Source: a virus
Taxonomy: Duplodnaviria; Caudoviricetes
IMG/VR virus record: IMGVR_UViG_3300042542_005523
DNA: 64,000 bases
Reading direction: 5' to 3' (one strand)
The notes beneath the pieces were generated by a model that worked only from the letters and a program-made list of their open reading frames with translations, searched no databases and was not told where the DNA came from. This document shows, one piece after another, positions 1 to 64,000 of this stretch. Positions within the stretch are counted from its first letter, which is position 1, and each line of letters opens with the position of its first letter. Both the position numbers and the translations under genes were made by a program.

Positions 1-1
1 A

Positions 2-313
2 AAAGAGGTTGGGAACCTTCAGAAGAAAGGTAAGAATCTTAAAACAATTCAGAAGATCCAGGAGTTATTGAATAATTACTTAGAAAAACCAATTAAGGCA
101 GATGGACTTTACGGCGAAGGCACTGAAAAAGCTATCGCGGAGGTATCTAAAGCACTATCTCTAATTGAGCCAGAAGTAAAAAGCGACGGTAAAGTAATGT
201 CACCTCTTTTGCAAGCTATGCTTATGAAAATCGAAGAGAAAGGTGGAAAGGAAAAAGTTAAACAAGCATTCGATAAGGTTTCTAAAGAAGGTGCCGATAC
301 GGAAAAAAAGTAA
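2..313 (+). CDS. C-terminal part of a protein with a peptidoglycan-binding (PG_binding_1-like) motif; 5' end lies outside the window
   Basis: Frame is open from base 2 (KEVGNLQKKGKNLKTIQKIQELLNNYLEKPIKADGLYGEGTEKAI), so the TTG at 68 is not the true start. IQELL...DGLYGEGTEKAI matches the PG-binding LQxxL...DGxFGxxTxxA pattern. Confidence 0.55.
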   Translation, partial: KEVGNLQKKGKNLKTIQKIQELLNNYLEKPIKADGLYGEGTEKAIAEVSKALSLIEPEVKSDGKVMSPLLQAMLMKIEEKGGKEKVKQAFDKVSKEGADTEKK

Positions 314-327
314 ATTAAAGATATCTA

Positions 328-2112
328 ATGAAAATACTGAGCTTCTCAGATTATCTAATTGAAAAGGAGGATCCCAATGAGGGATCCTTCTCTTCTGATG
401 AATTTACTTTTAGAAACGGTATATTCGGAGGGACTAGATTCAAATCTAACAAAAAAATGGATCTCATAGATATCTCAGGAGACACTAAGCTAATGCCCAA
501 GGACGATAAAGCAGTATTGGGGATTAGAAATTGGGAAAGAATATCAGGAATAGATTCCAAAAGGAAAAAAGGATCAGAGGATCAGTATAAATGGATAGAA
601 CTAGAAAATAAAGGTGCGACTAAGAGATATCAGGAAGGCGATCAGGAATTTGATGCAGCGGTGAGATTCATAAATAGATTAATCAATCAACTATATTCCC
701 AAAGTACCAAGGGGGGTGATTCTGAAACTGGTAAGGATATTAGTGCAGACGATTCTATCTATAGGCTATTATTGGATAAAGCTCTTTCAGCATTAGTCAT
801 GATGAGAGCTATTCTACCGGTGAACGCAGAGGGTAAGCCGAAGATAAAAGACCTTCTAGATGACTTTAATATCTACACTAGCATAATAGGTATTCTAAGA
901 CAGGTAAAGCCAGATAAGGCTTCGCATAAAAAAATGTGGGGCGATATAAAGAATCTGGGATCAGAGAGTGAGAAGTACATAGAGGAATTCGGTGAAGTAT
1001 GGGGTGAATTAGAGAAAGCACCAGAGGGAGGAGAGACAAGGCCAGAAATGTTGAATAGAGGGTCTTTGGATTTTAAGAACGCTAAAGAAAAATATAGTGC
1101 CACCGGAAACGGGGCTTCTACTTTTATAAAAGCTGGTATAGATAGTTATGCTAACGGTGGTTTAAATCTATTGGATAGCAACGGAATTGATCTAAACTCT
1201 TTGCAAAAAGTTTTTCCAGAGATCATAAAAAAATACGAGGAAAAAGAAGCGGGAGGAGCAGTTAATGAATCCTATATTAATCTAAAAAATAGATCAGATC
1301 TATTCGAGAGAAAAAAATCAGACGATACTTCCACAGCTCAGATGCAGGAAGCTTCCTACTCAACTCTATTAAATCAAGTAATATCTCTAGCTGGAATCAT
1401 AGATAGCTTCATAGATTTCTTTATAGGATCTCCGTTTGAAACAGAAATCAGAGCTTCAGCCGCTAAGTACCAAAAACCACTTCAGCAGGCTGCACAGTTT
1501 TTATCATCTAATAACTTCTCACAAATAAGAGGAAGTAGTGCAGGTGGCGATAAGATTAAGGAGATAACTGACAACTTAGAAAAGCTATCCGCACAAAACG
1601 GAGAGTTGAGTATCGCTGAGTGGAAAAATAAATCATTAGAAAAATACGGGAACGCTCAGATTTCTAACGACTTTCTTAAAGATGGTGATGAAAAAATAGC
1701 AAGAGCTCAAGGCATAGTAAACGATATGGTTAAGCTGTCTTCTCTTAAACAGAAAGCAGCTTCAACCGAACTTCAAAACGTAATAGCTGATATTGCTAAC
1801 GTAAACACAATGGGTGATCCTAAGATTGATAGAATAGGCGGAGGCGATGGCGTGACAGACGGAGCACCCACCTCTAAAGCAGATATAGAAGAGCTTCAGA
1901 AGGAAATATCTAATATATTGGGTACACCCAAATCTGCTACAGATAAAGTAACACCAGAGGAGGTATTGGAAATAGCTAGATATCTTTCACTGCTAACAGG
2001 AAAGACATATAAAACTGCTAACGGTACCACAGACACAGCGGAGATTAATAAGGACATACGTATATTCCTAGAAAAAAGAGGGGATATAAAGAAAGAGCTA
2101 TACGTTAATTGA
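328..2112 (+). CDS. Hypothetical protein, possibly an internal head protein
   Basis: 594-aa ORF. The N-terminus MKILSFSDYLIE resembles the T4 capsid-targeting sequence (MKTYQEFIAE); internal VNES. Confidence 0.5.
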   Translation: MKILSFSDYLIEKEDPNEGSFSSDEFTFRNGIFGGTRFKSNKKMDLIDISGDTKLMPKDDKAVLGIRNWERISGIDSKRKKGSEDQYKWIELENKGATKRYQEGDQEFDAAVRFINRLINQLYSQSTKGGDSETGKDISADDSIYRLLLDKALSALVMMRAILPVNAEGKPKIKDLLDDFNIYTSIIGILRQVKPDKASHKKMWGDIKNLGSESEKYIEEFGEVWGELEKAPEGGETRPEMLNRGSLDFKNAKEKYSATGNGASTFIKAGIDSYANGGLNLLDSNGIDLNSLQKVFPEIIKKYEEKEAGGAVNESYINLKNRSDLFERKKSDDTSTAQMQEASYSTLLNQVISLAGIIDSFIDFFIGSPFETEIRASAAKYQKPLQQAAQFLSSNNFSQIRGSSAGGDKIKEITDNLEKLSAQNGELSIAEWKNKSLEKYGNAQISNDFLKDGDEKIARAQGIVNDMVKLSSLKQKAASTELQNVIADIANVNTMGDPKIDRIGGGDGVTDGAPTSKADIEELQKEISNILGTPKSATDKVTPEEVLEIARYLSLLTGKTYKTANGTTDTAEINKDIRIFLEKRGDIKKELYVN

Positions 2113-2290
2113 TAATAAATAGTTTTTTTTGTAAAATTATTTATTATTTTGAAACAATTCGTAATTTAACAGCTAAGACTATTACTTGTAATCACCCGGG
2201 GTAATATCATACTAAGACATATAAGAGCCCCAATCTTAGCTTTACAAAGGCCAAATCTAAAACATAAATCCCAATCATAAAATTCTAAAA

Positions 2291-2319
2291 GAAACCTCTT
2301 GCTGTTTTCCGAGTATAAT
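2291..2319 (+). promoter_or_regulatory. Candidate middle promoter GAAAC-N18-TATAAT upstream of uvsX
   Basis: GAAAC 2291-2295, exactly 18 nt, TATAAT 2314-2319. The same spacing recurs at four other gene starts. Confidence 0.7.
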
Positions 2320-2342
2320 ATAGAAAACATTTCTATTTAATT

Positions 2343-3530
2343 ATGGCTAAAACTACATCGGAAAAAGGGAAAGGCTTTTCTTTCCTATCACTGGATAAAG
2401 AGCTTTCAAAGATATCCGGGTTTGAGACGGGGTCTATTCTTTCAGAAAACTCTTTCAGTGAGGTTGACGAGTGGATTTCCACTGGTAACTATCTTCTTAA
2501 TGCCCAAATATCGGGAACCCTATTTGGGGGAATACCAAATACAAGATCGCTAGGTGTCATGGGAGACCCGGGAACGGGTAAATCTTTTTTCTGTCTAAAC
2601 GTCGTTAGAGAGGCACAGAAGCAAGGATACGATGTCATATATTGTGACACAGAGGGTGCTATTGATAAAAGCAGCGCTAAAAACTTCGGTATTGATCTAA
2701 ACAAGATTAGATACCAGCCTATTCAAACTGTTTCACAATTCCAAACATTTGTATCTAATATATTAGATCTTGTTAAGAAATCCAAAAGTGAGGGCGAAAA
2801 TCCAAAGATCTTATTGATACTTGATTCTTTAGGTATGCTTAGTACGGATAAGGAACTAGCCGATGCTCTAAAAGGGCATAATGCAGCAGATATGGGGGCT
2901 AAAGCTAAGGAGCTTAGAAAGCTATTTAGAGTTATTACACTAGACCTAACTGCAGCTAAGATCCCTTTGATCTGTACAAACCACGTTTATACCGGAGGTG
3001 GCTACATGCCGACCAAAGAAAGCTCAGGTGGCGATGGACCAATCTTCGCTATGTCTGCTGTTGCGTTTCTTTCTAAGGCTCAGCTGAAAGATGGTGCAGG
3101 CACTAAGACTGGTATAGTTGTTACCTCCAATCTTAAGAAAAGTAGATTCACTGTCCCTGAAATGATCAAGTTTCATATATCATTTGCTAATGGTATGAAT
3201 CCATATGTTGGATTACAGGACTATGTTTCTTGGGATGTTTGCGGTATAGAAAGAGGTAAATTCGAGGAAGTAAAGAACGCTGAAGGTAAAAAAGAAATGG
3301 TTTTTAAGCCTAACGCATCGGCAGTTAGATGGGGCGTTAAACATCTAGGAAAGACCATAGCATCTACGGAGTTATTCTCACCCAATATTTTCACTGATGA
3401 GGTTTTAAAAAATATTGACGAGCGCGTAATCCAGCCTAAATTCAAATTGCCAGATCTATCCGATCCTACTGAAATTTTAGATGAATTGGAAATGGGCGGA
3501 AATGAGGTAGACGACAATGGAGAGGAATAA
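2343..3530 (+). CDS. uvsX: RecA/UvsX-like recombinase
   Basis: Walker A GDPGTGKS, YCDTEGA, Walker B LILDSLGML, ICTNHVY, SGGDG; T4-like context. Confidence 0.9.
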   Translation: MAKTTSEKGKGFSFLSLDKELSKISGFETGSILSENSFSEVDEWISTGNYLLNAQISGTLFGGIPNTRSLGVMGDPGTGKSFFCLNVVREAQKQGYDVIYCDTEGAIDKSSAKNFGIDLNKIRYQPIQTVSQFQTFVSNILDLVKKSKSEGENPKILLILDSLGMLSTDKELADALKGHNAADMGAKAKELRKLFRVITLDLTAAKIPLICTNHVYTGGGYMPTKESSGGDGPIFAMSAVAFLSKAQLKDGAGTKTGIVVTSNLKKSRFTVPEMIKFHISFANGMNPYVGLQDYVSWDVCGIERGKFEEVKNAEGKKEMVFKPNASAVRWGVKHLGKTIASTELFSPNIFTDEVLKNIDERVIQPKFKLPDLSDPTEILDELEMGGNEVDDNGEE

Positions 3531-3819
3531 GATCGAGTTTAAGTATTTGATGGGCTTGTGGAAAACTCTACCCGACTACCCTACTAAGAAAGATATAACA
3601 TACGAATTAAGCGTTTATCTTTTAAAGGACGGCAGGCCAAACGGTGAGTTTTCACACCAGACCTTCAATTCTGCCTTTGGCTCGGATTGGGAAAAGACCG
3701 AACACAAAAGAATAGTAGATGAAATGATTAAAGATGGTGACTTCGAGGAAACCTCTAAGTCATCTGTCACTAAGAGATGGTATAGAATTAAAAATAACCC
3801 TTATTATAACAGGAAATAG
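3517..3819 (+). CDS. Hypothetical protein
   Basis: 100-aa ORF overlapping the uvsX stop and abutting the helicase start. Confidence 0.7.
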   Translation: MERNKIEFKYLMGLWKTLPDYPTKKDITYELSVYLLKDGRPNGEFSHQTFNSAFGSDWEKTEHKRIVDEMIKDGDFEETSKSSVTKRWYRIKNNPYYNRK

Positions 3820-5121
3820 ATGGATTTAAGTTACTCTGAAAATATTATCATCAAGAACATTCTAGAAGACAAGTCTTATCTAGAAGTTGTAAAATCTGAT
3901 TTTTTTAAGAACGAGGGATTTAAAACCATAGTAGAGGTAGCCAAGGATTTCTGGGAGAGATATAAGGAATCGCCAACTAGAGAGCAGATAAAAGAGGCTC
4001 TTAAGATATCTGGCAGAATAGATAGTGTATCAATAAGCGAGATTGATAGCATATATGACGTTGATCTAAATAAATACGACTCCGATTGGCTCATAGAGAC
4101 CACCCAGTTTTTTATTGAATATAAGAATCTGACAAAGTCAGCTGTTGATGCGGTTAAGTATCTACAGAGCACGCCTGTTACTTCTGAAAATATAAAGTCT
4201 GTTATTGAGACTTTTAAGAGTATAGTAAACGATAGAAATAATCTAGATTTCTCTTTCGATGAGGGATTAGATTTCTTTAATGCTGAGAATCACAAGCAAC
4301 CCACTACCAACACATTCTCTAGCGGTTATACTTTTATAGATACCGTATTAGGAGGTGGATTTTCAGCTAAGGCATTATATGTTTTCATGGGTATGCCTAA
4401 GGTAGGTAAAAGTTTATGGCTCGGAAACATAGCTGCTCAAGCAGTTAGATCTGGTCATAATGTAGGTATCATTTCCCTGGAAATGAGTGATCGAAAATAT
4501 GTGAAGAGATTAGGTGCTAATATCTTAGGTATACCCGTTGGTGAATACAACGATAGGGCCGAGGATGACCAACTAATAAAGAAGAAAATTCAGTCTGTAG
4601 CTTTTGATAATCTGCAAATCCCTGGTAAATTGTTTGTCAAGGAATTTCCAACATCACAAGCATCAGTACATGATGTTGAGAGATATTTAAGAAAAATTGA
4701 GGAAAGTAAGGGTATAAAATTTAAGGTTGTTATTGTGGATTATATTAACATTATGAAGAATTGGCGAAATCCGAATTCAGAGAACACCTACATGAAGATT
4801 AAGCAGATTGCAGAGGATTTAAGAGGAATTGCCATGGCGAATGAATGGTCCATAATTACAGCAACACAAACCAAACAATCTGATTTTGATTCATCGGATT
4901 TGAGTATCAACTCAGCTGCCGAATCATCAGGTCTAGTAGCTACCGTTGATGGTATGTTTGGCATCATTCAAGATCCCATGATGTACGCAAATAGGGAGTA
5001 TAAATTGAAGATATTGGCAAACCGTGATGACGGTTATAAAAATGCACATAAGATTTTCAACGTCGATTACAAGTTCATGAGAATAGTAGAAGACACGAAT
5101 ACACCCATGCACACAGAATAA
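3820..5121 (+). CDS. gp41: DnaB-like replicative helicase (T4 gp41-like)
   Basis: Walker A GMPKVGKS, ISLEMS, VIVDYINIM, EDLRGIA, ITATQT, AAESSGL motifs. Confidence 0.9.
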   Translation: MDLSYSENIIIKNILEDKSYLEVVKSDFFKNEGFKTIVEVAKDFWERYKESPTREQIKEALKISGRIDSVSISEIDSIYDVDLNKYDSDWLIETTQFFIEYKNLTKSAVDAVKYLQSTPVTSENIKSVIETFKSIVNDRNNLDFSFDEGLDFFNAENHKQPTTNTFSSGYTFIDTVLGGGFSAKALYVFMGMPKVGKSLWLGNIAAQAVRSGHNVGIISLEMSDRKYVKRLGANILGIPVGEYNDRAEDDQLIKKKIQSVAFDNLQIPGKLFVKEFPTSQASVHDVERYLRKIEESKGIKFKVVIVDYINIMKNWRNPNSENTYMKIKQIAEDLRGIAMANEWSIITATQTKQSDFDSSDLSINSAAESSGLVATVDGMFGIIQDPMMYANREYKLKILANRDDGYKNAHKIFNVDYKFMRIVEDTNTPMHTE

Positions 5122-5130
5122 AAAAATAGC

Positions 5131-5595
5131 ATGGTAGAAAAAAAAGAAGAAGAACAGCCAAATAAAAAACTTGGCGATAAAATATTCGGTGCACATAATA
5201 ATCCAACAAAGGACTCTGATTACAGTGATAACTTTGATGTTGATTTTTCGCACGTGATAATAGAGGATCGATACGACGAGGAGGAGTATCTCTATAAAAA
5301 AAAACTGGAGGAAGCAGTGTATGTTGCTTTCCAGAATTCACGCTGGCATCCGCTTAGCTATAAGAAGAAAATACCAAAGGATCTTATACCCCACTTATTC
5401 CATGAGATATTGGAGCAAATGGAAGAAACTGAATTTAACTTCATAGAGAAGTTTGTCAGCATATGTGATTTTGTATCTCTTTCGTATACTAAAGCATATG
5501 ATGTGATTCCGACTAAATATAAAGAAAAAATAGTCAACGAGTTGGAGATAAAGTATAGCGTTTTATCAAAAAGAAACATAAGTAAATTGTTTTAA
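5131..5595 (+). CDS. Hypothetical protein
   Basis: 154-aa ORF tightly packed between the helicase and the nuclease. Confidence 0.7.
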   Translation: MVEKKEEEQPNKKLGDKIFGAHNNPTKDSDYSDNFDVDFSHVIIEDRYDEEEYLYKKKLEEAVYVAFQNSRWHPLSYKKKIPKDLIPHLFHEILEQMEETEFNFIEKFVSICDFVSLSYTKAYDVIPTKYKEKIVNELEIKYSVLSKRNISKLF

Positions 5596-5604
5596 TCACT
5601 ATAA

Positions 5605-6708
5605 ATGGTAGAGAATAAGGAAGCTAAAAGAGTTTGGTTTATTACAGATACCCACCTGGGGGTAAGAAACAATTCTAACGAGTGGATAGATTATATAAGA
5701 TCTTATTTCTTTGATTGGTTTTTTCCACTTGTGAAACAGCACTGGAAACCAGGAGACGTTCTGCTACATCTTGGTGATTATTACGACTCTAGACAGAGTG
5801 TCAATCTTAAAGTTTTAAACATGGGAGTTGAAGTAGCTGAGGAGCTATCTAGACTATTTCCGGATGGAATTTATTTTATAATAGGTAACCATGATATTTG
5901 GGGGGTCTCCAATAATGGGGTCAATTCTTTGAAGTCAATAAAATGGGTACCCGGTATTACTATTTTCGAAGAACCTGAAACACTTGTACTTTCTGACAAG
6001 AGATTTTATATGATGCCTTGGAGAAAGAATCATGACGAGGAGGAGGCCACCCTTGAAGGTGCTGAACCCCATGATTATCTATGCTGTCATACAGATATAA
6101 GGGGACTTAAGTTTAATAGAGCAGTACATATCGAGAATGGCGCTAACATAGATAAATTCAGAAAATTTGATCGAGTTTACTCTGGCCATATACACTATTC
6201 ACAGACGGTTGATAATATTAAGATGCTAGGATCTCCCTATGAGATAACAAGATCCGATATGGGTAATCCTAAAGGAATAACTCTTCTTGATTTATCCAAC
6301 GGCGGGGAAACGTATTTTCCTAATGAATTTTCTCCTAAGTTCAAAAAACTTTATTTTGACGAGATCCTGGATATGAATTCTTTGGAGGTCGAGGAGCTGT
6401 TCAGGAATAACTTTGTTGATATAATGATAGATCCAAGAATGGCTCTAAAAGCACCACTGAATATCATAACAGACACAATACAGTCACAAAGAAAATTAAG
6501 TTTTCATCCATACGATCCAGAGCAAGCAAACCCTCTCTCCGTACAGATAATGGAAACTGACGGAAAGCAGTTCAATGTTTTGGATTTCATAGGTGAATAT
6601 GTGAGAACTATCGAAACAGATGAAGACACCAAAGATAAAATAAAGAGAAGTTTAGGTAAACTGTATCAAACAGTCGTAGAAAAGGATCAGGAAAACAGAG
6701 AGCTATGA
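5605..6708 (+). CDS. gp47: Mre11/SbcD-like metallophosphoesterase nuclease (gp47-like)
   Basis: DTHLG, HLGDYYD, GNHD, CHTDI, SGHIH metallophosphoesterase motifs; directly upstream of an SMC ATPase. Confidence 0.9.
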   Translation: MVENKEAKRVWFITDTHLGVRNNSNEWIDYIRSYFFDWFFPLVKQHWKPGDVLLHLGDYYDSRQSVNLKVLNMGVEVAEELSRLFPDGIYFIIGNHDIWGVSNNGVNSLKSIKWVPGITIFEEPETLVLSDKRFYMMPWRKNHDEEEATLEGAEPHDYLCCHTDIRGLKFNRAVHIENGANIDKFRKFDRVYSGHIHYSQTVDNIKMLGSPYEITRSDMGNPKGITLLDLSNGGETYFPNEFSPKFKKLYFDEILDMNSLEVEELFRNNFVDIMIDPRMALKAPLNIITDTIQSQRKLSFHPYDPEQANPLSVQIMETDGKQFNVLDFIGEYVRTIETDEDTKDKIKRSLGKLYQTVVEKDQENREL

Positions 6709-8372
6709 AGATAAAGAAAGTAGAGTGGAAAAATTTTGCTTCATATGGCAATAGAAAGCAGATTCTTGAATTTCCCGATGAACCCTCACTTTTTCAGGTT
6801 ATAGGAGAAAATGGATCGGGCAAGTCATCTATATCCCAGGTTATAACATTTGCTTTCTATGGTAAAGTAGAGGGTAAGAAATTAGGTGATATTCCTAATA
6901 GAATAAACGGAAATGCGTGGGTTCGTGTTGAATTTGAATCTGATGGCAGAAATATAGCCGTTGAAAGAGGACTAGAGCCTAGCTTATTTGACCTGTATAT
7001 TGATGGCATGAAGTACGATCAAGCTGGTCAAAGAACTGTACAGGAGTATTTATCAGATGATATTTTGGGAATACCGTATTATGTTTTCAATAATACAATC
7101 TTACTCTCCATTAATGACTTTAAGAGTTTTATTAAAATGAGTGTTCAGGACAAAAGGGCAATCGTTGATAAAATATTCGGATTCCACATATTGAACCAAA
7201 TGAGGGATGCCCTCAAAGAGGAATCTAAGAAAATAAAGGAATCGATGGATAATCTGTCCGGGCAGATGATCTCAATTAAAAACTCAATAGAGAAGTCGCA
7301 TTATGAAATGGAATCTCTTGCTTCTGAAATAGAAGAAAAGTCAAAGGAAAGACTAGGATCTCTTAACGAATCTCTTGAAGCTTTCATCAAGCTGCAGGAA
7401 ATACATTCTCAAAAAATAACAGATTTTAAAAAAATTGAGACTGAGTTTAATTCCAGCAATCTTAGTGCAAACCAATCACTGACTGAAGCAAGAACTAAGA
7501 TGAAGGATATTTTAAGAAGATTGTCCCTGTATGAATCTGATAAATGTCCCACATGCGAGTCACCCCTAGATACTGATTTTCATAGTGATGTCAAAAATGG
7601 TCTAGAGGTTGAATCTAAAAAAATGGAAAGCAATCTTAGTGAAATTGAATCCCTGATTTTAGACCTTAGAAAAAAAGAGGCAGACATAAATTCAACAAAA
7701 TCAGATCTGAGGGACAAAGGAAATAAAATATCTGCTAAGATCATAGAGGTAAATAGGGAAATAGAGTCTCTATCTCATAAGAGCGGCAGGGATGAACAGC
7801 TTGGTGCGTTAAAGAGGATAATAGATAATCTGGAGAGCGACAGCCAATCGATACAATCTGAGTCTTTTAAGGTGGAGGAAAAATCTAACTGGATAAAGAC
7901 TTTGGATGATATATTAGGGGAGAAGGGTGTTAAACAATTGGCTATACGAACCATACTTCCATCACTCAATTCTGAAATATTGGATCTTCTTGGACAAATG
8001 CACCTTGATTATCAAGTAGTGTTTGATGAGGAGTTTAAAGCTACCATATATCACATGGGGATAGAGATACCAGTTCAGACCCTTAGCACCGGTGAAATGA
8101 AGAAGGTCGATTTTGTTGTTCTTGTGGCGATAATGAAGCTAATGAAACTTAAATTTTCATCCATAAATCTACTATTCCTCGACGAGCTTTTTAGTTCCGT
8201 CGACCCGGATGGGATTTACTCTATATTAAAAATATTACAGAAGGTAACTAGAGAACTTGGCCTTAATATATTTGTGATTAATCACGCTCCAATGCCGCAT
8301 GAGATATTCGATTGGAAGCTTGAGGTTAAAAAGATGAACAACTTCTCTACTATAACCATAGACAAGTTCTAA
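6705..8372 (+). CDS. gp46: Rad50/SbcC-like SMC ATPase (gp46-like)
   Basis: Walker A GENGSGKS, coiled coil with zinc hook CPTC, signature LSTGE, Walker B LFLDE, INH. Confidence 0.92.
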   Translation: MKIKKVEWKNFASYGNRKQILEFPDEPSLFQVIGENGSGKSSISQVITFAFYGKVEGKKLGDIPNRINGNAWVRVEFESDGRNIAVERGLEPSLFDLYIDGMKYDQAGQRTVQEYLSDDILGIPYYVFNNTILLSINDFKSFIKMSVQDKRAIVDKIFGFHILNQMRDALKEESKKIKESMDNLSGQMISIKNSIEKSHYEMESLASEIEEKSKERLGSLNESLEAFIKLQEIHSQKITDFKKIETEFNSSNLSANQSLTEARTKMKDILRRLSLYESDKCPTCESPLDTDFHSDVKNGLEVESKKMESNLSEIESLILDLRKKEADINSTKSDLRDKGNKISAKIIEVNREIESLSHKSGRDEQLGALKRIIDNLESDSQSIQSESFKVEEKSNWIKTLDDILGEKGVKQLAIRTILPSLNSEILDLLGQMHLDYQVVFDEEFKATIYHMGIEIPVQTLSTGEMKKVDFVVLVAIMKLMKLKFSSINLLFLDELFSSVDPDGIYSILKILQKVTRELGLNIFVINHAPMPHEIFDWKLEVKKMNNFSTITIDKF

Positions 8373-8386
8373 TTTTTATTTTATAG

Positions 8387-8395
8387 AATATATAG
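8387..8395 (+). promoter_or_regulatory. Candidate late promoter (A/G)ATATATAG
   Basis: AATATATAG precedes the structural block; the same motif precedes several other structural genes. Confidence 0.5.
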
Positions 8396-8418
8396 GATAG
8401 AAAAATCTCTATTCAATA

Positions 8419-9312
8419 TTGGCACAATCCGGAAGAAAAAGAATCCTAAGAGCTACCCAAGCTACAACCCCTCAATCTCAGACCAAGAAAATTGATCAGA
8501 ATAAAAAGAAGGCTGGGCTGGGTAATATACCTAGCACATATTTTGAGCCGGGATTAAGTGGGGGTATACCAGGTGTAGGATTACTGAAACCTAGACCAGT
8601 TTCCACACAAAACTATCAGCCGGTTACGAATAATCAAAATAGACCAGTATATAGTACAAATACAATAGCTAAGTACAGTTACTTCTTTGTAGAATATGAC
8701 AACATATACACCCCTCTAAGAGATGGCGTTTTGTATACTTTTGTTGTTATTATAACCCTTTCCCCGCAGACCGATAATAATGTGGCTATCATGTTAGGAA
8801 AGATTAAAAAGAGGATAACCCCTTTAACGGCAGATACTTACAAAAATGGATCGTTTAATCATCCGACATACGTAAATCAAAATGGAGATCCTTTATCGTT
8901 TAGATACGCGGAAATTCCTTTAGTGGTTCAAAAAACACCTGGAAGATTGGATAATGTTCCTATAGGATATCCTAACTTCGATTCAACACCAAGCCCAATT
9001 AGTACATCTCAAGGGCCATTTCCGTCTGCCCCTATTGTTAATTTCACAACAGCAACAGGTGCAACCTCAGGTGTTACTATTTCTGCAGGCGGTACGGTTT
9101 ATTTTATCGATGCCTCTGTTCAAAGTCCTTCCGCATATAGACCACTTGGCTGGACCTGGAATTTTGGTGCAACAGCATCACCCACCGGGTCCACAGACAG
9201 AAAACAGATAGTTACATACGGGGCTACTGGAGTATATAGCGTTACCCTTACTGCTTATAATGCAGGGGGAACCGGATCAAAAACAAAATCTACATTTGTA
9301 ACTGTAACTTAA
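8419..9312 (+). CDS. Virion protein with C-terminal PKD (Ig-like) domain
   Basis: C-terminal PIVNFT...VYFIDAS...WTWNFG...TYGATGVYSVTLTAYN is a typical PKD pattern. TTG start is uncertain. Confidence 0.7.
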   Translation: MAQSGRKRILRATQATTPQSQTKKIDQNKKKAGLGNIPSTYFEPGLSGGIPGVGLLKPRPVSTQNYQPVTNNQNRPVYSTNTIAKYSYFFVEYDNIYTPLRDGVLYTFVVIITLSPQTDNNVAIMLGKIKKRITPLTADTYKNGSFNHPTYVNQNGDPLSFRYAEIPLVVQKTPGRLDNVPIGYPNFDSTPSPISTSQGPFPSAPIVNFTTATGATSGVTISAGGTVYFIDASVQSPSAYRPLGWTWNFGATASPTGSTDRKQIVTYGATGVYSVTLTAYNAGGTGSKTKSTFVTVT

Positions 9313-9313
9313 T

Positions 9314-10063
9314 ATGAGCGGATTTTTAGAAAAATACAACACCGACGAGGTATTCTTAAGAAACCTTATCATATCTTTTATTAGATCGCTGAATGATAAA
9401 CTAACCTATATACAGGTAAACGATCAGCAGCAAACACTAGAGGTTTTTGTTCCCTTTTTTTATTCGATGACTGGAGACGAGAGCTTTTTGCAAGACTTCT
9501 TTATAGAATATAAAAACTGTCTTACTGACGAACCCCATGCTGAGGGTAACTATGACGTAGTCCCAAGAGGAATAGTTAAAATGACAGCTAGTAACATAGA
9601 TGTAGCTGGTATAATGAACCCCAATGTTAGAATGTCATACACGATGGAGGATCTAGACGGTAACATGAAAACATTCTCTGCTTATACTAAGCCGGTTCCT
9701 CTTACTGTTTCTTTTGACGTTAGTATAATAACAGATACTATGTTAGATGCTTTTAAAATCTACCAGTCTGTAATAACTACTTTCTATAAAACATATACTT
9801 TTGCTTTTGAGTTCCAGGGATTGAGAATACCCGCTATTGCTGGATTTCCAGAACAGATAACGAACGACAAGCAGTTTGAATTTACGTACGGTAGTTCTCA
9901 GAAGTTTATAACAAGCCAATTTTCAGTTGAGATTCAGACTTACTTCCCAGAAAAAGACCTAACCACGGAAAGGTTCAGGGGTAATTTGATGCAAGCTGGA
10001 ATCAGAGCAGTCCAAAAATTGGACGAAAGAAATGTTAATAGAGGAAATAATAGAATAGTCTAA
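9314..10063 (+). CDS. gp15: Tail terminator / sheath stabiliser (gp15-like)
   Basis: FLRNLIISF...VPFFY...VPRG...PVPLTVSFDVSI...DAFKIYQSV layout resembles T4-like gp15; structural context. Confidence 0.6.
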   Translation: MSGFLEKYNTDEVFLRNLIISFIRSLNDKLTYIQVNDQQQTLEVFVPFFYSMTGDESFLQDFFIEYKNCLTDEPHAEGNYDVVPRGIVKMTASNIDVAGIMNPNVRMSYTMEDLDGNMKTFSAYTKPVPLTVSFDVSIITDTMLDAFKIYQSVITTFYKTYTFAFEFQGLRIPAIAGFPEQITNDKQFEFTYGSSQKFITSQFSVEIQTYFPEKDLTTERFRGNLMQAGIRAVQKLDERNVNRGNNRIV

Positions 10064-10083
10064 TGTTCTATATTATCAACGCG

Positions 10084-10092
10084 GATATATAG
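10084..10092 (+). promoter_or_regulatory. Candidate late promoter GATATATAG upstream of the fibre operon
   Basis: Exact GATATATAG, also found at 35710, 40923, 53827 and 53857. Confidence 0.6.
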
Positions 10093-10115
10093 ATCAGATA
10101 AAATATTCGTGCCTC

Positions 10116-10409
10116 ATGAACAACTCACAGCTCCCATTTAATCCAGAAGAATTTGCAAATAGGATAATCGACGGTAGCAATAGTGAAACCCTCGATCAGC
10201 TTTATTTTGTGGGCAGTGCTAAATCATACATTAAAAAAGTTGACACAGGAAACTCATTAACCGTGAAAGCTTCTGGTAATTTCTTTAGTAATGTTGCGGG
10301 ACAGGAATTCAGGGACATATTAGACGGTGGAACGTCCACCCCAGGATCATATCAGTATTATGGTGTGATTGTAGGTGGTGTTTTCCCAACGGAAAAAAAT
10401 GGAATATAA
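10116..10409 (+). CDS. Hypothetical structural protein
   Basis: 97-aa ORF after the late-promoter motif. Confidence 0.6.
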   Translation: MNNSQLPFNPEEFANRIIDGSNSETLDQLYFVGSAKSYIKKVDTGNSLTVKASGNFFSNVAGQEFRDILDGGTSTPGSYQYYGVIVGGVFPTEKNGI

Positions 10410-10426
10410 AAATAGAAATATAAAAA

Positions 10427-11521
10427 ATGGCATTTAGAATTCAGATTAGAAGAGACACCTCTGTTAGGTGGGCAGTTAACAACCCAGTACTACTTTCAGC
10501 AGAGTTAGGTTATGAAACTGACACTGATCTCCTTAAGATTGGAGATGGCACTACCCTATGGAATGACCTTGATTACTGGAACGGTAATCTAACTATAGAA
10601 GTAAACGGCACGCAGGTTATACAAGGGGCTGGTACCCTTAACTTTACTGGTGGTGTTTCTGCTAGTGCCACAGGAGGAAGCGTAACACTCGACTTCTCTG
10701 GAGTTGGCGGGTTAACAGGACCAACAGGGCCTAGTGCTAATATTGGAGTTTTCGATGCTACTACATTTGTAGCAGGTGCAACAGGCATACAGTTCACTGG
10801 CGGTGGGGTTAGCGTATCTTCATCTGGAAATGTTGCTGTTGTTTCGGTAAGTGCTTTACAAAACTCACTTTATAACGAGACTGTAAGGTATCTAATCGAT
10901 AACACAACAGCTCAGTATTCAGGATCACCTATCATAGGAACAAATGATAAGATTACTATATGCTCTAGCGGTAACATTTATGCTAATAGATCCTGGACTA
11001 GATCTGGAACTACACTGACAGTAAACTCTACTTCTCATGGATTGTTAGCAGGTGATGGTGTTGTAATTAGAAATGGTGCTTCTACAGATAGCTACAATTT
11101 CTATATAGTCCAAACCGCAAGCGCTAATTCTTTTACTGTGACTGTTGCTAACTCCGGTGGTGCATCAGGAAGCGGATTGACATACATACCTAGCTTTTCT
11201 GTTACCTCCTGGTCGTCTGGAACATCTATGACCCTAAGCGCACCAACAGTTGGTAATGCCCAACTTCTTTCGGCTACTGTCTGTACTGTTATGAGCACTT
11301 CCTCTTTCTATGTTACAATAGACGGTGAGGGAATAAGCAATGGTGCTGGTGTTAATGCCTCGGTTAGAACAATGAATCCACCTGTTGTTTCTGCACAAAC
11401 TACCTCTAACGGTAATGATCTAGCAGCATCGTGTACTCTGGATGTAAATTCTCCGTATCAAACCTTTGTGTTGCAAAGTTTAACTGCAGCTGTTGAAAAT
11501 CTAGTAAAAATGGTATTCTAA
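10427..11521 (+). CDS. Tail-fibre-associated protein with Mtd-N/hyaluronidase-like N-terminal motif
   Basis: MAFRIQIRRDT..W...NPVL...ELGYETDT..LKIGDGTT.WNDLDY is the common phage fibre attachment motif; short GPTGP; Gly/Ser/Thr-rich beta region. Confidence 0.7.
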   Translation: MAFRIQIRRDTSVRWAVNNPVLLSAELGYETDTDLLKIGDGTTLWNDLDYWNGNLTIEVNGTQVIQGAGTLNFTGGVSASATGGSVTLDFSGVGGLTGPTGPSANIGVFDATTFVAGATGIQFTGGGVSVSSSGNVAVVSVSALQNSLYNETVRYLIDNTTAQYSGSPIIGTNDKITICSSGNIYANRSWTRSGTTLTVNSTSHGLLAGDGVVIRNGASTDSYNFYIVQTASANSFTVTVANSGGASGSGLTYIPSFSVTSWSSGTSMTLSAPTVGNAQLLSATVCTVMSTSSFYVTIDGEGISNGAGVNASVRTMNPPVVSAQTTSNGNDLAASCTLDVNSPYQTFVLQSLTAAVENLVKMVF

Positions 11522-11527
11522 AAATTA

Positions 11528-14500
11528 ATGCTTACGGATAACCTGTTTAGTGGAATTGTAGATTTTACCGACGGTAGCTTAAGCAGCTTAGTTGGTATCA
11601 CAGGTAGTGCGACATACGGGTCCAGTGTGATAACTGGAGTTGATAGCACGATCATACCTGGATTAACTGCTGGCCTTTCGGTTAGAGCACTACCAGAAGG
11701 AATTCTCAATCCCTCTACAACGATAGTTTCTTTGGGCTCTAACACGGTAGAGTTTTCTAACCCGGTAGGTTACACCGGATCCGCTAATTTTTATATAGAA
11801 CTAAGCAGCGGCAATTATCTTTTAAACAACGCTTTATTTGTTGACGTTAACAACATCTATAATGTTGGTGATATACCAGACTATCAAATAGGAGCCACTG
11901 GAGGATTGGTAATTTCTCCTTTTGCGATCTATACTCAGGGAAGATATAACGATCAGAAGAATCTTAAAGCCATATATGAAAAGTACATAATAACAAAAGT
12001 ACTTTCAAGGAACACAGTAACAAATAGATTTAGCGCTATAGTTACTTGGGGTTTTTCAGGATCTGCACCGACGAGTGTTAATACTGGACAGACAGTTCTA
12101 CCTATAACTCAGCTATCCCCGAATAATTTATTGCCTCCCATAATAGACTATAGAGCATTTTCTTATAAGAATCTTCCGGAAGGACAGCCATTTAATCAGG
12201 AGATATTAAAGGTCTTAGATTCTGGAGGAAGCGGAGGAAGCGGAGGAAGCGGAACTTCAGGAACAAGTGGTAGTTCAGGATCTTCAGGAACTTCAGGAAC
12301 AAGTGGTAGTTCAGGCACTAGCGGCACAGACGGTTCATCGGGAACTAGCGGTACAGATGGTTCAAGTGGAACTTCAGGAACTAGCGGTACGGATGGTTCA
12401 TCAGGAACTTCAGGAACATCAGGATCCAGTGGTTCTTCAGGTGAATCGGGTTCAAGTGGTTCATCAGGTGAATCGGGAACTTCAGGATCCAGTGGTTCAT
12501 CAGGTGAATCAGGTTCAAGTGGTTCTTCAGGTGAATCAGGAACTTCAGGAACTTCAGGATCGAGTGGAACATCGGGATCCAGTGGAACATCAGGTGAATC
12601 GGGATCCAGTGGAACATCAGGTGAATCAGGAACTTCAGGAACTTCAGGATCGAGTGGAACTTCGGGATCCAGTGGAACATCAGGTGAATCAGGAACAAGT
12701 GGTTCTTCAGGTGAATCAGGAACTTCAGGATCGAGTGGAACTTCGGGATCCAGTGGAACATCAGGTGAATCAGGAACAAGTGGTTCTTCAGGTGAATCAG
12801 GAACTTCAGGATCGAGTGGAACATCGGGATCCAGTGGAACATCAGGTGAATCAGGAACTTCAGGAACTTCAGGATCAAGTGGAACATCAGGATCCAGTGG
12901 TTCTTCAGGTGAATCGGGAACAAGTGGTTCTTCAGGGACATCTGGTTCAAGTGGTAGTGCGGGTTCATCTGGTTCAACGGGTACTTCAGGTTCTTCTGGA
13001 ACAGGAGGTTCATCAGGTAGCTCTGGTTCAAGTGGAAGTTCAGGTAGTACAGGTTCCTCAGGTTCAAGTGGTAGTTCAGGAACATCTGGCTCAACAGGTA
13101 CTTCAGGAACTTCAGGTTCAAGTGGGTCTTCAGGTAGTTCAGGAAGTAGCGGAACATCTGGTTCTAGTGGAAGTGTTGGAACTTCTGGTACATCAGGTTC
13201 ATCAGGTAGTGTAGGTACTAGTGGAACATCAGGTACATCAGGTACATCAGGTAGTGTAGGTACTAGTGGTACATCTGGTAGTTCAGGTTCTAGCGGTTCG
13301 TCAGGTAATAGTGGAAGTTCAGGTACAAGTGGAACATCAGGTACTTCTGGCTCTAGTGGAAGTGTTGGAACTTCTGGTACATCAGGAAGTTCAGGTTCTT
13401 CAGGTACTAGTGGTAGTTCTGGCTCTACTGGCACATCGGGTACTAGTGGCTCATCAGGAAGTGTAGGTACAAGTGGAAGTTCAGGTTCTAGCGGTTCATC
13501 AGGAAGTTCAGGTATTAGTGGTTCTTCAGGTTCTAGCGGAAGCGCTGGAAGCTCAGGAAGTACAGGTACATCAGGAACTAGTGGAACTTCAGGTAGTTCT
13601 GGTTCAGTAGGAACTTCAGGTACATCAGGTAGTTCTGGTTTATCGGGAAGCAGTGGTTCTTCAGGAAGTACTGGAACATCAGGAAGTACTGGAACTTCAG
13701 GTTCAAGTGGTAGTGTTGGGACTAGTGGTACATCGGGTTCAAGTGGTTCTTCAGGAAGTGTTGGTACGTCTGGTTCATCTGGAAGTGCAGGTACATCAGG
13801 AACTTCAGGGTCATCAGGAAGTTCAGGTACAAGCGGAACATCAGGAACTGGAGGAACTTCAGGTTCAAGTGGTAGTGTTGGGACTAGTGGTACATCAGGA
13901 ACAAGTGGTTCTTCAGGTACATCAGGTAGTTCAGGTTCAAGTGGTTCATCGGGAAGTTCAGGTTCAAGTGGTTCATCGGGTACATCAGGTAGTACTGGTA
14001 CTAGTGGTAGTAGTGGAACAAGCGGAACGTCGGGTTCATCAGGTTCTGCGGGAAGTAGTGGTTCATCAGGTAGTGTTGGAACATCTGGTTCAAGTGGTAG
14101 TTCAGGTAGTTATGGTTCATCAGGTACATCTGGCTCAAGTGGTAGCTCTGGTTCAACAGGTTCGTCAGGTAGTAGTGGTATAACTGGGTCTTCAGGTACG
14201 AGTGGTAGTTCTGGCACATCAGGTTCATCTGGTAGTTCAGGTTCTTCAGGTAGTACTGGTTCATCAGGAACTAGCGGAACATCAGGAACATCAGGTACAA
14301 GTGGTAGTTCAGGTTCTACAGGAACATCGGGTTCTACAGGAACATCGGGTTCATCAGGTAGTAGTGGCTCAAGTGGAAGTTCAGGATTGACAGGTTCATC
14401 AGGAACATCGGGTTCATCAGGGACATCGGGTTCATCAGGTAGTTCTGGTTCAAGTGGTAGTAGCGGAAGTACAGGGTCTTCGGGCACAAGTGGTAGTTCT

Positions 14501-17500
14501 GGTACATCAGGTTCATCAGGAAGTTCAGGTTCATCGGGTTCTAGCGGTAGTGTTGGAACTTCGGGAACAAGTGGTTCAAGTGGAAGTTCAGGTTCTTCAG
14601 GAAGTGTAGGAACATCAGGTACAAGTGGTAGTTCAGGTTCGTCTGGCTCAAGTGGAAATACAGGTTCAAGTGGAACGAGTGGTTCATCAGGTACATCTGG
14701 CTCAAGTGGTAGTTCAGGTTCGTCTGGCTCAAGTGGTTCAAGTGGAACGAGTGGTTCATCAGGTACATCTGGCTCAAGTGGTAGTTCAGGTTCGTCTGGC
14801 TCAAGTGGTTCAAGTGGAAGTTCAGGTTCTTCAGGAAGTGTAGGAACATCAGGTACAAGTGGTAGTTCAGGTTCTTCAGGTAGTTCAGGTGTTAATGGTT
14901 CTTCAGGGACTAGTGGTAGTTCGGGAACATCTGGTTCTTCAGGAAGTTCGGGTTCATCAGGTTCTAGTGGTAGTTCAGGAACATCTGGCTCAAGCGGGTC
15001 TTCTGGTTCAAGTGGAAGTACTGGTTCTTCAGGAAGTGCAGGTACATCGGGTAGTGTAGGAACTAGCGGTAGTTCTGGTTCATCTGGTTCTTCAGGTAGT
15101 ACTGGCTCAAGTGGTACTTCAGGTTCATCAGGTAGTGTAGGTACTAGTGGTTCATCAGGTAGTTCTGGTTCAAGTGGTAGTAGCGGAAGTACAGGGTCTT
15201 CTGGTACAAGTGGGAACTCAGGAACATCTGGTACAAGCGGAAGTACAGGGTCTTCTGGTACAAGCGGTTCATCAGGTAGTACTGGGTCAAGTGGAAGTTC
15301 AGGAAGTAGTGGTAGTGTAGGAACAAGTGGTTCTTCAGGGACATCTGGCTCAACAGGTACTTCAGGAACATCAGGTTCAAGTGGGTCTTCAGGTAGTTCG
15401 GGTTCATCAGGAAGTTCAGGTACAAGCGGAACATCAGGTTCAGTAGGAACAAGTGGTTCATCGGGAAGTTCAGGGTCAACAGGAACTTCAGGTTCAAGTG
15501 GGTCTTCAGGTAGTTCAGGAAGTAGCGGAACATCTGGTTCTAGTGGAAGTGTTGGAACTTCTGGCACATCAGGAACAAGTGGTTCATCGGGAAGTTCTGG
15601 TTCTGCCGGTACAAGTGGAAGTGTAGGAACAAGTGGTACTTCAGGTTCATCTGGCTCAAGTGGAAGTTCAGGTTCAACAGGTAGTTCAGGTACTAGCGGT
15701 TCATCTGGAAGTTCTGGTTCTGCAGGTACAAGTGGAAGTTCTGGTTCTTCAGGTAGTACGGGTTCAAGAGGAACTAGCGGAACATCAGGAAGTTCTGGTT
15801 CTGTTGGAACTAGTGGAACGTCTGGTTCAGTAGGAACTAGCGGAACATCTGGAACAAGTGGTTCATCAGGTTCTAGCGGTAGCGCTGGAAGCTCAGGAAG
15901 TGTAGGTACTTCAGGTACTAGTGGAAGCTCAGGAAGTGTAGGAACATCTGGTTCAAGTGGTACTACTGGTACCTCAGGAACATCAGGTAGTTCAGGTTCA
16001 TCTGGTAGTGTTGGTACATCAGGAACTTCGGGTACTAGCGGAACATCAGGTTCTAGCGGTTCGTCAGGAAATAGTGGAAGTTCAGGTACAAGTGGAACAT
16101 CGGGTTCAACTGGGTCTTCAGGCTCAAGTGGTAGTTCGGGAAGTGTTGGTACATCAGGAAGTAGTGGTTCTTCAGGTTCTAGTGGTAGTACTGGAAGCTC
16201 AGGAAGTACAGGTACATCGGGTTCAAGTGGAACTTCAGGTTCTTCAGGTACTAGCGGAACATCGGGAACTAGTGGTAGTTCAGGTTCAGTTGGTACATCA
16301 GGAACTTCGGGTTCAAGTGGTAGTTCTGGTTCTACTGGTACATCGGGTACTAGCGGTTCTTCAGGTTCTAGCGGTAGCGCTGGAAGCTCAGGAAGTACAG
16401 GTACATCAGGTACTAGTGGTAGTTCTGGTAGCGTAGGAACATCGGGTACATCAGGTAGTTCTGGTTCATCGGGTAGTTCTGGCTCAACAGGCTCGTCAGG
16501 TAGTAGTGGAACTTCTGGTTCATCTGGCTCAAGCGGAAGTGTTGGAACATCTGGTTCGTCAGGAAGTACTGGCTCAAGTGGTTCATCAGGAAGTACAGGA
16601 ACATCAGGTAGTGCTGGTTCTTCTGGCTCAAGTGGTAGTTCAGGTTCAAGTGGAAGTACTGGAACATCAGGTAGTAGTGGAACATCAGGTTCATCAGGTT
16701 CTAGCGGTAGTACTGGAAGCTCAGGAACGTCAGGTTCTGTAGGTACAAGCGGGACATCAGGAACTTCGGGAAGTACTGGTTCTAGTGGAAGTTCAGGAAC
16801 AAGTGGTTCATCTGGAAGTTCAGGGTCATCAGGAAGTACTGGTACATCAGGAACATCTGGTTCTTCAGGTAGTTCAGGTTCTAGCGGAAGTTCAGGTTCA
16901 AGTGGAACTAGTGGTAGTTCAGGAAGTTCTGGTTCATCGGGTAGTACAGGTTCTTCAGGTAGTTCAGGTTCTAGCGGAAGTTCAGGTTCAAGTGGAACTA
17001 GTGGTAGTTCAGGAAGTTCTGGTTCATCGGGTAGTACAGGTACTTCAGGAAGCTCAGGTTCAAGTGGAACTAGTGGTTCTTCAGGGTCTAGCGGTTCATC
17101 GGGTTCTAGTGGAAGTTCAGGGTCATCTGGTAGTACAGGTTCAAGAGGAACTAGCGGTTCTTCAGGAACATCAGGTACTAGTGGTACATCAGGAAGTGTT
17201 GGGACAAGTGGTACGTCAGGAAGTACTGGAACATCAGGTTCAAGTGGTAGTGTAGGTACATCGGGAACTTCAGGTTCATCTGGAAGTACGGGTAGTTCAG
17301 GTACTAGCGGTAGTAGTGGTTCATCAGGAAGTTCTGGCTCGACTGGTAGTTCAGGAAGTTCTGGAACTTCAGGTTCTAGTGGTAGTTCGGGAACATCAGG
17401 GTCATCAGGTAGCGTAGGTACTAGCGGTTCTTCTGGTTCAAGTGGAAGTTCAGGTTCTAGCGGAAGTACAGGGTCAAGCGGAACTAGTGGAAGTTCAGGT

Positions 17501-20500
17501 TCATCTGGAAGTGTAGGAACAAGTGGAACCTCAGGTTCAGTAGGTACAAGTGGTACATCAGGAAGTTCAGGCTCAAGTGGTAGTACGGGTTCATCTGGTA
17601 CTAGCGGCTCTTCGGGAAGTACTGGGTCATCTGGAAGTTCAGGTTCAACAGGAACTAGCGGTTCTTCAGGAACATCAGGTAGTAGCGGTTCTAGTGGTAG
17701 TGCTGGTAGTTCAGGTTCTGCGGGTACAAGTGGAAGTGTAGGAACATCTGGGACTTCTGGTTCAAGTGGGTCATCAGGTTCTAGTGGGAGTGTTGGAACT
17801 TCTGGTACATCAGGAACAAGTGGTTCGTCAGGTTCTAGCGGTAGTGCTGGAAGCTCAGGAAGTACTGGTTCATCAGGTTCTGCGGGAAGTGCTGGTACAT
17901 CAGGGGTTAATGGTTCTTCAGGAACATCAGGTTCTGCTGGCTCAAGTGGAAGTTCAGGTTCTTCAGGTAGTGTTGGTACTTCTGGTACAAGCGGAACTTC
18001 AGGTTCATCAGGTAGTGCTGGCTCGTCGGGGTCTAGCGGTTCTGTTGGTACTTCAGGTAGTAGTGGAACATCTGGAAGCTCTGGCTCAAGTGGTAGTGCG
18101 GGGTCATCAGGGAGTACTGGTACAAGTGGAAGTTCGGGTTCAACTGGTACTTCAGGTAGTTCAGGAACATCTGGTACTTCAGGTTCAAGTGGAAGTAGTG
18201 GCTCATCAGGTTCTTCAGGAAGTGCTGGTACAAGTGGAACATCTGGCTCATCAGGTTCAACGGGTAGTTCAGGAAGTGCTGGTACAAGTGGAACATCAGG
18301 TTCTAGTGGAAGTAGTGGTAGTTCAGGGTCATCTGGTTCTGCGGGTACATCAGGAAGTAGTGGAAGTACAGGTTCTTCTGGTTCAAGTGGGACATCAGGT
18401 TCAACGGGTAGTTCAGGAAGTAGTGGAACAAGTGGTTCATCTGGTACTTCAGGTTCATCTGGCTCAAGTGGTAGTACGGGTTCTTCAGGAAGCTCAGGCT
18501 CAAGCGGAAGTTCTGGTTCAACAGGTTCTAGAGGAACAAGTGGAACTTCTGGTTCGTCAGGAACTAGCGGAACGTCAGGAACATCTGGTTCATCAGGAAG
18601 TTCGGGTTCAAGTGGTTCGTCTGGGTCTACAGGAACAAGTGGTTCGGCTGGTACATCAGGAAGTAGTGGAAGTTCAGGGTCTAGTGGTAGTGCTGGAAGT
18701 TCAGGGTCTAGTGGTAGTGCTGGAAGTTCAGGTTCAGTAGGTACAAGTGGTTCTTCAGGAACATCAGGTTCTAGTGGGTCTTCAGGAAGTTCTGGTAGTT
18801 CAGGTTCAGCTGGTACAAGTGGAAGTGTAGGAACATCTGGTTCTTCAGGAAGTTCTGGTTCAAGTGGTTCATCAGGAAGTTCAGGTTCTACAGGTTCAAG
18901 AGGAACATCGGGTACTAGTGGTACATCAGGTAGTAGTGGTTCTAGTGGTAGTGCTGGTACTTCAGGTTCAGTAGGGACAAGTGGCTCTTCAGGAAGTGCT
19001 GGTAGTTCAGGTTCATCGGGTAGTAGCGGAACATCAGGTTCGTCAGGAACAAGTGGTTCGTCAGGGTCTAGCGGTAGTACTGGAAGTTCAGGAAGTTCTG
19101 GCTCTGTTGGTACATCAGGTAGTTCGGGGTCATCCGGAAGCTCAGGAAGTAGTGGTTCATCAGGTACATCGGGAGCTAACGGAAGTTCAGGAACATCTGG
19201 GTCTAGTGGAAGTTCAGGAAGTAGTGGTTCATCAGGCTCAAGTGGGTCTGCTGGTACTTCAGGTGCTAACGGAAGTTCAGGAACAAGTGGTTCGTCAGGT
19301 TCTAGCGGAAGTGCTGGAAGCTCAGGAAGTTCGGGAACATCAGGTAGTAGTGGTAGTTCAGGGTCCTCAGGGAGTACAGGTTCAAGAGGAACAAGCGGTT
19401 CTTCAGGTACATCAGGAACCTCAGGAAGTGCTGGTTCATCAGGTTCTTCAGGTTCAAGTGGAAGTGTAGGAACAAGTGGTAGTTCTGGTTCTGCGGGTTC
19501 TAGTGGAACTTCAGGTTCAACAGGAACATCAGGTAGTTCAGGTTCAAGTGGAGTAACTGGTTCTTCAGGTACTAGCGGTTCTTCAGGAAGTTCTGGGTCA
19601 TCAGGGTCTAGTGGAAGTGTTGGAACTAGCGGTTCATCTGGTACAAGTGGTTCATCAGGTAGTTCAGGAAGTTCGGGTTCAAGCGGTAGTAGTGGAAGTT
19701 CAGGGTCAACAGGTTCAAGAGGAACATCAGGAAGTACTGGTACAAGTGGTTCGGCTGGTACCTCAGGTTCAAGTGGAAGTTCAGGTAGTAGTGGATTAAG
19801 TGGTGTTGATGGTACTAATGGAACATCTGGAAGTTCTGGTTCAAGTGGTGTTAACGGAAGTTCAGGAAGTAGTGGTACATCTGGTTCTAGTGGAAGTTCT
19901 GGCTCTGCTGGTAGTTCAGGTTCTGCAGGTACAAGTGGAAGTGTTGGAACATCAGGTTCTTCAGGGAGTTCTGGTTCAAGTGGTTCTTCAGGAAGTTCTG
20001 GCTCAACAGGTTCAAGAGGAACAAGTGGTTCTTCAGGGACTTCAGGAAGTTCAGGTTCAAGTGGAAGTAGTGGAAGTTCAGGGTCATCAGGTGTTAGTGG
20101 TTCTTCAGGGACATCAGGTTCAAGTGGAAGTTCAGGTTCTTCTGGTTCAAGTGGAAGTTCAGGAACATCTGGCTCAACAGGAACTTCAGGGTCATCAGGT
20201 TCTAGTGGAAGTACTGGTACTTCAGGTAGTTCAGGAACATCAGGGTCTAGCGGTAGTTCGGGGTCATCTGGAAGCTCAGGAAGTAGTGGTTCATCAGGTA
20301 CATCGGGAGCTAACGGAAGTTCAGGTACAAGTGGTTCTTCAGGAAGTAGTGGTAGTTCAGGGTCATCTGGCTCTGCTGGTACATCAGGTGCTAATGGAAG
20401 TTCAGGAACATCTGGTTCAAGTGGTAGTGCTGGAAGCTCAGGAAGTAGTGGTAGTTCTGGTTCCGTTGGAACTTCAGGTTCTAGCGGTTCATCAGGAAGT

Positions 20501-23500
20501 GCTGGTACGAGTGGAAGTTCAGGAAGTAGTGGCTCATCAGGTTCTTCAGGAAGTACAGGTTCAAGAGGAACATCAGGTACTTCGGGAACATCAGGTACAT
20601 CAGGTGCCAATGGAAGTAGTGGAACATCAGGTAGTAGTGGTTCTAGCGGAAGTGCTGGAAGCTCAGGAAGTTCAGGTTCAACTGGAACATCTGGTTCTTC
20701 AGGAAGTAGTGGTTCTAGTGGTAGTTCAGGAAGTACAGGTTCTTCTGGTTCAAGTGGAACATCAGGTTCGTCAGGAAGTTCCGGCTCATCAGGATCAAGT
20801 GGGTCTGCTGGAACTTCAGGGGCTAACGGAAGTTCAGGAACAAGTGGTTCTTCAGGTTCTAGTGGTAGTGCTGGAAGCTCAGGAAGTTCTGGTACATCGG
20901 GTGCTAACGGAAGTTCAGGAACATCAGGTAGTAGTGGTTCTAGTGGAAGTGCTGGTTCATCAGGAAGTTCAGGTTCAACTGGTACATCTGGTTCTTCAGG
21001 AAGTAGTGGTTCTAGTGGAAGCGCTGGTTCATCAGGAAGTACAGGTTCAAGAGGAACATCAGGTACATCAGGAACATCAGGAAGTGCTGGTTCATCAGGT
21101 TCAAGTGGAAGTTCAGGAACATCAGGAGCTAACGGAAGTTCGGGAACATCCGGTACAAGTGGAAGTTCAGGTTCTTCGGGAAGTAGTGGTAGTTCTGGCT
21201 CTGCTGGTACATCAGGTGCTAATGGAAGTAGCGGAACATCAGGTAGCTCCGGTTCATCTGGCTCAAGTGGAAGTAGTGGTAGTTCAGGTTCATCAGGAAC
21301 AAGTGGGGCTAATGGAAGTTCAGGTACAAGTGGTAGTTCTGGAACATCGGGCTCAAGTGGGTCGTCAGGTAGTTCAGGCTCAAGTGGAAGTTCTGGAATT
21401 AACGGTTCATCAGGAACTTCAGGTTCAAGTGGTAGCACAGGGTCTAGTGGTAGTAGTGGTTCTTCAGGTAGTTCAGGAACATCAGGAAGTAGTGGGACAT
21501 CGGGAAGTTCTGGTTCAAGCGGAAGTTCTGGTTCATCAGGAAGCACAGGTTCAAGAGGAACAAGTGGTTCTTCAGGAACATCAGGAAGTGCTGGTTCATC
21601 AGGTTCAAGTGGTAGTACTGGAAGCTCGGGTACTTCTGGTTCATCAGGAAGTTCTGGCTCAAGCGGATTAACAGGTTCTTCAGGAACAAGCGGTTCGAGT
21701 GGTTCTTCAGGAAGTACAGGTTCTAGCGGAAGTGCTGGAAGCTCAGGAAGTTCAGGTACATCAGGTGCTAATGGAAGCAGTGGAACCTCTGGGTCAAGTG
21801 GTTCATCAGGAAGTGCTGGCTCATCAGGAAGTTCAGGTTCAACTGGTTCTTCGGGAAGTAGTGGTTCTAGTGGAAGCGCTGGTTCATCAGGAAGTACAGG
21901 TTCAAGAGGTACTAGTGGTACATCAGGGACATCAGGGACATCAGGAAGTGCTGGTTCATCAGGTACATCAGGTGCTAATGGAAGCAGTGGAACCTCTGGG
22001 TCAAGTGGTTCATCAGGAAGTGCTGGCTCATCAGGTTCAAGTGGAAGTTCAGGAACATCGGGAAGTGCTGGCTCATCAGGTTCTAGTGGAAGTTCAGGAA
22101 CATCAGGAACAAGTGGAAGTTCAGGTTCATCAGGAAGTTCTGGAATTACTGGTTCATCGGGAACTTCAGGTTCTAGCGGAAGTGCTGGCAGCTCAGGAAG
22201 TGGAGGTTCATCGGGAACATCAGGTTCTTCGGGAACAAGTGGAAGTGCTGGTTCATCAGGAAGTTCTGGAATTACTGGTTCATCAGGTACTTCTGGTTCA
22301 TCGGGTAGTTCAGGTTCAGCAGGAAGTTCAGGAACATCAGGTTCATCAGGAAGTGCAGGTTCAAGTGGGATATCAGGAAATGACTCTTCTAACTCAGGTA
22401 GATGGGGTTACGCATCAGGTGGAGGGGTTCCTGGTTCGGGAAGATTTAGCGCAAGTAGTTCGACACTTTCATCTGTAATTGGTTTTGCAGTTAATGACCT
22501 TGATATTAATTCTACCGATTACGATGAATGGTGGTTAACAGCTGAGGGGTTAGTATCTGGAGGAAATGGGATATACTTACAAGTAACTCAAGTAGGCAGT
22601 AATAATATAATAGGTCTTTATTCAGTTTCCGCGATAAATGATAATACCACATATTGGTCAATAACAGTTAAATTCATAGCTGGGAGTGGTTCTATGACCA
22701 ATGCCGAAAATTATACAATATCTTGGGTTTACAATGGTGCTGATGGTCCTTCTGGTTCAAGTGGAACATCAGGTTCAAGCGGAAGTTCTGGAAGTTCAGG
22801 CTCTAGTGGTATTGCTGGTAGTTCGGGAACATCTGGTTCTTCAGGTTCAAGCGGAAGTTCTGGAAGTTCAGGTTCAAGTGGTATTGCTGGTAGTTCGGGA
22901 ACATCTGGTTCTTCAGGAAGTAGTGGTTCTACAGGTTCAAGAGGAACTAGCGGTTCTTCAGGTTCAAGTGGAAGCTCAGGTTCAAGCGGTTCTACAGGTT
23001 CAAGAGGAACTAGCGGTTCTTCAGGTTCAAGTGGAACTAGCGGTTCTTCAGGTTCAAGTGGAAGCTCAGGTTCAAGCGGTTCTACAGGTTCAAGAGGAAC
23101 TAGTGGGACATCTGGAACATCAGGTTCATCTGGAACATCATCAACGGTTTATGTGGGTAATGCTAATGGTGCAGGTATTACTAATGGTGCTAGAGGTTCT
23201 ATTTATTTAGGGGGAACACCTGTTGCCATGGTTGCGGTTACCGCAGGTGATTACGGAGGTGGTGCAACTGATTTTATGCCAGGATACCCAATGCCTGCAG
23301 GAACTGCAAGTAAAATGAGAGTTATTACAAGAAGTGCCAATCCTGCTCTAAATAGTTTAGAGGTCTATGTTGCTAATGCTACTACATCAACATTAGGTGC
23401 TAAAGTTACAATAGCCGCTGGGTCAGCCGCAGGAGTTTACACTACAGATGACGGAACAACAGTTACGTACTCAGTTGGTGATAGATTATATTGTATTGCT

Positions 23501-23575
23501 AAAAATCCTAATGTGGGGGGAGGAGCGACTTCCGCACAAATAACTACAGTATCATTTAATTTTACACCTAGCTAA
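11528..23575 (+). CDS. Giant (4015-aa) Ser/Thr-rich Gly-X-Y repeat fibre protein
   Basis: About 230-aa unique N-domain, about 3400 aa of G-(S/T)-(S/T/V/A) triplets, an embedded ~120-aa globular domain (~22375-22740), a further short repeat, and a ~140-aa C-terminal domain. Confidence 0.85.
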   Translation: MLTDNLFSGIVDFTDGSLSSLVGITGSATYGSSVITGVDSTIIPGLTAGLSVRALPEGILNPSTTIVSLGSNTVEFSNPVGYTGSANFYIELSSGNYLLNNALFVDVNNIYNVGDIPDYQIGATGGLVISPFAIYTQGRYNDQKNLKAIYEKYIITKVLSRNTVTNRFSAIVTWGFSGSAPTSVNTGQTVLPITQLSPNNLLPPIIDYRAFSYKNLPEGQPFNQEILKVLDSGGSGGSGGSGTSGTSGSSGSSGTSGTSGSSGTSGTDGSSGTSGTDGSSGTSGTSGTDGSSGTSGTSGSSGSSGESGSSGSSGESGTSGSSGSSGESGSSGSSGESGTSGTSGSSGTSGSSGTSGESGSSGTSGESGTSGTSGSSGTSGSSGTSGESGTSGSSGESGTSGSSGTSGSSGTSGESGTSGSSGESGTSGSSGTSGSSGTSGESGTSGTSGSSGTSGSSGSSGESGTSGSSGTSGSSGSAGSSGSTGTSGSSGTGGSSGSSGSSGSSGSTGSSGSSGSSGTSGSTGTSGTSGSSGSSGSSGSSGTSGSSGSVGTSGTSGSSGSVGTSGTSGTSGTSGSVGTSGTSGSSGSSGSSGNSGSSGTSGTSGTSGSSGSVGTSGTSGSSGSSGTSGSSGSTGTSGTSGSSGSVGTSGSSGSSGSSGSSGISGSSGSSGSAGSSGSTGTSGTSGTSGSSGSVGTSGTSGSSGLSGSSGSSGSTGTSGSTGTSGSSGSVGTSGTSGSSGSSGSVGTSGSSGSAGTSGTSGSSGSSGTSGTSGTGGTSGSSGSVGTSGTSGTSGSSGTSGSSGSSGSSGSSGSSGSSGTSGSTGTSGSSGTSGTSGSSGSAGSSGSSGSVGTSGSSGSSGSYGSSGTSGSSGSSGSTGSSGSSGITGSSGTSGSSGTSGSSGSSGSSGSTGSSGTSGTSGTSGTSGSSGSTGTSGSTGTSGSSGSSGSSGSSGLTGSSGTSGSSGTSGSSGSSGSSGSSGSTGSSGTSGSSGTSGSSGSSGSSGSSGSVGTSGTSGSSGSSGSSGSVGTSGTSGSSGSSGSSGNTGSSGTSGSSGTSGSSGSSGSSGSSGSSGTSGSSGTSGSSGSSGSSGSSGSSGSSGSSGSVGTSGTSGSSGSSGSSGVNGSSGTSGSSGTSGSSGSSGSSGSSGSSGTSGSSGSSGSSGSTGSSGSAGTSGSVGTSGSSGSSGSSGSTGSSGTSGSSGSVGTSGSSGSSGSSGSSGSTGSSGTSGNSGTSGTSGSTGSSGTSGSSGSTGSSGSSGSSGSVGTSGSSGTSGSTGTSGTSGSSGSSGSSGSSGSSGTSGTSGSVGTSGSSGSSGSTGTSGSSGSSGSSGSSGTSGSSGSVGTSGTSGTSGSSGSSGSAGTSGSVGTSGTSGSSGSSGSSGSTGSSGTSGSSGSSGSAGTSGSSGSSGSTGSRGTSGTSGSSGSVGTSGTSGSVGTSGTSGTSGSSGSSGSAGSSGSVGTSGTSGSSGSVGTSGSSGTTGTSGTSGSSGSSGSVGTSGTSGTSGTSGSSGSSGNSGSSGTSGTSGSTGSSGSSGSSGSVGTSGSSGSSGSSGSTGSSGSTGTSGSSGTSGSSGTSGTSGTSGSSGSVGTSGTSGSSGSSGSTGTSGTSGSSGSSGSAGSSGSTGTSGTSGSSGSVGTSGTSGSSGSSGSSGSTGSSGSSGTSGSSGSSGSVGTSGSSGSTGSSGSSGSTGTSGSAGSSGSSGSSGSSGSTGTSGSSGTSGSSGSSGSTGSSGTSGSVGTSGTSGTSGSTGSSGSSGTSGSSGSSGSSGSTGTSGTSGSSGSSGSSGSSGSSGTSGSSGSSGSSGSTGSSGSSGSSGSSGSSGTSGSSGSSGSSGSTGTSGSSGSSGTSGSSGSSGSSGSSGSSGSSGSTGSRGTSGSSGTSGTSGTSGSVGTSGTSGSTGTSGSSGSVGTSGTSGSSGSTGSSGTSGSSGSSGSSGSTGSSGSSGTSGSSGSSGTSGSSGSVGTSGSSGSSGSSGSSGSTGSSGTSGSSGSSGSVGTSGTSGSVGTSGTSGSSGSSGSTGSSGTSGSSGSTGSSGSSGSTGTSGSSGTSGSSGSSGSAGSSGSAGTSGSVGTSGTSGSSGSSGSSGSVGTSGTSGTSGSSGSSGSAGSSGSTGSSGSAGSAGTSGVNGSSGTSGSAGSSGSSGSSGSVGTSGTSGTSGSSGSAGSSGSSGSVGTSGSSGTSGSSGSSGSAGSSGSTGTSGSSGSTGTSGSSGTSGTSGSSGSSGSSGSSGSAGTSGTSGSSGSTGSSGSAGTSGTSGSSGSSGSSGSSGSAGTSGSSGSTGSSGSSGTSGSTGSSGSSGTSGSSGTSGSSGSSGSTGSSGSSGSSGSSGSTGSRGTSGTSGSSGTSGTSGTSGSSGSSGSSGSSGSTGTSGSAGTSGSSGSSGSSGSAGSSGSSGSAGSSGSVGTSGSSGTSGSSGSSGSSGSSGSAGTSGSVGTSGSSGSSGSSGSSGSSGSTGSRGTSGTSGTSGSSGSSGSAGTSGSVGTSGSSGSAGSSGSSGSSGTSGSSGTSGSSGSSGSTGSSGSSGSVGTSGSSGSSGSSGSSGSSGTSGANGSSGTSGSSGSSGSSGSSGSSGSAGTSGANGSSGTSGSSGSSGSAGSSGSSGTSGSSGSSGSSGSTGSRGTSGSSGTSGTSGSAGSSGSSGSSGSVGTSGSSGSAGSSGTSGSTGTSGSSGSSGVTGSSGTSGSSGSSGSSGSSGSVGTSGSSGTSGSSGSSGSSGSSGSSGSSGSTGSRGTSGSTGTSGSAGTSGSSGSSGSSGLSGVDGTNGTSGSSGSSGVNGSSGSSGTSGSSGSSGSAGSSGSAGTSGSVGTSGSSGSSGSSGSSGSSGSTGSRGTSGSSGTSGSSGSSGSSGSSGSSGVSGSSGTSGSSGSSGSSGSSGSSGTSGSTGTSGSSGSSGSTGTSGSSGTSGSSGSSGSSGSSGSSGSSGTSGANGSSGTSGSSGSSGSSGSSGSAGTSGANGSSGTSGSSGSAGSSGSSGSSGSVGTSGSSGSSGSAGTSGSSGSSGSSGSSGSTGSRGTSGTSGTSGTSGANGSSGTSGSSGSSGSAGSSGSSGSTGTSGSSGSSGSSGSSGSTGSSGSSGTSGSSGSSGSSGSSGSAGTSGANGSSGTSGSSGSSGSAGSSGSSGTSGANGSSGTSGSSGSSGSAGSSGSSGSTGTSGSSGSSGSSGSAGSSGSTGSRGTSGTSGTSGSAGSSGSSGSSGTSGANGSSGTSGTSGSSGSSGSSGSSGSAGTSGANGSSGTSGSSGSSGSSGSSGSSGSSGTSGANGSSGTSGSSGTSGSSGSSGSSGSSGSSGINGSSGTSGSSGSTGSSGSSGSSGSSGTSGSSGTSGSSGSSGSSGSSGSTGSRGTSGSSGTSGSAGSSGSSGSTGSSGTSGSSGSSGSSGLTGSSGTSGSSGSSGSTGSSGSAGSSGSSGTSGANGSSGTSGSSGSSGSAGSSGSSGSTGSSGSSGSSGSAGSSGSTGSRGTSGTSGTSGTSGSAGSSGTSGANGSSGTSGSSGSSGSAGSSGSSGSSGTSGSAGSSGSSGSSGTSGTSGSSGSSGSSGITGSSGTSGSSGSAGSSGSGGSSGTSGSSGTSGSAGSSGSSGITGSSGTSGSSGSSGSAGSSGTSGSSGSAGSSGISGNDSSNSGRWGYASGGGVPGSGRFSASSSTLSSVIGFAVNDLDINSTDYDEWWLTAEGLVSGGNGIYLQVTQVGSNNIIGLYSVSAINDNTTYWSITVKFIAGSGSMTNAENYTISWVYNGADGPSGSSGTSGSSGSSGSSGSSGIAGSSGTSGSSGSSGSSGSSGSSGIAGSSGTSGSSGSSGSTGSRGTSGSSGSSGSSGSSGSTGSRGTSGSSGSSGTSGSSGSSGSSGSSGSTGSRGTSGTSGTSGSSGTSSTVYVGNANGAGITNGARGSIYLGGTPVAMVAVTAGDYGGGATDFMPGYPMPAGTASKMRVITRSANPALNSLEVYVANATTSTLGAKVTIAAGSAAGVYTTDDGTTVTYSVGDRLYCIAKNPNVGGGATSAQITTVSFNFTPS
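12221..23140 (+). repeat. Low-complexity 9-nt-period (Gly-X-Y) coding repeat
   Basis: Units such as ggttcaagt, ggaacatca, ggtagttca with shuffled synonymous codons; interrupted only by the unique domain at ~22375-22740. Confidence 0.95.
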
Positions 23576-23820
23576 TGGAATACACATACAAACAAATAGA
23601 AAATGGCGATTGGCAATTACTTGTTATTGTAAATGAAATACCTATTGTGTTCATTCTATCTGAAGACCTTATAGGTACTGAAGATACACCTCCTAGGGGT
23701 TTACCTGAACATATACAAATGATACAAGATTTTAAAGATGTTTCTAAACTAGAATATTTTATTCAACTTTTAATAGATAACCCTGGTACAGCATTTTCTA
23801 TATATAATAATTTTGAATGA
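23575..23820 (+). CDS. Small hypothetical protein (possible fibre chaperone)
   Basis: 81-aa ORF; its ATG overlaps the fibre stop (TAATG). Confidence 0.6.
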   Translation: MEYTYKQIENGDWQLLVIVNEIPIVFILSEDLIGTEDTPPRGLPEHIQMIQDFKDVSKLEYFIQLLIDNPGTAFSIYNNFE

Positions 23821-23844
23821 TTCTGAAGTACTATAAAACTATAA

Positions 23845-24240
23845 TCTAAGATAAATAATAATATTATAACTTATAGAGGTTTTGGATACCAATATTGGTC
23901 TTATGAAAAGATTGATGATATGTGTGTTCATATCTATATGTGAGATGGAATATATGCATTTATGGGTAATAATACTATAATTAATAAGGTACTTTGTATA
24001 AATTCAGACGAGATAATAAGTTATCTACCGTAATATAGCATAGCAACATTAAGATCCTTCGCATATAATACTGTTTCAACAATAGGTACTGATGTAGAGG
24101 ATATTGCAGGATTGGATGTGAAGATAAGAGCGGATAACACAAACGATTCATTGAAAATAGAGGCTAAAGGAGCGGGTGAGGATATAAGATGGACCGCTTA
24201 TATAGAGGGTGTTGGGATAGCGGTTTCTATAGTTCAGTAA
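23845..24240 (+). pseudogene. Degraded frame ending in a phage fibre C-terminal-like domain remnant
   Basis: One frame with stops at 23941 (TGA) and 24031 (TAA). The distal part reads AYNTVSTIGTDVEDIAGLDVKIRADNTNDSLKIEAKGAGEDIRWTAYIEGVGIAVSIVQ* with no ATG start; it resembles the TIGTDxED...ADxTN..L.I....IRW fibre-end motif. Confidence 0.55.
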
Positions 24241-24245
24241 CAAAC

Positions 24246-24274
24246 GAAACAAAGATACCTCTTAATTGTATAAT
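24246..24274 (+). promoter_or_regulatory. Candidate middle promoter GAAAC-N18-TATAAT upstream of the glycosylation cluster
   Basis: GAAAC 24246-24250, TATAAT 24269-24274. This places the real start at GTG 24290 rather than TTG 24266. Confidence 0.7.
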
Positions 24275-24289
24275 AAGGAAAGGTACTTC

Positions 24290-27052
24290 GTGAAGAAATT
24301 ATTGATAATAACCCCCCACCTATCGACTGGGGGATTACCGCAAGTTACGACAAACAAAATCCAACTTCTAAAGGATGATTACATCATTAAATGTATAGAA
24401 TACGGATGTTATTCATGGGATTTTGTTGTTCAGAAGAACCGTATCAAGAATTTGATCGGTGAGGAAAATCTTATTACATTATGGGATGATAAGAATGTTT
24501 TGATTAATGTTATTGACGAATTCCAACCTGATATTATATCTATGGAGGAATTCCCTGAATTTTTCATGGATAGCAATATCACAAGACAAATCTATAAAAA
24601 GGATCGCCAGTATAAAATCTTTGAAACCACACACGACTCAAGTTTCAACCCAAGATCTAAAGTTTGGCTCCCCGATAAGTTTATCTTCGTTAGTGTGTTT
24701 AATGCTATACAGTATTCAATGTTTGATGTACCTTATGATGTCATTGAATACCCTATTGAAAACAGGGAGAAGAGGAAGGACTTGTTCCAAGAAAAACTTG
24801 GGTTAGATAAGGGATGGAAACATGTTGTTAATGTTGGGTTATTCACTGAAAGGAAGAATCAAAAATACATTTTTGAAATTGCTCGTAAGTTAGAAAATGC
24901 TAAAATTAAATTTCATTTTATTGGTAATCAGGCGGATAACTTTAAGAGTTATTGGGAACCATTGATGAATAATAAACCTGAAAACTGTATTGTTTGGGGC
25001 GAAAAAGATAATGTATCTGAATTTTTGGAAGCGTCTGATTTATTCATGTTCCCATCAAAAGGAGATAGAGATAATAAGGAGTTAAACCCAATTGCTATTA
25101 AGGAAGCCATTGAATATGGTATTCCGATGATGATGTATAATCTTGATGTGTATTGTGGGAAATATGATAAACTATCCCATGTTAAATTTTTGACTGGTGA
25201 TATAGATAATGACGTAAATAATATGATTGATATTTTAAATGTGGGAGGTGTTGATTCACCAGGTGTTGATTCACCAGGTGTTGATTCACCATTCAGTTTT
25301 GTATTTAATAGTGATAATAATGAGATTATCATAAATTATACAGGTAATGAAAAGTTAAATCTTAGTGTTAGTGATTTAAATAATATTATGAATATTTTAA
25401 ATGTGGCAGATATCTATTCCCTATTCAATTTTGGATTCGATGGGGAAACTAATCAGGTTACCATAAATTATACAGGTAATGAAAAGTTAAACTTTAATGT
25501 TAGTATTAGGGACATGACATCAAGGGCTCCTATGTACTGGTTTAATCTACCCTTGGAGTACCCAATATTTTATTGGACAATACCTATACCAATTCACATT
25601 AAGAAATTTAAAGACAATCCTAATTTTAGAGGATTTTTGGTTGAGTTTTATGATGGGGAAACAAACGAATTGGTTTTTGACCACGACTTAATTGTTAATA
25701 GTAATTTCTTCCCAAAAATACCTGAGTTTAAATTCAAACCTTTGGATTGTAACTACATTAATTATTGTGAGTTCTTTGTTGATAGATGTTTTGATGATTT
25801 GAGATTAGAAAATCTTGACACAGTAATTGATATTGGGGCTAATGTTGGACTGTTTGCTAAGTATATGTATTCTGTGAACGCTAAGAAGGTTATCTTAGTT
25901 GAGGCTAATCCATACCTAAGAGAAAGTATTGAATACCATTTAGATACGGATTTAGAAAAATCAGTTATCTATATGAATCCAGTTTATAAAGAACACACTA
26001 AAATTGATTTTAGATTCTCAACGGAAAACTCAACAATTGGTTCAAATGTTTTTGATAGTAACGTGGGAGAATACGGACAACTTAGTAATTTAATCAGTTG
26101 TGACACTATCACTATTGATGATATCTACAAGGATAACGACTATGGTAGAATATCATTATTTAAATGCGATATTGAAGGTGGTGAATATCCTATTTTTGAA
26201 TCAATTACTGATGAACAGATTGGACTAGTTGATAGATTTATGGTTGAGTTCCACGAAAATACCGATGGACAGATTAATATTATACTTGAGAAATTAGATA
26301 GAAATAATTTTGAGTATGACATTATTGTTTATGAGATGGGTCGGAAAATTAGAGCAGATAGAAATTCTAAACATGGTGTTATCTTTGCTAAACCGAAAAA
26401 TGTTAAATTAAGGAAACCAGGTACTTTATCATCATCAGTTTATGATGTTACAAAAAGTTTTGAAGAACGATTGGCGGAATATACAGGAGCACCATATGCG
26501 GTTACTATTGATAACCAAAGTAACGCTCTGTTCTTGGCTTTGTATTATGAAAAGATTACAGGTAAAACAATTAAAATACCAAGTAGAACATATCCTTCGG
26601 TTCCTTGTGAGGTTATCCACGCTGGGGGTAAGGTTGAATTTGAACCTGTTTATGGGTCAACATTAAAAGGACCTTATCAGTTATCACCGACAAATGTATG
26701 GGATTCAGCATTAAGGTTTACTACCGACATGTATATACCAGGAACACATATGTGTTTATCATTTACAGGTCCATACAAACACCTAAAACTTGGTAAGGGT
26801 GGAGCAATCTTAACTGACGACTTTGAGGCTTATAAGTGGTTTAAGAGAGCTAGATATTCAGGTAGAAATGAAGTTTCGTATCATGATGATAATTTTGATA
26901 TGTTAGGATGGAATTTTTATATGATGCCTGAAATTGCGTCAAGAGGATTGTTACTTATGAACCAATTTTATAATATGGACGGGACACCTAAACATAATGA
27001 GGATTTGGAATTACCATACCCTGACTTATCAAAATTTGATGTTTATAAATGA
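24290..27052 (+). CDS. Fusion: GT4 (GT-B) glycosyltransferase + FkbM methyltransferase + DegT-type PLP aminotransferase
   Basis: GT4: LLIITPHLSTGG, VNVGLFTERKNQ, LFMFPS, ELNPIAIKEAIEYG. FkbM: VIDIGANVGLF, FKCDIEGGE. DegT: FEERLAEYTGAPYAV..., WDSA, SFTGPYKHLKLGKGGAILTDD. Confidence 0.8.
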   Translation: MKKLLIITPHLSTGGLPQVTTNKIQLLKDDYIIKCIEYGCYSWDFVVQKNRIKNLIGEENLITLWDDKNVLINVIDEFQPDIISMEEFPEFFMDSNITRQIYKKDRQYKIFETTHDSSFNPRSKVWLPDKFIFVSVFNAIQYSMFDVPYDVIEYPIENREKRKDLFQEKLGLDKGWKHVVNVGLFTERKNQKYIFEIARKLENAKIKFHFIGNQADNFKSYWEPLMNNKPENCIVWGEKDNVSEFLEASDLFMFPSKGDRDNKELNPIAIKEAIEYGIPMMMYNLDVYCGKYDKLSHVKFLTGDIDNDVNNMIDILNVGGVDSPGVDSPGVDSPFSFVFNSDNNEIIINYTGNEKLNLSVSDLNNIMNILNVADIYSLFNFGFDGETNQVTINYTGNEKLNFNVSIRDMTSRAPMYWFNLPLEYPIFYWTIPIPIHIKKFKDNPNFRGFLVEFYDGETNELVFDHDLIVNSNFFPKIPEFKFKPLDCNYINYCEFFVDRCFDDLRLENLDTVIDIGANVGLFAKYMYSVNAKKVILVEANPYLRESIEYHLDTDLEKSVIYMNPVYKEHTKIDFRFSTENSTIGSNVFDSNVGEYGQLSNLISCDTITIDDIYKDNDYGRISLFKCDIEGGEYPIFESITDEQIGLVDRFMVEFHENTDGQINIILEKLDRNNFEYDIIVYEMGRKIRADRNSKHGVIFAKPKNVKLRKPGTLSSSVYDVTKSFEERLAEYTGAPYAVTIDNQSNALFLALYYEKITGKTIKIPSRTYPSVPCEVIHAGGKVEFEPVYGSTLKGPYQLSPTNVWDSALRFTTDMYIPGTHMCLSFTGPYKHLKLGKGGAILTDDFEAYKWFKRARYSGRNEVSYHDDNFDMLGWNFYMMPEIASRGLLLMNQFYNMDGTPKHNEDLELPYPDLSKFDVYK
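25247..25291 (+). repeat. Perfect 15-bp tandem repeat x3 (GVDSP)
   Basis: ggtgttgattcacca at 25247, 25262 and 25277. Confidence 0.95.
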
Positions 27053-27675
27053 TAGTTGGATTCAATGAATATAAACACAAGTATCAATTTAATGTTATAG
27101 GTGTAATTCATGTTGGGGCTCATGTTGGTCAAGAATATAATGAATATATTGAAACATTTGGTTTAATCCCTACATATTGGTTTGAACCAATACCACATGT
27201 TTATAAAGAACTATCAAAAAATTTAGATGGGAAACCTAACACATTTTATTATAATGTTGCGATAGGTGAAAAAATTGGTATACATAAAATGTATCTTGAT
27301 GATGGTAACGGACAACAAAGTTCATCGTTATTAAAACCAAAAGAACATCAAAATTTTTATCCCCATATCAAATTTAGTGAAGAAAACACTATTAATATTA
27401 CCTTGAATACATTAGATTTTTATGGTATAGATAGTTGTAATGTTTTAGTTTTAGATACTCAGGGGTATGAGTTAAATGCTCTTAAGGGTTCAATTAATAC
27501 CTTAAAGAATATTGATTATATATTCACAGAATTTAATGATATTGAAATGTATGATGGTTGTCCATCAATTGAACAACTTGATGAATTTTTACAACCTTTT
27601 GGGTTTTACAGACAAGAAACATGGAATGTTGATGGAGTATGGGGTGATGCATTTTACTTAAAAAAATATGATTAA
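27049..27675 (+). CDS. FkbM-family methyltransferase
   Basis: GVIHVGAHVGQE, WFEP, NVAIG, LVLDTQGYEL, IFTEF motifs. Confidence 0.85.
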   Translation: MIVGFNEYKHKYQFNVIGVIHVGAHVGQEYNEYIETFGLIPTYWFEPIPHVYKELSKNLDGKPNTFYYNVAIGEKIGIHKMYLDDGNGQQSSSLLKPKEHQNFYPHIKFSEENTINITLNTLDFYGIDSCNVLVLDTQGYELNALKGSINTLKNIDYIFTEFNDIEMYDGCPSIEQLDEFLQPFGFYRQETWNVDGVWGDAFYLKKYD

Positions 27676-28255
27676 AAAAGCTTTTATCGGTAATGGGGGA
27701 CATTTGAGAGAGGTAATCGCTCATACGAGATATGATGTTACTAGATTTGTTGAAGACGAATACTTCAACGGGGAACATAATACATTACCGTTATCGCAAT
27801 TCGATCCAAAAGAGTATTCTATTATGATTGCAATTGCTGACAGTCAGGTTAGAGCAAGAATTCAAAAATCATTGCCCGAAGACACCAGATATTTTTCATT
27901 CATCGATCCATCGGCAATTCTTTTGGATAGAAATATTGTAATCGGTGAAGGTTCATTTATTGGTGCAAATTGTGTAATAACTACTAATGTTAGTATTGGT
28001 AATCATTCAATTTTAAATAGAAATGTTAATATCGGACATGATTCGGTAATAGGTGATTTTTTTAGTGCTATGGCGGGGTCCGTAGTGTCAGGGAACGTTT
28101 CAATTGGCAATAATTGTTATATGGGTAACAATTCATCAATCCGTGAAAAAACAACTATTTGTGATGATGTGGTAATTGGGATGAATGGAAGTGTTGTTAA
28201 GAATATCGATAAACCTGGAACTTATGTTGGAGTTCCTGTTAATAAAATTAAATAA
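27668..28255 (+). CDS. Sugar O/N-acyltransferase, NeuD/PglD-like (hexapeptide repeat)
   Basis: FIGNGGHLREV, IAIAD...R, then hexapeptide repeats (IGEGSFIGANCVIT, IGNHSILN, IGHDSVIGD). Confidence 0.85.
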   Translation: MIKKAFIGNGGHLREVIAHTRYDVTRFVEDEYFNGEHNTLPLSQFDPKEYSIMIAIADSQVRARIQKSLPEDTRYFSFIDPSAILLDRNIVIGEGSFIGANCVITTNVSIGNHSILNRNVNIGHDSVIGDFFSAMAGSVVSGNVSIGNNCYMGNNSSIREKTTICDDVVIGMNGSVVKNIDKPGTYVGVPVNKIK

Positions 28256-29991
28256 TGGAAAAATTACTTTCGGTTATAGTTCCGGCATATAATTTTGAAA
28301 AATACCTTGAAGAGTGTATAGATTCAATTTACAACCAAAAAATTATCTACGGATATGAGGTAATTGTTAGAGATGATTGTTCAAAAGATAATACTAAAGA
28401 TGTTTTAGTTAAACTAAAAGAAAAATACACCGATTTAAGAGTATTAAATGGTGATGTTAATTTGGGAGCGTTAGAAAATATAAGAACTTTATTAGATGCT
28501 TGTACGACAAAATATATCGCATATATTGATGGTGATGATTATTTTGACAATTATACAATTTTGAATGAAGAGGTTGAATTTTTAGAGAATAGCCCAAATT
28601 ATAGTATGGTATGTACCGGAACTAGATATTTGTATCCTAACGGGGCAAGAGTACCAGTAGTAACTGAGTTATTTATTAGCTCATTTCTTGACGATGTTAC
28701 AACGGATGACTTACTTACAATCAATCACGCTTCATTTGCGAGAGTGTTTAGAAACATACCAAATTTAATAAAAGATTACTTCAAAAATCTACCCTATGTT
28801 GATTGGCCACTTAACTATGAAATTAGTAAACATGGTTTAATTAAATGTATTCATAAGTGTGGTGGAATTTATAGAATATCTAATGATGGTATGTTCTCAA
28901 ATGTGTCTGAAGAGGAAAAAAACAAAAAAAATTCAATAGTTATTAATGAACTTAAAAGACAACATCTTAAAAATGATTTCAAAACAATAACTATAGTTGA
29001 TTGTTTTATTCATAATGAAAACGTTTTAGGTAAATTGGAGTTATGTATAAATAACTTAAAAAAATATAATCATACAATACTTTTGGTATCTAATACAATT
29101 GTGCCTGAACATATAATAAAAAATGTTGATTATCATCTATATAATTCTAATAATATTCTTTTTGAGGGTGAGTATACTGATTCAGAGCCAGTTGTATTTT
29201 GGAAAAAAGTCAATGGATTAACAATTTACGAAGTTATTAATACAATACAAAAACATGGATTACCTGTTATGGTTAATCTATTTAATTCATTGGACTTATG
29301 TAAATCACTTGGATTTACTCACTTCCAAAGAATCGAAGTTGATGATTTATATACTGACGAAGGTTATGAACATATGAGAAGTGTTCCTTTGATTTGTTCT
29401 GAGAAAAATAAAAAGGGTGTGTTCTATTTTAATGAAGGTAAAGATGTATCATTTCACTATTTTTATTGCGAGATAGAGTATTTCCAACAGATAATAAATA
29501 GAGTTAGTTGTGAAGAAGATTATAAAAATTATTTATTAACTCACGGATATGGTACTGATTTCATAAATGTTGAAAAATATCTATACGATAACATAAACAG
29601 GAATGATCCCGGTTTATTAATAAGAAAGGATGGTGAGGAAGAAATGAACTCTGATTTTTACGGAACATTATGGAATACAGAAACTACAGGTAGTAACGTA
29701 TCGTCTAAATTTAGAGGATGTTCAAGTAAACTTTATAAGATATTAGGACAAGAGCCTATAATGTTATTATCTTATAATTATAATAATTTTAGGTCCGAGA
29801 GAAAAATAATTGTAAATTACGTGGATAATACTTCTGGAGTGTTTTATCACGGTTTAGATAATTACGGACATTGGTCATTTAATATTTTTGAAAATGAAAT
29901 TGAAAAAATATTAGTATACGATAGTCAAACTGACGAATTTTTATATGAAATAATAAACGAAAACATTGTTGATTATATCGTTTTTTTATGA
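28255..29991 (+). CDS. GT2 glycosyltransferase with additional C-terminal domain
   Basis: LSVIVPAYNFEKYLEECIDSI, VRDDCSKD, YIAYIDGDDY. Confidence 0.85.
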   Translation: MEKLLSVIVPAYNFEKYLEECIDSIYNQKIIYGYEVIVRDDCSKDNTKDVLVKLKEKYTDLRVLNGDVNLGALENIRTLLDACTTKYIAYIDGDDYFDNYTILNEEVEFLENSPNYSMVCTGTRYLYPNGARVPVVTELFISSFLDDVTTDDLLTINHASFARVFRNIPNLIKDYFKNLPYVDWPLNYEISKHGLIKCIHKCGGIYRISNDGMFSNVSEEEKNKKNSIVINELKRQHLKNDFKTITIVDCFIHNENVLGKLELCINNLKKYNHTILLVSNTIVPEHIIKNVDYHLYNSNNILFEGEYTDSEPVVFWKKVNGLTIYEVINTIQKHGLPVMVNLFNSLDLCKSLGFTHFQRIEVDDLYTDEGYEHMRSVPLICSEKNKKGVFYFNEGKDVSFHYFYCEIEYFQQIINRVSCEEDYKNYLLTHGYGTDFINVEKYLYDNINRNDPGLLIRKDGEEEMNSDFYGTLWNTETTGSNVSSKFRGCSSKLYKILGQEPIMLLSYNYNNFRSERKIIVNYVDNTSGVFYHGLDNYGHWSFNIFENEIEKILVYDSQTDEFLYEIINENIVDYIVFL

Positions 29992-30755
29992 TCGGATTAA
30001 CTATAACCACCTGTAAAAGAATTGATTTGTTTGAAAAGACAATATTAACATTTGTAAGTGAATGTGAAGATTGTAATTCAATTGATGTCATAATTCATTA
30101 CGATGATTCATCATCTTTGGATGATAGAAATAAAATGTTTACATTATTGAATACATTATTTACTGACACTTTAATAATATCTAAAAGATTTAATCCAAAT
30201 TCGTTTAACACTAATCGAAGACATTTAGAGATAATGAAAAAATGGAAAGAAGACATAAAATTTTTTAATGTGGATTATGTTTTTCATTTAGAAGATGACT
30301 GGTTATTTGAAAACAAATTTAGTATCCAAGAGGGTGTTGAATTATTAAAGAATAATGATGAAATTGCTATGGTTGGATTTTCATGGAAAAGAAAGATATT
30401 CCCGAAAGAATTATTTGAACCAAGGATTATTGGTAATTTTTGGGAGTGGTATTATTCTGATAAACATTATCTGAATGAACCTTTGTTTAATGATACGGTT
30501 GAAGAAACTTTACACGCAGATAAAGGAATGTGGATTAAATATATTAATTGGCCTTACTTCGGATTTAGACCGGCAATACATGATGTTAATAAATTAAATC
30601 AAATTGAAAATTTTAACGATAATATGGATTCTTTTGAGTTGGAATTTGCAATAAGGTTTGCAAAAAAATTCAAATCGTTTTTACATTTGGAAAAAATTTG
30701 TTATCATATTGGTGATGAAAATTCATCATATAATTTAAATAATTCTTTAAGATAA
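29988..30755 (+). CDS. GT-A fold glycosyltransferase (GT2-like)
   Basis: ITTCKR, HYDDSS, YVFHLEDDW (DxD-like), HIG motif. Confidence 0.7.
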   Translation: MIGLTITTCKRIDLFEKTILTFVSECEDCNSIDVIIHYDDSSSLDDRNKMFTLLNTLFTDTLIISKRFNPNSFNTNRRHLEIMKKWKEDIKFFNVDYVFHLEDDWLFENKFSIQEGVELLKNNDEIAMVGFSWKRKIFPKELFEPRIIGNFWEWYYSDKHYLNEPLFNDTVEETLHADKGMWIKYINWPYFGFRPAIHDVNKLNQIENFNDNMDSFELEFAIRFAKKFKSFLHLEKICYHIGDENSSYNLNNSLR

Positions 30756-31327
30756 TGGATTATAATTTTTTATGGGTACCTAAGACCACTTATCATAGGT
30801 CAGCACAAAGTCAGTTTGTTGTTGATGTTTTTCCTAAAATATTAAAAAATTTTGAATTGATAATTGAAATTGGAACATTTACAGGAGCGTTCACTTTATG
30901 GTTGTCTGAAAATAACTCTGATAGTTGTAAAATAATCTCTTACGATATTAATCCTGATTATTGTGAAGTTAATAATCTTAAAGATACCGAATTAAGAATT
31001 GGAGATTGTTTTGATATTGATGTTATGAAAGATATTCGTGATCTAATTAACAATTCGGGTAGAACTCTTTTTTTATGTGACGGAGGGGATAAGGAACTTG
31101 AGTTTAGATTATATTCAAAGTACTTGAAAAAGGATGATGTTATAATGCTCCACGATTATTCACATAGTGATGAAGAGTATAATATTATTAAACAAAAAAT
31201 AAACTGGCCAACAAATTCAGAATCACACTATAAGAATATTGAAAGATACTTACCTGAACTTAATTTAAGTACATATATGTATGATGATTTTAAACAAGTT
31301 TTATGGGGTTCGTTTATAAAAAATTGA
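30755..31327 (+). CDS. Class I SAM-dependent methyltransferase
   Basis: IIEIGTFTGA, ISYDI, IGDC, LFLCDGGDK, IMLHDY. Confidence 0.7.
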   Translation: MDYNFLWVPKTTYHRSAQSQFVVDVFPKILKNFELIIEIGTFTGAFTLWLSENNSDSCKIISYDINPDYCEVNNLKDTELRIGDCFDIDVMKDIRDLINNSGRTLFLCDGGDKELEFRLYSKYLKKDDVIMLHDYSHSDEEYNIIKQKINWPTNSESHYKNIERYLPELNLSTYMYDDFKQVLWGSFIKN

Positions 31328-31328
31328 T

Positions 31329-32048
31329 ATGAATTATAAGATTAAATTAGTTCATTTACAGACAACACAGAATGAACATAGAGAAAAACTATCACGAAAA
31401 TCTATACAACAAGTAATACCTTATGGCATTGAATATGTTTTGCATCAGAACGAGCTGTATACCTCCTTACCTCCAGTTCATACAAGTGTTAGACCACATA
31501 ATGTTAGGATCGGTAAGTATGAAGATGTTAATGACCCTGAATATGGGAACGCATTAACTCCAGCTCACTACGGATGCTTTGAGGCTTTTAAAATTGGTAT
31601 CCTATCAGAATTTGATAATGATTTAGATTTCTTAATTGTCTGTGAGGGTGATTGTATAATAGAAGTACCCATTGAAGAATTTATAGATAAAGTTAATTGT
31701 GTATGTGGTATTGTTAATCAGGAAGATGTTTCTTATTTTTCATTTGGGGATACCAAAACTTTAGATTATGGGTGGCATCAATCAGATGTTGTTAGAGAAA
31801 TACCAAATCAGGATTTATTGTTTATTACTAATAAAATAATTGGTTTACAATGTGTTATGTTTTCAAAAAAATCACGTAAAATAATTATGGATCAATTAAG
31901 AACACATAGATGGGATTGTGCTGACACATTTTTTAATATGATATGTGGTGAACAAAGATTAACTATGGGTATTTTGAAAAAGAGAATAACAACACAAGTG
32001 GACGGAGAATCATTCATTGATAAAGAGTATAAAGTTTTTACAAAATAA
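31329..32048 (+). CDS. Probable glycosyltransferase (GT25-like/GT-A)
   Basis: AHYGCFEAF...LIVCEGDC resembles the GT25 GCxxSH...xEDD layout; cluster context. Confidence 0.5.
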   Translation: MNYKIKLVHLQTTQNEHREKLSRKSIQQVIPYGIEYVLHQNELYTSLPPVHTSVRPHNVRIGKYEDVNDPEYGNALTPAHYGCFEAFKIGILSEFDNDLDFLIVCEGDCIIEVPIEEFIDKVNCVCGIVNQEDVSYFSFGDTKTLDYGWHQSDVVREIPNQDLLFITNKIIGLQCVMFSKKSRKIIMDQLRTHRWDCADTFFNMICGEQRLTMGILKKRITTQVDGESFIDKEYKVFTK

Positions 32049-32049
32049 T

Positions 32050-32595
32050 ATGGCACACGAACAACAAAAGAATTTTTTTAAGAGGGTTAAAGATAAATAC
32101 CCAAGATATTTCACGGATGTAAAAGTTTTAGATATTGGTTCTTTGGATATAAATGGTTCAATAAGAGATTTATTTAATTACCCATTTTATTACGTTGGAT
32201 TAGATCTGGCACCTGGGAAAAATGTTGATGTGATTTGTCCTGGACATTTATATGATTCTGGATTTCAGTTTGATGTTGTTTCATCGGGTGAATGTTTTGA
32301 ACATGATATGTATTACGCAAGAACTATACAGAATATGGTTAGACTCCTTAAGTCTGGTGGTTTAATGGTTTTTACTTGTGCGTCAACAGGGAGACATGAG
32401 CATGGTACATTAAGAACTACTCCTGATAACGCACCTTTCTTGGGTGATATTAGTGAAAAGTGGGCAAATTACTATAAGAATTTAACTGAAGATGATATTA
32501 GGTCAGTTATTGATGTTAATGATATTTTCAATGACTTTGGATTTGAATATGAACCAGTAACTTGTGATTTATATTTTTGGGGGATTAAAAAATGA
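32050..32595 (+). CDS. SAM-dependent methyltransferase (type 11-like)
   Basis: VLDIGSLDING, VGLDLAPGKNVD, FDVVSSGECFEHD, LLKSGG. ATG 32050 (MAHEQQ) is preferred over 32017. Confidence 0.85.
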   Translation: MAHEQQKNFFKRVKDKYPRYFTDVKVLDIGSLDINGSIRDLFNYPFYYVGLDLAPGKNVDVICPGHLYDSGFQFDVVSSGECFEHDMYYARTIQNMVRLLKSGGLMVFTCASTGRHEHGTLRTTPDNAPFLGDISEKWANYYKNLTEDDIRSVIDVNDIFNDFGFEYEPVTCDLYFWGIKK

Positions 32596-33287
32596 TTGAT
32601 ATAGATGTTATTTGTCTTACAAATACTATTTCCGATGACTTATATTGGATGACTCGTCGAACATTAATGACCATACATGATTCTGAAAAAGATTATAAAT
32701 TTCATATTCATTTAATAGAAACAAATTCTGAAAGTGGTTACGATTATTTAGATATTGTTGAAAATTATGTAAAACCAAATGAAAAATTTAATTACAATAG
32801 ATTTTTAAATCATTCCTATCCGTATGTTAAACACGATTGGGTTATTATAACTAATAATGATGTGAGATATGAACGAGGTTGGTTTTCAAAAATAATTGAT
32901 GTATATACTAAAAGACCTGATGTTGAATCTTTTTCACCTAAATGTCCGATACTTTATTCAAAATATTTTTTTGATGATTTTTTAGGAGGTGATTTAGATT
33001 TTCATGAGAGTGTTGGAACTAGCGTACATCTAATGGGTTGGTCGTTAATTATGAAAAAAAGAGTATTTGATATTGTTTATCCTTGGGATGAAAACTTTGA
33101 CATGTACTACCAAGATAATGATTATGCTGAAATTTTATTAAAAAATAACATTAAACACGGTTTGGTTAGGGACTCAATAGCGACTCATTTAGAATCACAA
33201 ACTATAAAATATAAATTTAATTCAAATACAATTGATAATCTTAGAGTAAAAAATTATTTTTACAATAAATGGGGAAAAGAAATTTAA
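32592..33287 (+). CDS. GT2 glycosyltransferase
   Basis: FNYNRFLN, VIITNNDV, WDENFDMYYQDND, ATH motifs. Confidence 0.8.
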   Translation: MIDIDVICLTNTISDDLYWMTRRTLMTIHDSEKDYKFHIHLIETNSESGYDYLDIVENYVKPNEKFNYNRFLNHSYPYVKHDWVIITNNDVRYERGWFSKIIDVYTKRPDVESFSPKCPILYSKYFFDDFLGGDLDFHESVGTSVHLMGWSLIMKKRVFDIVYPWDENFDMYYQDNDYAEILLKNNIKHGLVRDSIATHLESQTIKYKFNSNTIDNLRVKNYFYNKWGKEI

Positions 33288-33288
33288 T

Positions 33289-35424
33289 ATGAAAATTACA
33301 CAAGTAACACCAGGAATTATTACGATACCTCCAAACGGTTGGGGGGCAGTTGAAAAAGTTATATGGGAATATTATAACAACATTAAAGAATTAGGACACG
33401 AATGCGATATAAGATATCTTAATGATACTAAGGGTAGTAATAGTGATATTGTTCACATTCATATGGCTAATTTGGCAATTGAAGCTGCTAATCAAGGGAT
33501 ACCCTATATTTTTTCATTACATGACCACCACGTTGTTTATTATGGTAAGAAGTCATCTAACTACCAACAAAATTTAGAAGCGATTAAAAGATCAGTAATA
33601 TCTTTTACACATGCTGAGATTTTGGTAGACTATTTTGATGAAACAGATAAGTTGTTCTATCTATCCCATGGTGTTAATACCGGGTTCTTTAAAAATAATA
33701 ATCCAAAAAGAACTGAACATAAACTATTGTGCTTGGCAAATAATGGTATCGGAGGTGATTCAACGTATGATAGAAAAGGATTTAGGTATGCTATCGAAGC
33801 GGCAATAAAATTGGATTTACCAATTACGGTTGCTGGTCCGGAAAACAATAGAATATTCTTTGAACACCACAATGACTTATTAAATTATGATAAGCTAACT
33901 TTAATGTTTTCAAATCCAAACGAAGAACAGATATTAGAACTTTATAAAAGTCATTCTATATTCTTACACCCGTCTATATTGGAGGCAGGACATCCAAACC
34001 TTACATTACTTGAAGCGGTATCTTGTAATATGCCAGTTGTTGGTACTTACTCGGGTTCACAAAAAATTGAAGGAATGGTTGTGGTTGAAAGGGATGTAAA
34101 TCAAATTGTTAATGGAGTTAAACAAGTAATTGATAATTATGATTTATATCTAAATAACACTGAATTAGATAGACAAAAATACGATTGGAGTGTTATTACA
34201 AAGAGAATGGTTAGAATTTATGGAGACCTTATGGATAGTAAGAAAAATTTAAATAGTCTTGAAACCAAACAAAAATTTGATAGAGTGTTTGAAAATACAG
34301 AAATTAAACCAGTGGAAATGGTTGAAAAAATTGAGATAATTAACCACTATATAAACGGAGCGTTAGTTGAAATTAAAGGAAATACCGATAAAAAATATTT
34401 GGTTGAGTTTTGGAACCAAAATGGTGAATGTGAATATCGTGAGGAGATTGGTTGTAATATGTGGGTTAAACTAAACAAGAAATATTTTGATGAGTATACT
34501 TTAAAAGTTTATTCTGACGGTCACTTGATTAGTGAAAAGAAATATAATGCTGAGAATAAAAGAGTTTATATTGCCTTAGATTCGAAATCTTTGGGAGACA
34601 CTTTTGCTTGGGTCCCATACGCTGAGGAATTTAGAAAGAAACATAACTGTAAGGTTGTTTGTTCAACATTCTTTAATGATTTATTTGTTAAACAATATCC
34701 TGAAATACATTTTGTTCACCCTGGTAGTATTGTTGATAACCTATATGCGATGTATGAGATAGGTTGGTTTTATGACGGTGATAATGTTAAAATGGATAGA
34801 CATCCAAGTGATTTTAAATTAGGTCCGTTACAAAAAACTGCCACAGATATTTTAGGGTTGGAATATAAAGAAGTTAAACCTTTAATTAAAAATCCTAACA
34901 AGTTAAAGAAAAAAAGAGTTGGATTAGGCATTCATTCAACTGCTCAGTCTAAGTATTGGAATAATCCAAAAGGCTGGCAAGATGTTACTGATTATTTGAT
35001 TTCACTTGGATATGAGGTGATTATCTACTCAAAAGAAGAAGATGGGTATATGGGTAATTTTTATCCAAAAGGTGCTAAACAAAACCCTCCTGACTCAATC
35101 TATAAACTTATTGAAGAACTGTCAACATGTGAATTCTTTATAGGTATATCAAGTGGTATTTCATGGGTGACCTGGGCGTTAGACATACCGACAGTATTGA
35201 TTTCTGGATTTACTGAAGAGTTTAATGAACCTTATGAGAATGTGTATAAGGTTAGTGCTCCTGAAAATACTTGTAGAGGATGTGCAAATAAGTTTAGATT
35301 AGACCCAGGTGATTGGAACTGGTGTCCTGTAAATAAGGGAAATGAAAAGATGTTTGAATGTTCTAAAAAGATAACATCTGAAATGGTGATAAATGTAATT
35401 AAAAGAGAGGGATTAGCAAAATGA
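33289..35424 (+). CDS. Fusion: GT4 glycosyltransferase + TibC/AAH-like (autotransporter O-heptosyltransferase family) protein glycosyltransferase
   Basis: N-half: IPPNGWGAVE, RKGF, FLHPSILEAGHPNLTLLEAVSC (GT4). C-half: YIALDSKSLGDTFAW, FIGISSGISWVTWA, LISGFT, CRGC...WCP...FECSKKI four-Cys metal site. Confidence 0.8.
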   Translation: MKITQVTPGIITIPPNGWGAVEKVIWEYYNNIKELGHECDIRYLNDTKGSNSDIVHIHMANLAIEAANQGIPYIFSLHDHHVVYYGKKSSNYQQNLEAIKRSVISFTHAEILVDYFDETDKLFYLSHGVNTGFFKNNNPKRTEHKLLCLANNGIGGDSTYDRKGFRYAIEAAIKLDLPITVAGPENNRIFFEHHNDLLNYDKLTLMFSNPNEEQILELYKSHSIFLHPSILEAGHPNLTLLEAVSCNMPVVGTYSGSQKIEGMVVVERDVNQIVNGVKQVIDNYDLYLNNTELDRQKYDWSVITKRMVRIYGDLMDSKKNLNSLETKQKFDRVFENTEIKPVEMVEKIEIINHYINGALVEIKGNTDKKYLVEFWNQNGECEYREEIGCNMWVKLNKKYFDEYTLKVYSDGHLISEKKYNAENKRVYIALDSKSLGDTFAWVPYAEEFRKKHNCKVVCSTFFNDLFVKQYPEIHFVHPGSIVDNLYAMYEIGWFYDGDNVKMDRHPSDFKLGPLQKTATDILGLEYKEVKPLIKNPNKLKKKRVGLGIHSTAQSKYWNNPKGWQDVTDYLISLGYEVIIYSKEEDGYMGNFYPKGAKQNPPDSIYKLIEELSTCEFFIGISSGISWVTWALDIPTVLISGFTEEFNEPYENVYKVSAPENTCRGCANKFRLDPGDWNWCPVNKGNEKMFECSKKITSEMVINVIKREGLAK

Positions 35425-35690
35425 AAAGCGTAAATTTACCAGAGGAAATCCTGTTAGAAATTCAGGATTTATTAGCTAGAATTAACTATTCTAAAATGGA
35501 TTTAGGTGAAGCCCACCTAGCAGTTTCTAATTTTGAAAAAGAATTGGAAAATTTAAAATCGGAGAGAGAAAAAAAGATAGCTGTCTGTGTAGATCTAGAA
35601 GAGGAGAAGACCAGGCTAGTGATGAGAATAGTCGAGACCTACGGGGAAGGAGATCTTGATCTTAACAGTGGCAAGTATTTCGTAAAGTAA
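35421..35690 (+). CDS. Small coiled-coil hypothetical protein
   Basis: 89 aa, heptad-like core, C-terminal YGEGDLDLNSG. Confidence 0.65.
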   Translation: MKSVNLPEEILLEIQDLLARINYSKMDLGEAHLAVSNFEKELENLKSEREKKIAVCVDLEEEKTRLVMRIVETYGEGDLDLNSGKYFVK

Positions 35691-35709
35691 ATTGGCAACT
35701 CCGGAGGGT

Positions 35710-35718
35710 GATATATAG
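35710..35718 (+). promoter_or_regulatory. Candidate late promoter GATATATAG
   Basis: Exact motif 31 nt before the neck-gene ATG. Confidence 0.6.
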
Positions 35719-35748
35719 AGAAATCACTATCAAATAAGACCAGAGCCA

Positions 35749-38256
35749 ATGAGTTTCAATCCGGAGGATAGGCTACCCAAGCCAATTAATAAAGTTCTGA
35801 ATACTAACGGTGAGCAATACGATCTCACTAACCCTAGATTCACAACTGCTGATGGGCTGGAGAATACTACGAAAATCCCTTTCTCTTCAACTGATGACTA
35901 TTTTTCAACACAGGAAGCTGCTGAAGCTAGAGCACAGCAGATAGGATGCGGGGGATATCACACTGTCATCGTAGAGGGTAAGCTTTATTATAGACCCTGT
36001 GAAACCGCTAATTACTATTCTATTAGAAAGCAGCAGTTAGATTCTGCTCTTAATTTTCAGTACATTGGTAACTATAGAGTTTTAACGTGGGACACTCCTT
36101 TTTTTGGCGTTAGAAAATACAAGGGGTGGATAATAGATGCTTCGTATAGCAATAATACAGGACCTAGTATAAACCCTAATGACGTTCTTGTTGAGTTTAG
36201 GTATTCCATAGATGGTGAATCTTGGTCTCTTTGGTCAACTGTAGGTACAGCAATGAACAATTTCTCCAATACGGAGGCTGCTATTTTCGAAATAAGCCTG
36301 GATCCTGCAGATAAATTCTATCCGGAGTTTAGGTTTACCTCGGTTCTAATTAATCCCGACGGAACACTGGGGTATGAGTCTAATGAGCCAGTGGATCCTA
36401 ACGTAACCATAGTGGATTTTCAATTGGATATTGAATATGATCTAGACTATTTGTCAAATGCATCATTGGATAATAAAGTTATAGCTCCTGCTCTGAGATG
36501 CTCTAATGAGTATACAAATAGACCAGTAGTATTTGACGATTGCAGATTCACTTTTAATCCTTATGCTGTTAATAGAGCGCTTAACCTTTATCAGGATCTA
36601 AGTAAAATAGTAAATAAGGTATTTGGGCTTGATGTTAACTATTATTCTGTGCAACCTCAGGCTAGGGGTAAGGATGTGATACTAAAGGAATATACGCTGT
36701 TCAACGTTGTCGATGAGAAGTGTATAAAAGTTCTAGTTAACCAGAACCAATTTCCGGACAATAAAATTAACTACGATCCATTTGGTTTACAGTTCGATGA
36801 GCCCTTTGAGATACAGATAGACAGAAGGTATTTCGAGGGAATATTTGGAAATGGATCACAGCCTAGAAAAAGAGATATTATTTATTTCCCAATAACTAAT
36901 AGAATCTATGAGATAAATTCGACATATCTTTTCAGGGATTTCATGAATGCTCCCGTTTATTATAAGATCGAGCTAAAGAAATACCAGCCAAAGAGCAACA
37001 CATATTTCCAAGATCCAGCATACAAAGAGGAATTGGATGGCATTGCACTTACAACCCAGGAATTGTTTGGTGCTGAAGTAACTAGTGAGGAAGAAAAAGT
37101 AACAAAGAGGCAGCAATACAACGAGACAACATATGTTAGATCACAGGATCCCATTAGATCATACATCTATTACAATTTAGCTATCATTGGATATGATCTT
37201 AATAATAACTGGACGATAGTTCTTAATAACTATTATGACCTTGAATCTTCATTCGTTGACAATTCAGAATTTACATCCGATCCATTTAAATACAGGAATG
37301 CCATAAGATATAAGGACCTGCCTAAGCTTGGGCCTAAGGAAGAATTATCCCTAACAGCCTGGTGGAATTTGAGAAATGCTTACGATGATACAAAGCTTAG
37401 AAAGATAGGCTTCCCTGTTATAAATGTGAATGTTTCTTCCTATACTGAATCGTATGTTGTTTATTCTACCTATCCAATAAAGCACAATCTTACGGCATGG
37501 AACAGTTACGCCGATAACCCTAATGGATATGTTGCAATACAGGGTGATTCTGCACACAGTGGGGGATATCTAGTAAGAAGTGTAATAGACGAATACACAT
37601 TCACCACAATAAATCAAAGCGTTGAATTTGACCCTGGAGTTACGGTATGGAAAATGCAAAAGGCTCAATCCCGTAACTTTCTTAGCGGACTTTATATGGA
37701 AGGCTTAGAATACAGGGGATTCAGGTTTGACCTAATCCACTCTGGATCGATTGAGCAAGATGTCACTAACTATATCCAGCAGGGTAGCTTCTATCTTAGA
37801 CTTAATAATGGCATAGAGATAAACTCCCCACTTCAATTCACAGCAAAACATGGTGAATGGTATTCTGTTGTGGTGAACGTTTCTAATAAGTATAAACAGA
37901 TTTCAATAAATGCTTGGCAAATGTCATATGACCCGGTGAACCCTCAATCACAATCCAGTGAATTGATCAAGGTACATGAATACGTGCAAAGTTTGGATGC
38001 ACCCGTTATATTCGATGCGCCTTCTAACATAGTAACAGATGTCAGCAGTCCTTTCTATGGAACAGATCAGAATTCCTATAAGGTGTTTACTTCCCCACTA
38101 TATTTGTCAAATATAAGATTGTTCAAGAATATGATAGATATAGATAATCAATCAACCGTCTTAAATCAGAATATTGTAAGAGACACACAGCTTGCACACA
38201 TTATAGATAACGCTAAACCGCTTCTGAACGTTCCTAGATTTGTTCGTAGCCGTTAA
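35749..38256 (+). CDS. Neck / head-closure protein (gp14-like core) with N- and C-terminal extra domains
   Basis: Central VFGLDVNYY...DVILKEY...FPDN...PFGLQFDEPFEIQIDRRYF...PRKRDIIYFPITNRIYEI...YKIELKKY resembles T4 gp14. Confidence 0.6.
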   Translation: MSFNPEDRLPKPINKVLNTNGEQYDLTNPRFTTADGLENTTKIPFSSTDDYFSTQEAAEARAQQIGCGGYHTVIVEGKLYYRPCETANYYSIRKQQLDSALNFQYIGNYRVLTWDTPFFGVRKYKGWIIDASYSNNTGPSINPNDVLVEFRYSIDGESWSLWSTVGTAMNNFSNTEAAIFEISLDPADKFYPEFRFTSVLINPDGTLGYESNEPVDPNVTIVDFQLDIEYDLDYLSNASLDNKVIAPALRCSNEYTNRPVVFDDCRFTFNPYAVNRALNLYQDLSKIVNKVFGLDVNYYSVQPQARGKDVILKEYTLFNVVDEKCIKVLVNQNQFPDNKINYDPFGLQFDEPFEIQIDRRYFEGIFGNGSQPRKRDIIYFPITNRIYEINSTYLFRDFMNAPVYYKIELKKYQPKSNTYFQDPAYKEELDGIALTTQELFGAEVTSEEEKVTKRQQYNETTYVRSQDPIRSYIYYNLAIIGYDLNNNWTIVLNNYYDLESSFVDNSEFTSDPFKYRNAIRYKDLPKLGPKEELSLTAWWNLRNAYDDTKLRKIGFPVINVNVSSYTESYVVYSTYPIKHNLTAWNSYADNPNGYVAIQGDSAHSGGYLVRSVIDEYTFTTINQSVEFDPGVTVWKMQKAQSRNFLSGLYMEGLEYRGFRFDLIHSGSIEQDVTNYIQQGSFYLRLNNGIEINSPLQFTAKHGEWYSVVVNVSNKYKQISINAWQMSYDPVNPQSQSSELIKVHEYVQSLDAPVIFDAPSNIVTDVSSPFYGTDQNSYKVFTSPLYLSNIRLFKNMIDIDNQSTVLNQNIVRDTQLAHIIDNAKPLLNVPRFVRSR

Positions 38257-38268
38257 TTTTTTTAATTT

Positions 38269-39048
38269 ATGCCACGTAGAAAACCAAAGATGAGCAAGGT
38301 CGTCGAGGAAAAAATCAAAGAAACCCTCGATTCAATAATACTTGATGAGAATTTAGATTCAGTAGAAACTGGAACTGGAGAATTACCGAGATTAAAAACA
38401 ACGGTGCAGATGGATTTTGAGGAGGAAAAAATATCCGCTGCAAGGGATGCCAAGTCTTTGCTGGATTCCTTAGCCATGTTCTACCTTGATGATTCTGGTG
38501 AAGATAATAACCCTTATCTTGAATACCGTAAGAAAATAGATTCTATGAACATCTCTTCTATGACATTTCAGCTTAAGAGTGCACAGCATGCTATAACTAA
38601 GTTATTGGAAGAAATAGACATGGGTAATATGACACCTAGACTTTTCGAGGTTTTAGCTCAGCTACAGGGACAGGTTATCCAGATATCTAAAGATCACCAG
38701 GCTTATCTTGATAAAATGGAAAAAAGCTACAAGGTAATGAAGGGGGACATTGATCAGAAGAATTACAACGGAGCTGTTAGAATAGGGCCAGACGGGAATT
38801 ACACAGAACCAGCGAAAGGATTAGGTGACGGATCAGGAATTAAGGTACGAGGAACAAGAGGATTGATGGAGAATCTGAGAGATCTAATAGGTGCTGAAAT
38901 AGTAGACGTTAAACCAGAGGAGATCAAGCCAGGAGCTGTTGTTAATGCTAGAGATAAGATAAGGATGGACGCCGAAGAGAAGGGATACGAGGGTGAAATA
39001 CCAGAGGGCGGGGACGATCTTCAGATAGAGGATGATCTTTTTAATTAA
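38269..39048 (+). CDS. Terminase small subunit (gp16-like)
   Basis: TPRLFEVLAQL resembles gp16 HPRAYEVAGQL; immediately precedes the large terminase. Confidence 0.6.
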   Translation: MPRRKPKMSKVVEEKIKETLDSIILDENLDSVETGTGELPRLKTTVQMDFEEEKISAARDAKSLLDSLAMFYLDDSGEDNNPYLEYRKKIDSMNISSMTFQLKSAQHAITKLLEEIDMGNMTPRLFEVLAQLQGQVIQISKDHQAYLDKMEKSYKVMKGDIDQKNYNGAVRIGPDGNYTEPAKGLGDGSGIKVRGTRGLMENLRDLIGAEIVDVKPEEIKPGAVVNARDKIRMDAEEKGYEGEIPEGGDDLQIEDDLFN

Positions 39049-39053
39049 TTTTT

Positions 39054-40898
39054 ATGGCGGAAGAAACAAACAAGAATCAGCCGGAGCTAAATGATGGTAA
39101 TTATTGGAGCACGGCTAAAGTTAACGAGTTACTCAGAAAAGCAGACGAGGAAGGGCTAGATTTCAAGAGTGTAGATAATCCTTTCCATGACAATAATCCT
39201 GAGCTAAGAAGATCTAATGTACTATTCGAGTACACACAGGAGGAGATAATAGAAATTGACAAGTGCGCAAGGGACGTTATCTACTTTTCAAAATATTGTC
39301 AGGTTGTGACCGATACGGGTCTTGCTTATATTACTCTGAGGGAATACCAAGAATCGGTATTAAGAGAATATCAGGCCAATAGATTTAATATATTTCTAGC
39401 ACCCCGGCAGGTTGGTAAATCCATAATGTCCGCTGTTTTTCTGGTGTGGTTTTTACTTTTCAACCACGATAAAAATGCGATGATCCTGGCAAACGTTGGT
39501 GACACAGCAGAGGAATTGATGGATAAGATAAAGGCCATAATAAAAGGATTGCCTTTCTTTCTGAAGCCCGGAATGATGGTCAATAATGTAATGTCTGTGC
39601 GTTTTGATAACGGCTGTAGGGTTATTGCTAAAACGACCACTAAGACATCCGGTATCGGTTTTACTATTCATTTTTTATACATGGACGAGTTTGCTCACAT
39701 TAACTCATCCTTTATGGAAGCTTTCTTCAGGTCTACGTACCCCACGGTATCTTCCTCGAAGGTGTCCCGAATCATTATAACATCTACACCAAATGGAATG
39801 AATAAGTTCTATGAGATGTATATGAGCGCTGTTAAGAAAGAGAACACGTTCAATCCAATTAGGGTTGATTGGTGGCAGGTACCTGGTAGGGACGATGTGT
39901 GGAAACAGAATGAAATATCTAACCTTGGATCCGAGGAGCTATTTAATCAGGAGTACGGTAATCAGTTCTTAAGCTCCTCTACTTTGCTACTTGGATCACA
40001 GGAGTTACAGAAGATAAAAAGAAACGAGGTAGAGTATTTATGGAGGGAGATTGATGAATTTCATTACTCTGACGTAAATTATGAGAATTTTCTATGGCAT
40101 CCTAAATTTGATATAGATAGTGCTGCAGAAGGGAATAAAAAATATGTTGTATCCGTAGATCTCTCAGGTGGAAACAAGGGTGATTTTACAGTCATTAATG
40201 TTTTTAAGGTCTCTCCTCTTCCAAAGAAAGTGATAGAAAGAATAGGAGAATTTGAGGACGAGGGTGATTTCTTTGGCCTTATTCAGGTTGGTATATTAAG
40301 GGACAACGAGATAAAACTGGAGGATGTAGTTAAGATACTTAGAATACTGGTAAAGAATGTACTAGGTGTCGAATCTGTGAAAATAGCTCTTGAGATAAAT
40401 TACAAGGGAGAGCTTCTGGTTGATAAGTTTCTTGCTGACGAGGATCTTTTTGAGGAAATTTTTGTTTACACTAAGCATTCTGAATCTGCTAGATCTTCTA
40501 AAGCTGGTATAAAATACAATGAAAAGAACAAGATGAAAAACTGTGAGCAGCTCAGAACACTTGTTAGAGCAGACAGAATATTGGTGAATGATAAGAAATG
40601 GACAGTACCTGAGCTATTCACATTCGGGCTGAATTCAAGAGGAACATATTCCAGCCAAACAGGTCATGATGACGTTGCTATGTCCCTGGTTAATCTCTCC
40701 TCTGCTTTTGAAAGTGGCGATTTCTACCAACTGGTCGGAGAACTTTTTGATGCGATGGAAACCCCATATAAAGGATTAATATTAAATAAAATGGGGGAAA
40801 CCGGGCAATCCCAATCTTCTGATGAATTTGGATTCGGAAACCAAGGTCCTTCTACCAAGGACGGAAAAAGCTTTAGGGACTTTAGTTCCATGATGTAG
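39054..40898 (+). CDS. gp17: Terminase large subunit
   Basis: APRQVGKS Walker A, LYMDEFAHI Walker B, ITSTPNG, VDWWQVPGRD, VSVDLSGG, GHDDVAMS nuclease motifs. Confidence 0.95.
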   Translation: MAEETNKNQPELNDGNYWSTAKVNELLRKADEEGLDFKSVDNPFHDNNPELRRSNVLFEYTQEEIIEIDKCARDVIYFSKYCQVVTDTGLAYITLREYQESVLREYQANRFNIFLAPRQVGKSIMSAVFLVWFLLFNHDKNAMILANVGDTAEELMDKIKAIIKGLPFFLKPGMMVNNVMSVRFDNGCRVIAKTTTKTSGIGFTIHFLYMDEFAHINSSFMEAFFRSTYPTVSSSKVSRIIITSTPNGMNKFYEMYMSAVKKENTFNPIRVDWWQVPGRDDVWKQNEISNLGSEELFNQEYGNQFLSSSTLLLGSQELQKIKRNEVEYLWREIDEFHYSDVNYENFLWHPKFDIDSAAEGNKKYVVSVDLSGGNKGDFTVINVFKVSPLPKKVIERIGEFEDEGDFFGLIQVGILRDNEIKLEDVVKILRILVKNVLGVESVKIALEINYKGELLVDKFLADEDLFEEIFVYTKHSESARSSKAGIKYNEKNKMKNCEQLRTLVRADRILVNDKKWTVPELFTFGLNSRGTYSSQTGHDDVAMSLVNLSSAFESGDFYQLVGELFDAMETPYKGLILNKMGETGQSQSSDEFGFGNQGPSTKDGKSFRDFSSMM

Positions 40899-40922
40899 AC
40901 CCTTCTTTTTCTAATTTGGTTT

Positions 40923-40931
40923 GATATATAG
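40923..40931 (+). promoter_or_regulatory. Candidate late promoter GATATATAG
   Basis: Exact motif 30 nt before the sheath ATG. Confidence 0.6.
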
Positions 40932-40960
40932 ACAAAGAAGAAAAAAATCATAAAGAAATA

Positions 40961-43900
40961 ATGGCACAAAAAATTAAAATCGACTATTCACAATTTAGAG
41001 CATCGGGCGTTTACACCCTGGAATTTGACAGTTCCGCTAGTGTTATATTAACGTCTACCACTATAAGATTGGTAGTTGGATTCTCTAACAAGGGCCCATT
41101 CAACACACCGGTTTACATACCGGATGCATCTACAATGATCTCGATTTTTGGTGATATTGATAGATCACTAGAAAATAGAGGATCTTTCTTCCAAAGATCT
41201 ATACTAACCTGCTTGAATGCGGGACCAGTTTTTGCTTTAAATTTATTGAAGCTTAATGATGATTTAGACAGTGCTACTCCTGATGTTGTTGATTACAGAT
41301 CTTATTCTGTTGACACTGAACAATTTAATGGTATTTTAACAAGTAAACTATACTCGTCTTTTTATAACAAAGAGAGATTTTGGTTTGCTTCAACTGAATA
41401 CTTCTTGGCCACATTGAGCTTACTAGATCAAGGAAGATTACTTAACCTTGTTAATCTTGGTCAACAGCCAATGAGTGTTATCATAAGAAAGTCCACTGAC
41501 TCGACAACGCCAATAAAGGGATATAATATCTTCGCTATAGATTGGTATGGTGCTGATAATGTGCCTAGTTTTATGCACCCTTATGATTACATTCAGGATT
41601 ATTTCATTGATGTTATTGCAGTTTCTGGTAGTTGGACTAATTACCCGCAGCTTTCTGTGGATCCTCAATGGAGCCAATATTTTACAGCCAATGGATTTAT
41701 TAAGAGCCAGATGGATAATTTCCTTAATAATCCTAATGTTCAGCTTCTTGTTTATCAAACAGGATGTATTATACCTGATTTTACCGATTTGAATGGAGTT
41801 AATCAGTACATCCAAACGTTGGTTAATAGTGATACTGCTTCAACCGGTTTATTCTGTGCCGTAGACGAAAAGGCATTTGATGATATTTGTAATAATGTTT
41901 ATAGGATAGATCTTGTAGGTAATAACCTTATCGACGAATTAACATCAGATAGAGACCTACTAAGCCCAAGACTTGATTTCTTAAGTTACGATCAAGCTTT
42001 ATTGGCTGATTATTTATACACTGAAGCAAATTACGGAGTTACTGGTGCATCCGGTGCAACTGGTGGTAATATGTACGTTGGCACTTTATTCGATCCGATC
42101 ACATTTGGAGCTACCGGTGGTACAACAGACAAGGGTCTTTACGCAAATACATTCCAGGCTTACGATCCGAATTCATTTGATGGTGGATATCACTATATCA
42201 TTACAGGTACAGGGGGAGCACCTCCTTTAACGACATCTCAGAAATCTTCTCTTAAAACATTCTGTGATATTTCTTCTTCGGCTGATCAGAAATTTATTAT
42301 AGGTAAAGCTACTATACCTGCTGGTGTAACGGGATCTGTTCCTTCAAGTTTCGGAGGTCCAAACACAACCCAACTAGTTAAGCTTAAGATAGCTTTAACT
42401 AAGACTTCTAATTCGGAAGTTAAAATTCTATGGCAACATCCGTTAGATACTGCTTTCTATAGATCTCAAGGTATTACAGTTGAGCCTTGGTCTTACCTGC
42501 AACAAGTTCCTATTGATCCTGATATTGCATTTCTAAATTCCGGTGTTGGTGTATATCAATTTGGATGGGCTGATAGAGTAGGTGAGGAGGCTATACTAAA
42601 CCCAGACGGAGCAGGAGTAACAGGATCAGGATTCCCGAATGGATATTCTAACTCTTTGATAGCGTATTCTATGTCTAACCCTTATATCGATTTCCAATAT
42701 AATGAGACCGCAGATGGCGATATTATTTGGAAAAATTCAGACGGAACTGACATTCAATATCTGGATTACCAAAGCTTGGTTGATGTAGATGGATTTCCTT
42801 ATGTAGCGGTTAGATCTTTTAGTAATACTTCTAGAGACATTACTAGCCTAGAAGATATTGCTGCCTTTGGTGCTTCTTATGCCTCAGATAATGTAGGCCT
42901 CCCAGTTTCTGCAGATAAGCTAGACATCATATCACAAAATGGAAACATAAACGAATACCTTAATGTTATAACTAGGGTAGATGCCACAACGTTTACTATA
43001 GGTTTAGACGCTCTTGGCAACGTTCCTTTAGCAGTGGGTGATTGGATAGTTTCTACTGACCTTAACATATGTTTAGATGATGCGGGGACAAGGCAGTCTA
43101 GATTAGGAAAGATCACTACAGTTTCTGCTACAACAACTAGCGGTGTCTATAGAGTAACTTGTGCTAGACCAGTACTTTATTACTCAGGAACACCCCTAAG
43201 AGTTCAGAAGTTCACATCGATTGAGGATTTCACTACATCTTTTGATTTCACATACTTCCAAGGTTTCACTATGACCGAAAGGCATAGACCAAATGGAACT
43301 GATGCTAGACTAACTGAGATACTAGATGTACTTTACAATACAGATCTTGCTATAGCGCTTGCTAATAAGGACGCTATAACTTACAGATACATTATTGATA
43401 CATTCGGTGGACAAATACTTCCTAATTCTAAGTATCAATTGAGTAAGTTGGCGATGATGAGACAGCAATCTCTTGCTATCATCAATGCGCCTTCTACTGC
43501 TCAATTCCAGGCTTCTACAGATCCTAGATTTACTGATGCACCTACAGCTACTAATCCTAAGCCTCTGTTAAACACTGCTTATATAGCTTCCGGAGGTAAT
43601 CTATCCTTGAATCCTACATATACATTCAGTCTTCCTTCCGAAGCTGATGGAGCTAAATTCTGTGCATTCTACTCACCTTACATCACTATAAGGGAGTCAA
43701 ACAGAAACGTAAACGTTCCACCGGCAGCTTTAGTTTCTAATAATTTCATTAGAAAATTTGCGACAGGTGAGCCTTATGCAATAGTAGCAGGCCAAAAAAG
43801 AGGGGTTCTTTCAGGACAAACTATAGTAGGTGTTGAATATGATTATAGTGATGCAGACAGAGGAAATTTAGAGCCATTCGGGATAAATCCTATCATCAGA

Positions 43901-44302
43901 AGAAAAGGGATTGGTGTAGTTATATTCGGTAACGGAACTGCTTATCAACAAGTTAACTCTGCATTCAGCCTTGTTCACGTTAGAGATTTGCTCATCAGCA
44001 TTGAAACTGACACCAATCAAATTCTTTCTAACTATCTGTTTGACTTCAACGAGGATTCAATCAGACTTGAAATTAAGACTTTGGTTGATAATTACTTAGA
44101 CGGAGTAAGAGCAGGAGGTGGTATTTATGCTTATAAGACCATCATGGATGCTACTAACAATACACCAGCGATCATTGATATGAACATGGGGGTTATTGAC
44201 ATCATCATCGAGCCTGCAAGAGGTATACAGAAATTCATAAACAGAATCACTGTAACTAGAACAGGCGGTATAGCTGCTGGCGGATTCATACAGTTTGTAT
44301 AA
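40961..44302 (+). CDS. gp18: Contractile tail sheath protein (1113 aa)
   Basis: SGVYTLE...VGFSNKGPFNTP N-terminus; C-terminal VPPA...AGQKRG...GINPI...VHVRDLLI...FDFN...IIEPARGIQKFINRITV. Confidence 0.9.
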   Translation: MAQKIKIDYSQFRASGVYTLEFDSSASVILTSTTIRLVVGFSNKGPFNTPVYIPDASTMISIFGDIDRSLENRGSFFQRSILTCLNAGPVFALNLLKLNDDLDSATPDVVDYRSYSVDTEQFNGILTSKLYSSFYNKERFWFASTEYFLATLSLLDQGRLLNLVNLGQQPMSVIIRKSTDSTTPIKGYNIFAIDWYGADNVPSFMHPYDYIQDYFIDVIAVSGSWTNYPQLSVDPQWSQYFTANGFIKSQMDNFLNNPNVQLLVYQTGCIIPDFTDLNGVNQYIQTLVNSDTASTGLFCAVDEKAFDDICNNVYRIDLVGNNLIDELTSDRDLLSPRLDFLSYDQALLADYLYTEANYGVTGASGATGGNMYVGTLFDPITFGATGGTTDKGLYANTFQAYDPNSFDGGYHYIITGTGGAPPLTTSQKSSLKTFCDISSSADQKFIIGKATIPAGVTGSVPSSFGGPNTTQLVKLKIALTKTSNSEVKILWQHPLDTAFYRSQGITVEPWSYLQQVPIDPDIAFLNSGVGVYQFGWADRVGEEAILNPDGAGVTGSGFPNGYSNSLIAYSMSNPYIDFQYNETADGDIIWKNSDGTDIQYLDYQSLVDVDGFPYVAVRSFSNTSRDITSLEDIAAFGASYASDNVGLPVSADKLDIISQNGNINEYLNVITRVDATTFTIGLDALGNVPLAVGDWIVSTDLNICLDDAGTRQSRLGKITTVSATTTSGVYRVTCARPVLYYSGTPLRVQKFTSIEDFTTSFDFTYFQGFTMTERHRPNGTDARLTEILDVLYNTDLAIALANKDAITYRYIIDTFGGQILPNSKYQLSKLAMMRQQSLAIINAPSTAQFQASTDPRFTDAPTATNPKPLLNTAYIASGGNLSLNPTYTFSLPSEADGAKFCAFYSPYITIRESNRNVNVPPAALVSNNFIRKFATGEPYAIVAGQKRGVLSGQTIVGVEYDYSDADRGNLEPFGINPIIRRKGIGVVIFGNGTAYQQVNSAFSLVHVRDLLISIETDTNQILSNYLFDFNEDSIRLEIKTLVDNYLDGVRAGGGIYAYKTIMDATNNTPAIIDMNMGVIDIIIEPARGIQKFINRITVTRTGGIAAGGFIQFV

Positions 44303-44326
44303 AATTTGATCACTCAGAAGCAAATA

Positions 44327-44335
44327 GATAAATAG
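44327..44335 (+). promoter_or_regulatory. Candidate late promoter GATAAATAG
   Basis: T4 TATAAATA-like variant before tube gene 1. Confidence 0.5.
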
Positions 44336-44342
44336 TTAGTAT

Positions 44343-44897
44343 ATGGCAGGCTTACCACATTTTTCAAACTCGATCTCATCGATGAATAACTTTGAACCGG
44401 TTTACTTAAACCAGTTTGAGGTAGTAATAAATCCACCAGCTGCTGTAGCTGGTGGACCTATTCTTTTACAGCACGTAACCAAGGTTTCTGGTATGGATGT
44501 AGATAAAAATCCAGCGCCTGTAGCTCAGAAGTACAAGTTTGCAAAAAGAAACTACGCGGGAGCTAAACCAGATACTACTGGAATGACTCTTTCCATGAGT
44601 TTCACTGTTAACTTGAACGATGCTAATTCTATGTATGTTTTTAAAACACTAAGACAATGGACGGATCTTATTTATAATCCTCTAACTGGAGCAATGGGTG
44701 TTAAGAACGACTACGTAGGATCAATAGTTATCTCAATCTTTAATAAAAACGGTGACGTTTTTAAAAGAGTAGTTTGTAAAGACTGTTTCCCTGTGAGTTT
44801 TATTTCCCCAATGAATCTAAGCTATGCAGCAGAAGAGGTTTGGAAGATAGATAATTTGGAATGGGCAGTGGATTATTGGGAAGATCTATTCCTATAA
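44343..44897 (+). CDS. gp19: Tail tube protein, paralog 1
   Basis: Follows the sheath; NQFEV, YAG, TLRQW.DLIYNPLTG, FNKNG, W..DYW. Confidence 0.85.
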   Translation: MAGLPHFSNSISSMNNFEPVYLNQFEVVINPPAAVAGGPILLQHVTKVSGMDVDKNPAPVAQKYKFAKRNYAGAKPDTTGMTLSMSFTVNLNDANSMYVFKTLRQWTDLIYNPLTGAMGVKNDYVGSIVISIFNKNGDVFKRVVCKDCFPVSFISPMNLSYAAEEVWKIDNLEWAVDYWEDLFL

Positions 44898-44912
44898 AAA
44901 AATTAAGAAGAA

Positions 44913-45488
44913 ATGTCAGGATTACCACACTATACTAATTCTCAAGCTGCTATACAGCTTTACGAGCCAGTTTATCTTAACCAGTTCGAGGTTATTATTA
45001 ATACCCCTGCGGGTGTTCAGCAGTTACCCGGTTTAAATGGTGAATTGATACTTACCCAACAGGTTAAATCTGTATCAGGTATGGCCGTTGATATACAGCC
45101 ATCTGGACCAGTTGAACAGTTCTATAAGTTCGCTACTAGAAGATATGCAGGGGGTGAGCCTTCTCAGACTGACATGGATTTAACCCTGGAATTTGAGGTT
45201 AACCTTAACGAATCCAATTCGATGACTGTGTATAGGACTCTTAGACAATGGTCGGATCTTATCTATAACCCATTGACTGGTGCTATGGGACTTAAGCGTG
45301 ATTATGTTGGATCTATGGTTATATCCATATTCAATAAGCAGGGTGATGTTTTTAGAAGAATAAGAATACCGGTTTGCTTTATAAGTGCCCCAATAACACC
45401 TTTGGAGCTAGATTATGATCAGGGAGCTAGTATCTATAGTATCAGTATTCAATGGAAATGTGATTACTGGGAAGATCTTTTCTTATAA
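44913..45488 (+). CDS. gp19: Tail tube protein, paralog 2
   Basis: Aligns end to end with paralog 1 (EPVYLNQFEV, TLRQWSDLIYNPLTGAMG, DYWEDLFL). Confidence 0.85.
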   Translation: MSGLPHYTNSQAAIQLYEPVYLNQFEVIINTPAGVQQLPGLNGELILTQQVKSVSGMAVDIQPSGPVEQFYKFATRRYAGGEPSQTDMDLTLEFEVNLNESNSMTVYRTLRQWSDLIYNPLTGAMGLKRDYVGSMVISIFNKQGDVFRRIRIPVCFISAPITPLELDYDQGASIYSISIQWKCDYWEDLFL

Positions 45489-45507
45489 AATAAAGGAACT
45501 TAAAGGG

Positions 45508-45537
45508 AAAGGACACTATAAATTGTGTCCTTTTTTT
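45508..45537 (+). terminator. Intrinsic terminator after the tube genes
   Basis: aaaggacac-tataaatt-gtgtccttt followed by a T run. Confidence 0.8.
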
Positions 45538-45577
45538 GTGGACCGTTATATAATTTATAACATAAGACCTTAATATT

Positions 45578-46696
45578 ATGAAGAATTTATCGCCCGAGGA
45601 AATCCTCAGAAATAAAGAAGCAGCTAGTGGATTCGTCTATGACGATCCTAAAGATGAAGTAACTGTAACAAATACCGAGAATCCGGTTACACTAAACGAG
45701 AATGCTTACGCCTCGCAGGAACCAGCTCTCCCTAAATCACCTATTGAGGAGCAGCCTGCCCAGAACCCTCCTAATTCGTTAGGCAGGATCGAAAGAAAAC
45801 CCGCTTATCCCCAGCAGGAAGCTCAATCTACTCAGCCCCATAATAGTGCTCAAAAACAGCCTGGTGAGTTAGGCTGGAAGAATATACCAATGGGCATACT
45901 TCCATCAAAGGGTATGTACTACCCAGATGGCACTAGAATAGCTATTAGAGCTGCGGAGGTAAAGGAAATCAGACATTTCTCAACGATAGACGACGAGGAT
46001 AGAATAGACATAGAGGAAAAATTAGGCTATATCCTAGATAAGTGTATGAGAATGGATTTTCCGACACAGGGTATAGTTTCTTATCAAGACCTAAAATCCG
46101 AGGATAGATTTTTCATAACATTAGCAATAAGAGATCTAACTTTTACTAGAGGTGAGAATAGTGTAATATTGATCCCTAATAATCCCTGTGAATTTAAGGA
46201 ATGCCCGGTAAGGGACGGATTTGAGCTTAGAACCGGTGTTTTGTCAATGTATGAAATTGAAGATAAAATACTGGAATATTATGACAGCGAAAGAAGATGT
46301 TTTTCTTTTGATATAAAGAAGCTGGATAAAAATATTAAGATGTTTGTTCCTAGTATAGGAGTTACTAAAAGAATATCAGATTTTATAATATCCCTTGCCA
46401 AGAGGGGAGTTGAAATAGATGATGCTTTTGTACAGATATCCCCTTTCATATTTGAGGATTGGAGAACTCTAACTGAAGGGTCATTCCAGGCAAGATTGAA
46501 AGACAGTGATTCCTGGTCAAAAGAGGAATTCAGCTTACTGTTTGAATTATCTGAAAAAATAAAAATAGGTACAAAGTCCAAGGCATTGGTAAATTGCCCT
46601 AAGTGCGGTGGAAGGGAGGTCACCGCCGACATTACCTTTCCCAAAGGGCTTAGATCACTTTTCGTTATTTCAGATATCATTGGAGAACTTCTTTGA
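45578..46696 (+). CDS. Baseplate hub / tail assembly protein (gp26-like)
   Basis: LPSKGMYY...VKE, DRFFITLAIRDLTF, CEFKEC and CPKCG Cys pairs, FPKGLRSLF end; located after the tubes. Confidence 0.65.
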   Translation: MKNLSPEEILRNKEAASGFVYDDPKDEVTVTNTENPVTLNENAYASQEPALPKSPIEEQPAQNPPNSLGRIERKPAYPQQEAQSTQPHNSAQKQPGELGWKNIPMGILPSKGMYYPDGTRIAIRAAEVKEIRHFSTIDDEDRIDIEEKLGYILDKCMRMDFPTQGIVSYQDLKSEDRFFITLAIRDLTFTRGENSVILIPNNPCEFKECPVRDGFELRTGVLSMYEIEDKILEYYDSERRCFSFDIKKLDKNIKMFVPSIGVTKRISDFIISLAKRGVEIDDAFVQISPFIFEDWRTLTEGSFQARLKDSDSWSKEEFSLLFELSEKIKIGTKSKALVNCPKCGGREVTADITFPKGLRSLFVISDIIGELL

Positions 46697-46868
46697 TCTG
46701 AAGTTTAGACTATGGAAGGAGCACGGCCTCGATCCTGAATGGGTAGAGGGAATACCCTATTACGAATACCAGATGTGGATAGATAAGCTCAATCTCGCTA
46801 TCGAGGTCGATAATCAAGAAGTACTTGCAGATTCAGGAAAGAAAACAGTTTTCTCTTTTAGGAAGTAA
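46680..46868 (+). CDS. gp51-like hub assembly protein (start uncertain, possible frameshift product)
   Basis: SLENFFDLKFRLWKEH...IPYYEYQMW resembles the gp51 SLExYYxxNF...PWER pattern. Only TTG/GTG starts exist; the frame overlaps the upstream gene in +1. Confidence 0.5.
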   Translation: MENFFDLKFRLWKEHGLDPEWVEGIPYYEYQMWIDKLNLAIEVDNQEVLADSGKKTVFSFRK

Positions 46869-46880
46869 AATTGCAACTAA

Positions 46881-46889
46881 AATATATAG
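46881..46889 (+). promoter_or_regulatory. Candidate late promoter AATATATAG
   Basis: Motif 22 nt before ATG 46911. Confidence 0.5.
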
Positions 46890-46910
46890 AAATAAAGAAT
46901 TATTTCATAA

Positions 46911-48368
46911 ATGTCATCTACCGAAAGTGAAAAACAGTTCATTGACCTATCGAGAAGTTTAGAGGGTCTCGTTGGTGAATTGAAAAAAATGAACATATCG
47001 TCTATCAAGGACGATATTAAGAAACAGGGTGATGTTATAGAGAGATCACTGGGTAACGTAAAGGGTAGCTTTAGAAGAGGCGGTAAAACTAAGGATGATG
47101 GAAACTATTTAGTTGGTGAGAATGGACCAGAAGTGGTTTCGCTTCCTACCGGATCCTCAATAATACCTTTAGATGTTTCAGATTTAATAGAGGGATTAAA
47201 AAACGTTTCGCAACTCAAAGGTGATCTTGATGATAAGATTTTAAACTATGACAAATCTAATAATGTTGTAGTTACGCCAACGGGTGATTACGATATTGGT
47301 TTTATAAAAAAACAACTCGAAAAGCAAATAGCTGAGGATGCTGCTATGGATGTTTCTGATGGTGGTAAAAGTGCAGAAGCTGTAGTTGCTCTTGAAAAAT
47401 TACAGGATAAGATAAAAAATGCTAAACCTGAAAGCAAAGAGGGAAGCATGGATGAAAAAATTGCTAAATCAGCGGGCCCGAGTGCAGAGGAAATAAAAGC
47501 GGAGAGAGAAAGATTATTAGCAGAAGACTATGAATTCTATACCGAATACCCTAAAAGCCTACAGGATGATCTAGATTCTTATATAAGTAGCTACAATTCT
47601 GGACCTGGCTCTTCCCTTAATAAAACTGCGGAACCAGCATTATCGGAGAAGGAAAAGCCTAATTCTAAAGAGGAAAGAGAGGGAAAGGAAAAGGATAATT
47701 CAAAAGAGGAAAGCACAGAGAAGACCTCAAAAAAGAAAAATAAAAAAGAAAAAAAAGAAAAAGAGGGGACTGGAGAAGGTCTATTTTCTAAAGGAAAGTC
47801 AACCGAGCGTAAGGAAAACGCAAAGAGTAGTGCTATAGGTATGGGTCTTTCTATTCTGGAAAAAAAATCAGGACTAACAGATAAAGCTGTTAACTTGGGA
47901 TCCAAATTTGGTATATCAGGGGATAAAACTGAAAAGTTAATCGGCACTGCTAAACAGAAAGCTGTAAGTAAAGTTCAGGATTTGGGTAAAAAATCACCCA
48001 AGGAAAATGAAGATAAGGAAGATACCAAAAGCAAAGCAGTAAACGAGAAGCCTGAATTAAATCCACCGCCTAAGCCAGCGCCACCACCCGAGCCCAAGCC
48101 GGCTCCAACCGCAGCCCCTGCCCCGGAGAAGAGCAAATCAGCAAACCCGGAGGCTAGCTCAAAATCAGAAACTACTGAGACAGCTAGCAAATCAGGGACA
48201 GCTGAGCCCGCGTCTAGTGGAGCTTCTAGTTCTTCCTCTGGTGCATCTCTGTCTAATGAGGATGCTAAAGACATTAAAAGCCTTCTTAGTAAGATAGCAA
48301 ATACACTAGCTGGACCACTAAATATTAGTTCACCTGATCCTTTTAGACCAGATTCTAGAAGAATTTAA
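46911..48368 (+). CDS. Tape-measure-like / tail protein with Lys/Glu- and Pro-rich low-complexity regions
   Basis: GGKTKDDGNYLVGENGPEVVSLPTGSSIIP is the GG...VGExGPE...P motif common in tape-measure proteins; position after hub/chaperone genes. Confidence 0.45.
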   Translation: MSSTESEKQFIDLSRSLEGLVGELKKMNISSIKDDIKKQGDVIERSLGNVKGSFRRGGKTKDDGNYLVGENGPEVVSLPTGSSIIPLDVSDLIEGLKNVSQLKGDLDDKILNYDKSNNVVVTPTGDYDIGFIKKQLEKQIAEDAAMDVSDGGKSAEAVVALEKLQDKIKNAKPESKEGSMDEKIAKSAGPSAEEIKAERERLLAEDYEFYTEYPKSLQDDLDSYISSYNSGPGSSLNKTAEPALSEKEKPNSKEEREGKEKDNSKEESTEKTSKKKNKKEKKEKEGTGEGLFSKGKSTERKENAKSSAIGMGLSILEKKSGLTDKAVNLGSKFGISGDKTEKLIGTAKQKAVSKVQDLGKKSPKENEDKEDTKSKAVNEKPELNPPPKPAPPPEPKPAPTAAPAPEKSKSANPEASSKSETTETASKSGTAEPASSGASSSSSGASLSNEDAKDIKSLLSKIANTLAGPLNISSPDPFRPDSRRI

Positions 48369-48403
48369 TTTAAAACCCTCGGGTTTCCTGCGGATTTTTG
48401 TAT

Positions 48404-48411
48404 TACATTTG
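48404..48411 (+). promoter_or_regulatory. Possible Bacteroidota-type -7 promoter element TAnnTTTG
   Basis: TACATTTG before dCMP deaminase and the ECF sigma; no clear -33 TTTG at canonical spacing. Confidence 0.4.
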
Positions 48412-48428
48412 AGGTATATTAAACTGGA

Positions 48429-48977
48429 ATGCCTATGTCAGAAAAGATACTCTTTAAAGATCTATCTTTCATAAATGAAGAATTTATAGAAAAAAACATC
48501 TCCTGGAGAGTTATACCACAGTCAGATTCAACGTATTTACTTTTAACTGGCGATAACTTATATTTAAACGAAAAAGAGGAGAGAATGGATTCCGTGTATC
48601 TCGAGATGGCTGAATCCTGGGGAAAGAATTCCCATTGTAAAAGAGCACAGGTTGGATGTTTAATGGTTAAAAATAAGTCTATTATATCGGATGGGTATAA
48701 CGGATCACCAACGGGATTTCCTAATGTATGTGAGGATGAGAAAGGTGATACGCTATCCTGGGTTTTGCATGCGGAGGCAAACGCTATAACAAAGTTAGCT
48801 AAGAGCACTCAGAGCTCCGATGGCTCTACGATTTACGTAACTCTTTCCCCTTGCTTCGAATGCTCAAAACTAATCATTCAATCCGCTATAAAGAGAGTAG
48901 TTTTTACCGAGCTATATAGGAAGCATGATTCGTTGTCCTTTCTTTTAAGAGGCGGGATTGAATTAATGAAATTATAA
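48429..48977 (+). CDS. cd: dCMP deaminase
   Basis: SHCKRAQVGC, DGYNGSP, HAEANAI, SPCFEC zinc motifs. Confidence 0.92.
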   Translation: MPMSEKILFKDLSFINEEFIEKNISWRVIPQSDSTYLLLTGDNLYLNEKEERMDSVYLEMAESWGKNSHCKRAQVGCLMVKNKSIISDGYNGSPTGFPNVCEDEKGDTLSWVLHAEANAITKLAKSTQSSDGSTIYVTLSPCFECSKLIIQSAIKRVVFTELYRKHDSLSFLLRGGIELMKL

Positions 48978-48997
48978 TTTGTAAATATATTTATATA

Positions 48998-49612
48998 ATG
49001 ATAGAACAGAAAGAGAAGGTTGAGAAAAACATCCAAAAACTTGCAGGGAATTTCCTATTCGAGAAGAACGAGAAATCATTCAAAGAACTTTTTGAGAGAT
49101 TGAGACCCGGTGTATTGAATCACTGCTACGTTATTCTAAAAGACAGGGAATTAGCGGAGGATGCTTTCATTAACACAATGACCAAGATCTGGACTAAAAT
49201 AGATCAATATGACGATGAGAGAGGTAATTTCTCTACGTGGTGTTATAATATTGCACGTAATGAGAGCTTATTGCTAATTAAATCTAGGAACAAATACGTT
49301 TCACAGAATGAAAAGGAATTGGATTTTCATTCAATTAAGCATGATTCAATCATGGGCGAGCATTATGTTCTAGAAAATTCAATTGATTATGCTTTTTTCA
49401 ATGAAGAGAACACTGTTGATGCCGTATATGAGGCGGTCATAGACGAAATAAGAACATTACCTGAACTCTACCGAGACATTATGGTAGACCGAGAGATAAA
49501 TGGTATGAAATACAAGGACATAGCGATCAAATATGGTATCAAGAAAAGATCCATAGCTACGAGAATAAGAAGAGCAAGAGCTAAGATCAAGAAAAAAATG
49601 GGGAAACCTTAA
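48998..49612 (+). CDS. ECF-type sigma-70 factor
   Basis: Region 2 AEDAFINTMTKIWTKIDQYD..RGNFSTWCYNIARN; region 4 LPELYRDIM...GMKYKDIA...IATRIRRAR. Confidence 0.9.
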   Translation: MIEQKEKVEKNIQKLAGNFLFEKNEKSFKELFERLRPGVLNHCYVILKDRELAEDAFINTMTKIWTKIDQYDDERGNFSTWCYNIARNESLLLIKSRNKYVSQNEKELDFHSIKHDSIMGEHYVLENSIDYAFFNEENTVDAVYEAVIDEIRTLPELYRDIMVDREINGMKYKDIAIKYGIKKRSIATRIRRARAKIKKKMGKP

Positions 49613-49631
49613 TGGAATAATACGATATAAA
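49603..49631 (+). promoter_or_regulatory. Candidate middle promoter GAAAC-N18-TATAAA
   Basis: GAAAC 49603-49607, TATAAA 49626-49631. Confidence 0.65.
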
Positions 49632-49646
49632 TTAAAAGTTAACATC

Positions 49647-50060
49647 ATGTTTGGAGCACTAAAGGAATTTTACATCTACCTTAAATATCGTAAGATGGTC
49701 AAGAGCGAGGCTGCAAGCGATATAATTTGGACCAGAAGGGGACTTAGATACGATTGGCTTTGCAGAATTTACACGGTGGTTAATCTTCCACCGCAGGTGA
49801 CACTATCAAAGGATTTGCCTCTGGAGTCTAGACCATCTTTTGTTTTTGAAACGATTAAGCCTATTAATGAATATTTAGGAAAGGTTGGGCTGGAAGAGAT
49901 GATATCTGTTTCACTTGATCCTATCCAGACAACTAACAATGAATCATACCTTGTCGTGTATTATTTTGTTTTCCGTAAGCTGACTTGGTTTTGGTTTATT
50001 TTTTATTCCATACTTTTGCCTGTTTCATCAATTTGGGCCATAATTCACTTTCTCTTTTAA
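49647..50060 (+). CDS. Hypothetical membrane-anchored protein
   Basis: 137 aa with a hydrophobic C-terminal segment. Confidence 0.65.
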   Translation: MFGALKEFYIYLKYRKMVKSEAASDIIWTRRGLRYDWLCRIYTVVNLPPQVTLSKDLPLESRPSFVFETIKPINEYLGKVGLEEMISVSLDPIQTTNNESYLVVYYFVFRKLTWFWFIFYSILLPVSSIWAIIHFLF

Positions 50061-50071
50061 ATTATAATACC

Positions 50072-50878
50072 ATGAAAGAAATACTGCTAAAAGAGAAAGA
50101 TGAAATAGAGAAGAGACTTAAAGTGTTTAATGATGCTAATTTTATTTTTGACGAACCTTCACATACCTACACATACTCTGGTAAAAAATTCGATTCAGTT
50201 ACAACTTTCCTGAAGAATTTTAAAGAACCGTTCCAGAGGGATTATTGGGTAAGAGAAAAAGCAAGACAGAGAGGAGTTGACCCATCTGTCATAGAGAACG
50301 AGTGGAAGGAAAAAGCTGACAAATCTACTATTCTCGGTACAAACGTACATAAATGGATAGAGGATTTTTGGACTGGCCTTAATCCAGAAATGCCTGCACC
50401 AGGGGAGGAGATGGAGAGAGTTTTGAAGTTTAAGGAATTGTACGAGCAAAAATTAAAAGATCTAGTTCCACTGCCTTCTGAGCTAAAAATATTTTCTAAG
50501 AAATGGAGATTAGCTGGAACTATAGATCAGCCATTTCTAATGTGGGACGAGAAGAGAAATAAGATTTTAATTTTAATAGGCGACTGGAAAACAAACAAGG
50601 AATTTAAGCACGACGATCATCCAAAGGGAAGATATAAAAAATTGCTTAGACCTTTTCATACTCTTTACGAGAATCAGCATAATGAATATTCTATACAGCT
50701 TTCCATGTATAGACTGATACTAGAGGAAGCTATTGGTTTGGAGACCGAAAGCGGATTCCTAGTTCATATAGGACCAGATGGACCCGCTAGAATATTTCCA
50801 GCGAGAGATCTTCGAGCTCCTCTTAGAGCCTACCTAGATCAAAATAGAGCAGAGTCTGATATCTTCGATATTGAATAA
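50072..50878 (+). CDS. PD-(D/E)XK (Cas4/RecB-like) exonuclease
   Basis: FDEPSHTY, SVTT, GTNVHKWIE, SELKI, LAGTID, IGDWKT, YSIQLSMY. ATG 50072 is preferred over 49985. Confidence 0.8.
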   Translation: MKEILLKEKDEIEKRLKVFNDANFIFDEPSHTYTYSGKKFDSVTTFLKNFKEPFQRDYWVREKARQRGVDPSVIENEWKEKADKSTILGTNVHKWIEDFWTGLNPEMPAPGEEMERVLKFKELYEQKLKDLVPLPSELKIFSKKWRLAGTIDQPFLMWDEKRNKILILIGDWKTNKEFKHDDHPKGRYKKLLRPFHTLYENQHNEYSIQLSMYRLILEEAIGLETESGFLVHIGPDGPARIFPARDLRAPLRAYLDQNRAESDIFDIE

Positions 50879-50884
50879 AATAGT

Positions 50885-50912
50885 GAAACTTATTACTAAA
50901 AAGAAGTATAAA
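50885..50912 (+). promoter_or_regulatory. Candidate middle promoter GAAAC-N17-TATAAA
   Basis: Spacing variant of the recurrent motif. Confidence 0.45.
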
Positions 50913-50928
50913 TTAAAAAAATAACAAA

Positions 50929-51465
50929 ATGGCTAGACAAAAGGAAAAAAACGAAGAATTGAATTTAGCATCCCCAGCTAATTTAGATAGATTACCGGGT
51001 GAGATTGAAACTATGGAATTTGGGGGTATGCATATTTCGGTTGATGAAGAAAAAGTTCAAAGAATTGAAAAAGAACTAGAGGAAAAAATAGAGGAGTCCA
51101 GAAAAAAAGTATATGCTGTTTCTATGGATACCGAAGCATTCCAAGCTTTTAAAAAATACATAACCGAGAGTGCTGAATGGAGCTCCACCGAGTCTATTGG
51201 TATTGTAGAGATTAGCAAATCTATCTCTAAGATTGAAAAAGAAGGAATTAAAGACAACATGGTTTATATGAGCTCTTTGACTCTTGAGGCTAGTCACTAT
51301 TTCATTTCTAAGTCAAGAGGTAAAGGACTAGATGAAGCAAAGAACTTCATTAAGCTATACAAGCCTATTGATATTGCATTAAATGATGTAAAAGAGGACA
51401 ATAGAAATATCGAGGAGATTAGAAAAAGATTAAACGCAGCTCAACAAGGTATAGAGCTAGTGTAA
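50929..51465 (+). CDS. Hypothetical coiled-coil protein
   Basis: 178-aa ORF followed by a terminator. Confidence 0.7.
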   Translation: MARQKEKNEELNLASPANLDRLPGEIETMEFGGMHISVDEEKVQRIEKELEEKIEESRKKVYAVSMDTEAFQAFKKYITESAEWSSTESIGIVEISKSISKIEKEGIKDNMVYMSSLTLEASHYFISKSRGKGLDEAKNFIKLYKPIDIALNDVKEDNRNIEEIRKRLNAAQQGIELV

Positions 51466-51486
51466 TTAATTTTTAAATAGCATCTA

Positions 51487-51513
51487 AAAAAGCCGGGTTT
51501 CCGGCTTTTTCTT
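51487..51513 (+). terminator. Intrinsic terminator (possibly bidirectional)
   Basis: aaaaagccgg-gttt-ccggcttttt. Confidence 0.85.
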
Positions 51514-51570
51514 TTTCCAAAATAATATTAGATAAATACTTAGTACTTTAAAACAATAAAACAATAAAAC

Positions 51571-51864
51571 ATGAAAACATTAGAAAAAATTAAGGAATAT
51601 TCCTGGGCAATTACCCTTTTCTTACTTTTAGTTGTATTTTTAAAACAATGTGGAGTAAACAGAGAGGTTGATAGAATAGATAAAGAGATTAAGAAAATAA
51701 CACAATCCACCGATTCTATACAAGAGTCACTTATAACTAAGGATCAGATGGATAATGCTCTTAAGCAGAATATGTTCAATTTTCTTATTTACGAAGACGA
51801 TTTCGATAAAGGAAAAACCTCTTTGTCTGATATAAAATCCAAGATAGAAAATTCTAATAAGTAA
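51571..51864 (+). CDS. Small membrane-anchored coiled-coil protein
   Basis: Hydrophobic WAITLFLLLVVFL then KQC and a coiled coil; GATAAATA at 51531. Confidence 0.65.
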   Translation: MKTLEKIKEYSWAITLFLLLVVFLKQCGVNREVDRIDKEIKKITQSTDSIQESLITKDQMDNALKQNMFNFLIYEDDFDKGKTSLSDIKSKIENSNK

Positions 51865-51868
51865 TCGT

Positions 51869-52627
51869 ATGGAGAAAGGATGGCTAAAATACTTTATAAT
51901 AGGAACTTTTGTTTCCCTTTACCTTGTAGTGTCCGTAATCTCTACGATACACGTTATTCAATTCTTTGATCTTACAAATCCAAAGTGGCTTTCAGTGTCA
52001 CTTGCTATAGCTTTTGAACTCGGTGCAGCTGCTTCCCTTGCTTCCCTTATAGCTCTAGATAAGATGAATAAATTCCTAGTTTGGATACTTTTTATAACGC
52101 TTACTGCTATGCAAGCCATGGGAAATACCTACTATGCATATACAAACATACAGGATTTCCAGGGATGGAGCGAGCTATTTGGCTTAATAGAAGAGGATAT
52201 TATATTTCAAAAACGTATATTGTCGATAATCAGCGGTGCAATACTGCCTCTTGTAGCTCTGGGCTTTATAAAATCTCTAGTTGATTACATAAAGCCAGAG
52301 GATCCGGAGCAGATATTGAAACCCGACCCGATCGTGGAAGAAGATGATGCTTTACCTAGTGAGGAACTAGAGATCGTGGCATCTGGCGATAAACCTGAGG
52401 TTCCTTTGGAAAATAATGTAGATGTTATAAGTATATCTGAGATGAAAGAGGAGGATCCTGCTATCAAAATTGAGGAAGCTAGTGATCTACCAGATTTGCA
52501 GTATGTAAACGTTGGACAGGAACATGCTGAAGCTAACAATCAGAATTTACCACAGACTTTCAACGAAATAAAGAACGCTAACTCCAACAGGAAATCACTG
52601 AAGCAAGGCGTTCCACCTTTCATATAA
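51869..52627 (+). CDS. Multi-pass membrane protein with acidic tail
   Basis: About four hydrophobic segments in the first 140 aa, then a Glu/Asp-rich tail. Confidence 0.7.
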   Translation: MEKGWLKYFIIGTFVSLYLVVSVISTIHVIQFFDLTNPKWLSVSLAIAFELGAAASLASLIALDKMNKFLVWILFITLTAMQAMGNTYYAYTNIQDFQGWSELFGLIEEDIIFQKRILSIISGAILPLVALGFIKSLVDYIKPEDPEQILKPDPIVEEDDALPSEELEIVASGDKPEVPLENNVDVISISEMKEEDPAIKIEEASDLPDLQYVNVGQEHAEANNQNLPQTFNEIKNANSNRKSLKQGVPPFI

Positions 52628-52648
52628 GGATAAATAAAAGAATAAGAA

Positions 52649-53338
52649 ATGGCAGATTACCCACAGATCCAACAGGAGTCAAATAACTTAAATTACGACG
52701 GAGGAGGTAGTACAGGCGGTACATATACCCAAACTGTACAGGGTGGATCTACTAGTGCGCCAGTTTTCACACCTGGTGCTTGTACTTTTACTGCTAGATA
52801 CACTAACGTTGCTCGAACAAGGGAAGCATTACCGCTGATAGATTGGACGTTTAAGTATAAGAACCAACCTGCTTTTTTTAAATACTTCAAGTCCTCTTTT
52901 AATGTGTGCCTGCAGTCAAATGTGATGGATACTCTGAGCTTAGCTTCTTTTTTTCATCCTTTTCTTTCTTTCTCTAGTTACCAAAAGCAAACATTTGTAA
53001 TAGCTCCGGATACTTCAATCGATGTAGATACTGGTAATTTTGCCAACACATTAAACGAGGTTAGCTTTATATTGGCAAGAGCTTATTATCTACCGACACA
53101 AAAGGGAGCTGCTAGAGTATTATTTTGGGACTACGACGGAAACACTAGATACCCGATGGGTGAAATAATGGTTTTAACCGGCGCTGTAAAAGAGGATCAG
53201 AATTGGAAGGGGTGGAATATAAGTTCTTTCTCTAATATAGGTCACACAGGTCCTGTATCCAATCCTAGTTTGGGTGGCATCACCTTTACAAACCCAACCG
53301 AATCGCCAGTTAAACTGGTAGTAATAACAGCAAACTAA
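52649..53338 (+). CDS. Hypothetical late protein, paralog of the next gene
   Basis: VSFILARAYY...FWDYDG...PMGEIMVLTG...GWN...GGITFTNP; GATAAATA at 52629. Confidence 0.7.
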   Translation: MADYPQIQQESNNLNYDGGGSTGGTYTQTVQGGSTSAPVFTPGACTFTARYTNVARTREALPLIDWTFKYKNQPAFFKYFKSSFNVCLQSNVMDTLSLASFFHPFLSFSSYQKQTFVIAPDTSIDVDTGNFANTLNEVSFILARAYYLPTQKGAARVLFWDYDGNTRYPMGEIMVLTGAVKEDQNWKGWNISSFSNIGHTGPVSNPSLGGITFTNPTESPVKLVVITAN

Positions 53339-53339
53339 T

Positions 53340-53825
53340 ATGGCAACAAGACCCGTTATATGTCCCTATATAGAACCAGAGGGATTGAAATTCGAAAGAA
53401 CTAACCTGGTTATAGATTCAAACAGCATGATGAATCCTCAAATAGTGCTTATGTTAGAGGATTTGTTATTTGATGTTCCTGCATATTCAAAATCCACAAT
53501 AAATCTTAGAGCTGAATCCTGCGCACTGATAAGCCAGTCGGACATAGCGGATCCTGGAGGGTACGTTAGCTTTATAGCTATTAAAGCAGTATACCCAGCT
53601 GGGACTTTAGAAAAAGACAAGTTCATTACATGGGAGTACAGGGGCAATGAATATTTTATGGGCGAACTTACTGTATTGAGCGGTGTTAATATCACAACTT
53701 TTGATTCTGAGCAATATGGATGGAATCTGGCTAAACCTGGACCAGTATACCAGGACGGAGGCATAACGGTGTGTAATCCCCACTTAGATAAAAGGGTAAT
53801 TTTAGAGATATTGGTTTGCAGATAA
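53340..53825 (+). CDS. Hypothetical late protein, paralog of the previous gene
   Basis: VSFIAIKAVY...TWEYRG...FMGELTVLSG...GWN...GGITVCNP. Confidence 0.7.
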   Translation: MATRPVICPYIEPEGLKFERTNLVIDSNSMMNPQIVLMLEDLLFDVPAYSKSTINLRAESCALISQSDIADPGGYVSFIAIKAVYPAGTLEKDKFITWEYRGNEYFMGELTVLSGVNITTFDSEQYGWNLAKPGPVYQDGGITVCNPHLDKRVILEILVCR

Positions 53826-53826
53826 T

Positions 53827-53865
53827 GATATATAGACCAAAAAGTACTCTGAAAAAGATATATAG
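53827..53865 (+). promoter_or_regulatory. Two tandem candidate late promoters GATATATAG
   Basis: Exact motif at 53827-53835 and 53857-53865. Confidence 0.6.
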
Positions 53866-53887
53866 AATACAAAAAAATTATTAACTC

Positions 53888-56482
53888 ATGGACTTCATTA
53901 ACAAAGTACAAAAATTAAAAGAAACTACTACCTCACCGGAGGTTAAATCTCTGTGTGAGAACTTCTTAAACGAGGCATCAAATAAAAATACCCTTATAGA
54001 GGGACTTAAAAATTCCAATGATGTTGAGGTTTCTGGTTTCTTAAGAGAAAATACATCAAACATCTGGAATGATTTCAGAAATCAAGAAATGGAAGCTTCC
54101 AAAAGAGCAGCTTCTTCACTTTTGGAATCTTGGAGCCAGAATACATCTAAAGGAGATAATTCCGGAACTTGGATTACGCCTTCTAAAGAAAAATCAGGTG
54201 ATAAAGAGATGAGTTCTTTAAACGAGTCCCTTTCTCACATAAAAGGTGATAAATCTGTTAATTCTTTTTTAACTTCTGAGTCTATTAAAAATCTAGGTGT
54301 TCTTGAGTCTGTTAAGTCTCTTCTTAGTTCACCTGTTGCCGAGCACATGAAGGCTAAGATCATGTTAGAGAATTATAAAAATATCCTTGTTAATAAGAAT
54401 ATCCCAGAGTATGCAGTTATTGAAAATTTTGTTAATGATTTAAGCCAATTGACATGGGATGCTAAATCTAAGGAGGTCTTTGAATCACTTCTAGGTAAAG
54501 CTAATACTTACAACAGAGAGATATACGTTTCTAAAGTGATAGATTCTATTAAGGGATCTGGATCTAGAGAATTTTACTCTGATCTTTATGAGTGTTTAAA
54601 TGAGTGGATGGTATCTAAAGACAAGTCAAACGGTCTCCTAGTTAATCAAATCTCTAAATATTCTTTCAATCCTGTAGTTAAAAACCTTATAAACTATTTG
54701 AATCTTAACGAAAGTCGAAAAGATTCAAGCAGACTTTCTATCCCTGAAACTAATCAAGGTGAATCATACGTAGAGAGAGCTTATTCCGCAATGGCAACTA
54801 ATGAGGATCAAAATTTCGCATTTGGCCTTGGTGGATTTATTTTCGAAGCAACAGAGAATGGCGTACAGAGAATAGACGCTAAGACTGCAGCTTCTTCATA
54901 CGGTAATACATTTGTTAATCTATTGGGAATTACTTCTAGACCCGATGTTAAGATAAATGAAGCGGGTGTTCATTTCTCAATCGGCAAGAAGGTAGTTAGT
55001 ATAACAGAAGGAACGGAGAATAATCCTAATGTATTTGTTGGTAGAAATAAATTAGCTTTCTCTAATGTTAACGAAATGGCTAAGATAATAGGATTGGAAG
55101 TATCCTCTTATATGGGATATAATGATATGTCTCTTGTAAAAGATATAGCTACCGTTTATGAAAATTACAATTCTTTCGTGGAGCTTGATTTTGCTAAGTC
55201 GATCGTATCTAGAATTTACGAGGGACTTTCTGTTAATCTGTTCAAATGGAACGATAAGATCTACCTTCAAAGAATAAATGAAGCTATGAGAGAGAATTCA
55301 ATATTCTCTGTTAATAGCATGCAAGCTGTTAAGTTAGTAAAAGACACATTAAGATATGATATTTCTGAAGGTCTAAGCGAATTCTTGGTTGGTGAATTAA
55401 GAACTAAATCGGTTCTTCTAAATGACAGATCTAGTCTTCTTGAAAACATACAAAATGTTGAGGAACAGTTGGCCAAAGTTCAATCCTTGATAGAAAATCC
55501 TAACTACTCGCATTCGTCTGAGCTTAAAGAAGCAGAGAAAATGCTAAAAAGGGAATTGAAGGTTTTAAGAAATAAATGGGCTAGCATCAACGAGGAGATC
55601 GAGAAAATTGAAAATGTTGATTTAGATCCTAGCATGTACCTTATAGAGGATGCTAAATTTAATATAGGAGACTATGTTAAAATAAAAGAATCAGGAGAAA
55701 CCGGTAAAATCGTTTCAATAGACGGTACTTCGGGAAGATATACAATTTTAACCGATGCGGGTAGAACAGAGGATCATAGAGTAAATGATATTCAAGATTT
55801 AGAGGAAGCTATGTCAGATGCAGCAGAAAAAAATGCTGAAAAGACAAGTGATTTCGATAAAGACTATTTCGACAATGATCCTGCTAGTGATATAGAAAGT
55901 GACGAGTCTGAAGAAGAGGATGGCACCGAGGAAGTAAAGGAATCAAATACTACTTTATCTAAAGCACCTACGAGAACTAAAAATGTTAAAGAAAAGCAAT
56001 CACAGCCAACATATGCTAAAGCTCCTAGATCTAAGGATCAGGAGAAACCAATGGCTCACGACCTAAAGAATCCTAAAGCTGCCCATTATGCGGAAGGAAT
56101 TAAAGGACAAAAGCCAACAGATTTCGATGTTGCTGGATATGCTATTGGTTATAATATCGACGAAGCTAGCGAAGTAGAAGATAGATCTCAAGGATTAGCA
56201 GAAGCTCCTAATTTCGGTAAAATTGAGAGAACGCACGATAAAAATGCTTTAGCTGGTATGGCACAGAAACACGGATATGCGAAAGCTCCAGGAAGCAATG
56301 ACAAAATAGATCTTTCACTGGATTTGCTGCATGGATATAGAAAGGTAGAAGAAGGAGTGGCTACTAAATCGGGCCCAAATACTGCTACCTCTAGAAGCAA
56401 GCACAGAGATGCTATAGACTTTGGAGTAAATGACAAGCTCAGATATAACTTAGAAGAATCTGAATTGCAAAAAAAAAAGTAA
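53888..56482 (+). CDS. Probable head core / scaffold-like protein with KOW-like motif
   Basis: Many (L/I)xE sites (FLNE, LIE, LLES, SLNES, LNLNES, KINE, ITE, RINE); FNIGDYVKIKESGETGKIV (KOW-like); repeated AKAP; double late promoter. Confidence 0.5.
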   Translation: MDFINKVQKLKETTTSPEVKSLCENFLNEASNKNTLIEGLKNSNDVEVSGFLRENTSNIWNDFRNQEMEASKRAASSLLESWSQNTSKGDNSGTWITPSKEKSGDKEMSSLNESLSHIKGDKSVNSFLTSESIKNLGVLESVKSLLSSPVAEHMKAKIMLENYKNILVNKNIPEYAVIENFVNDLSQLTWDAKSKEVFESLLGKANTYNREIYVSKVIDSIKGSGSREFYSDLYECLNEWMVSKDKSNGLLVNQISKYSFNPVVKNLINYLNLNESRKDSSRLSIPETNQGESYVERAYSAMATNEDQNFAFGLGGFIFEATENGVQRIDAKTAASSYGNTFVNLLGITSRPDVKINEAGVHFSIGKKVVSITEGTENNPNVFVGRNKLAFSNVNEMAKIIGLEVSSYMGYNDMSLVKDIATVYENYNSFVELDFAKSIVSRIYEGLSVNLFKWNDKIYLQRINEAMRENSIFSVNSMQAVKLVKDTLRYDISEGLSEFLVGELRTKSVLLNDRSSLLENIQNVEEQLAKVQSLIENPNYSHSSELKEAEKMLKRELKVLRNKWASINEEIEKIENVDLDPSMYLIEDAKFNIGDYVKIKESGETGKIVSIDGTSGRYTILTDAGRTEDHRVNDIQDLEEAMSDAAEKNAEKTSDFDKDYFDNDPASDIESDESEEEDGTEEVKESNTTLSKAPTRTKNVKEKQSQPTYAKAPRSKDQEKPMAHDLKNPKAAHYAEGIKGQKPTDFDVAGYAIGYNIDEASEVEDRSQGLAEAPNFGKIERTHDKNALAGMAQKHGYAKAPGSNDKIDLSLDLLHGYRKVEEGVATKSGPNTATSRSKHRDAIDFGVNDKLRYNLEESELQKKK

Positions 56483-56625
56483 GTCGTAACTATTATTTTG
56501 CTCCTGAGAATCCAGAACAAAATAAATCAGGTAAGCCTTTCGTAGATTCTCTAAAGGGAAAGTTCGCAAAGGCTCCAACTAAGCCGATAAACAAACACGT
56601 AGAGGACAGCGAGGAAGACGAGGCC

Positions 56626-56654
56626 GAAACAAACAAGTAAAAGCTTAATATAAA
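56626..56654 (+). promoter_or_regulatory. Candidate middle promoter GAAAC-N18-TATAAA upstream of the late sigma
   Basis: GAAAC 56626-56630, TATAAA 56649-56654. Confidence 0.65.
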
Positions 56655-56688
56655 GATAAATTCTAAAATTTAAGCACAAAGATAAAAT

Positions 56689-56724
56689 ATCCCCTGTTTC
56701 TAATAAGAATGGGGGATTTTTTTT
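56689..56724 (+). terminator. Terminator-like hairpin in the gp55 leader
   Basis: atcccc...ggggat stem followed by T8. Confidence 0.55.
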
Positions 56725-56745
56725 GCACATAAAAAACCCCGCAGA

Positions 56746-57105
56746 ATGGCAAAAGTTTATGTTAAAAACAGTGAGCTCCTTAGAGCCGTATCCGAATCTA
56801 AAGAGAAGGGTCAGCTAACAAGAGAGACAATCGATATGTTTACCCTCATGATAGAAGGTATTTCTAAGAAGATGGCTTACAAGGATCCTGACGATAAGGA
56901 CGATTGTATGGCTTTTGCCATGGAGGATCTTTGCAAATATTGGAATAGATTTGACCCTGCTAAATCTAACAATCCATTTGCCTACTTCACTCAGGTTGCA
57001 AAGAATGGATTTGCTAAGGGATGGAAGAAATTACACCCGCCAAAGAATCCTAAAACTATACCCTTCAGTTATATAACAGGGGAGGATAATAGTTACAACG
57101 TTTAA
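56746..57105 (+). CDS. gp55: Late-transcription sigma factor (gp55-like, compact)
   Basis: YVKNSELL, DDCMAFAMEDLCKYWNRFDPAKSNNPFAYFTQVAKNGF matches the gp55 FDP.KS.NPFAYFTQ signature. Confidence 0.85.
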   Translation: MAKVYVKNSELLRAVSESKEKGQLTRETIDMFTLMIEGISKKMAYKDPDDKDDCMAFAMEDLCKYWNRFDPAKSNNPFAYFTQVAKNGFAKGWKKLHPPKNPKTIPFSYITGEDNSYNV

Positions 57106-57106
57106 T

Positions 57107-57592
57107 ATGTCCATAAAAAAGGTTAAACCTAACGGAAAACACAAACATGGGCTTTATAGTCCACAGAATCCCGATAAGTACATAGGTGATATACATAATA
57201 TCATTTATAGATCTTCGTGGGAGCAGAGATTCTGTGCATATTGCGATAGAAACGAAAGGATAGTTAAATGGAGCTCTGAACCTCTTTTTATAGATTACTG
57301 GAATCCATTAGATAAGAAAATGCACAAATACTATGTGGATTTTTACATAAAGACTCTAAAAGAAGACGACACCTATCAGGAGTGGATAATAGAGGTTAAG
57401 CCAGAGTCACAAACTCAAAAGCCGATATACGAGGGTAAAAATATGACTCTTAAAAAACTAGAGAGCTATAACTATAATATGAAAATATGGATAACAAATC
57501 AGGCAAAATTTAAAGCTGCTAAAGAATGGGCTATCCAAAGAGGTTTTAGATTTGGCGTAGTTGACGAGAAATTTCTTTTTAATAGTAAATGA
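57107..57592 (+). CDS. gp4: Head completion nuclease (gp4-like, TnsA-type)
   Basis: KYIGD...IIYRSSWE...KWSSEP...YYVDF...EVKP...NQAKFKAA. Confidence 0.85.
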   Translation: MSIKKVKPNGKHKHGLYSPQNPDKYIGDIHNIIYRSSWEQRFCAYCDRNERIVKWSSEPLFIDYWNPLDKKMHKYYVDFYIKTLKEDDTYQEWIIEVKPESQTQKPIYEGKNMTLKKLESYNYNMKIWITNQAKFKAAKEWAIQRGFRFGVVDEKFLFNSK

Positions 57593-58233
57593 GCTTTTCT
57601 GAAAAAATAAAATCATACAAGGACGGATTCATATCCCAATCTGAGACTGTTTCTAAAACTGACGAGTATTTTATAAGCTCCTATATAAAGTTATCGAACA
57701 GGGATTTTCGACCTGAAAAGTTCGACGGCCAATTTCTTCCCGGTAAGATCTATATTTTTAGATATAATCCTAAGCAGAAACCCGATGACGGTAAAAAAAA
57801 GGAGAAGGAGTTCATAAACAGACTACCGATAGTTTTAGCTTTTGATGTTAAGAAATCAAAAGATCTAAACAACATCCTATATGGATCGGATTTAATAGCT
57901 ACCCCACCTGATGAAAGAGTTAAGATATTGGAGAGGGTCTATGATTTTTCAGAGAGCATAATAGATTCTAATAAAAAATCGGGAAGCCAATCTCCCGTGA
58001 ACCTAAGTGGTGATAATGTAAAGTCTTTATTGAAAGGTACTGGGTATATTGGAAGCACTAAAGGATTCGATATTTCATCAATGTCTGAAGTCTATGTTAT
58101 AGGCTATGATGATTGGAAAAAAATACCATATCTTAGTGTAGCCCTTCTTCAAGGGTCTTCTCCGATTGAGATATATAATTCCTATAGATCGAAATTAAAA
58201 GATAATTCTGGTCTAGAAAATAAAAATAAGTAG
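57589..58233 (+). CDS. DNA end-protector protein (gp2-like)
   Basis: PGKIYIFRYNPK...LPIV...PPDERVKIL resembles gp2; adjacent to gp4. Confidence 0.55.
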   Translation: MSFSEKIKSYKDGFISQSETVSKTDEYFISSYIKLSNRDFRPEKFDGQFLPGKIYIFRYNPKQKPDDGKKKEKEFINRLPIVLAFDVKKSKDLNNILYGSDLIATPPDERVKILERVYDFSESIIDSNKKSGSQSPVNLSGDNVKSLLKGTGYIGSTKGFDISSMSEVYVIGYDDWKKIPYLSVALLQGSSPIEIYNSYRSKLKDNSGLENKNK

Positions 58234-58236
58234 TGA

Positions 58237-59811
58237 ATGGCTGGTTTTATAGATAACGAAAATGGTAATCCGGTATTTCAGAGGATTAGGGAATCTGTTA
58301 AGTCGATCTCTAAGTTCGGTATGAAATACGAGGACATGGTGATTAAGAACTCCATGGCTGTTGGCGCTACTGAAGCTGCTTTCATTAATCAGAACAAAAC
58401 AAACGTTCCTGATGAGAATATGATGTATAGTCTTGCGAAGCAAGATACTATGGTCAAACAGTATATCTCTTATTTCGACAAGGATTATAAGGGAAAGAGG
58501 GATTATCTTAGGAAATTCTCTCTTAACCCAGAGATAGAAGGAGTTCTTGATATTGTTTGTGACGAATCCATAAACTACGACCCTTCTAATTATTACGCAT
58601 ATCCCGATTTTCTAGATATAACTACTCTAAAAGAAAAAACAAGAGAAAAGGTTTATGACGTTTTTAGAAAAATATATGACATCTGGGGATTTAGCGATGA
58701 TATAACAGCATGGCAATTCTTTAGACAATTCATGGTGGACGGATTCCTTGCATTTGAAATAATCTGGGACAATAGGGGGAAAGAGATAATTGGATTTAAA
58801 GAATTGGACGCTACTTCTTTAATACCTAGCGTAGAAAAACAACCAGACGGAAGACATGTCAACGTTTGGATACAATTTCCGAATGACCCTAAAAAGACAA
58901 GAATGCTATATGACTCCCAGATCATATACATGTCTTATGCTAAGGGAAATTCAGTTTCCAGATTAAGTTATGTTGAGAGATTAATTAGACCTTATAATAC
59001 CCTAAGAATTATAGAATACACTAGGGTAATTTGGTCAGTGATGAATGCTTCATTCAAGCTTAAAATGACCGTTCCTGTTGGATCAAGATCACCTCAGAAA
59101 GCTATGCAGACCTTGGGTGAACTTATGAGTATCTATAAGGAGGATATTAGCTTGAGCGATGATACTGGTGAATTGCTAGTTGACGGAGCACCTAAGATAC
59201 AATTCTATAAGAATTATCTGATACCACAGGGCCAAAACGGTCAACCTACAATTGAGCCCTTGACAATGGAGGGACCGAACTTAAATGATCCTGCCCCTCT
59301 TGCATATTTCTACGATAGATTCATAGAGGAATCTAAAATACCTGCTACAAGATTTAAGGGGTTAGATGGATCTTCTAGTGCAACATATTCCAACACTGCG
59401 GATGGCCTGGACAAGGAAGAGGTAAGATTTAGTAAGTTCATAAGTAGATTGAGAACCAATTTTCAGGATATCATTATAAAGCCACTTTGGTTACAAATAT
59501 GTAAAGACAATCCGGAATTAGAAAAAGATCTAGTTTTTAAGAGCCAGCTTGGACTTAAGTACATCAGTGAGAACCCTTTTAGGGTAAACCAGGAGATGGA
59601 ATTGATCACCAAGAGAAAAGAAAGCGTAGATTCGCTAGCTCTTATAATGGAAGACGACGATAAACCTTATTTTTCGCAGACTTACTTAATTGAGAATTTT
59701 CTCGGACTTACACCTGCAGACATTAAAGCTAACAAGATAGCAAAAGAAAAGAATGCCAAGAAGAAAGAGAAGGAAGGCGGGGAGGAAGAAGCACCAGAAG
59801 TTACTTTATAA
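58237..59811 (+). CDS. gp20: Portal protein, paralog 1
   Basis: LRKFSLNPEIEGVLDIVCDE, FRQFMVDG, SYVERLIRPYNTLRIIE, IQFYKNYLIP, ESKIPATRF, EEVRFSKFISRLR (gp20 pattern); 524 aa. Confidence 0.88.
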   Translation: MAGFIDNENGNPVFQRIRESVKSISKFGMKYEDMVIKNSMAVGATEAAFINQNKTNVPDENMMYSLAKQDTMVKQYISYFDKDYKGKRDYLRKFSLNPEIEGVLDIVCDESINYDPSNYYAYPDFLDITTLKEKTREKVYDVFRKIYDIWGFSDDITAWQFFRQFMVDGFLAFEIIWDNRGKEIIGFKELDATSLIPSVEKQPDGRHVNVWIQFPNDPKKTRMLYDSQIIYMSYAKGNSVSRLSYVERLIRPYNTLRIIEYTRVIWSVMNASFKLKMTVPVGSRSPQKAMQTLGELMSIYKEDISLSDDTGELLVDGAPKIQFYKNYLIPQGQNGQPTIEPLTMEGPNLNDPAPLAYFYDRFIEESKIPATRFKGLDGSSSATYSNTADGLDKEEVRFSKFISRLRTNFQDIIIKPLWLQICKDNPELEKDLVFKSQLGLKYISENPFRVNQEMELITKRKESVDSLALIMEDDDKPYFSQTYLIENFLGLTPADIKANKIAKEKNAKKKEKEGGEEEAPEVTL

Positions 59812-59825
59812 ATAAAAAAATAGAA

Positions 59826-61475
59826 ATGGCAGGATTTATAGATCCCATACAACCAAATAGTGCATTCGGAACGATACTGAGAAGTCTTTCTCAGATATCT
59901 AGGTTTGGTATGAAGTACGAGGATATGGTTGTTAGGAATTCACAGGCCATAGGTAAAACCGAATCTGAATTCTTCAATGAGCAGGGAACAGGATTTACAG
60001 AAAGTGATGCTTTTTATTGGACGGTTTCTCATTCTGATACGAAGGTAAGAAAGTACATAGCTTATTTTGATAAGGATTACATAGACAAAAGAAACTTTCT
60101 TAGGAAGTTTTCGCTAAACGGTGAGATTGAGTTTATACTCGATACGGTAACTGATGAAGCTGTGGTTTACGACGAGAAGAATTATTTTGCATATCCTGAG
60201 ATCAAGAATTTGGACGTAAGCGATAAGGTAAAAGATAAACTGATGGAGAATTTTTACCGGATCTATCATCTTTTCAATTTTCAGGAAAGTATATTAGCTT
60301 GGCAGGTATTTAGGCAGCTCCTAATTGATGGGTTTCTAGCTTATGAGATAATCTACGATAGCAGAGGCAAGCAAGTCATTGGATTTAAAGAACTCGATGC
60401 AACATCACTTCAGCCTATGGTTGAAAAAGTTGGCGAAAATGATTTTCAGCAGGTTTGGGTTCAGTATCCAAAGAATCCCCAGATGACAAGAAAGCTTAAG
60501 AATGAGCAGGTTATCTACATATCATATGCTAAAGGTAATTCAATTTCCAGGGTAAGTTATGTTGAGAGATTAGTTAGATCCTATAACATCCTGAAAATAA
60601 TGGAGAACAGTAGGATTATATGGAATGTCATGAACGCTTCATATAGATTGAAGTTTGTTATACCTATAGGTACACAGTCACCACAAAAGGCCATGCAAAC
60701 GCTAGGACAAATAATGTCTTATCATAAAGAGGAGATATCTATAAACGACAATTCAGGGGAATTGACTGTTAACGGAAGACCAAAAATTCAGTTCTATAAA
60801 AACTATCTTTTCCCTGAGAAGGATGGTGTTTCCCCTACCATAGAAACACTAAATGCAGCTGGACCTGATTTTAATATCATGGACAACGTGCTTTACTTCT
60901 TCAATAAACTAAAGCAAGATTCTAAAATACCGTATGCGAGATTTGCTTATAGAGGTGGAACACCTGCAAACAACCAAATTAGCATTGATTCTTTAGAAAG
61001 AGATGAGATAAGGTTCGAGAAGTTTCTTTCCAGATTGAGATCGATTTATCAGGAAATCATAGTTAAGCCTCTTTATATACAAATGTGTCTTGATTATCCT
61101 GAGCTTGTAAAAGATAGAAGCTTTAAAACTAATCTTGGAATTAATTTCGTAAGGGAAAGCGAATTCAACGATCTGGTTGAACTTGCTAATCTAGTTAAAA
61201 GAGGGGATTTTATAAAATCTCTTGCTGACATGAAAGTTAAAGTTGGTGAAGAAGAGCAGCCTTATTTTGATAAAGATTTCCTTGTTCAGAGATTTTTAGG
61301 TCTAACACCGGAGCAGATAGAGGGCAATGCTTCATACAAAGAGCTCGAAGCTAAATCTGCTAAAAAGGAAAGCTCTACTAGCGGAGCTGAGGGCGAGGCA
61401 GCTCCAGCGGAAGAAGAAGCGGCAGCTCCAGCGGAAGAAGAAGCGGCAGCACCCGCTGAGGAAAAGACTGCATAG
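59826..61475 (+). CDS. gp20: Portal protein, paralog 2
   Basis: Colinear with paralog 1 (FGMKYEDMV, LRKFSLN, GFKELDATSL, SPQKAMQTLG, IQFYKNY, DEIRFEKFLSRLR); 549 aa; TATAAATA at 59807. Confidence 0.88.
   Translation: MAGFIDPIQPNSAFGTILRSLSQISRFGMKYEDMVVRNSQAIGKTESEFFNEQGTGFTESDAFYWTVSHSDTKVRKYIAYFDKDYIDKRNFLRKFSLNGEIEFILDTVTDEAVVYDEKNYFAYPEIKNLDVSDKVKDKLMENFYRIYHLFNFQESILAWQVFRQLLIDGFLAYEIIYDSRGKQVIGFKELDATSLQPMVEKVGENDFQQVWVQYPKNPQMTRKLKNEQVIYISYAKGNSISRVSYVERLVRSYNILKIMENSRIIWNVMNASYRLKFVIPIGTQSPQKAMQTLGQIMSYHKEEISINDNSGELTVNGRPKIQFYKNYLFPEKDGVSPTIETLNAAGPDFNIMDNVLYFFNKLKQDSKIPYARFAYRGGTPANNQISIDSLERDEIRFEKFLSRLRSIYQEIIVKPLYIQMCLDYPELVKDRSFKTNLGINFVRESEFNDLVELANLVKRGDFIKSLADMKVKVGEEEQPYFDKDFLVQRFLGLTPEQIEGNASYKELEAKSAKKESSTSGAEGEAAPAEEEAAAPAEEEAAAPAEEKTA
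61398..61445 (+). repeat. 24-bp tandem repeat x2 (AAPAEEEA) in the portal-2 tail
   Basis: gcagctccagcggaagaagaagcg at 61398 and 61422. Confidence 0.85.
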
Positions 61476-61520
61476 TCCAGCCTAACACTCTAATACGTAA
61501 TTACATTTATCATTCTCCAT

Positions 61521-61548
61521 AAACCGTCGGAATACCTACGGTTTTTTT
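61521..61548 (+). terminator. Intrinsic terminator after the portal genes
   Basis: aaaccgt...acggttt followed by a T run. Confidence 0.7.
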
Positions 61549-61551
61549 ATT

Positions 61552-61559
61552 TATATTTG
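61552..61559 (+). promoter_or_regulatory. Possible Bacteroidota-type -7 element TAnnTTTG
   Basis: TATATTTG 24 nt before the ligase ATG. Confidence 0.4.
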
Positions 61560-61582
61560 TATTATAACTAAATAGAAGTAAA

Positions 61583-62905
61583 ATGATTAAAGAACTAAGA
61601 ATCTTAAAGGAATTAGAGGAACTTACTGGAGAGGGATCACAGAAGAAAAAGCAGGAGATAATCAAACAAAATTGGACCTCTGAATTAGCTTACGTTTTTG
61701 ACGTGTGCTTCAATCCATTTGTTACTACCAAGCTACATAAGCTTAATTTTTCAGAGGATCCGAGCGATTCTTTTGGACTGGATAACTTCAAAGAGCTCGT
61801 TGAAAAATTAAAATCAGCTCCTGCAGCTAATAATTCTATAAGGTTAGAAGCTAATCAGATGGTAAACACCAGAATTACCGATGATAGTGACGACGCTGAC
61901 CTTAGAAAGATTCTAATGAAGGTGCTAACCAAGAGAATGAACGTTGGCGTTGGTGCGAAGCTGATCAACAAGGCTATTGGTAGAGAGGTGATACCTGATC
62001 CATCCGTTATGTTAGCAACCGACGACCAAGATTCGCTTCTAAGCTGGGATAAGATCTATTGTGAGGAAAAGTATGATGGCGTAAGAGTAATAGCTATTTA
62101 TAAGGAAGGTGGATTTAGTTACTTTACCAGAGCTTTTAATGAACTTGATGCAGATAAGCTGCACAAGATTACATTTTCTCTTAAACAGATAATGAACTTT
62201 TCAGGATTGAAAGGCTCTTGGTTCTTTGATGGTGAATTAACAGATCACAATAGGAAATCAGTAAGTGGTAAGGTTACGCAGATACTAAAGGGGACTGCCC
62301 CTGACAATATTGGGGACAGTATTATATTTAATGTATTTGATCTTGAAGAATATGATACGCTAAGAGCCGGTGTAGGTATCATACCTTACTCAGTAAGAAG
62401 ACAGACGCTAGAATCTGTTATGAAAAACGTCGAAGAGAGTGAGCCAGTGAAATTAGCTACAATGCGGGAACTTGAAGATCCCTCTCAGATTGCTTCGGTA
62501 TACCAAAAAATAGTGGATGCAGGGGGAGAGGGAGTTATATGCAAGAATGATCATCTGTACGAATGTAAAAGATCAAAAAGCTGGGTGAAATTCAAGGAGG
62601 TTAACGAATGTGATCTTGTCATCCGTGGATGGTACGCAGGAGAGGGTAAAAGGGAGGGCTTCATAGGTGGACTTGTATGCACGGACCTATCTGAAACCTT
62701 GCATGTTAAAATAGGATCAGGTTTTACCGACGAGGACCTTAAATCATTGAGTGCTAACCCAGATGCCCTTCGAGGGAAGATATGTGCTGTGCAATACAAC
62801 GTTACAATTACTGACAAGTTTGATAATAGATCACTATTTTTGCCTAGATTCGTAGAGATAAGAAACGATAAGTCAGAGGCTGATGATTTATCATCCAAAT
62901 TTTGA
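61583..62905 (+). CDS. lig: ATP-dependent DNA ligase
   Basis: EEKYDGVR (KxDG), FDGEL, FDL, EGVICK, WVKFK, GSGFTD, FLPRF..IRNDK. Confidence 0.95.
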   Translation: MIKELRILKELEELTGEGSQKKKQEIIKQNWTSELAYVFDVCFNPFVTTKLHKLNFSEDPSDSFGLDNFKELVEKLKSAPAANNSIRLEANQMVNTRITDDSDDADLRKILMKVLTKRMNVGVGAKLINKAIGREVIPDPSVMLATDDQDSLLSWDKIYCEEKYDGVRVIAIYKEGGFSYFTRAFNELDADKLHKITFSLKQIMNFSGLKGSWFFDGELTDHNRKSVSGKVTQILKGTAPDNIGDSIIFNVFDLEEYDTLRAGVGIIPYSVRRQTLESVMKNVEESEPVKLATMRELEDPSQIASVYQKIVDAGGEGVICKNDHLYECKRSKSWVKFKEVNECDLVIRGWYAGEGKREGFIGGLVCTDLSETLHVKIGSGFTDEDLKSLSANPDALRGKICAVQYNVTITDKFDNRSLFLPRFVEIRNDKSEADDLSSKF

Positions 62906-62934
62906 GAAACAGTTTCGTTAATTTCTAATATAAT
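62906..62934 (+). promoter_or_regulatory. Candidate middle promoter GAAAC-N18-TATAAT
   Basis: GAAAC 62906-62910, TATAAT 62929-62934. Confidence 0.7.
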
Positions 62935-62939
62935 ACAAT

Positions 62940-63890
62940 ATGATGCAGGAATTATTAACAGAGAAATTAAGGCCCAAGGAAATTAGGCATATGATATTGC
63001 CTCAGAGAATAAGAAAGATCTTTGAGACTAACGGGCTCAATCATAATGTTCTTTTATCGGGTAGCCCTGGTAGCGGTAAGACCACGCTTGCTAAAATATT
63101 AGCAGCACCCTACCCGCACCTTTTTATAAATGTTTCGGATGAGAGTTCTGTTGAGACGATACGTACTAAAATTAATGATTTTTGTTCAACAATGTCGATT
63201 ATGGACGGTGCTTCTTCAAAGAAAGTGGTTGTATTGGATGAGTTCGACGGTGCATCAGATCAGTTCTATAAGGCTTTAAGAGGAACTGTAGAGAAGTTTG
63301 CATCTAATACAAGATTCATTGCTACTTGTAACTGGATCAACAAGGTTCCTGATGCAATTCAGAGCAGATTTGAGGTGATTGACTTTGATCCTGTTTCTTC
63401 AGAGGAGGAGAACGAAGTAAAATCAGAATGGAGAAAGAGAATAAACCTTATCCTGAATAAGGTTTCTATTGAAATAGACGAAGAATCTCTTCTGGAATTT
63501 GAAAGAAACTTCTATCCTGATTTGAGATCCTCCCTTAACAAGATCCAAACCTGGATGCTAGAGGGAACTAATAAGGTTGATCTAGCAAAAGTTAGAGAAA
63601 TAGGATGGAGTTACGAGTCACTCTACAATTTACTTTTTTCTCCACCGGACCCAATTGGTAACTATCAGAACTTAGTTGGAGAATATAACGGAAAGACCGA
63701 CGACATAATGAGTGCCTTAGGAGATGAATTCGTACAGTGGGTTATTAAAAACAAAAAATCACATTCTAAGATTATCCCTGGTGTGATAGTTCTAGTGGCT
63801 GAACATCAGGCACAAAGACTTCAGGTTATCGACCCGATGGTTTCTCTTCTTTCCCTATTTTTCCAGATACAAAAACTTATACAGCCATGA
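62940..63890 (+). CDS. gp44: Sliding-clamp loader ATPase subunit (gp44/RFC-like)
   Basis: EKLRP, GSPGSGKTT, INVSDE, VVLDEFD, FIATCN, IQSRF, PDLR. Confidence 0.92.
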   Translation: MMQELLTEKLRPKEIRHMILPQRIRKIFETNGLNHNVLLSGSPGSGKTTLAKILAAPYPHLFINVSDESSVETIRTKINDFCSTMSIMDGASSKKVVVLDEFDGASDQFYKALRGTVEKFASNTRFIATCNWINKVPDAIQSRFEVIDFDPVSSEEENEVKSEWRKRINLILNKVSIEIDEESLLEFERNFYPDLRSSLNKIQTWMLEGTNKVDLAKVREIGWSYESLYNLLFSPPDPIGNYQNLVGEYNGKTDDIMSALGDEFVQWVIKNKKSHSKIIPGVIVLVAEHQAQRLQVIDPMVSLLSLFFQIQKLIQP

Positions 63891-64000
63891 AAGAATTAGC
63901 AGAAGTTATTAATAGAAACGGATACATCTATAAACAATTAAAGAGGACGGATAAAGCTGCCATGTATTCTCAATCTGATGCGGAAGATCTGGAAGCAGAT
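63887..64000 (+). CDS. Hypothetical protein, truncated by the window end
   Basis: ATGA overlap with the clamp-loader stop; MKELAEVINRNGYIYKQLKRTDKAAMYSQ... open to the end. Confidence 0.55.
   Translation, partial: MKELAEVINRNGYIYKQLKRTDKAAMYSQSDAEDLEAD

Follow-up and report, generated by a model that had tools for sequence, protein, structure and literature searches.

The window, i.e., the whole 64,000-nucleotide stretch of DNA analyzed here, derives from a huge, uncultured phage of lake water whose head and tail genes are of the T4 type and which belongs to a clade whose complete genomes measure 270 to 430 kb. Judged from relatives, the host is probably a member of the Bacteroidota. The window carries two adjacent portal genes of the T4 gp20 type, named A and B in the following, directly preceded on their 5' side by gp55-, gp4-, and gp2-like genes, with the neck, terminase, sheath, and tube genes located elsewhere in the window (Table 1). 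The gp2-to-portal gene order is the same as in PTm1.

Table 1. Portal pair, its immediate surroundings, and the head and tail genes discussed in the text
Feature	Coordinates	Strand	Basis
Neck protein, 835 aa, gp13/gp14-type, portal clip partner	35749..38256	+	PF11649, PHROG 679
Large terminase, portal clip partner	39054..40898	+	PHROG 5989/2
Tail tube paralog 1, 184 aa	44343..44897	+	PHROG 32623/45
Tail tube paralog 2, 191 aa	44913..45488	+	PHROG 32623/45
gp55-like late sigma factor	56746..57105	+	PHROG 234, E 3e-15
gp4-like head closure protein	57107..57592	+	PHROG 218, E 2e-45; PF08722
gp2-like DNA end protector, single copy in window	57589..58233	+	PHROG 429, E 9e-8
GATATATA...ATCGAAATTAA conserved block, putative late promoter of A and B	58168..58200	+	53/55 loci
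Portal paralog A, T4 gp20-type	58237..59811	+	524 aa, PF07230 E 2e-56, PHROG 213
A-B spacer, A-rich, 14 nt, without conserved promoter	59812..59825	+	Sequence, 55 relatives
Portal paralog B, T4 gp20-type	59826..61475	+	549 aa, PF07230 E 4e-64, PHROG 213

The initial annotation had placed open reading frames of 524 and 549 aa at positions 58237 to 61475, which are recovered with exactly these coordinates and lengths, and its description of the two proteins as colinear and roughly half identical agrees with the BLASTP alignment, in which 258 of 521 positions (50%) are identical and 10 are gap positions. This alignment reveals no insertion and no additional domain in A or in B. The Pfam Portal_T4 family (Pfam ID PF07230; curated cutoff, 22.9 bits) matches A with 192 bits over profile positions 7 to 427 of 433 and B with 217 bits over positions 6 to 427; these near-full-length matches, with no domain lost, bear out the earlier statement that both copies are intact. 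Both proteins also match PHROG 213 (portal), and T4 gp20 in the PDB is found by an alignment profile with an E value of about 1e-22. The C-terminal tail of B is acidic and rich in Ala and Pro. Current annotation pipelines call both products "hypothetical protein," and a megablast search with the 5-kb portal stretch against deposited phages gives no match.

The top Foldseek matches for both proteins are T4 gp20 chains, with E values of about 1e-13 for A (PDB ID 9MKB, 6UZC, and 3JA7) and about 1e-20 for B. The monomer models are weak, with an overall pLDDT of 60 to 62 that falls below 50 in the clip and TM scores of about 0.4 to 0.5. In models of this quality (pLDDT, 60 to 62), the secondary-structure elements of A and B correspond nearly one to one and follow the order of gp20, and the clip, stem, tunnel loop, and crown are predicted for both copies, i.e., neither one appears to lack the clip or tunnel elements. 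A complex prediction for residues 85 to 515 of A and 86 to 517 of B, run without controls, resulted in an ipSAE of 0.01 (mark, 0.34), which counts neither for nor against an interaction.

Across 55 distinct loci, the spacer between A and B measures 1 to 23 nt, most often 9 or 4 nt, and in one case the genes overlap. The conserved GATATATA...ATCGAAATTAA block lies 67 nt 5' of A, inside the 3'-terminal part of the gp2-like gene. In 53 of the 55 loci, GATATATA is found 28 to 73 nt (mostly 55 to 73 nt) 5' of A, upstream of A only, and the block keeps rare third-position choices (ATA and TCG) despite otherwise saturated synonymous sites. The window contains six copies of GATATATA, all on the plus strand, and (G)ATATATAGA precedes the starts at 8419, 35749, 40961, 46911, and 53888 by 29 to 38 nt. 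The tiny spacer without a conserved promoter, together with the restriction of the GATATATA block to the region upstream of A, indicates that A and B form one operon.

A late-promoter-like motif had initially been assigned to each of the two genes. Both motifs are present, GATATATA at 58170 to 58177 and TATAAATA at 59807 to 59814, but only the former is conserved. The TATAAATA motif comprises the final codons of A and its stop codon, is found near the A-B junction in no more than three of the 55 loci, i.e., the window and the two relatives closest to it (L003 and L004), and occurs in the window at chance frequency (7 seen against 7.4 expected from shuffles), with five of the seven copies on the minus strand. 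We therefore rejected it as a late promoter of B, and the proposal that B has a promoter of its own is not upheld, given the short spacer and the position of the GATATATA block before A only. Short contigs of two RNA libraries touch A and B; they cannot show transcription, strand, or level.

The tandem pair is not a peculiarity of this window. Of 80 related loci from IMG/VR, 79 have A directly upstream of B, with both genes intact, the remaining locus being interrupted by a contig end, and the pair is found in ten more loci, including the deep lineage L107/L108, giving a total of about 90. Over these loci, the A orthologs are 54 to 97% identical and are followed by B in every case, and the B orthologs are 53 to 97% identical and are always preceded by A. 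The relatives yield roughly 60 distinct A-B pairs. Exactly two portal genes are present in all five relatives of 99 to 100% completeness (270 to 430 kb), and no informative locus lacks a copy, i.e., routine loss of one copy is not seen among the relatives. The clade is present in lake-water runs of at least 15 studies, with hundreds of contigs.

In a phylogeny across related phages, A and B separate into two reciprocal clades whose subtrees mirror each other, supported by 100/99 for A and 100/100 for B, and the grouping of A, B, and L107 is supported by 90/94 against eight single-copy outgroup sequences. A 118-row tree is concordant with the outgroup tree on the reciprocal A and B clades and gives stem branch lengths of 0.44 and 0.41 for the two copies. 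The single-portal huge phages LR756500, LR756501, LR756502, LR756504, Lak, and PTm1 fall outside the A+B clade, with B being 45% and A 43% identical to the LR756500 portal. Concerted evolution or gene conversion is ruled out, since the identity of A to B is 45 to 53% within genomes as well as between them. By this phylogeny, the pair goes back to one ancient tandem portal duplication at the base of the clade, retained ever since.

The portal is not the only duplicated channel component. The two tail tube paralogs are 57% identical and occur as a tandem pair in all five complete clade genomes, and the tail tube gene is single in LR756500, LR756501, LR756502, and LR756504. Because the single-copy huge phages branch outside the A+B clade, both the portal and the tail tube duplications are younger than the split from them.

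Both copies are under strong purifying selection of equal strength, with dN/dS values of 0.011 to 0.044 for A and 0.008 to 0.040 for B (0.01 to 0.04 overall). The dN of A is about equal to that of B in every genome pair, and synonymous sites are saturated. Together with the fully supported (100%) reciprocal clades, the mirrored subtrees, and the presence of the pair in every informative relative, this substantiates the view of the initial annotation that the duplication is old and selected. Judged from their sequences, both products are complete portal subunits held under the same strong constraint.

One hundred alignment columns are invariant over both copies, among them an N-terminal motif, the clip sequence KIQFYKNY, and, ahead of the tunnel loop, SKIP..RF. 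A and B both keep the channel-lining and clip motifs without variation and share the same invariant residues in the N-terminal and wing regions. In T4 gp20, the N-terminal and wing regions are associated with head initiation and capsid contact, and the clip makes the sole main-chain contacts between portal subunits (PMC4493910), with the gp13 arm sitting in the groove of neighboring clips (PMC12929587). The tightest subunit contacts of the T4 portal lie in its stem-clip-stem core. The 27 fixed differences between A and B are concentrated around the clip: 16 fall into the stem-clip-stem-tunnel core, which represents 139 of 557 columns (Fisher's exact test, p = 1e-4), and 20 fall into residues 252 to 394. 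The core boundaries for these statistics were taken from the predicted secondary structure and the profile alignment; a domain map obtained by adding T4 gp20 with MAFFT was discarded, being about 40 residues off the profile alignment and the predicted helices. The exchanges are mainly conservative (I/M, V/I, D/E, K/R, and F/Y), and thus give no clear sign that either copy has lost self-assembly.

The known partners of the portal do not follow its duplication. The large terminase has one full-length copy in all five complete relatives, one of which adds a 263-aa partial match with 28% identity; the terminase was found via PHROGs and protein search, and the Terminase_6C domain (Pfam ID PF17289) gives no match in the relatives. 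The neck protein is likewise present as one full-length copy per complete relative. We considered whether a fused or longer neck adaptor is tied to the two-portal state and rejected this, as the outgroup necks are similarly long (650 to 887 aa). The prohead protease and the full-length major capsid protein are single in the clade; a second gp23-like gene, also found there, is short.

Retained, co-expressed, and equally constrained paralogs of a ring-forming protein are the pattern expected of an obligate heteromer, and paralogs derived from homomeric ring proteins commonly remain associated as heteromers, as for the thermosome/CCT and RuvBL1/2. Among a heteromeric ring, two vertices, and stacked rings, which had all been raised initially, the evidence leans to the heteromeric ring and suggests a capsid DNA gateway built of two different subunits. 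We infer, with a confidence that stops a little short of calling it probable, that A and B co-assemble as subunits of one hetero-dodecameric portal. The two proteins would be produced together, in similar amounts, and would join in one mixed dodecameric ring at a single portal vertex. A machine with one vertex fits better than one with two because the terminase, neck, protease, and full-length capsid protein genes stay single. The simplest arrangement of such a ring would be an alternating A6B6, which would impose a six-fold instead of a twelve-fold symmetry on the stem-clip core, where the subunits lock and which serves as the docking site first of the terminase and then of the neck. Each copy might no longer be able to close a ring alone, making neither dispensable, which would account for the absence of losses. 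The same route may have been taken by the tail tube gene, which is duplicated in this clade as well. An obligate A6B6 portal would be the first heteromeric portal of a tailed virus and would offer the terminase and neck two kinds of clip groove, and with the tail tube also a mixed ring, the symmetry of the whole DNA channel would have been lowered in one evolutionary step; this far-reaching version is conceivable but doubtful.

Two separate homo-dodecameric rings in the same virion would be equally compatible with retention, equal constraint, and co-expression. They could be either stacked along the DNA channel or used at different places or times, e.g., for packaging and ejection or at a second special vertex, and the operon is explained equally well by such rings. 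The fixed differences centered on the clip could then mean different docking partners, and with the tail tube a further component of the channel is doubled. Separate entry and exit portals are also reported for mimivirus (PMC2430901). However, there is no second partner set, as none of the terminase, neck, protease, and full-length capsid proteins has a second full-length copy. The invariant N-terminal and wing residues shared by A and B point to the same location for both, and stacked rings would need a new crown-to-clip interface, for which neither copy offers an insertion or new domain. Two nucleators, furthermore, lead to aberrant heads. In tailed phages, it is the portal that nucleates head assembly (PMC4493910), which also argues against two rings. 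Taken with these points, we regard two homomeric rings as unlikely, though worth keeping in view.

The two genes could also encode alternative portals, each virion containing either A12 or B12, resulting in two particle types or in a backup against host interference. Both copies look fully competent, and a second, different portal could escape a portal-sensing defense, with bacterial defense proteins that sense portals being known (Avs4-type). Such redundancy, however, predicts losses or unequal rates, whereas A and B evolve at equal rates and are both present in every informative locus. The inferred co-transcription with a tiny spacer gives no sign of separate regulation, and the fixed, conserved states of A and B do not resemble the fast diversification of an arms-race gene, making alternative portals improbable.

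That only one copy serves as the virion portal and the other has a nonportal role, e.g., that of an assembly factor, a ring inside the capsid, or a decoy, appears very improbable. A is slightly more derived, sharing the outgroup state at about 5 of the fixed sites compared to about 9 for B (counted from the alignment table), with a lower Pfam score and 22 own-conserved columns compared to 36 for B. This asymmetry is small, however, and the stem branches and dN values of the two copies are nearly equal. The channel-lining and clip motifs are kept invariant in both, and neither copy has lost or gained a domain. Finally, the occurrence of the tandem pair in about 90 independently assembled contigs from many samples and a 14-kb contig from an unrelated lake-water run that covers positions 57000 to 62000 in one piece exclude an assembly artifact, and the 50% divergence with saturated synonymous sites contradicts a recent strain-specific duplication without functional meaning, leaving a negligible probability for an origin of this kind or for an annotation artifact.

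The portal is the textbook homo-dodecameric machine at the unique capsid vertex, and twelve identical subunits are assumed wherever head nucleation, the symmetry mismatch, docking of the motor, and the gating of the genome are modeled. A large natural clade in which two different portal subunits under equal constraint, and also two tail tube subunits, have persisted through a long divergence represents a natural experiment on whether this twelve-fold identity is required. If the mixed ring described above is correct, the clade may show how viral homomeric rings turn heteromeric and how the portal is matched to the six-fold neck and tail parts. We could not find a description of a two-portal arrangement for any tailed phage or an example among deposited phage genomes: full-text literature searches for portal paralogs, duplicated portals, and two portal genes returned no phage paper, and each of the 2111 deposited phage genomes in which a homologue is detectable, T4 among them, has one full-length portal gene. 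There are 2113 matching places in these genomes, the two extra ones being a 101-aa fragment in one genome, which is filed twice.

The best-studied counterpart is T4 gp20 (PDB ID 3JA7, 6UZC, 9MKB, and 9LU7), which belongs to the same Pfam family as A and B and provides their best structural matches, with about 15 to 20% identity in structural alignments. According to the profile alignment and the predicted secondary structure, A and B appear to follow gp20 in the succession of wing, stem, clip, tunnel loop, and crown. The T4 ring, however, is a homo-dodecamer from one gene, whereas the clade keeps two adjacent paralogs. The nearest sequenced relatives of A and B are LR756500 (462 kb; 43 to 45% identity) and, with 33 to 38% identity, LR756501, LR756502, and LR756504 (636 to 735 kb) and the Prevotella Lak megaphages, all of which have the same T4-type portal family but only one full-length portal each. 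Mimivirus, described as having one portal for DNA exit and a separate one for packaging, is an exception to one portal per capsid in that account (PMC2430901), but it belongs to another realm and its proteins are unrelated, and no sign of a second vertex is seen in the clade. In the T4 annotation, the major capsid protein gp23 and its vertex paralog gp24 set a precedent for the duplication of a virion protein with nonequivalent positions in one shell. These two proteins occupy different lattice positions, in hexamers and pentamers, whereas all twelve positions of a portal ring are equivalent if its mismatch with the capsid is disregarded. To our knowledge, no equivalent of gp23/gp24 has been described for a portal ring. 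Further parallels are the thermosome/CCT, RuvBL1/2, and the proteasome alpha and beta subunits, heteromeric rings that arose from duplicated homomeric ring-formers. Their co-assembly is shown biochemically, whereas that of A and B is a proposal; the duplication and the co-retention of the copies are alike.

The neighbouring genes A (upstream) and B (downstream) encode ordinary members of a known portal family. As the initial annotation had described them, both are full-length, colinear and roughly half identical (258 of 521 positions, 50%, with ten gap positions). Both match the PHROG portal family, and their alignments cover nearly the whole Pfam Portal_T4 profile, for which the cut-off is 22.9 bits. 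T4 gp20 is found among solved structures with the A/B family profile, and gp20 chains are the best Foldseek matches of the AlphaFold2 monomers, whose predicted helices and strands match almost one for one between A and B; confidence in the models is low (pLDDT 60 and 62), particularly for the clip. Proteins of both types are labelled "hypothetical protein" in public sources.

The window comes from a T4-like huge phage. The nearest deposited genome is LR756500, a metagenomic huge phage of 462 kb (portal identity 43-45%), followed by the metagenomic huge phages LR756501, LR756502, LR756504 and LR745206 (635-735 kb; 33-38%) and then by the Prevotella Lak megaphages. Lake-water metagenomes of at least 15 studies contain window DNA, and positions 57000-62000 are covered in one piece by a 14-kb contig of an unrelated run, so the tandem portals are not an assembly artefact. 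Elsewhere, the window encodes two sigma-type factors and two adjacent weak paralogs (28% identity over 147 aa, E 2e-9), both without a PHROG or Pfam match. In the 4015-aa ORF the middle 10 kb stands out by its composition: G+C rises to 0.47-0.49 (about 0.36 elsewhere) and the GC skew is strong, at about 0.3. A long shadow ORF runs on the opposite strand, as is typical for repeats, and beyond the 4015-aa ORF comes a low-G+C block (0.28-0.32).

Features of the window and of related loci, with their positions
Feature	Position	Strand	Remarks
4015-aa ORF	11528-23575	+	
Low-G+C block	24-34 kb		
Tail tube paralog 1	44343-44897	+	tandem with paralog 2
Tail tube paralog 2	44913-45488	+	57% identical to paralog 1
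RNA polymerase sigma factor-like	48998-49612	+	PHROG 1740
Weak paralogs	52649-53338, 53340-53825	+	adjacent
(G)ATATATAGA motif	8388, 35711, 40924, 46882, 53828, 53858	+	recurring
835-aa neck protein, large terminase, 1113-aa sheath, two tail tube genes			further upstream of portals
gp55 late sigma factor homologue	56746-57105	+	directly upstream of A/B group
gp4 head closure and gp2 DNA end protector homologues			directly upstream of portal A
GATATATA, about 10 nt, then ATCGAAATTAA	58168-58200	+	block in 3' end of gp2-like gene
Portal A	58237-59811	+	524 aa; Portal_T4 192 bits
Portal B	59826-61475	+	549 aa; Portal_T4 217 bits
DNA ligase, clamp loader			downstream of portal pair
Portal pair of L107/L108 (deep-branching IMG/VR loci)	3989-7556		591 and 596 aa, longer than A/B
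Short gp23-like frame (example)	G003:C1:242467-242988		

Our IMG/VR scan yielded 209 contigs encoding a relative. In 79 of the best 80, a B-type gene immediately follows an A-type gene; the 80th contig starts inside B. In the same 80, A-type genes are 61-97% identical to window A but only 47-52% to window B, and B-type genes show the reverse pattern, being close to window B and distant from window A. Each type thus stays nearer to its own type across genomes, which rules out concerted evolution. In five relatives of 270-430 kb, rated as 99-100% complete and in two cases with terminal repeats, there are exactly two portal genes, side by side. Two more scans, seeded with the most divergent member and with the LR756500 portal, added ten further loci with a portal pair. 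The ten include L107/L108, a deep lineage in which identity to A and B drops to 53-54%; its pair is a useful outgroup for dating and ancestral comparison. The routine loss of one copy considered in the initial annotation is not what these relatives display. In the same two scans, relatives of LR756500 proved to have one portal. LR756500, LR756501, LR756502 and LR756504 carry a single full-length portal each; in the 735-kb genome a second match amounts to no more than a fragment of 101 aa.

In a first tree of 118 rows, A and B each form one clade with 100% support and join at 99% against the single-copy outgroups, with nearly equal stem branches (0.44 and 0.41) and mirrored internal branching. 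In a second, more careful tree (LG+C20, 42 rows) the L107 genes are split between the two clades, the first branching as sister of A (100/98), the other as sister of B (84/82), and all eight single-copy sequences fall outside A+B+L107. Both trees therefore indicate one duplication, predating the entire sampled clade, with no reversal in the sample: the portal was duplicated once, anciently, and both copies have been fully retained.

The proposal that this old duplication is a selected one is borne out by dN/dS, computed pairwise where synonymous sites are unsaturated, which indicates strong constraint in both A (0.011-0.044) and B (0.008-0.040); dN of A is about that of B within each genome pair. 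An alignment of 82 A- and B-type sequences has 100 invariant columns, including the N-terminal MAGF and FGMKY.DMV region, the clip KIQFYKNY and SKIP..RF at the tunnel-loop entry. Neither copy is decaying, and neither has shed a portal element such as the clip or tunnel.

To set domain boundaries we combined the gp20 domains published for T4 (PMC4493910) with predicted secondary structure and a profile alignment to T4 gp20. A column was counted as a fixed difference if A and B carried different residues there, each type being at least 90% conserved. There are 27 of these, the majority conservative, and they centre on the stem-clip core: the stem-clip-stem-tunnel core, 139 of the 557 columns, holds 16 (odds ratio 4.8, Fisher p = 1e-4), residues 252-394 hold 20, and the large first wing segment and the N-terminal region have one each. 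By our own count from the alignment table, the outgroup state is kept at about 9 sites in B versus 5 in A. The T4 clip provides the only main-chain contacts between subunits (PMC4493910) and is the place where terminase binds and where the arm of the gp13 adaptor fits between two neighbouring clips (PMC12929587).

The A-B spacer measures 14 nt in the window and 1-23 nt among 55 distinct relatives, with one overlap. Each gene had been assigned a late promoter-like motif. The one for B, TATAAATA at 59807, has to be dropped, as it consists of the last codons and stop codon of A, is shared by just the two closest of the 55 distinct relatives compared and occurs in the window at chance frequency. 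The motif upstream of A (58170) is conserved: 53 of 55 loci have GATATATA and then ATCGAAATTAA 28-73 nt (mostly 55-73) 5' of A. This block shares sequence with the final codons of the gp2-like gene, and rare third-position choices persist in it despite the saturation of synonymous sites elsewhere. Such persistence argues for DNA-level constraint, and the block seems to be a regulatory element within that gene. The window has six exact copies of GATATATA, every one on the coding strand. The motif (G)ATATATAGA, found 29-38 nt 5' of the starts at 8419, 35749 (neck), 40961 (sheath), 46911 and 53888 (two copies), is a candidate late-promoter consensus of the window phage, distinct from TATAAATA, the late promoter of T4. 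Given the short spacer, the lack of a conserved TATAAATA and the conserved block 5' of A, we read A-B as a single late operon. Two RNA libraries add weak evidence, with short contigs that touch both genes.

The known portal partners (terminase, neck protein, prohead protease and full-length capsid protein) are unduplicated. The tail tube gene is a tandem pair in all five complete clade genomes and single in all four single-portal huge-phage outgroups, so the tail tube is doubled in the same clade as the portal. A second, short gp23-like open frame (about 305-313 aa), far from the full-length major capsid gene, is present in four of the five complete relatives (G002, G003, G004 and G006) and could, like T4 gp24, be a vertex or decoration paralog.

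The A-B pair, read as one operon, encodes two complete portal subunits under equal constraint. Most simply, the A and B proteins would co-assemble as one mixed dodecamer, a reading that we prefer tentatively. It is favoured by the symmetric divergence, the retention of both copies, the presumed matched expression, the single partner set and the N-terminal and wing residues that both copies conserve and that in the T4 portal serve head initiation and capsid contact (PMC4493910). Two separate homomeric rings within one virion are a serious, if improbable, alternative to the mixed ring. It is quite unlikely that A and B are alternative portals used by different particles, and very unlikely that one copy has a new non-portal role, both fitting the perfect retention and equal rates worse.

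A full-text search of non-subscription literature turned up no tailed phage for which portal genes are described as duplicated or paralogous. The 2111 deposited phage genomes with a detectable portal homologue contain 2113 matching places, the two extra ones being a 101-aa fragment in one genome that is filed twice. The protein family is known from such phages; its conserved two-gene state, and the mixed ring implied by it, would be new.

What the first reader, a model, noticed from the sequence alone, without database searches (positions are those of the whole stretch)
58237..61475. Two adjacent full-length portal (gp20-like) genes
Seen: 524-aa and 549-aa proteins, colinear and roughly half identical by eye. 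Both are intact and each has a late-promoter-like motif upstream (GATATATA 58170, TATAAATA 59807). Known: tailed phages normally have one homo-dodecameric portal at one vertex. Inference: a heteromeric ring, two specialised portal vertices (e.g. packaging versus ejection), or a stacked or alternative portal. The divergence with both copies intact implies an old, selected duplication.
Basis: partly seen in the sequence, partly recalled or inferred. Interest (0 to 1): 0.82.

Follow-up and report, generated by a model that had tools for sequence, protein, structure and literature searches.

The report
Conserved tandem pair of portal genes
A clade of uncultured huge phages (complete genomes 270-430 kb) always carries two adjacent, full-length, strongly conserved portal genes, and also two tail-tube genes, where known tailed phages have one; this suggests, but does not show, that their DNA channel is built from mixed rings of two proteins.

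Summary
Window 58237-59811 (524 aa, "A") and 59826-61475 (549 aa, "B") are intact T4 gp20-family portal genes. They are 50% identical and 14 nt apart on the same strand.

The pair is neither an artefact nor recent. I found 81 distinct A-B pairs in IMG/VR contigs, always in the order A then B. Five complete 270-430 kb genomes each hold exactly two portal genes. A and B form two reciprocally monophyletic clades from one duplication. Their stem branches are equal in length and dN/dS is about 0.02 for both. Both keep wing, stem, clip, tunnel loop and crown. The nearest outgroups have one portal in the same gene order. None of 2,111 sequenced phage records with a gp20 match has two full-length copies.

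The tail-tube gene is duplicated in tandem with the same phyletic pattern. Terminase is single, and so is sheath in the one complete genome screened for paralogs.

The promoter claim fails: TATAAATA occurs at chance frequency and is not conserved upstream of B.

Best reading, inferred only: A and B co-assemble into one hetero-dodecameric portal. Fixed A/B differences concentrate in the stem helices and tunnel loop, not in the capsid-facing wing. No precedent turned up in the literature library searched.

The parts
58237..59811 (+). Portal paralog A (524 aa, P0001). T4 gp20 family, with the complete set of N-terminal region, wing, stem, clip, tunnel loop and crown.
   Evidence: PF07230 2e-56. 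PHROG 213. The AF2 model best matches T4 gp20 entries 9mkb/6uzc/3ja7, E 1e-16 to 1e-12. Orthologs form one clade, SH-aLRT 100. dN/dS 0.024.
59812..59825 (+). 14-nt A-B spacer (TAAATAAAAAAATAGAA context) with no room for an independent promoter plus leader.
   Evidence: Sequence read. In 81 related pairs the spacer is -1 to 23 nt, most often 9 nt (27 pairs) or 4 nt (16 pairs).
59826..61475 (+). Portal paralog B (549 aa, P0002). T4 gp20 family, same domain set as A, with an acidic Ala/Glu-rich C-terminal tail.
   Evidence: PF07230 3.6e-64. phmmer against T4 gp20 chains gives 4e-19. The AF2 model best matches T4 gp20, E 3e-18 to 1e-13. Orthologs form one clade, SH-aLRT 100. dN/dS 0.018.
61521..61555 (+). 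Weak terminator-like hairpin followed by a T-run, downstream of B. It may mark the end of the gp55-like to portal B transcription unit.
   Evidence: Read by eye. Fold energy -10.2 kcal/mol, z = -1.5. The consensus scan did not call it. Weak evidence only.
57589..58233 (+). gp2-like DNA end protector. Its stop codon lies 3 nt before the ATG of portal A.
   Evidence: PHROG 429, 9e-8. The equivalent gene in relatives carries Pfam Phage_T4_gp2. Sequence read.
57107..57592 (+). gp4-like head-completion nuclease (TnsA-like N-terminal domain).
   Evidence: PHROG 218 head closure, 2e-45. PF08722, 1.5e-17.
56746..57105 (+). gp55-like late sigma factor, the first gene of the conserved block gp55-gp4-gp2-portal(s).
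   Evidence: PHROG 234, 2.7e-15. The same order is seen in single-portal outgroup L190 and in L191.
44343..44897 (+). Tail-tube paralog 1 (184 aa), the first gene of a second tandem pair with the same phyletic pattern as the portal pair.
   Evidence: PHROG 32623 and tail tube PHROG 45. 57% identical to its neighbour. Two copies in all 5 complete genomes and one copy in 5 single-portal outgroups.
44913..45488 (+). Tail-tube paralog 2 (191 aa).
   Evidence: BLASTP 1e-78 against paralog 1. Conserved in tandem in G002-G006.
39054..40898 (+). Terminase large subunit, not duplicated, so there is one packaging motor for two portal proteins.
   Evidence: PHROG 5989, 8e-56. One full-length copy in each of 5 complete genomes.

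Best explanation
Shown: the two genes come from one ancient tandem duplication of the T4 gp20-type portal gene. It became fixed in a clade of uncultured huge phages whose complete genomes are 270-430 kb. Both copies are complete portal proteins under equally strong purifying selection, always adjacent and in the same order. Inferred: they are co-transcribed. Also inferred: both proteins are made together and co-assemble into a single hetero-oligomeric portal ring at the one portal vertex, most simply an alternating A6B6 dodecamer with true six-fold symmetry. After the duplication, reciprocal changes in the ring core (stem helices alpha5 and alpha7, clip base, tunnel loop) would have made each copy dependent on the other. 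This kind of entrenchment is known for other ring complexes that arose by gene duplication. The capsid-facing wing and the clip tip that docks terminase and neck stayed the same in both copies, because both sit in the same vertex and serve the same single terminase. The parallel tandem duplication of the tail-tube gene suggests the tube may likewise be built from two proteins.
For: (1) Both copies are full portals: Pfam and PHROG matches, profile and fold matches to T4 gp20, the same order of secondary-structure elements, and all domains conserved in both clades. (2) One old duplication: A (70 rows) and B (68 rows) are each monophyletic at SH-aLRT 100, with all single-copy relatives outside. 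The stems are equal, 0.50 and 0.47. (3) Neither copy is ever lost: there are 81 distinct pairs, apparent singletons are all contig-end cuts, 5 of 5 complete genomes have exactly two, and a deeper lineage (L191) also has the pair. (4) Strong selection on both: median dN/dS 0.024 and 0.018. Distances within A and within B co-vary at r = 0.95, and A-to-B identity within a genome stays at about 46-53%, so there is no sign of gene conversion. (5) Tight linkage: spacers of -1 to 23 nt and no conserved promoter. This fits co-transcription, and co-transcription would make comparable dosage plausible. (6) Fixed A/B differences (27 sites) are 9-fold enriched in stem, tunnel loop and alpha8-9 (16 differing against 44 shared) over N-terminus plus wing-1 (3 against 76), Fisher p = 1e-4. 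In T4 the wing contacts the capsid and the tunnel loops contact neighbouring subunits (PMC4493910). (7) Derived states are split evenly, with A ancestral at 7 sites and B at 8. They fall in different elements: A changed in alpha5; B changed at the clip base, in the clip helix, in the channel loop and in alpha7. So neither copy is the unchanged original. (8) The clip-tip motif G-x-x-S-P-Q-K, which aligns with T4 N291-K296 (the gp17 docking site), is conserved in both. Terminase is single-copy.
Against: No physical evidence of co-assembly exists. There are no virion proteomics, no structure and no cultured member. The claim that A-derived and B-derived sites face each other across one interface is therefore untested. 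The enrichment of fixed differences in the channel core would also fit two separate homomeric rings with different channel properties. No fused A-B protein was found among longer proteins, although that search is weak. No heteromeric portal is known in any virus as far as I know and as far as the library search shows, so the prior is low.
Confidence: 0.5

Rival explanations
1. Alternative portals. Each virion contains a homo-dodecamer of either A or B, so the phage makes two particle types or uses one portal per condition or host. Each portal might be matched with one of the two tube paralogs.
For: The tube gene is duplicated with the same phyletic pattern, which could give two alternative sets. 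Both copies keep every portal element, including the clip tip, so each could work alone.
Against: There is no means of differential expression: spacers are -1 to 23 nt and no promoter is conserved. In the T4 virion structure (PMC12929629) neck proteins and terminator rings lie between portal and tube, so by that analogy a matched portal-tube set has no obvious structural basis. Terminase is not duplicated, and no full-length sheath or neck paralog appeared in the all-vs-all screens. Bet-hedging variants would be expected to be lost in some lineages, yet none of 81 pairs or 5 complete genomes shows loss.
Confidence: 0.18
2. Two separate homomeric rings in the same virion at different places. 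One would be the canonical portal. The other could be a second ring stacked on it (inside the head or in the neck) or sitting at a second special vertex, for example packaging versus ejection.
For: Both proteins look able to form rings. Fixed differences in the tunnel loop and stem could tune two channels differently. Huge capsids may need extra internal architecture.
Against: The wing and N-terminal region, which embed the portal in the capsid in T4, show almost no fixed A/B differences (3 against 76 shared). A ring in a different environment should have diverged there. The clip tip is conserved in both, although a stacked or internal ring would not need to dock terminase and neck. There is one terminase. 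No second set of neck genes was seen in the all-vs-all screen. No tailed phage is known to have two portal vertices (my own knowledge).
Confidence: 0.15
3. One copy is not a virion component. It acts only during assembly or infection, for example as a nucleation or chaperone ring, or as a decoy for host defences that sense portal proteins.
For: No direct evidence. It is allowed because virion composition is unknown. A partial portal-like ORF elsewhere in the 735-kb phage LR756501 shows that portal-derived genes can take on other roles.
Against: [quoted passage not shown] The stem branches are symmetric and derived changes are split 7 to 8. This is unlike neofunctionalisation of one copy.
Confidence: 0.1
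4. Redundant recent duplicate or assembly artefact with no special meaning.
For: Tandem duplicates can arise by recombination or misassembly.
Against: The copies are 50% identical at the protein level. There are 81 distinct pairs from many contigs. The A and B clades are reciprocally monophyletic. dN/dS is about 0.02 in both.
Confidence: 0.02

Closest known systems
Bacteriophage T4 gp20 portal (Pfam PF07230; PDB 3JA7, 6UZC, 9MKB)
   Same: Same family and fold. Same domain plan of wing, stem, clip, tunnel loop and crown. The clip-tip motif is conserved. T4-type partners are nearby (gp2, gp4, gp55, gp17-type terminase, gp18 sheath, gp19 tube).
   Different: T4 has one portal gene forming a homo-dodecamer, and so does every one of 2,111 INPHARED records with a gp20-type match, apart from a partial second hit in one 735-kb phage. 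Here there are two diverged paralogs, 50% identical to each other and 15-20% identical to T4 gp20 in the structural alignments. They are fixed as a pair.
Single-portal huge phages of the same superfamily (LR756500 462 kb, LR756501-504 and LR745206 635-735 kb, Lak phages, and the lineage of contig L190)
   Same: These are the closest relatives of both A and B (33-48% identity). L190 has the same gene order gp55-gp4-gp2-portal-clamp loader.
   Different: The five LR genomes searched in full have one full-length portal and one tail-tube gene each. Lak phages show one portal match per record, and L190 has a single portal between gp2 and the clamp loader. The clade of the window has two of each.
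T4 gp23/gp24 (major capsid protein and its vertex paralog), as a precedent for structural-gene paralogs that specialise within one virion
   Same: A duplicated structural gene with both copies retained and both built into the same particle. A small second Gp23-like gene also exists in 4 of 5 complete genomes here.
   Different: gp23 and gp24 occupy different lattice positions (hexamers versus pentamers). A portal has only one ring per virion, so the two paralogs must either share that ring or occupy a site not described in any known phage.
Hetero-oligomeric rings that evolved from homo-oligomers by gene duplication (eukaryotic or archaeal CCT, proteasome alpha/beta rings, the V-ATPase proteolipid ring, heterotrimeric PCNA). 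Cited from my own knowledge.
   Same: The evolutionary signature matches: the paralogs always co-occur, both are under purifying selection, their divergence is symmetric, and reciprocal fixed changes sit in the ring core.
   Different: Those are cellular machines with demonstrated co-assembly. For viral portals no such case is described, and co-assembly here is only inferred.
Tube paralogs of extracellular contractile injection systems (Afp1/Afp5, Pvc1/Pvc5) and T4 tube-initiator proteins gp48/gp54. Cited from my own knowledge.
   Same: They offer an ordinary explanation for the second tube gene: one paralog forms the tube proper and the other forms a special ring at the baseplate.
   Different: Here the two tube genes are 57% identical, of nearly equal length and 15 nt apart. 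That arrangement suggests similar dosage, not one ring per tail. The tube duplication also arose in the same clade as the portal duplication.

Membership tests
T4 gp20-type portal protein (PF07230 Portal_T4) | Sequence match to the family profile above the curated cut-off, over most of the profile | tested here: met
   A: 192 bits over profile positions 7-427 of 433. B: 217 bits over positions 6-427 of 433. The cut-off is 22.9 bits. PHROG 213 portal also matches.
T4 gp20-type portal protein (PF07230 Portal_T4) | Portal fold, with solved portals as the best structural matches | tested here: met
   The Foldseek top hits for both models are T4 gp20 chains (9mkb, 6uzc, 3ja7) at E 1e-12 to 3e-18, followed by other phage portals. 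Caveat: the models are of moderate confidence (pLDDT 62 and 59), and the clip region is poorly modelled in the monomers.
T4 gp20-type portal protein (PF07230 Portal_T4) | Complete domain set: wing, two stem helices, clip, tunnel loop, crown | tested here: met
   The alignment to T4 gp20 numbering was combined with the domain limits from PMC4493910. Every domain is present and conserved within both the A and B clades.
T4 gp20-type portal protein (PF07230 Portal_T4) | Clip tip that docks the terminase and neck (T4 N291, M292, R295, K296) | tested here: inconclusive
   The aligned segment G282-x-x-S285-P-Q287-K288 is invariant or nearly so in all 45 A and B sequences, so both copies conserve this site. 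The residues differ from T4, and binding was not tested.
T4 gp20-type portal protein (PF07230 Portal_T4) | Assembles as a dodecameric ring at one capsid vertex | not testable with these tools
   This needs expression and electron microscopy, or virion analysis.
T4-like (Straboviridae-type) morphogenesis module | T4-type partner genes in the neighbourhood | tested here: met
   The window holds gp55-like sigma, gp4-like nuclease, gp2-like end protector, gp17-type terminase, gp18-type sheath, gp19-type tube, a gp14-type neck domain, and UvsX, gp41, gp46/47, gp44 and ligase homologs.
Obligate hetero-oligomeric ring formed by duplicated paralogs | Both paralogs present in every genome of the clade, with no losses | tested here: met
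   81 distinct pairs. 5 of 5 complete genomes have exactly two copies. All apparent singletons are contig-end cuts.
Obligate hetero-oligomeric ring formed by duplicated paralogs | Both paralogs under purifying selection, with symmetric, reciprocal divergence | tested here: met
   dN/dS is 0.024 and 0.018. The stems are 0.50 and 0.47. Derived fixed states are split 7 to 8.
Obligate hetero-oligomeric ring formed by duplicated paralogs | Physical co-assembly of the two proteins in one ring | not testable with these tools
   No coordinates, proteomics or expression data are available. This is the decisive open point.

The most novel reading that the evidence does not exclude
The portal vertex of these phages is an obligate A6B6 hetero-dodecamer, a portal with built-in six-fold instead of twelve-fold symmetry. 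The tail tube is likewise built from two alternating paralogs. Both ring assemblies whose genes were duplicated, portal and tube, would then have been converted from homomeric to heteromeric rings in one ancestor. That would be the first heteromeric portal in any virus.
Probability: 0.4. Interest if true: 0.88.

Novelty: new variant of a known kind. Interest (0 to 1): 0.75.

Why it matters
The homo-dodecameric portal encoded by a single gene is among the most constant features of tailed phages and herpesviruses. Models of capsid nucleation, symmetry mismatch (12 against 5 and 12 against 6), packaging-motor docking and genome gating all assume twelve identical subunits.

A whole clade that has kept two diverged portal genes, and two tube genes, under strong selection means one of two things. 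Either a portal ring can be heteromeric, or a virion can use two portal rings. Either would be new, and either would give a natural experiment on how ring symmetry matters for packaging and ejection of very large genomes.

It is also directly testable without culturing the phage, by co-expressing the two genes. On the practical side, annotation pipelines and marker-gene surveys that count the portal as a single-copy gene will double-count this clade.

Tried and rejected
1. Complex prediction with A (81-500) and B (81-502) gave "no answer" (score 0.17 against a mark of 0.32). I use it neither for nor against binding.
2. A megablast of the region against INPHARED phages found no match, so there is no close cultured or deposited relative.
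3. The search for fused A-B proteins among longer proteins found none. The tool itself rates this as weak evidence.
4. Pfam Terminase_6C found nothing in the related genomes. I then identified the terminase with PHROGs and searched with the window's own protein.
5. The promoter idea is rejected. TATAAATA is at chance frequency and not conserved. Sigma-70-like hits are no more frequent than in shuffled sequence.
6. The terminator after B is weak (z = -1.5) and was not called by the scan. I keep it only as a possibility.
7. A protein-atlas look-up of the third tandem pair (229-aa member) gave no usable hit.
8. Literature searches for two portal proteins, portal paralogs, duplicated portal or heteromeric portal returned nothing relevant. 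The 'moraphage' paper (PMC12619734) lists the portal as a core gene and does not mention duplication. I cannot say whether it covers the same lineage.
9. The first dN/dS script, using Biopython, timed out. I replaced it with my own NG86 implementation.
10. In the first tree Lak-C1 came out as sister of A+B, which is probably long-branch attraction. With more representatives, Lak groups elsewhere and the A+B clade stands at 99.
Full report
OBSERVATION. The window has two adjacent plus-strand ORFs, 58237-59811 (524 aa, "A", P0001) and 59826-61475 (549 aa, "B", P0002). They are colinear and 50% identical over 521 residues. Each matches Pfam Portal_T4 (PF07230) at 192 and 217 bits against a cut-off of 22.9, and each matches PHROG 213 "portal protein". 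A profile built from both finds T4 gp20 chains in the PDB at about 1e-23. P0002 alone finds them at 4e-19 and P0001 at 1.4e-9. AlphaFold2 models of both have moderate confidence (pLDDT 62 and 59), and the clip region is poor, as expected for a monomer of a ring protein. The two models have the same order of secondary-structure elements. Their best structural matches are T4 gp20 in 9MKB, 6UZC and 3JA7, followed by other phage portals.

CONTEXT. The window is part of a T4-superfamily phage genome. Upstream of A lie a gp55-like late sigma factor (56746-57105), a gp4-like head-completion nuclease (57107-57592) and a gp2-like DNA end protector (57589-58233). The stop codon of the gp2-like gene is 3 nt before the ATG of A. 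Downstream of B are an ATP-dependent DNA ligase and a clamp loader. Further upstream are a protein with a gp14-type neck domain, one terminase large subunit, a 1113-aa sheath and tail-tube genes. The closest deposited genomes are uncultured huge phages: LR756500 (462 kb), LR756501-504 and LR745206 (635-735 kb), and the Lak phages. No DNA-level match exists in INPHARED. The nearest IMG/VR record (62 kb, estimated 20% complete) carries the same pair.

THE PAIR IS CONSERVED ACROSS A CLADE. Two scans of IMG/VR returned about 200 stretches each. In the 156 loci kept, every locus that reaches far enough has an A-type gene followed by a B-type gene. The seven apparent singletons are all cut by a contig end, and where any sequence remains it encodes the N-terminus of B. 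That gives 81 distinct A-B pairs, with spacers of -1 to 23 nt, most often 9 nt (27 pairs) or 4 nt (16 pairs). Five genomes rated 99-100% complete (270-430 kb, two with terminal repeats) each have exactly two PF07230 matches, in tandem. By contrast, 2,111 INPHARED records have a gp20-type match but only 2,113 places in total. The two extra places belong to the two records of the 735-kb phage, and that second hit is a partial one, query residues 77-264 in a 342-aa ORF. No sequenced phage in that collection has two full-length gp20 genes.

ONE OLD DUPLICATION. In a maximum-likelihood tree of 146 sequences, A (70 rows) and B (68 rows) are each one clade with SH-aLRT 100, and all eight single-copy relatives fall outside. 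The stems from the duplication node are 0.50 (A) and 0.47 (B) substitutions per site, and the crown depths are 0.58 and 0.50. The two copies have therefore evolved at the same rate.

I then added 72 representatives from an exhaustive search of 1.84 billion cluster representatives. The A+B clade has support 99 and contains one further lineage, P0125, as sister of A. Its contig shows gp55-gp4-gp2, the A-like portal, and then the start of a second portal gene (96 aa, 44% identical to the N-terminus of B) before the contig ends. The pair therefore extends to a deeper lineage.

The nearest lineages outside are single-copy. Contig L190 reads gp55-gp4-gp2-portal-clamp loader, which is the same synteny with one portal. 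The P0127 contigs have a portal followed by an unrelated gene.

SELECTION. Nei-Gojobori dN/dS on ortholog pairs with 0.05 < dS < 1.5 has a median of 0.024 for A (36 pairs, maximum 0.052) and 0.018 for B (40 pairs, maximum 0.062). Pairwise distances among A orthologs and among the B orthologs of the same contigs correlate at r = 0.95. A-to-B identity within a genome stays at about 46-53% throughout. The copies therefore co-diverge, with no sign of gene conversion or exchange.

WHERE THE COPIES DIFFER. I used the T4 domain limits of Sun et al. 2015 (PMC4493910) and the alignment to T4 numbering. All domains are present and similarly conserved in both clades. There are 27 positions where A and B are each at least 90% conserved but differ from each other. 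These are concentrated in stem helix alpha5 (4 of 24 columns), stem helix alpha7 (4 of 14), the tunnel loop (3 of 27), alpha8-9 (5 of 51) and the clip (6 of 82). They are nearly absent from the N-terminal region (2 of 80) and wing-1 (1 of 166). Relative to positions conserved and shared by both, the core has 16 against 44 and the N-terminus plus wing-1 has 3 against 76 (odds ratio 9, Fisher p = 1e-4).

In T4 the wing makes the capsid contacts. The clip forms an inter-subunit beta-sheet and docks gp17 and gp13. The tunnel loops touch those of neighbouring subunits. The segment aligned with the T4 gp17-docking residues (N291-K296) is G-x-x-S-P-Q-K here, invariant or nearly so in all 45 aligned A and B sequences.

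I polarised the fixed differences with nine near outgroups. A keeps the ancestral state at 7 sites, B at 8, and 12 are unclear. The changes derived in A cluster in alpha5 (P252, Y261, S267). The changes derived in B lie at the clip base (F277, I279), in the clip helix (Q295), in the channel loop (F349) and in alpha7 (V355). Neither copy is the unchanged original.

A SECOND DUPLICATED RING PROTEIN. An all-against-all comparison of the window's ORFs, and of one complete 270-kb relative, shows very few full-length paralogs. The two most similar full-length pairs are the portal pair and a tandem pair of tail-tube genes (window 44343-44897 and 44913-45488, 57% identical, 15 nt apart). All five complete two-portal genomes have both tube genes in tandem. 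The five single-portal huge phages have one tube gene. No full-length paralog of sheath, terminase or neck genes appeared in that screen, and the terminase is single in all five complete genomes. A third, weaker tandem pair (window 52649-53338 and 53340-53825, 28% identical) has unknown function.

EXPRESSION SIGNALS. TATAAATA occurs 7 times in the window against 7.4 expected, and only twice on the coding strand. The copy at 59807 overlaps the stop codon of A and ends 11 nt before the ATG of B. It is found upstream of B in only 5 of 81 pairs, all close relatives of the window. GATATATA at 58170 lies inside the gp2-like gene. The layout has overlapping or abutting genes from gp4 to B, and a weak hairpin with a T-run after B. 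This points to co-transcription. That is an inference.

INTERPRETATION. Three things are shown. The tandem duplication of the portal gene is ancient and fixed. Both copies are complete portals under strong, equal constraint. The tube gene was duplicated in the same clade.

The mechanism is inferred. The most economical reading is that A and B are made together and co-assemble into one portal ring, most simply an alternating A6B6. Reciprocal changes in the ring core would have made each copy indispensable. The wing (capsid side) and the clip tip (terminase and neck side) stayed common because both proteins sit in the same vertex and serve one terminase. I put this at about 0.5.

The rivals are as follows:
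- Alternative homomeric portals in different particles (0.18). The lack of any regulatory separation and the absence of any loss weaken it.
- Two homomeric rings at different places in one virion (0.15). The near-identical wing and clip-tip constraints and the single terminase weaken it.
- One copy is a non-virion factor (0.1). The symmetric divergence and full domain retention weaken it.
- A meaningless duplicate or artefact (0.02). This is refuted.

A complex prediction for A with B returned no verdict and is not used as evidence.

COMPARISON WITH WHAT IS KNOWN. Both proteins are members of the T4 gp20 portal family. Sequence, fold and domain tests are met, and ring formation could not be tested. 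What differs from every described member is the fixed paralog pair. I found no report of duplicated or heteromeric portals in the full-text library. A comparative review of jumbo phages treats the portal as a single ortholog (PMC7824862).

The nearest conceptual precedents are T4 gp23/gp24, which are structural paralogs in one particle at different lattice positions, and cellular rings that became heteromeric after gene duplication (my own knowledge). For the tube pair, an ordinary alternative is a tube-initiator paralog as in Afp1/Afp5 (my own knowledge). The high identity, equal length and tight linkage of the two genes fit less well with a protein needed once per tail.

VERDICT. This is a real, conserved and apparently undescribed feature: a new variant of a known kind. 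It is surprising to a specialist and testable by co-expression of the two genes. Interest 0.75.

Noticed in passing
window 44343-44897 and 44913-45488: Tandem pair of tail-tube genes (184 and 191 aa), 57% identical and 15 nt apart. Both copies are present in all 5 complete genomes that have two portals. The 5 single-portal huge phages have one copy. The phyletic pattern matches that of the portal pair.
   Followed up: partly
window 52649-53338 and 53340-53825: Third tandem paralog pair (229 and 161 aa, 28% identical, E 1e-9), also present in the complete relative G006. It has no Pfam, PHROG or atlas match and its function is unknown.
   Followed up: partly
window 11528-23575: Giant 4015-aa ORF with G+C of 47-49% against about 36% for the rest of the window. 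A 2478-aa ORF is open on the opposite strand, which hints at repetitive or compositionally biased sequence. It follows a 364-aa protein whose N-terminus resembles tail-fibre and tail-spike proteins.
   Followed up: no
window about 24000-35500: Low-G+C block (28-32%) encoding proteins with methyltransferase, aminotransferase, GtrB-like and glycosyltransferase matches. It may be a surface- or DNA-modification island of different origin.
   Followed up: no
L007 1192-2220 (LR756501.1, about 142 kb): The 735-kb phage has, besides its full portal, a 342-aa ORF that is 37% identical to residues 77-264 (wing domain) of portal B. It lies between a thymidine kinase and an M16 peptidase and has no Pfam hit of its own. 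It is a portal-derived fragment gene in another huge phage.
   Followed up: partly
window 58237-58248 and 59826-59837, and all relatives: The N-terminus Met-Ala-Gly-Phe is invariant in all 45 aligned A and B sequences. It also starts the second portal gene of the deeper lineage L191. The reason for this strict conservation is unknown.
   Followed up: no
G006 253149-257406 (loci L188): Two runs of three tandem paralogs (196, 237 and 224 aa; 122, 135 and 168 aa; 34-49% identical) in the complete 270-kb relative. They are not in the window and their function was not examined.
   Followed up: no
window 48998-49612 and 56746-57105: The window encodes two sigma-factor-like proteins: a 204-aa protein matching an RNA polymerase sigma factor PHROG and the 119-aa gp55-like late sigma. 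The T4 late-promoter consensus is nevertheless not enriched, so the late promoter motif of this clade is probably different.
   Followed up: no
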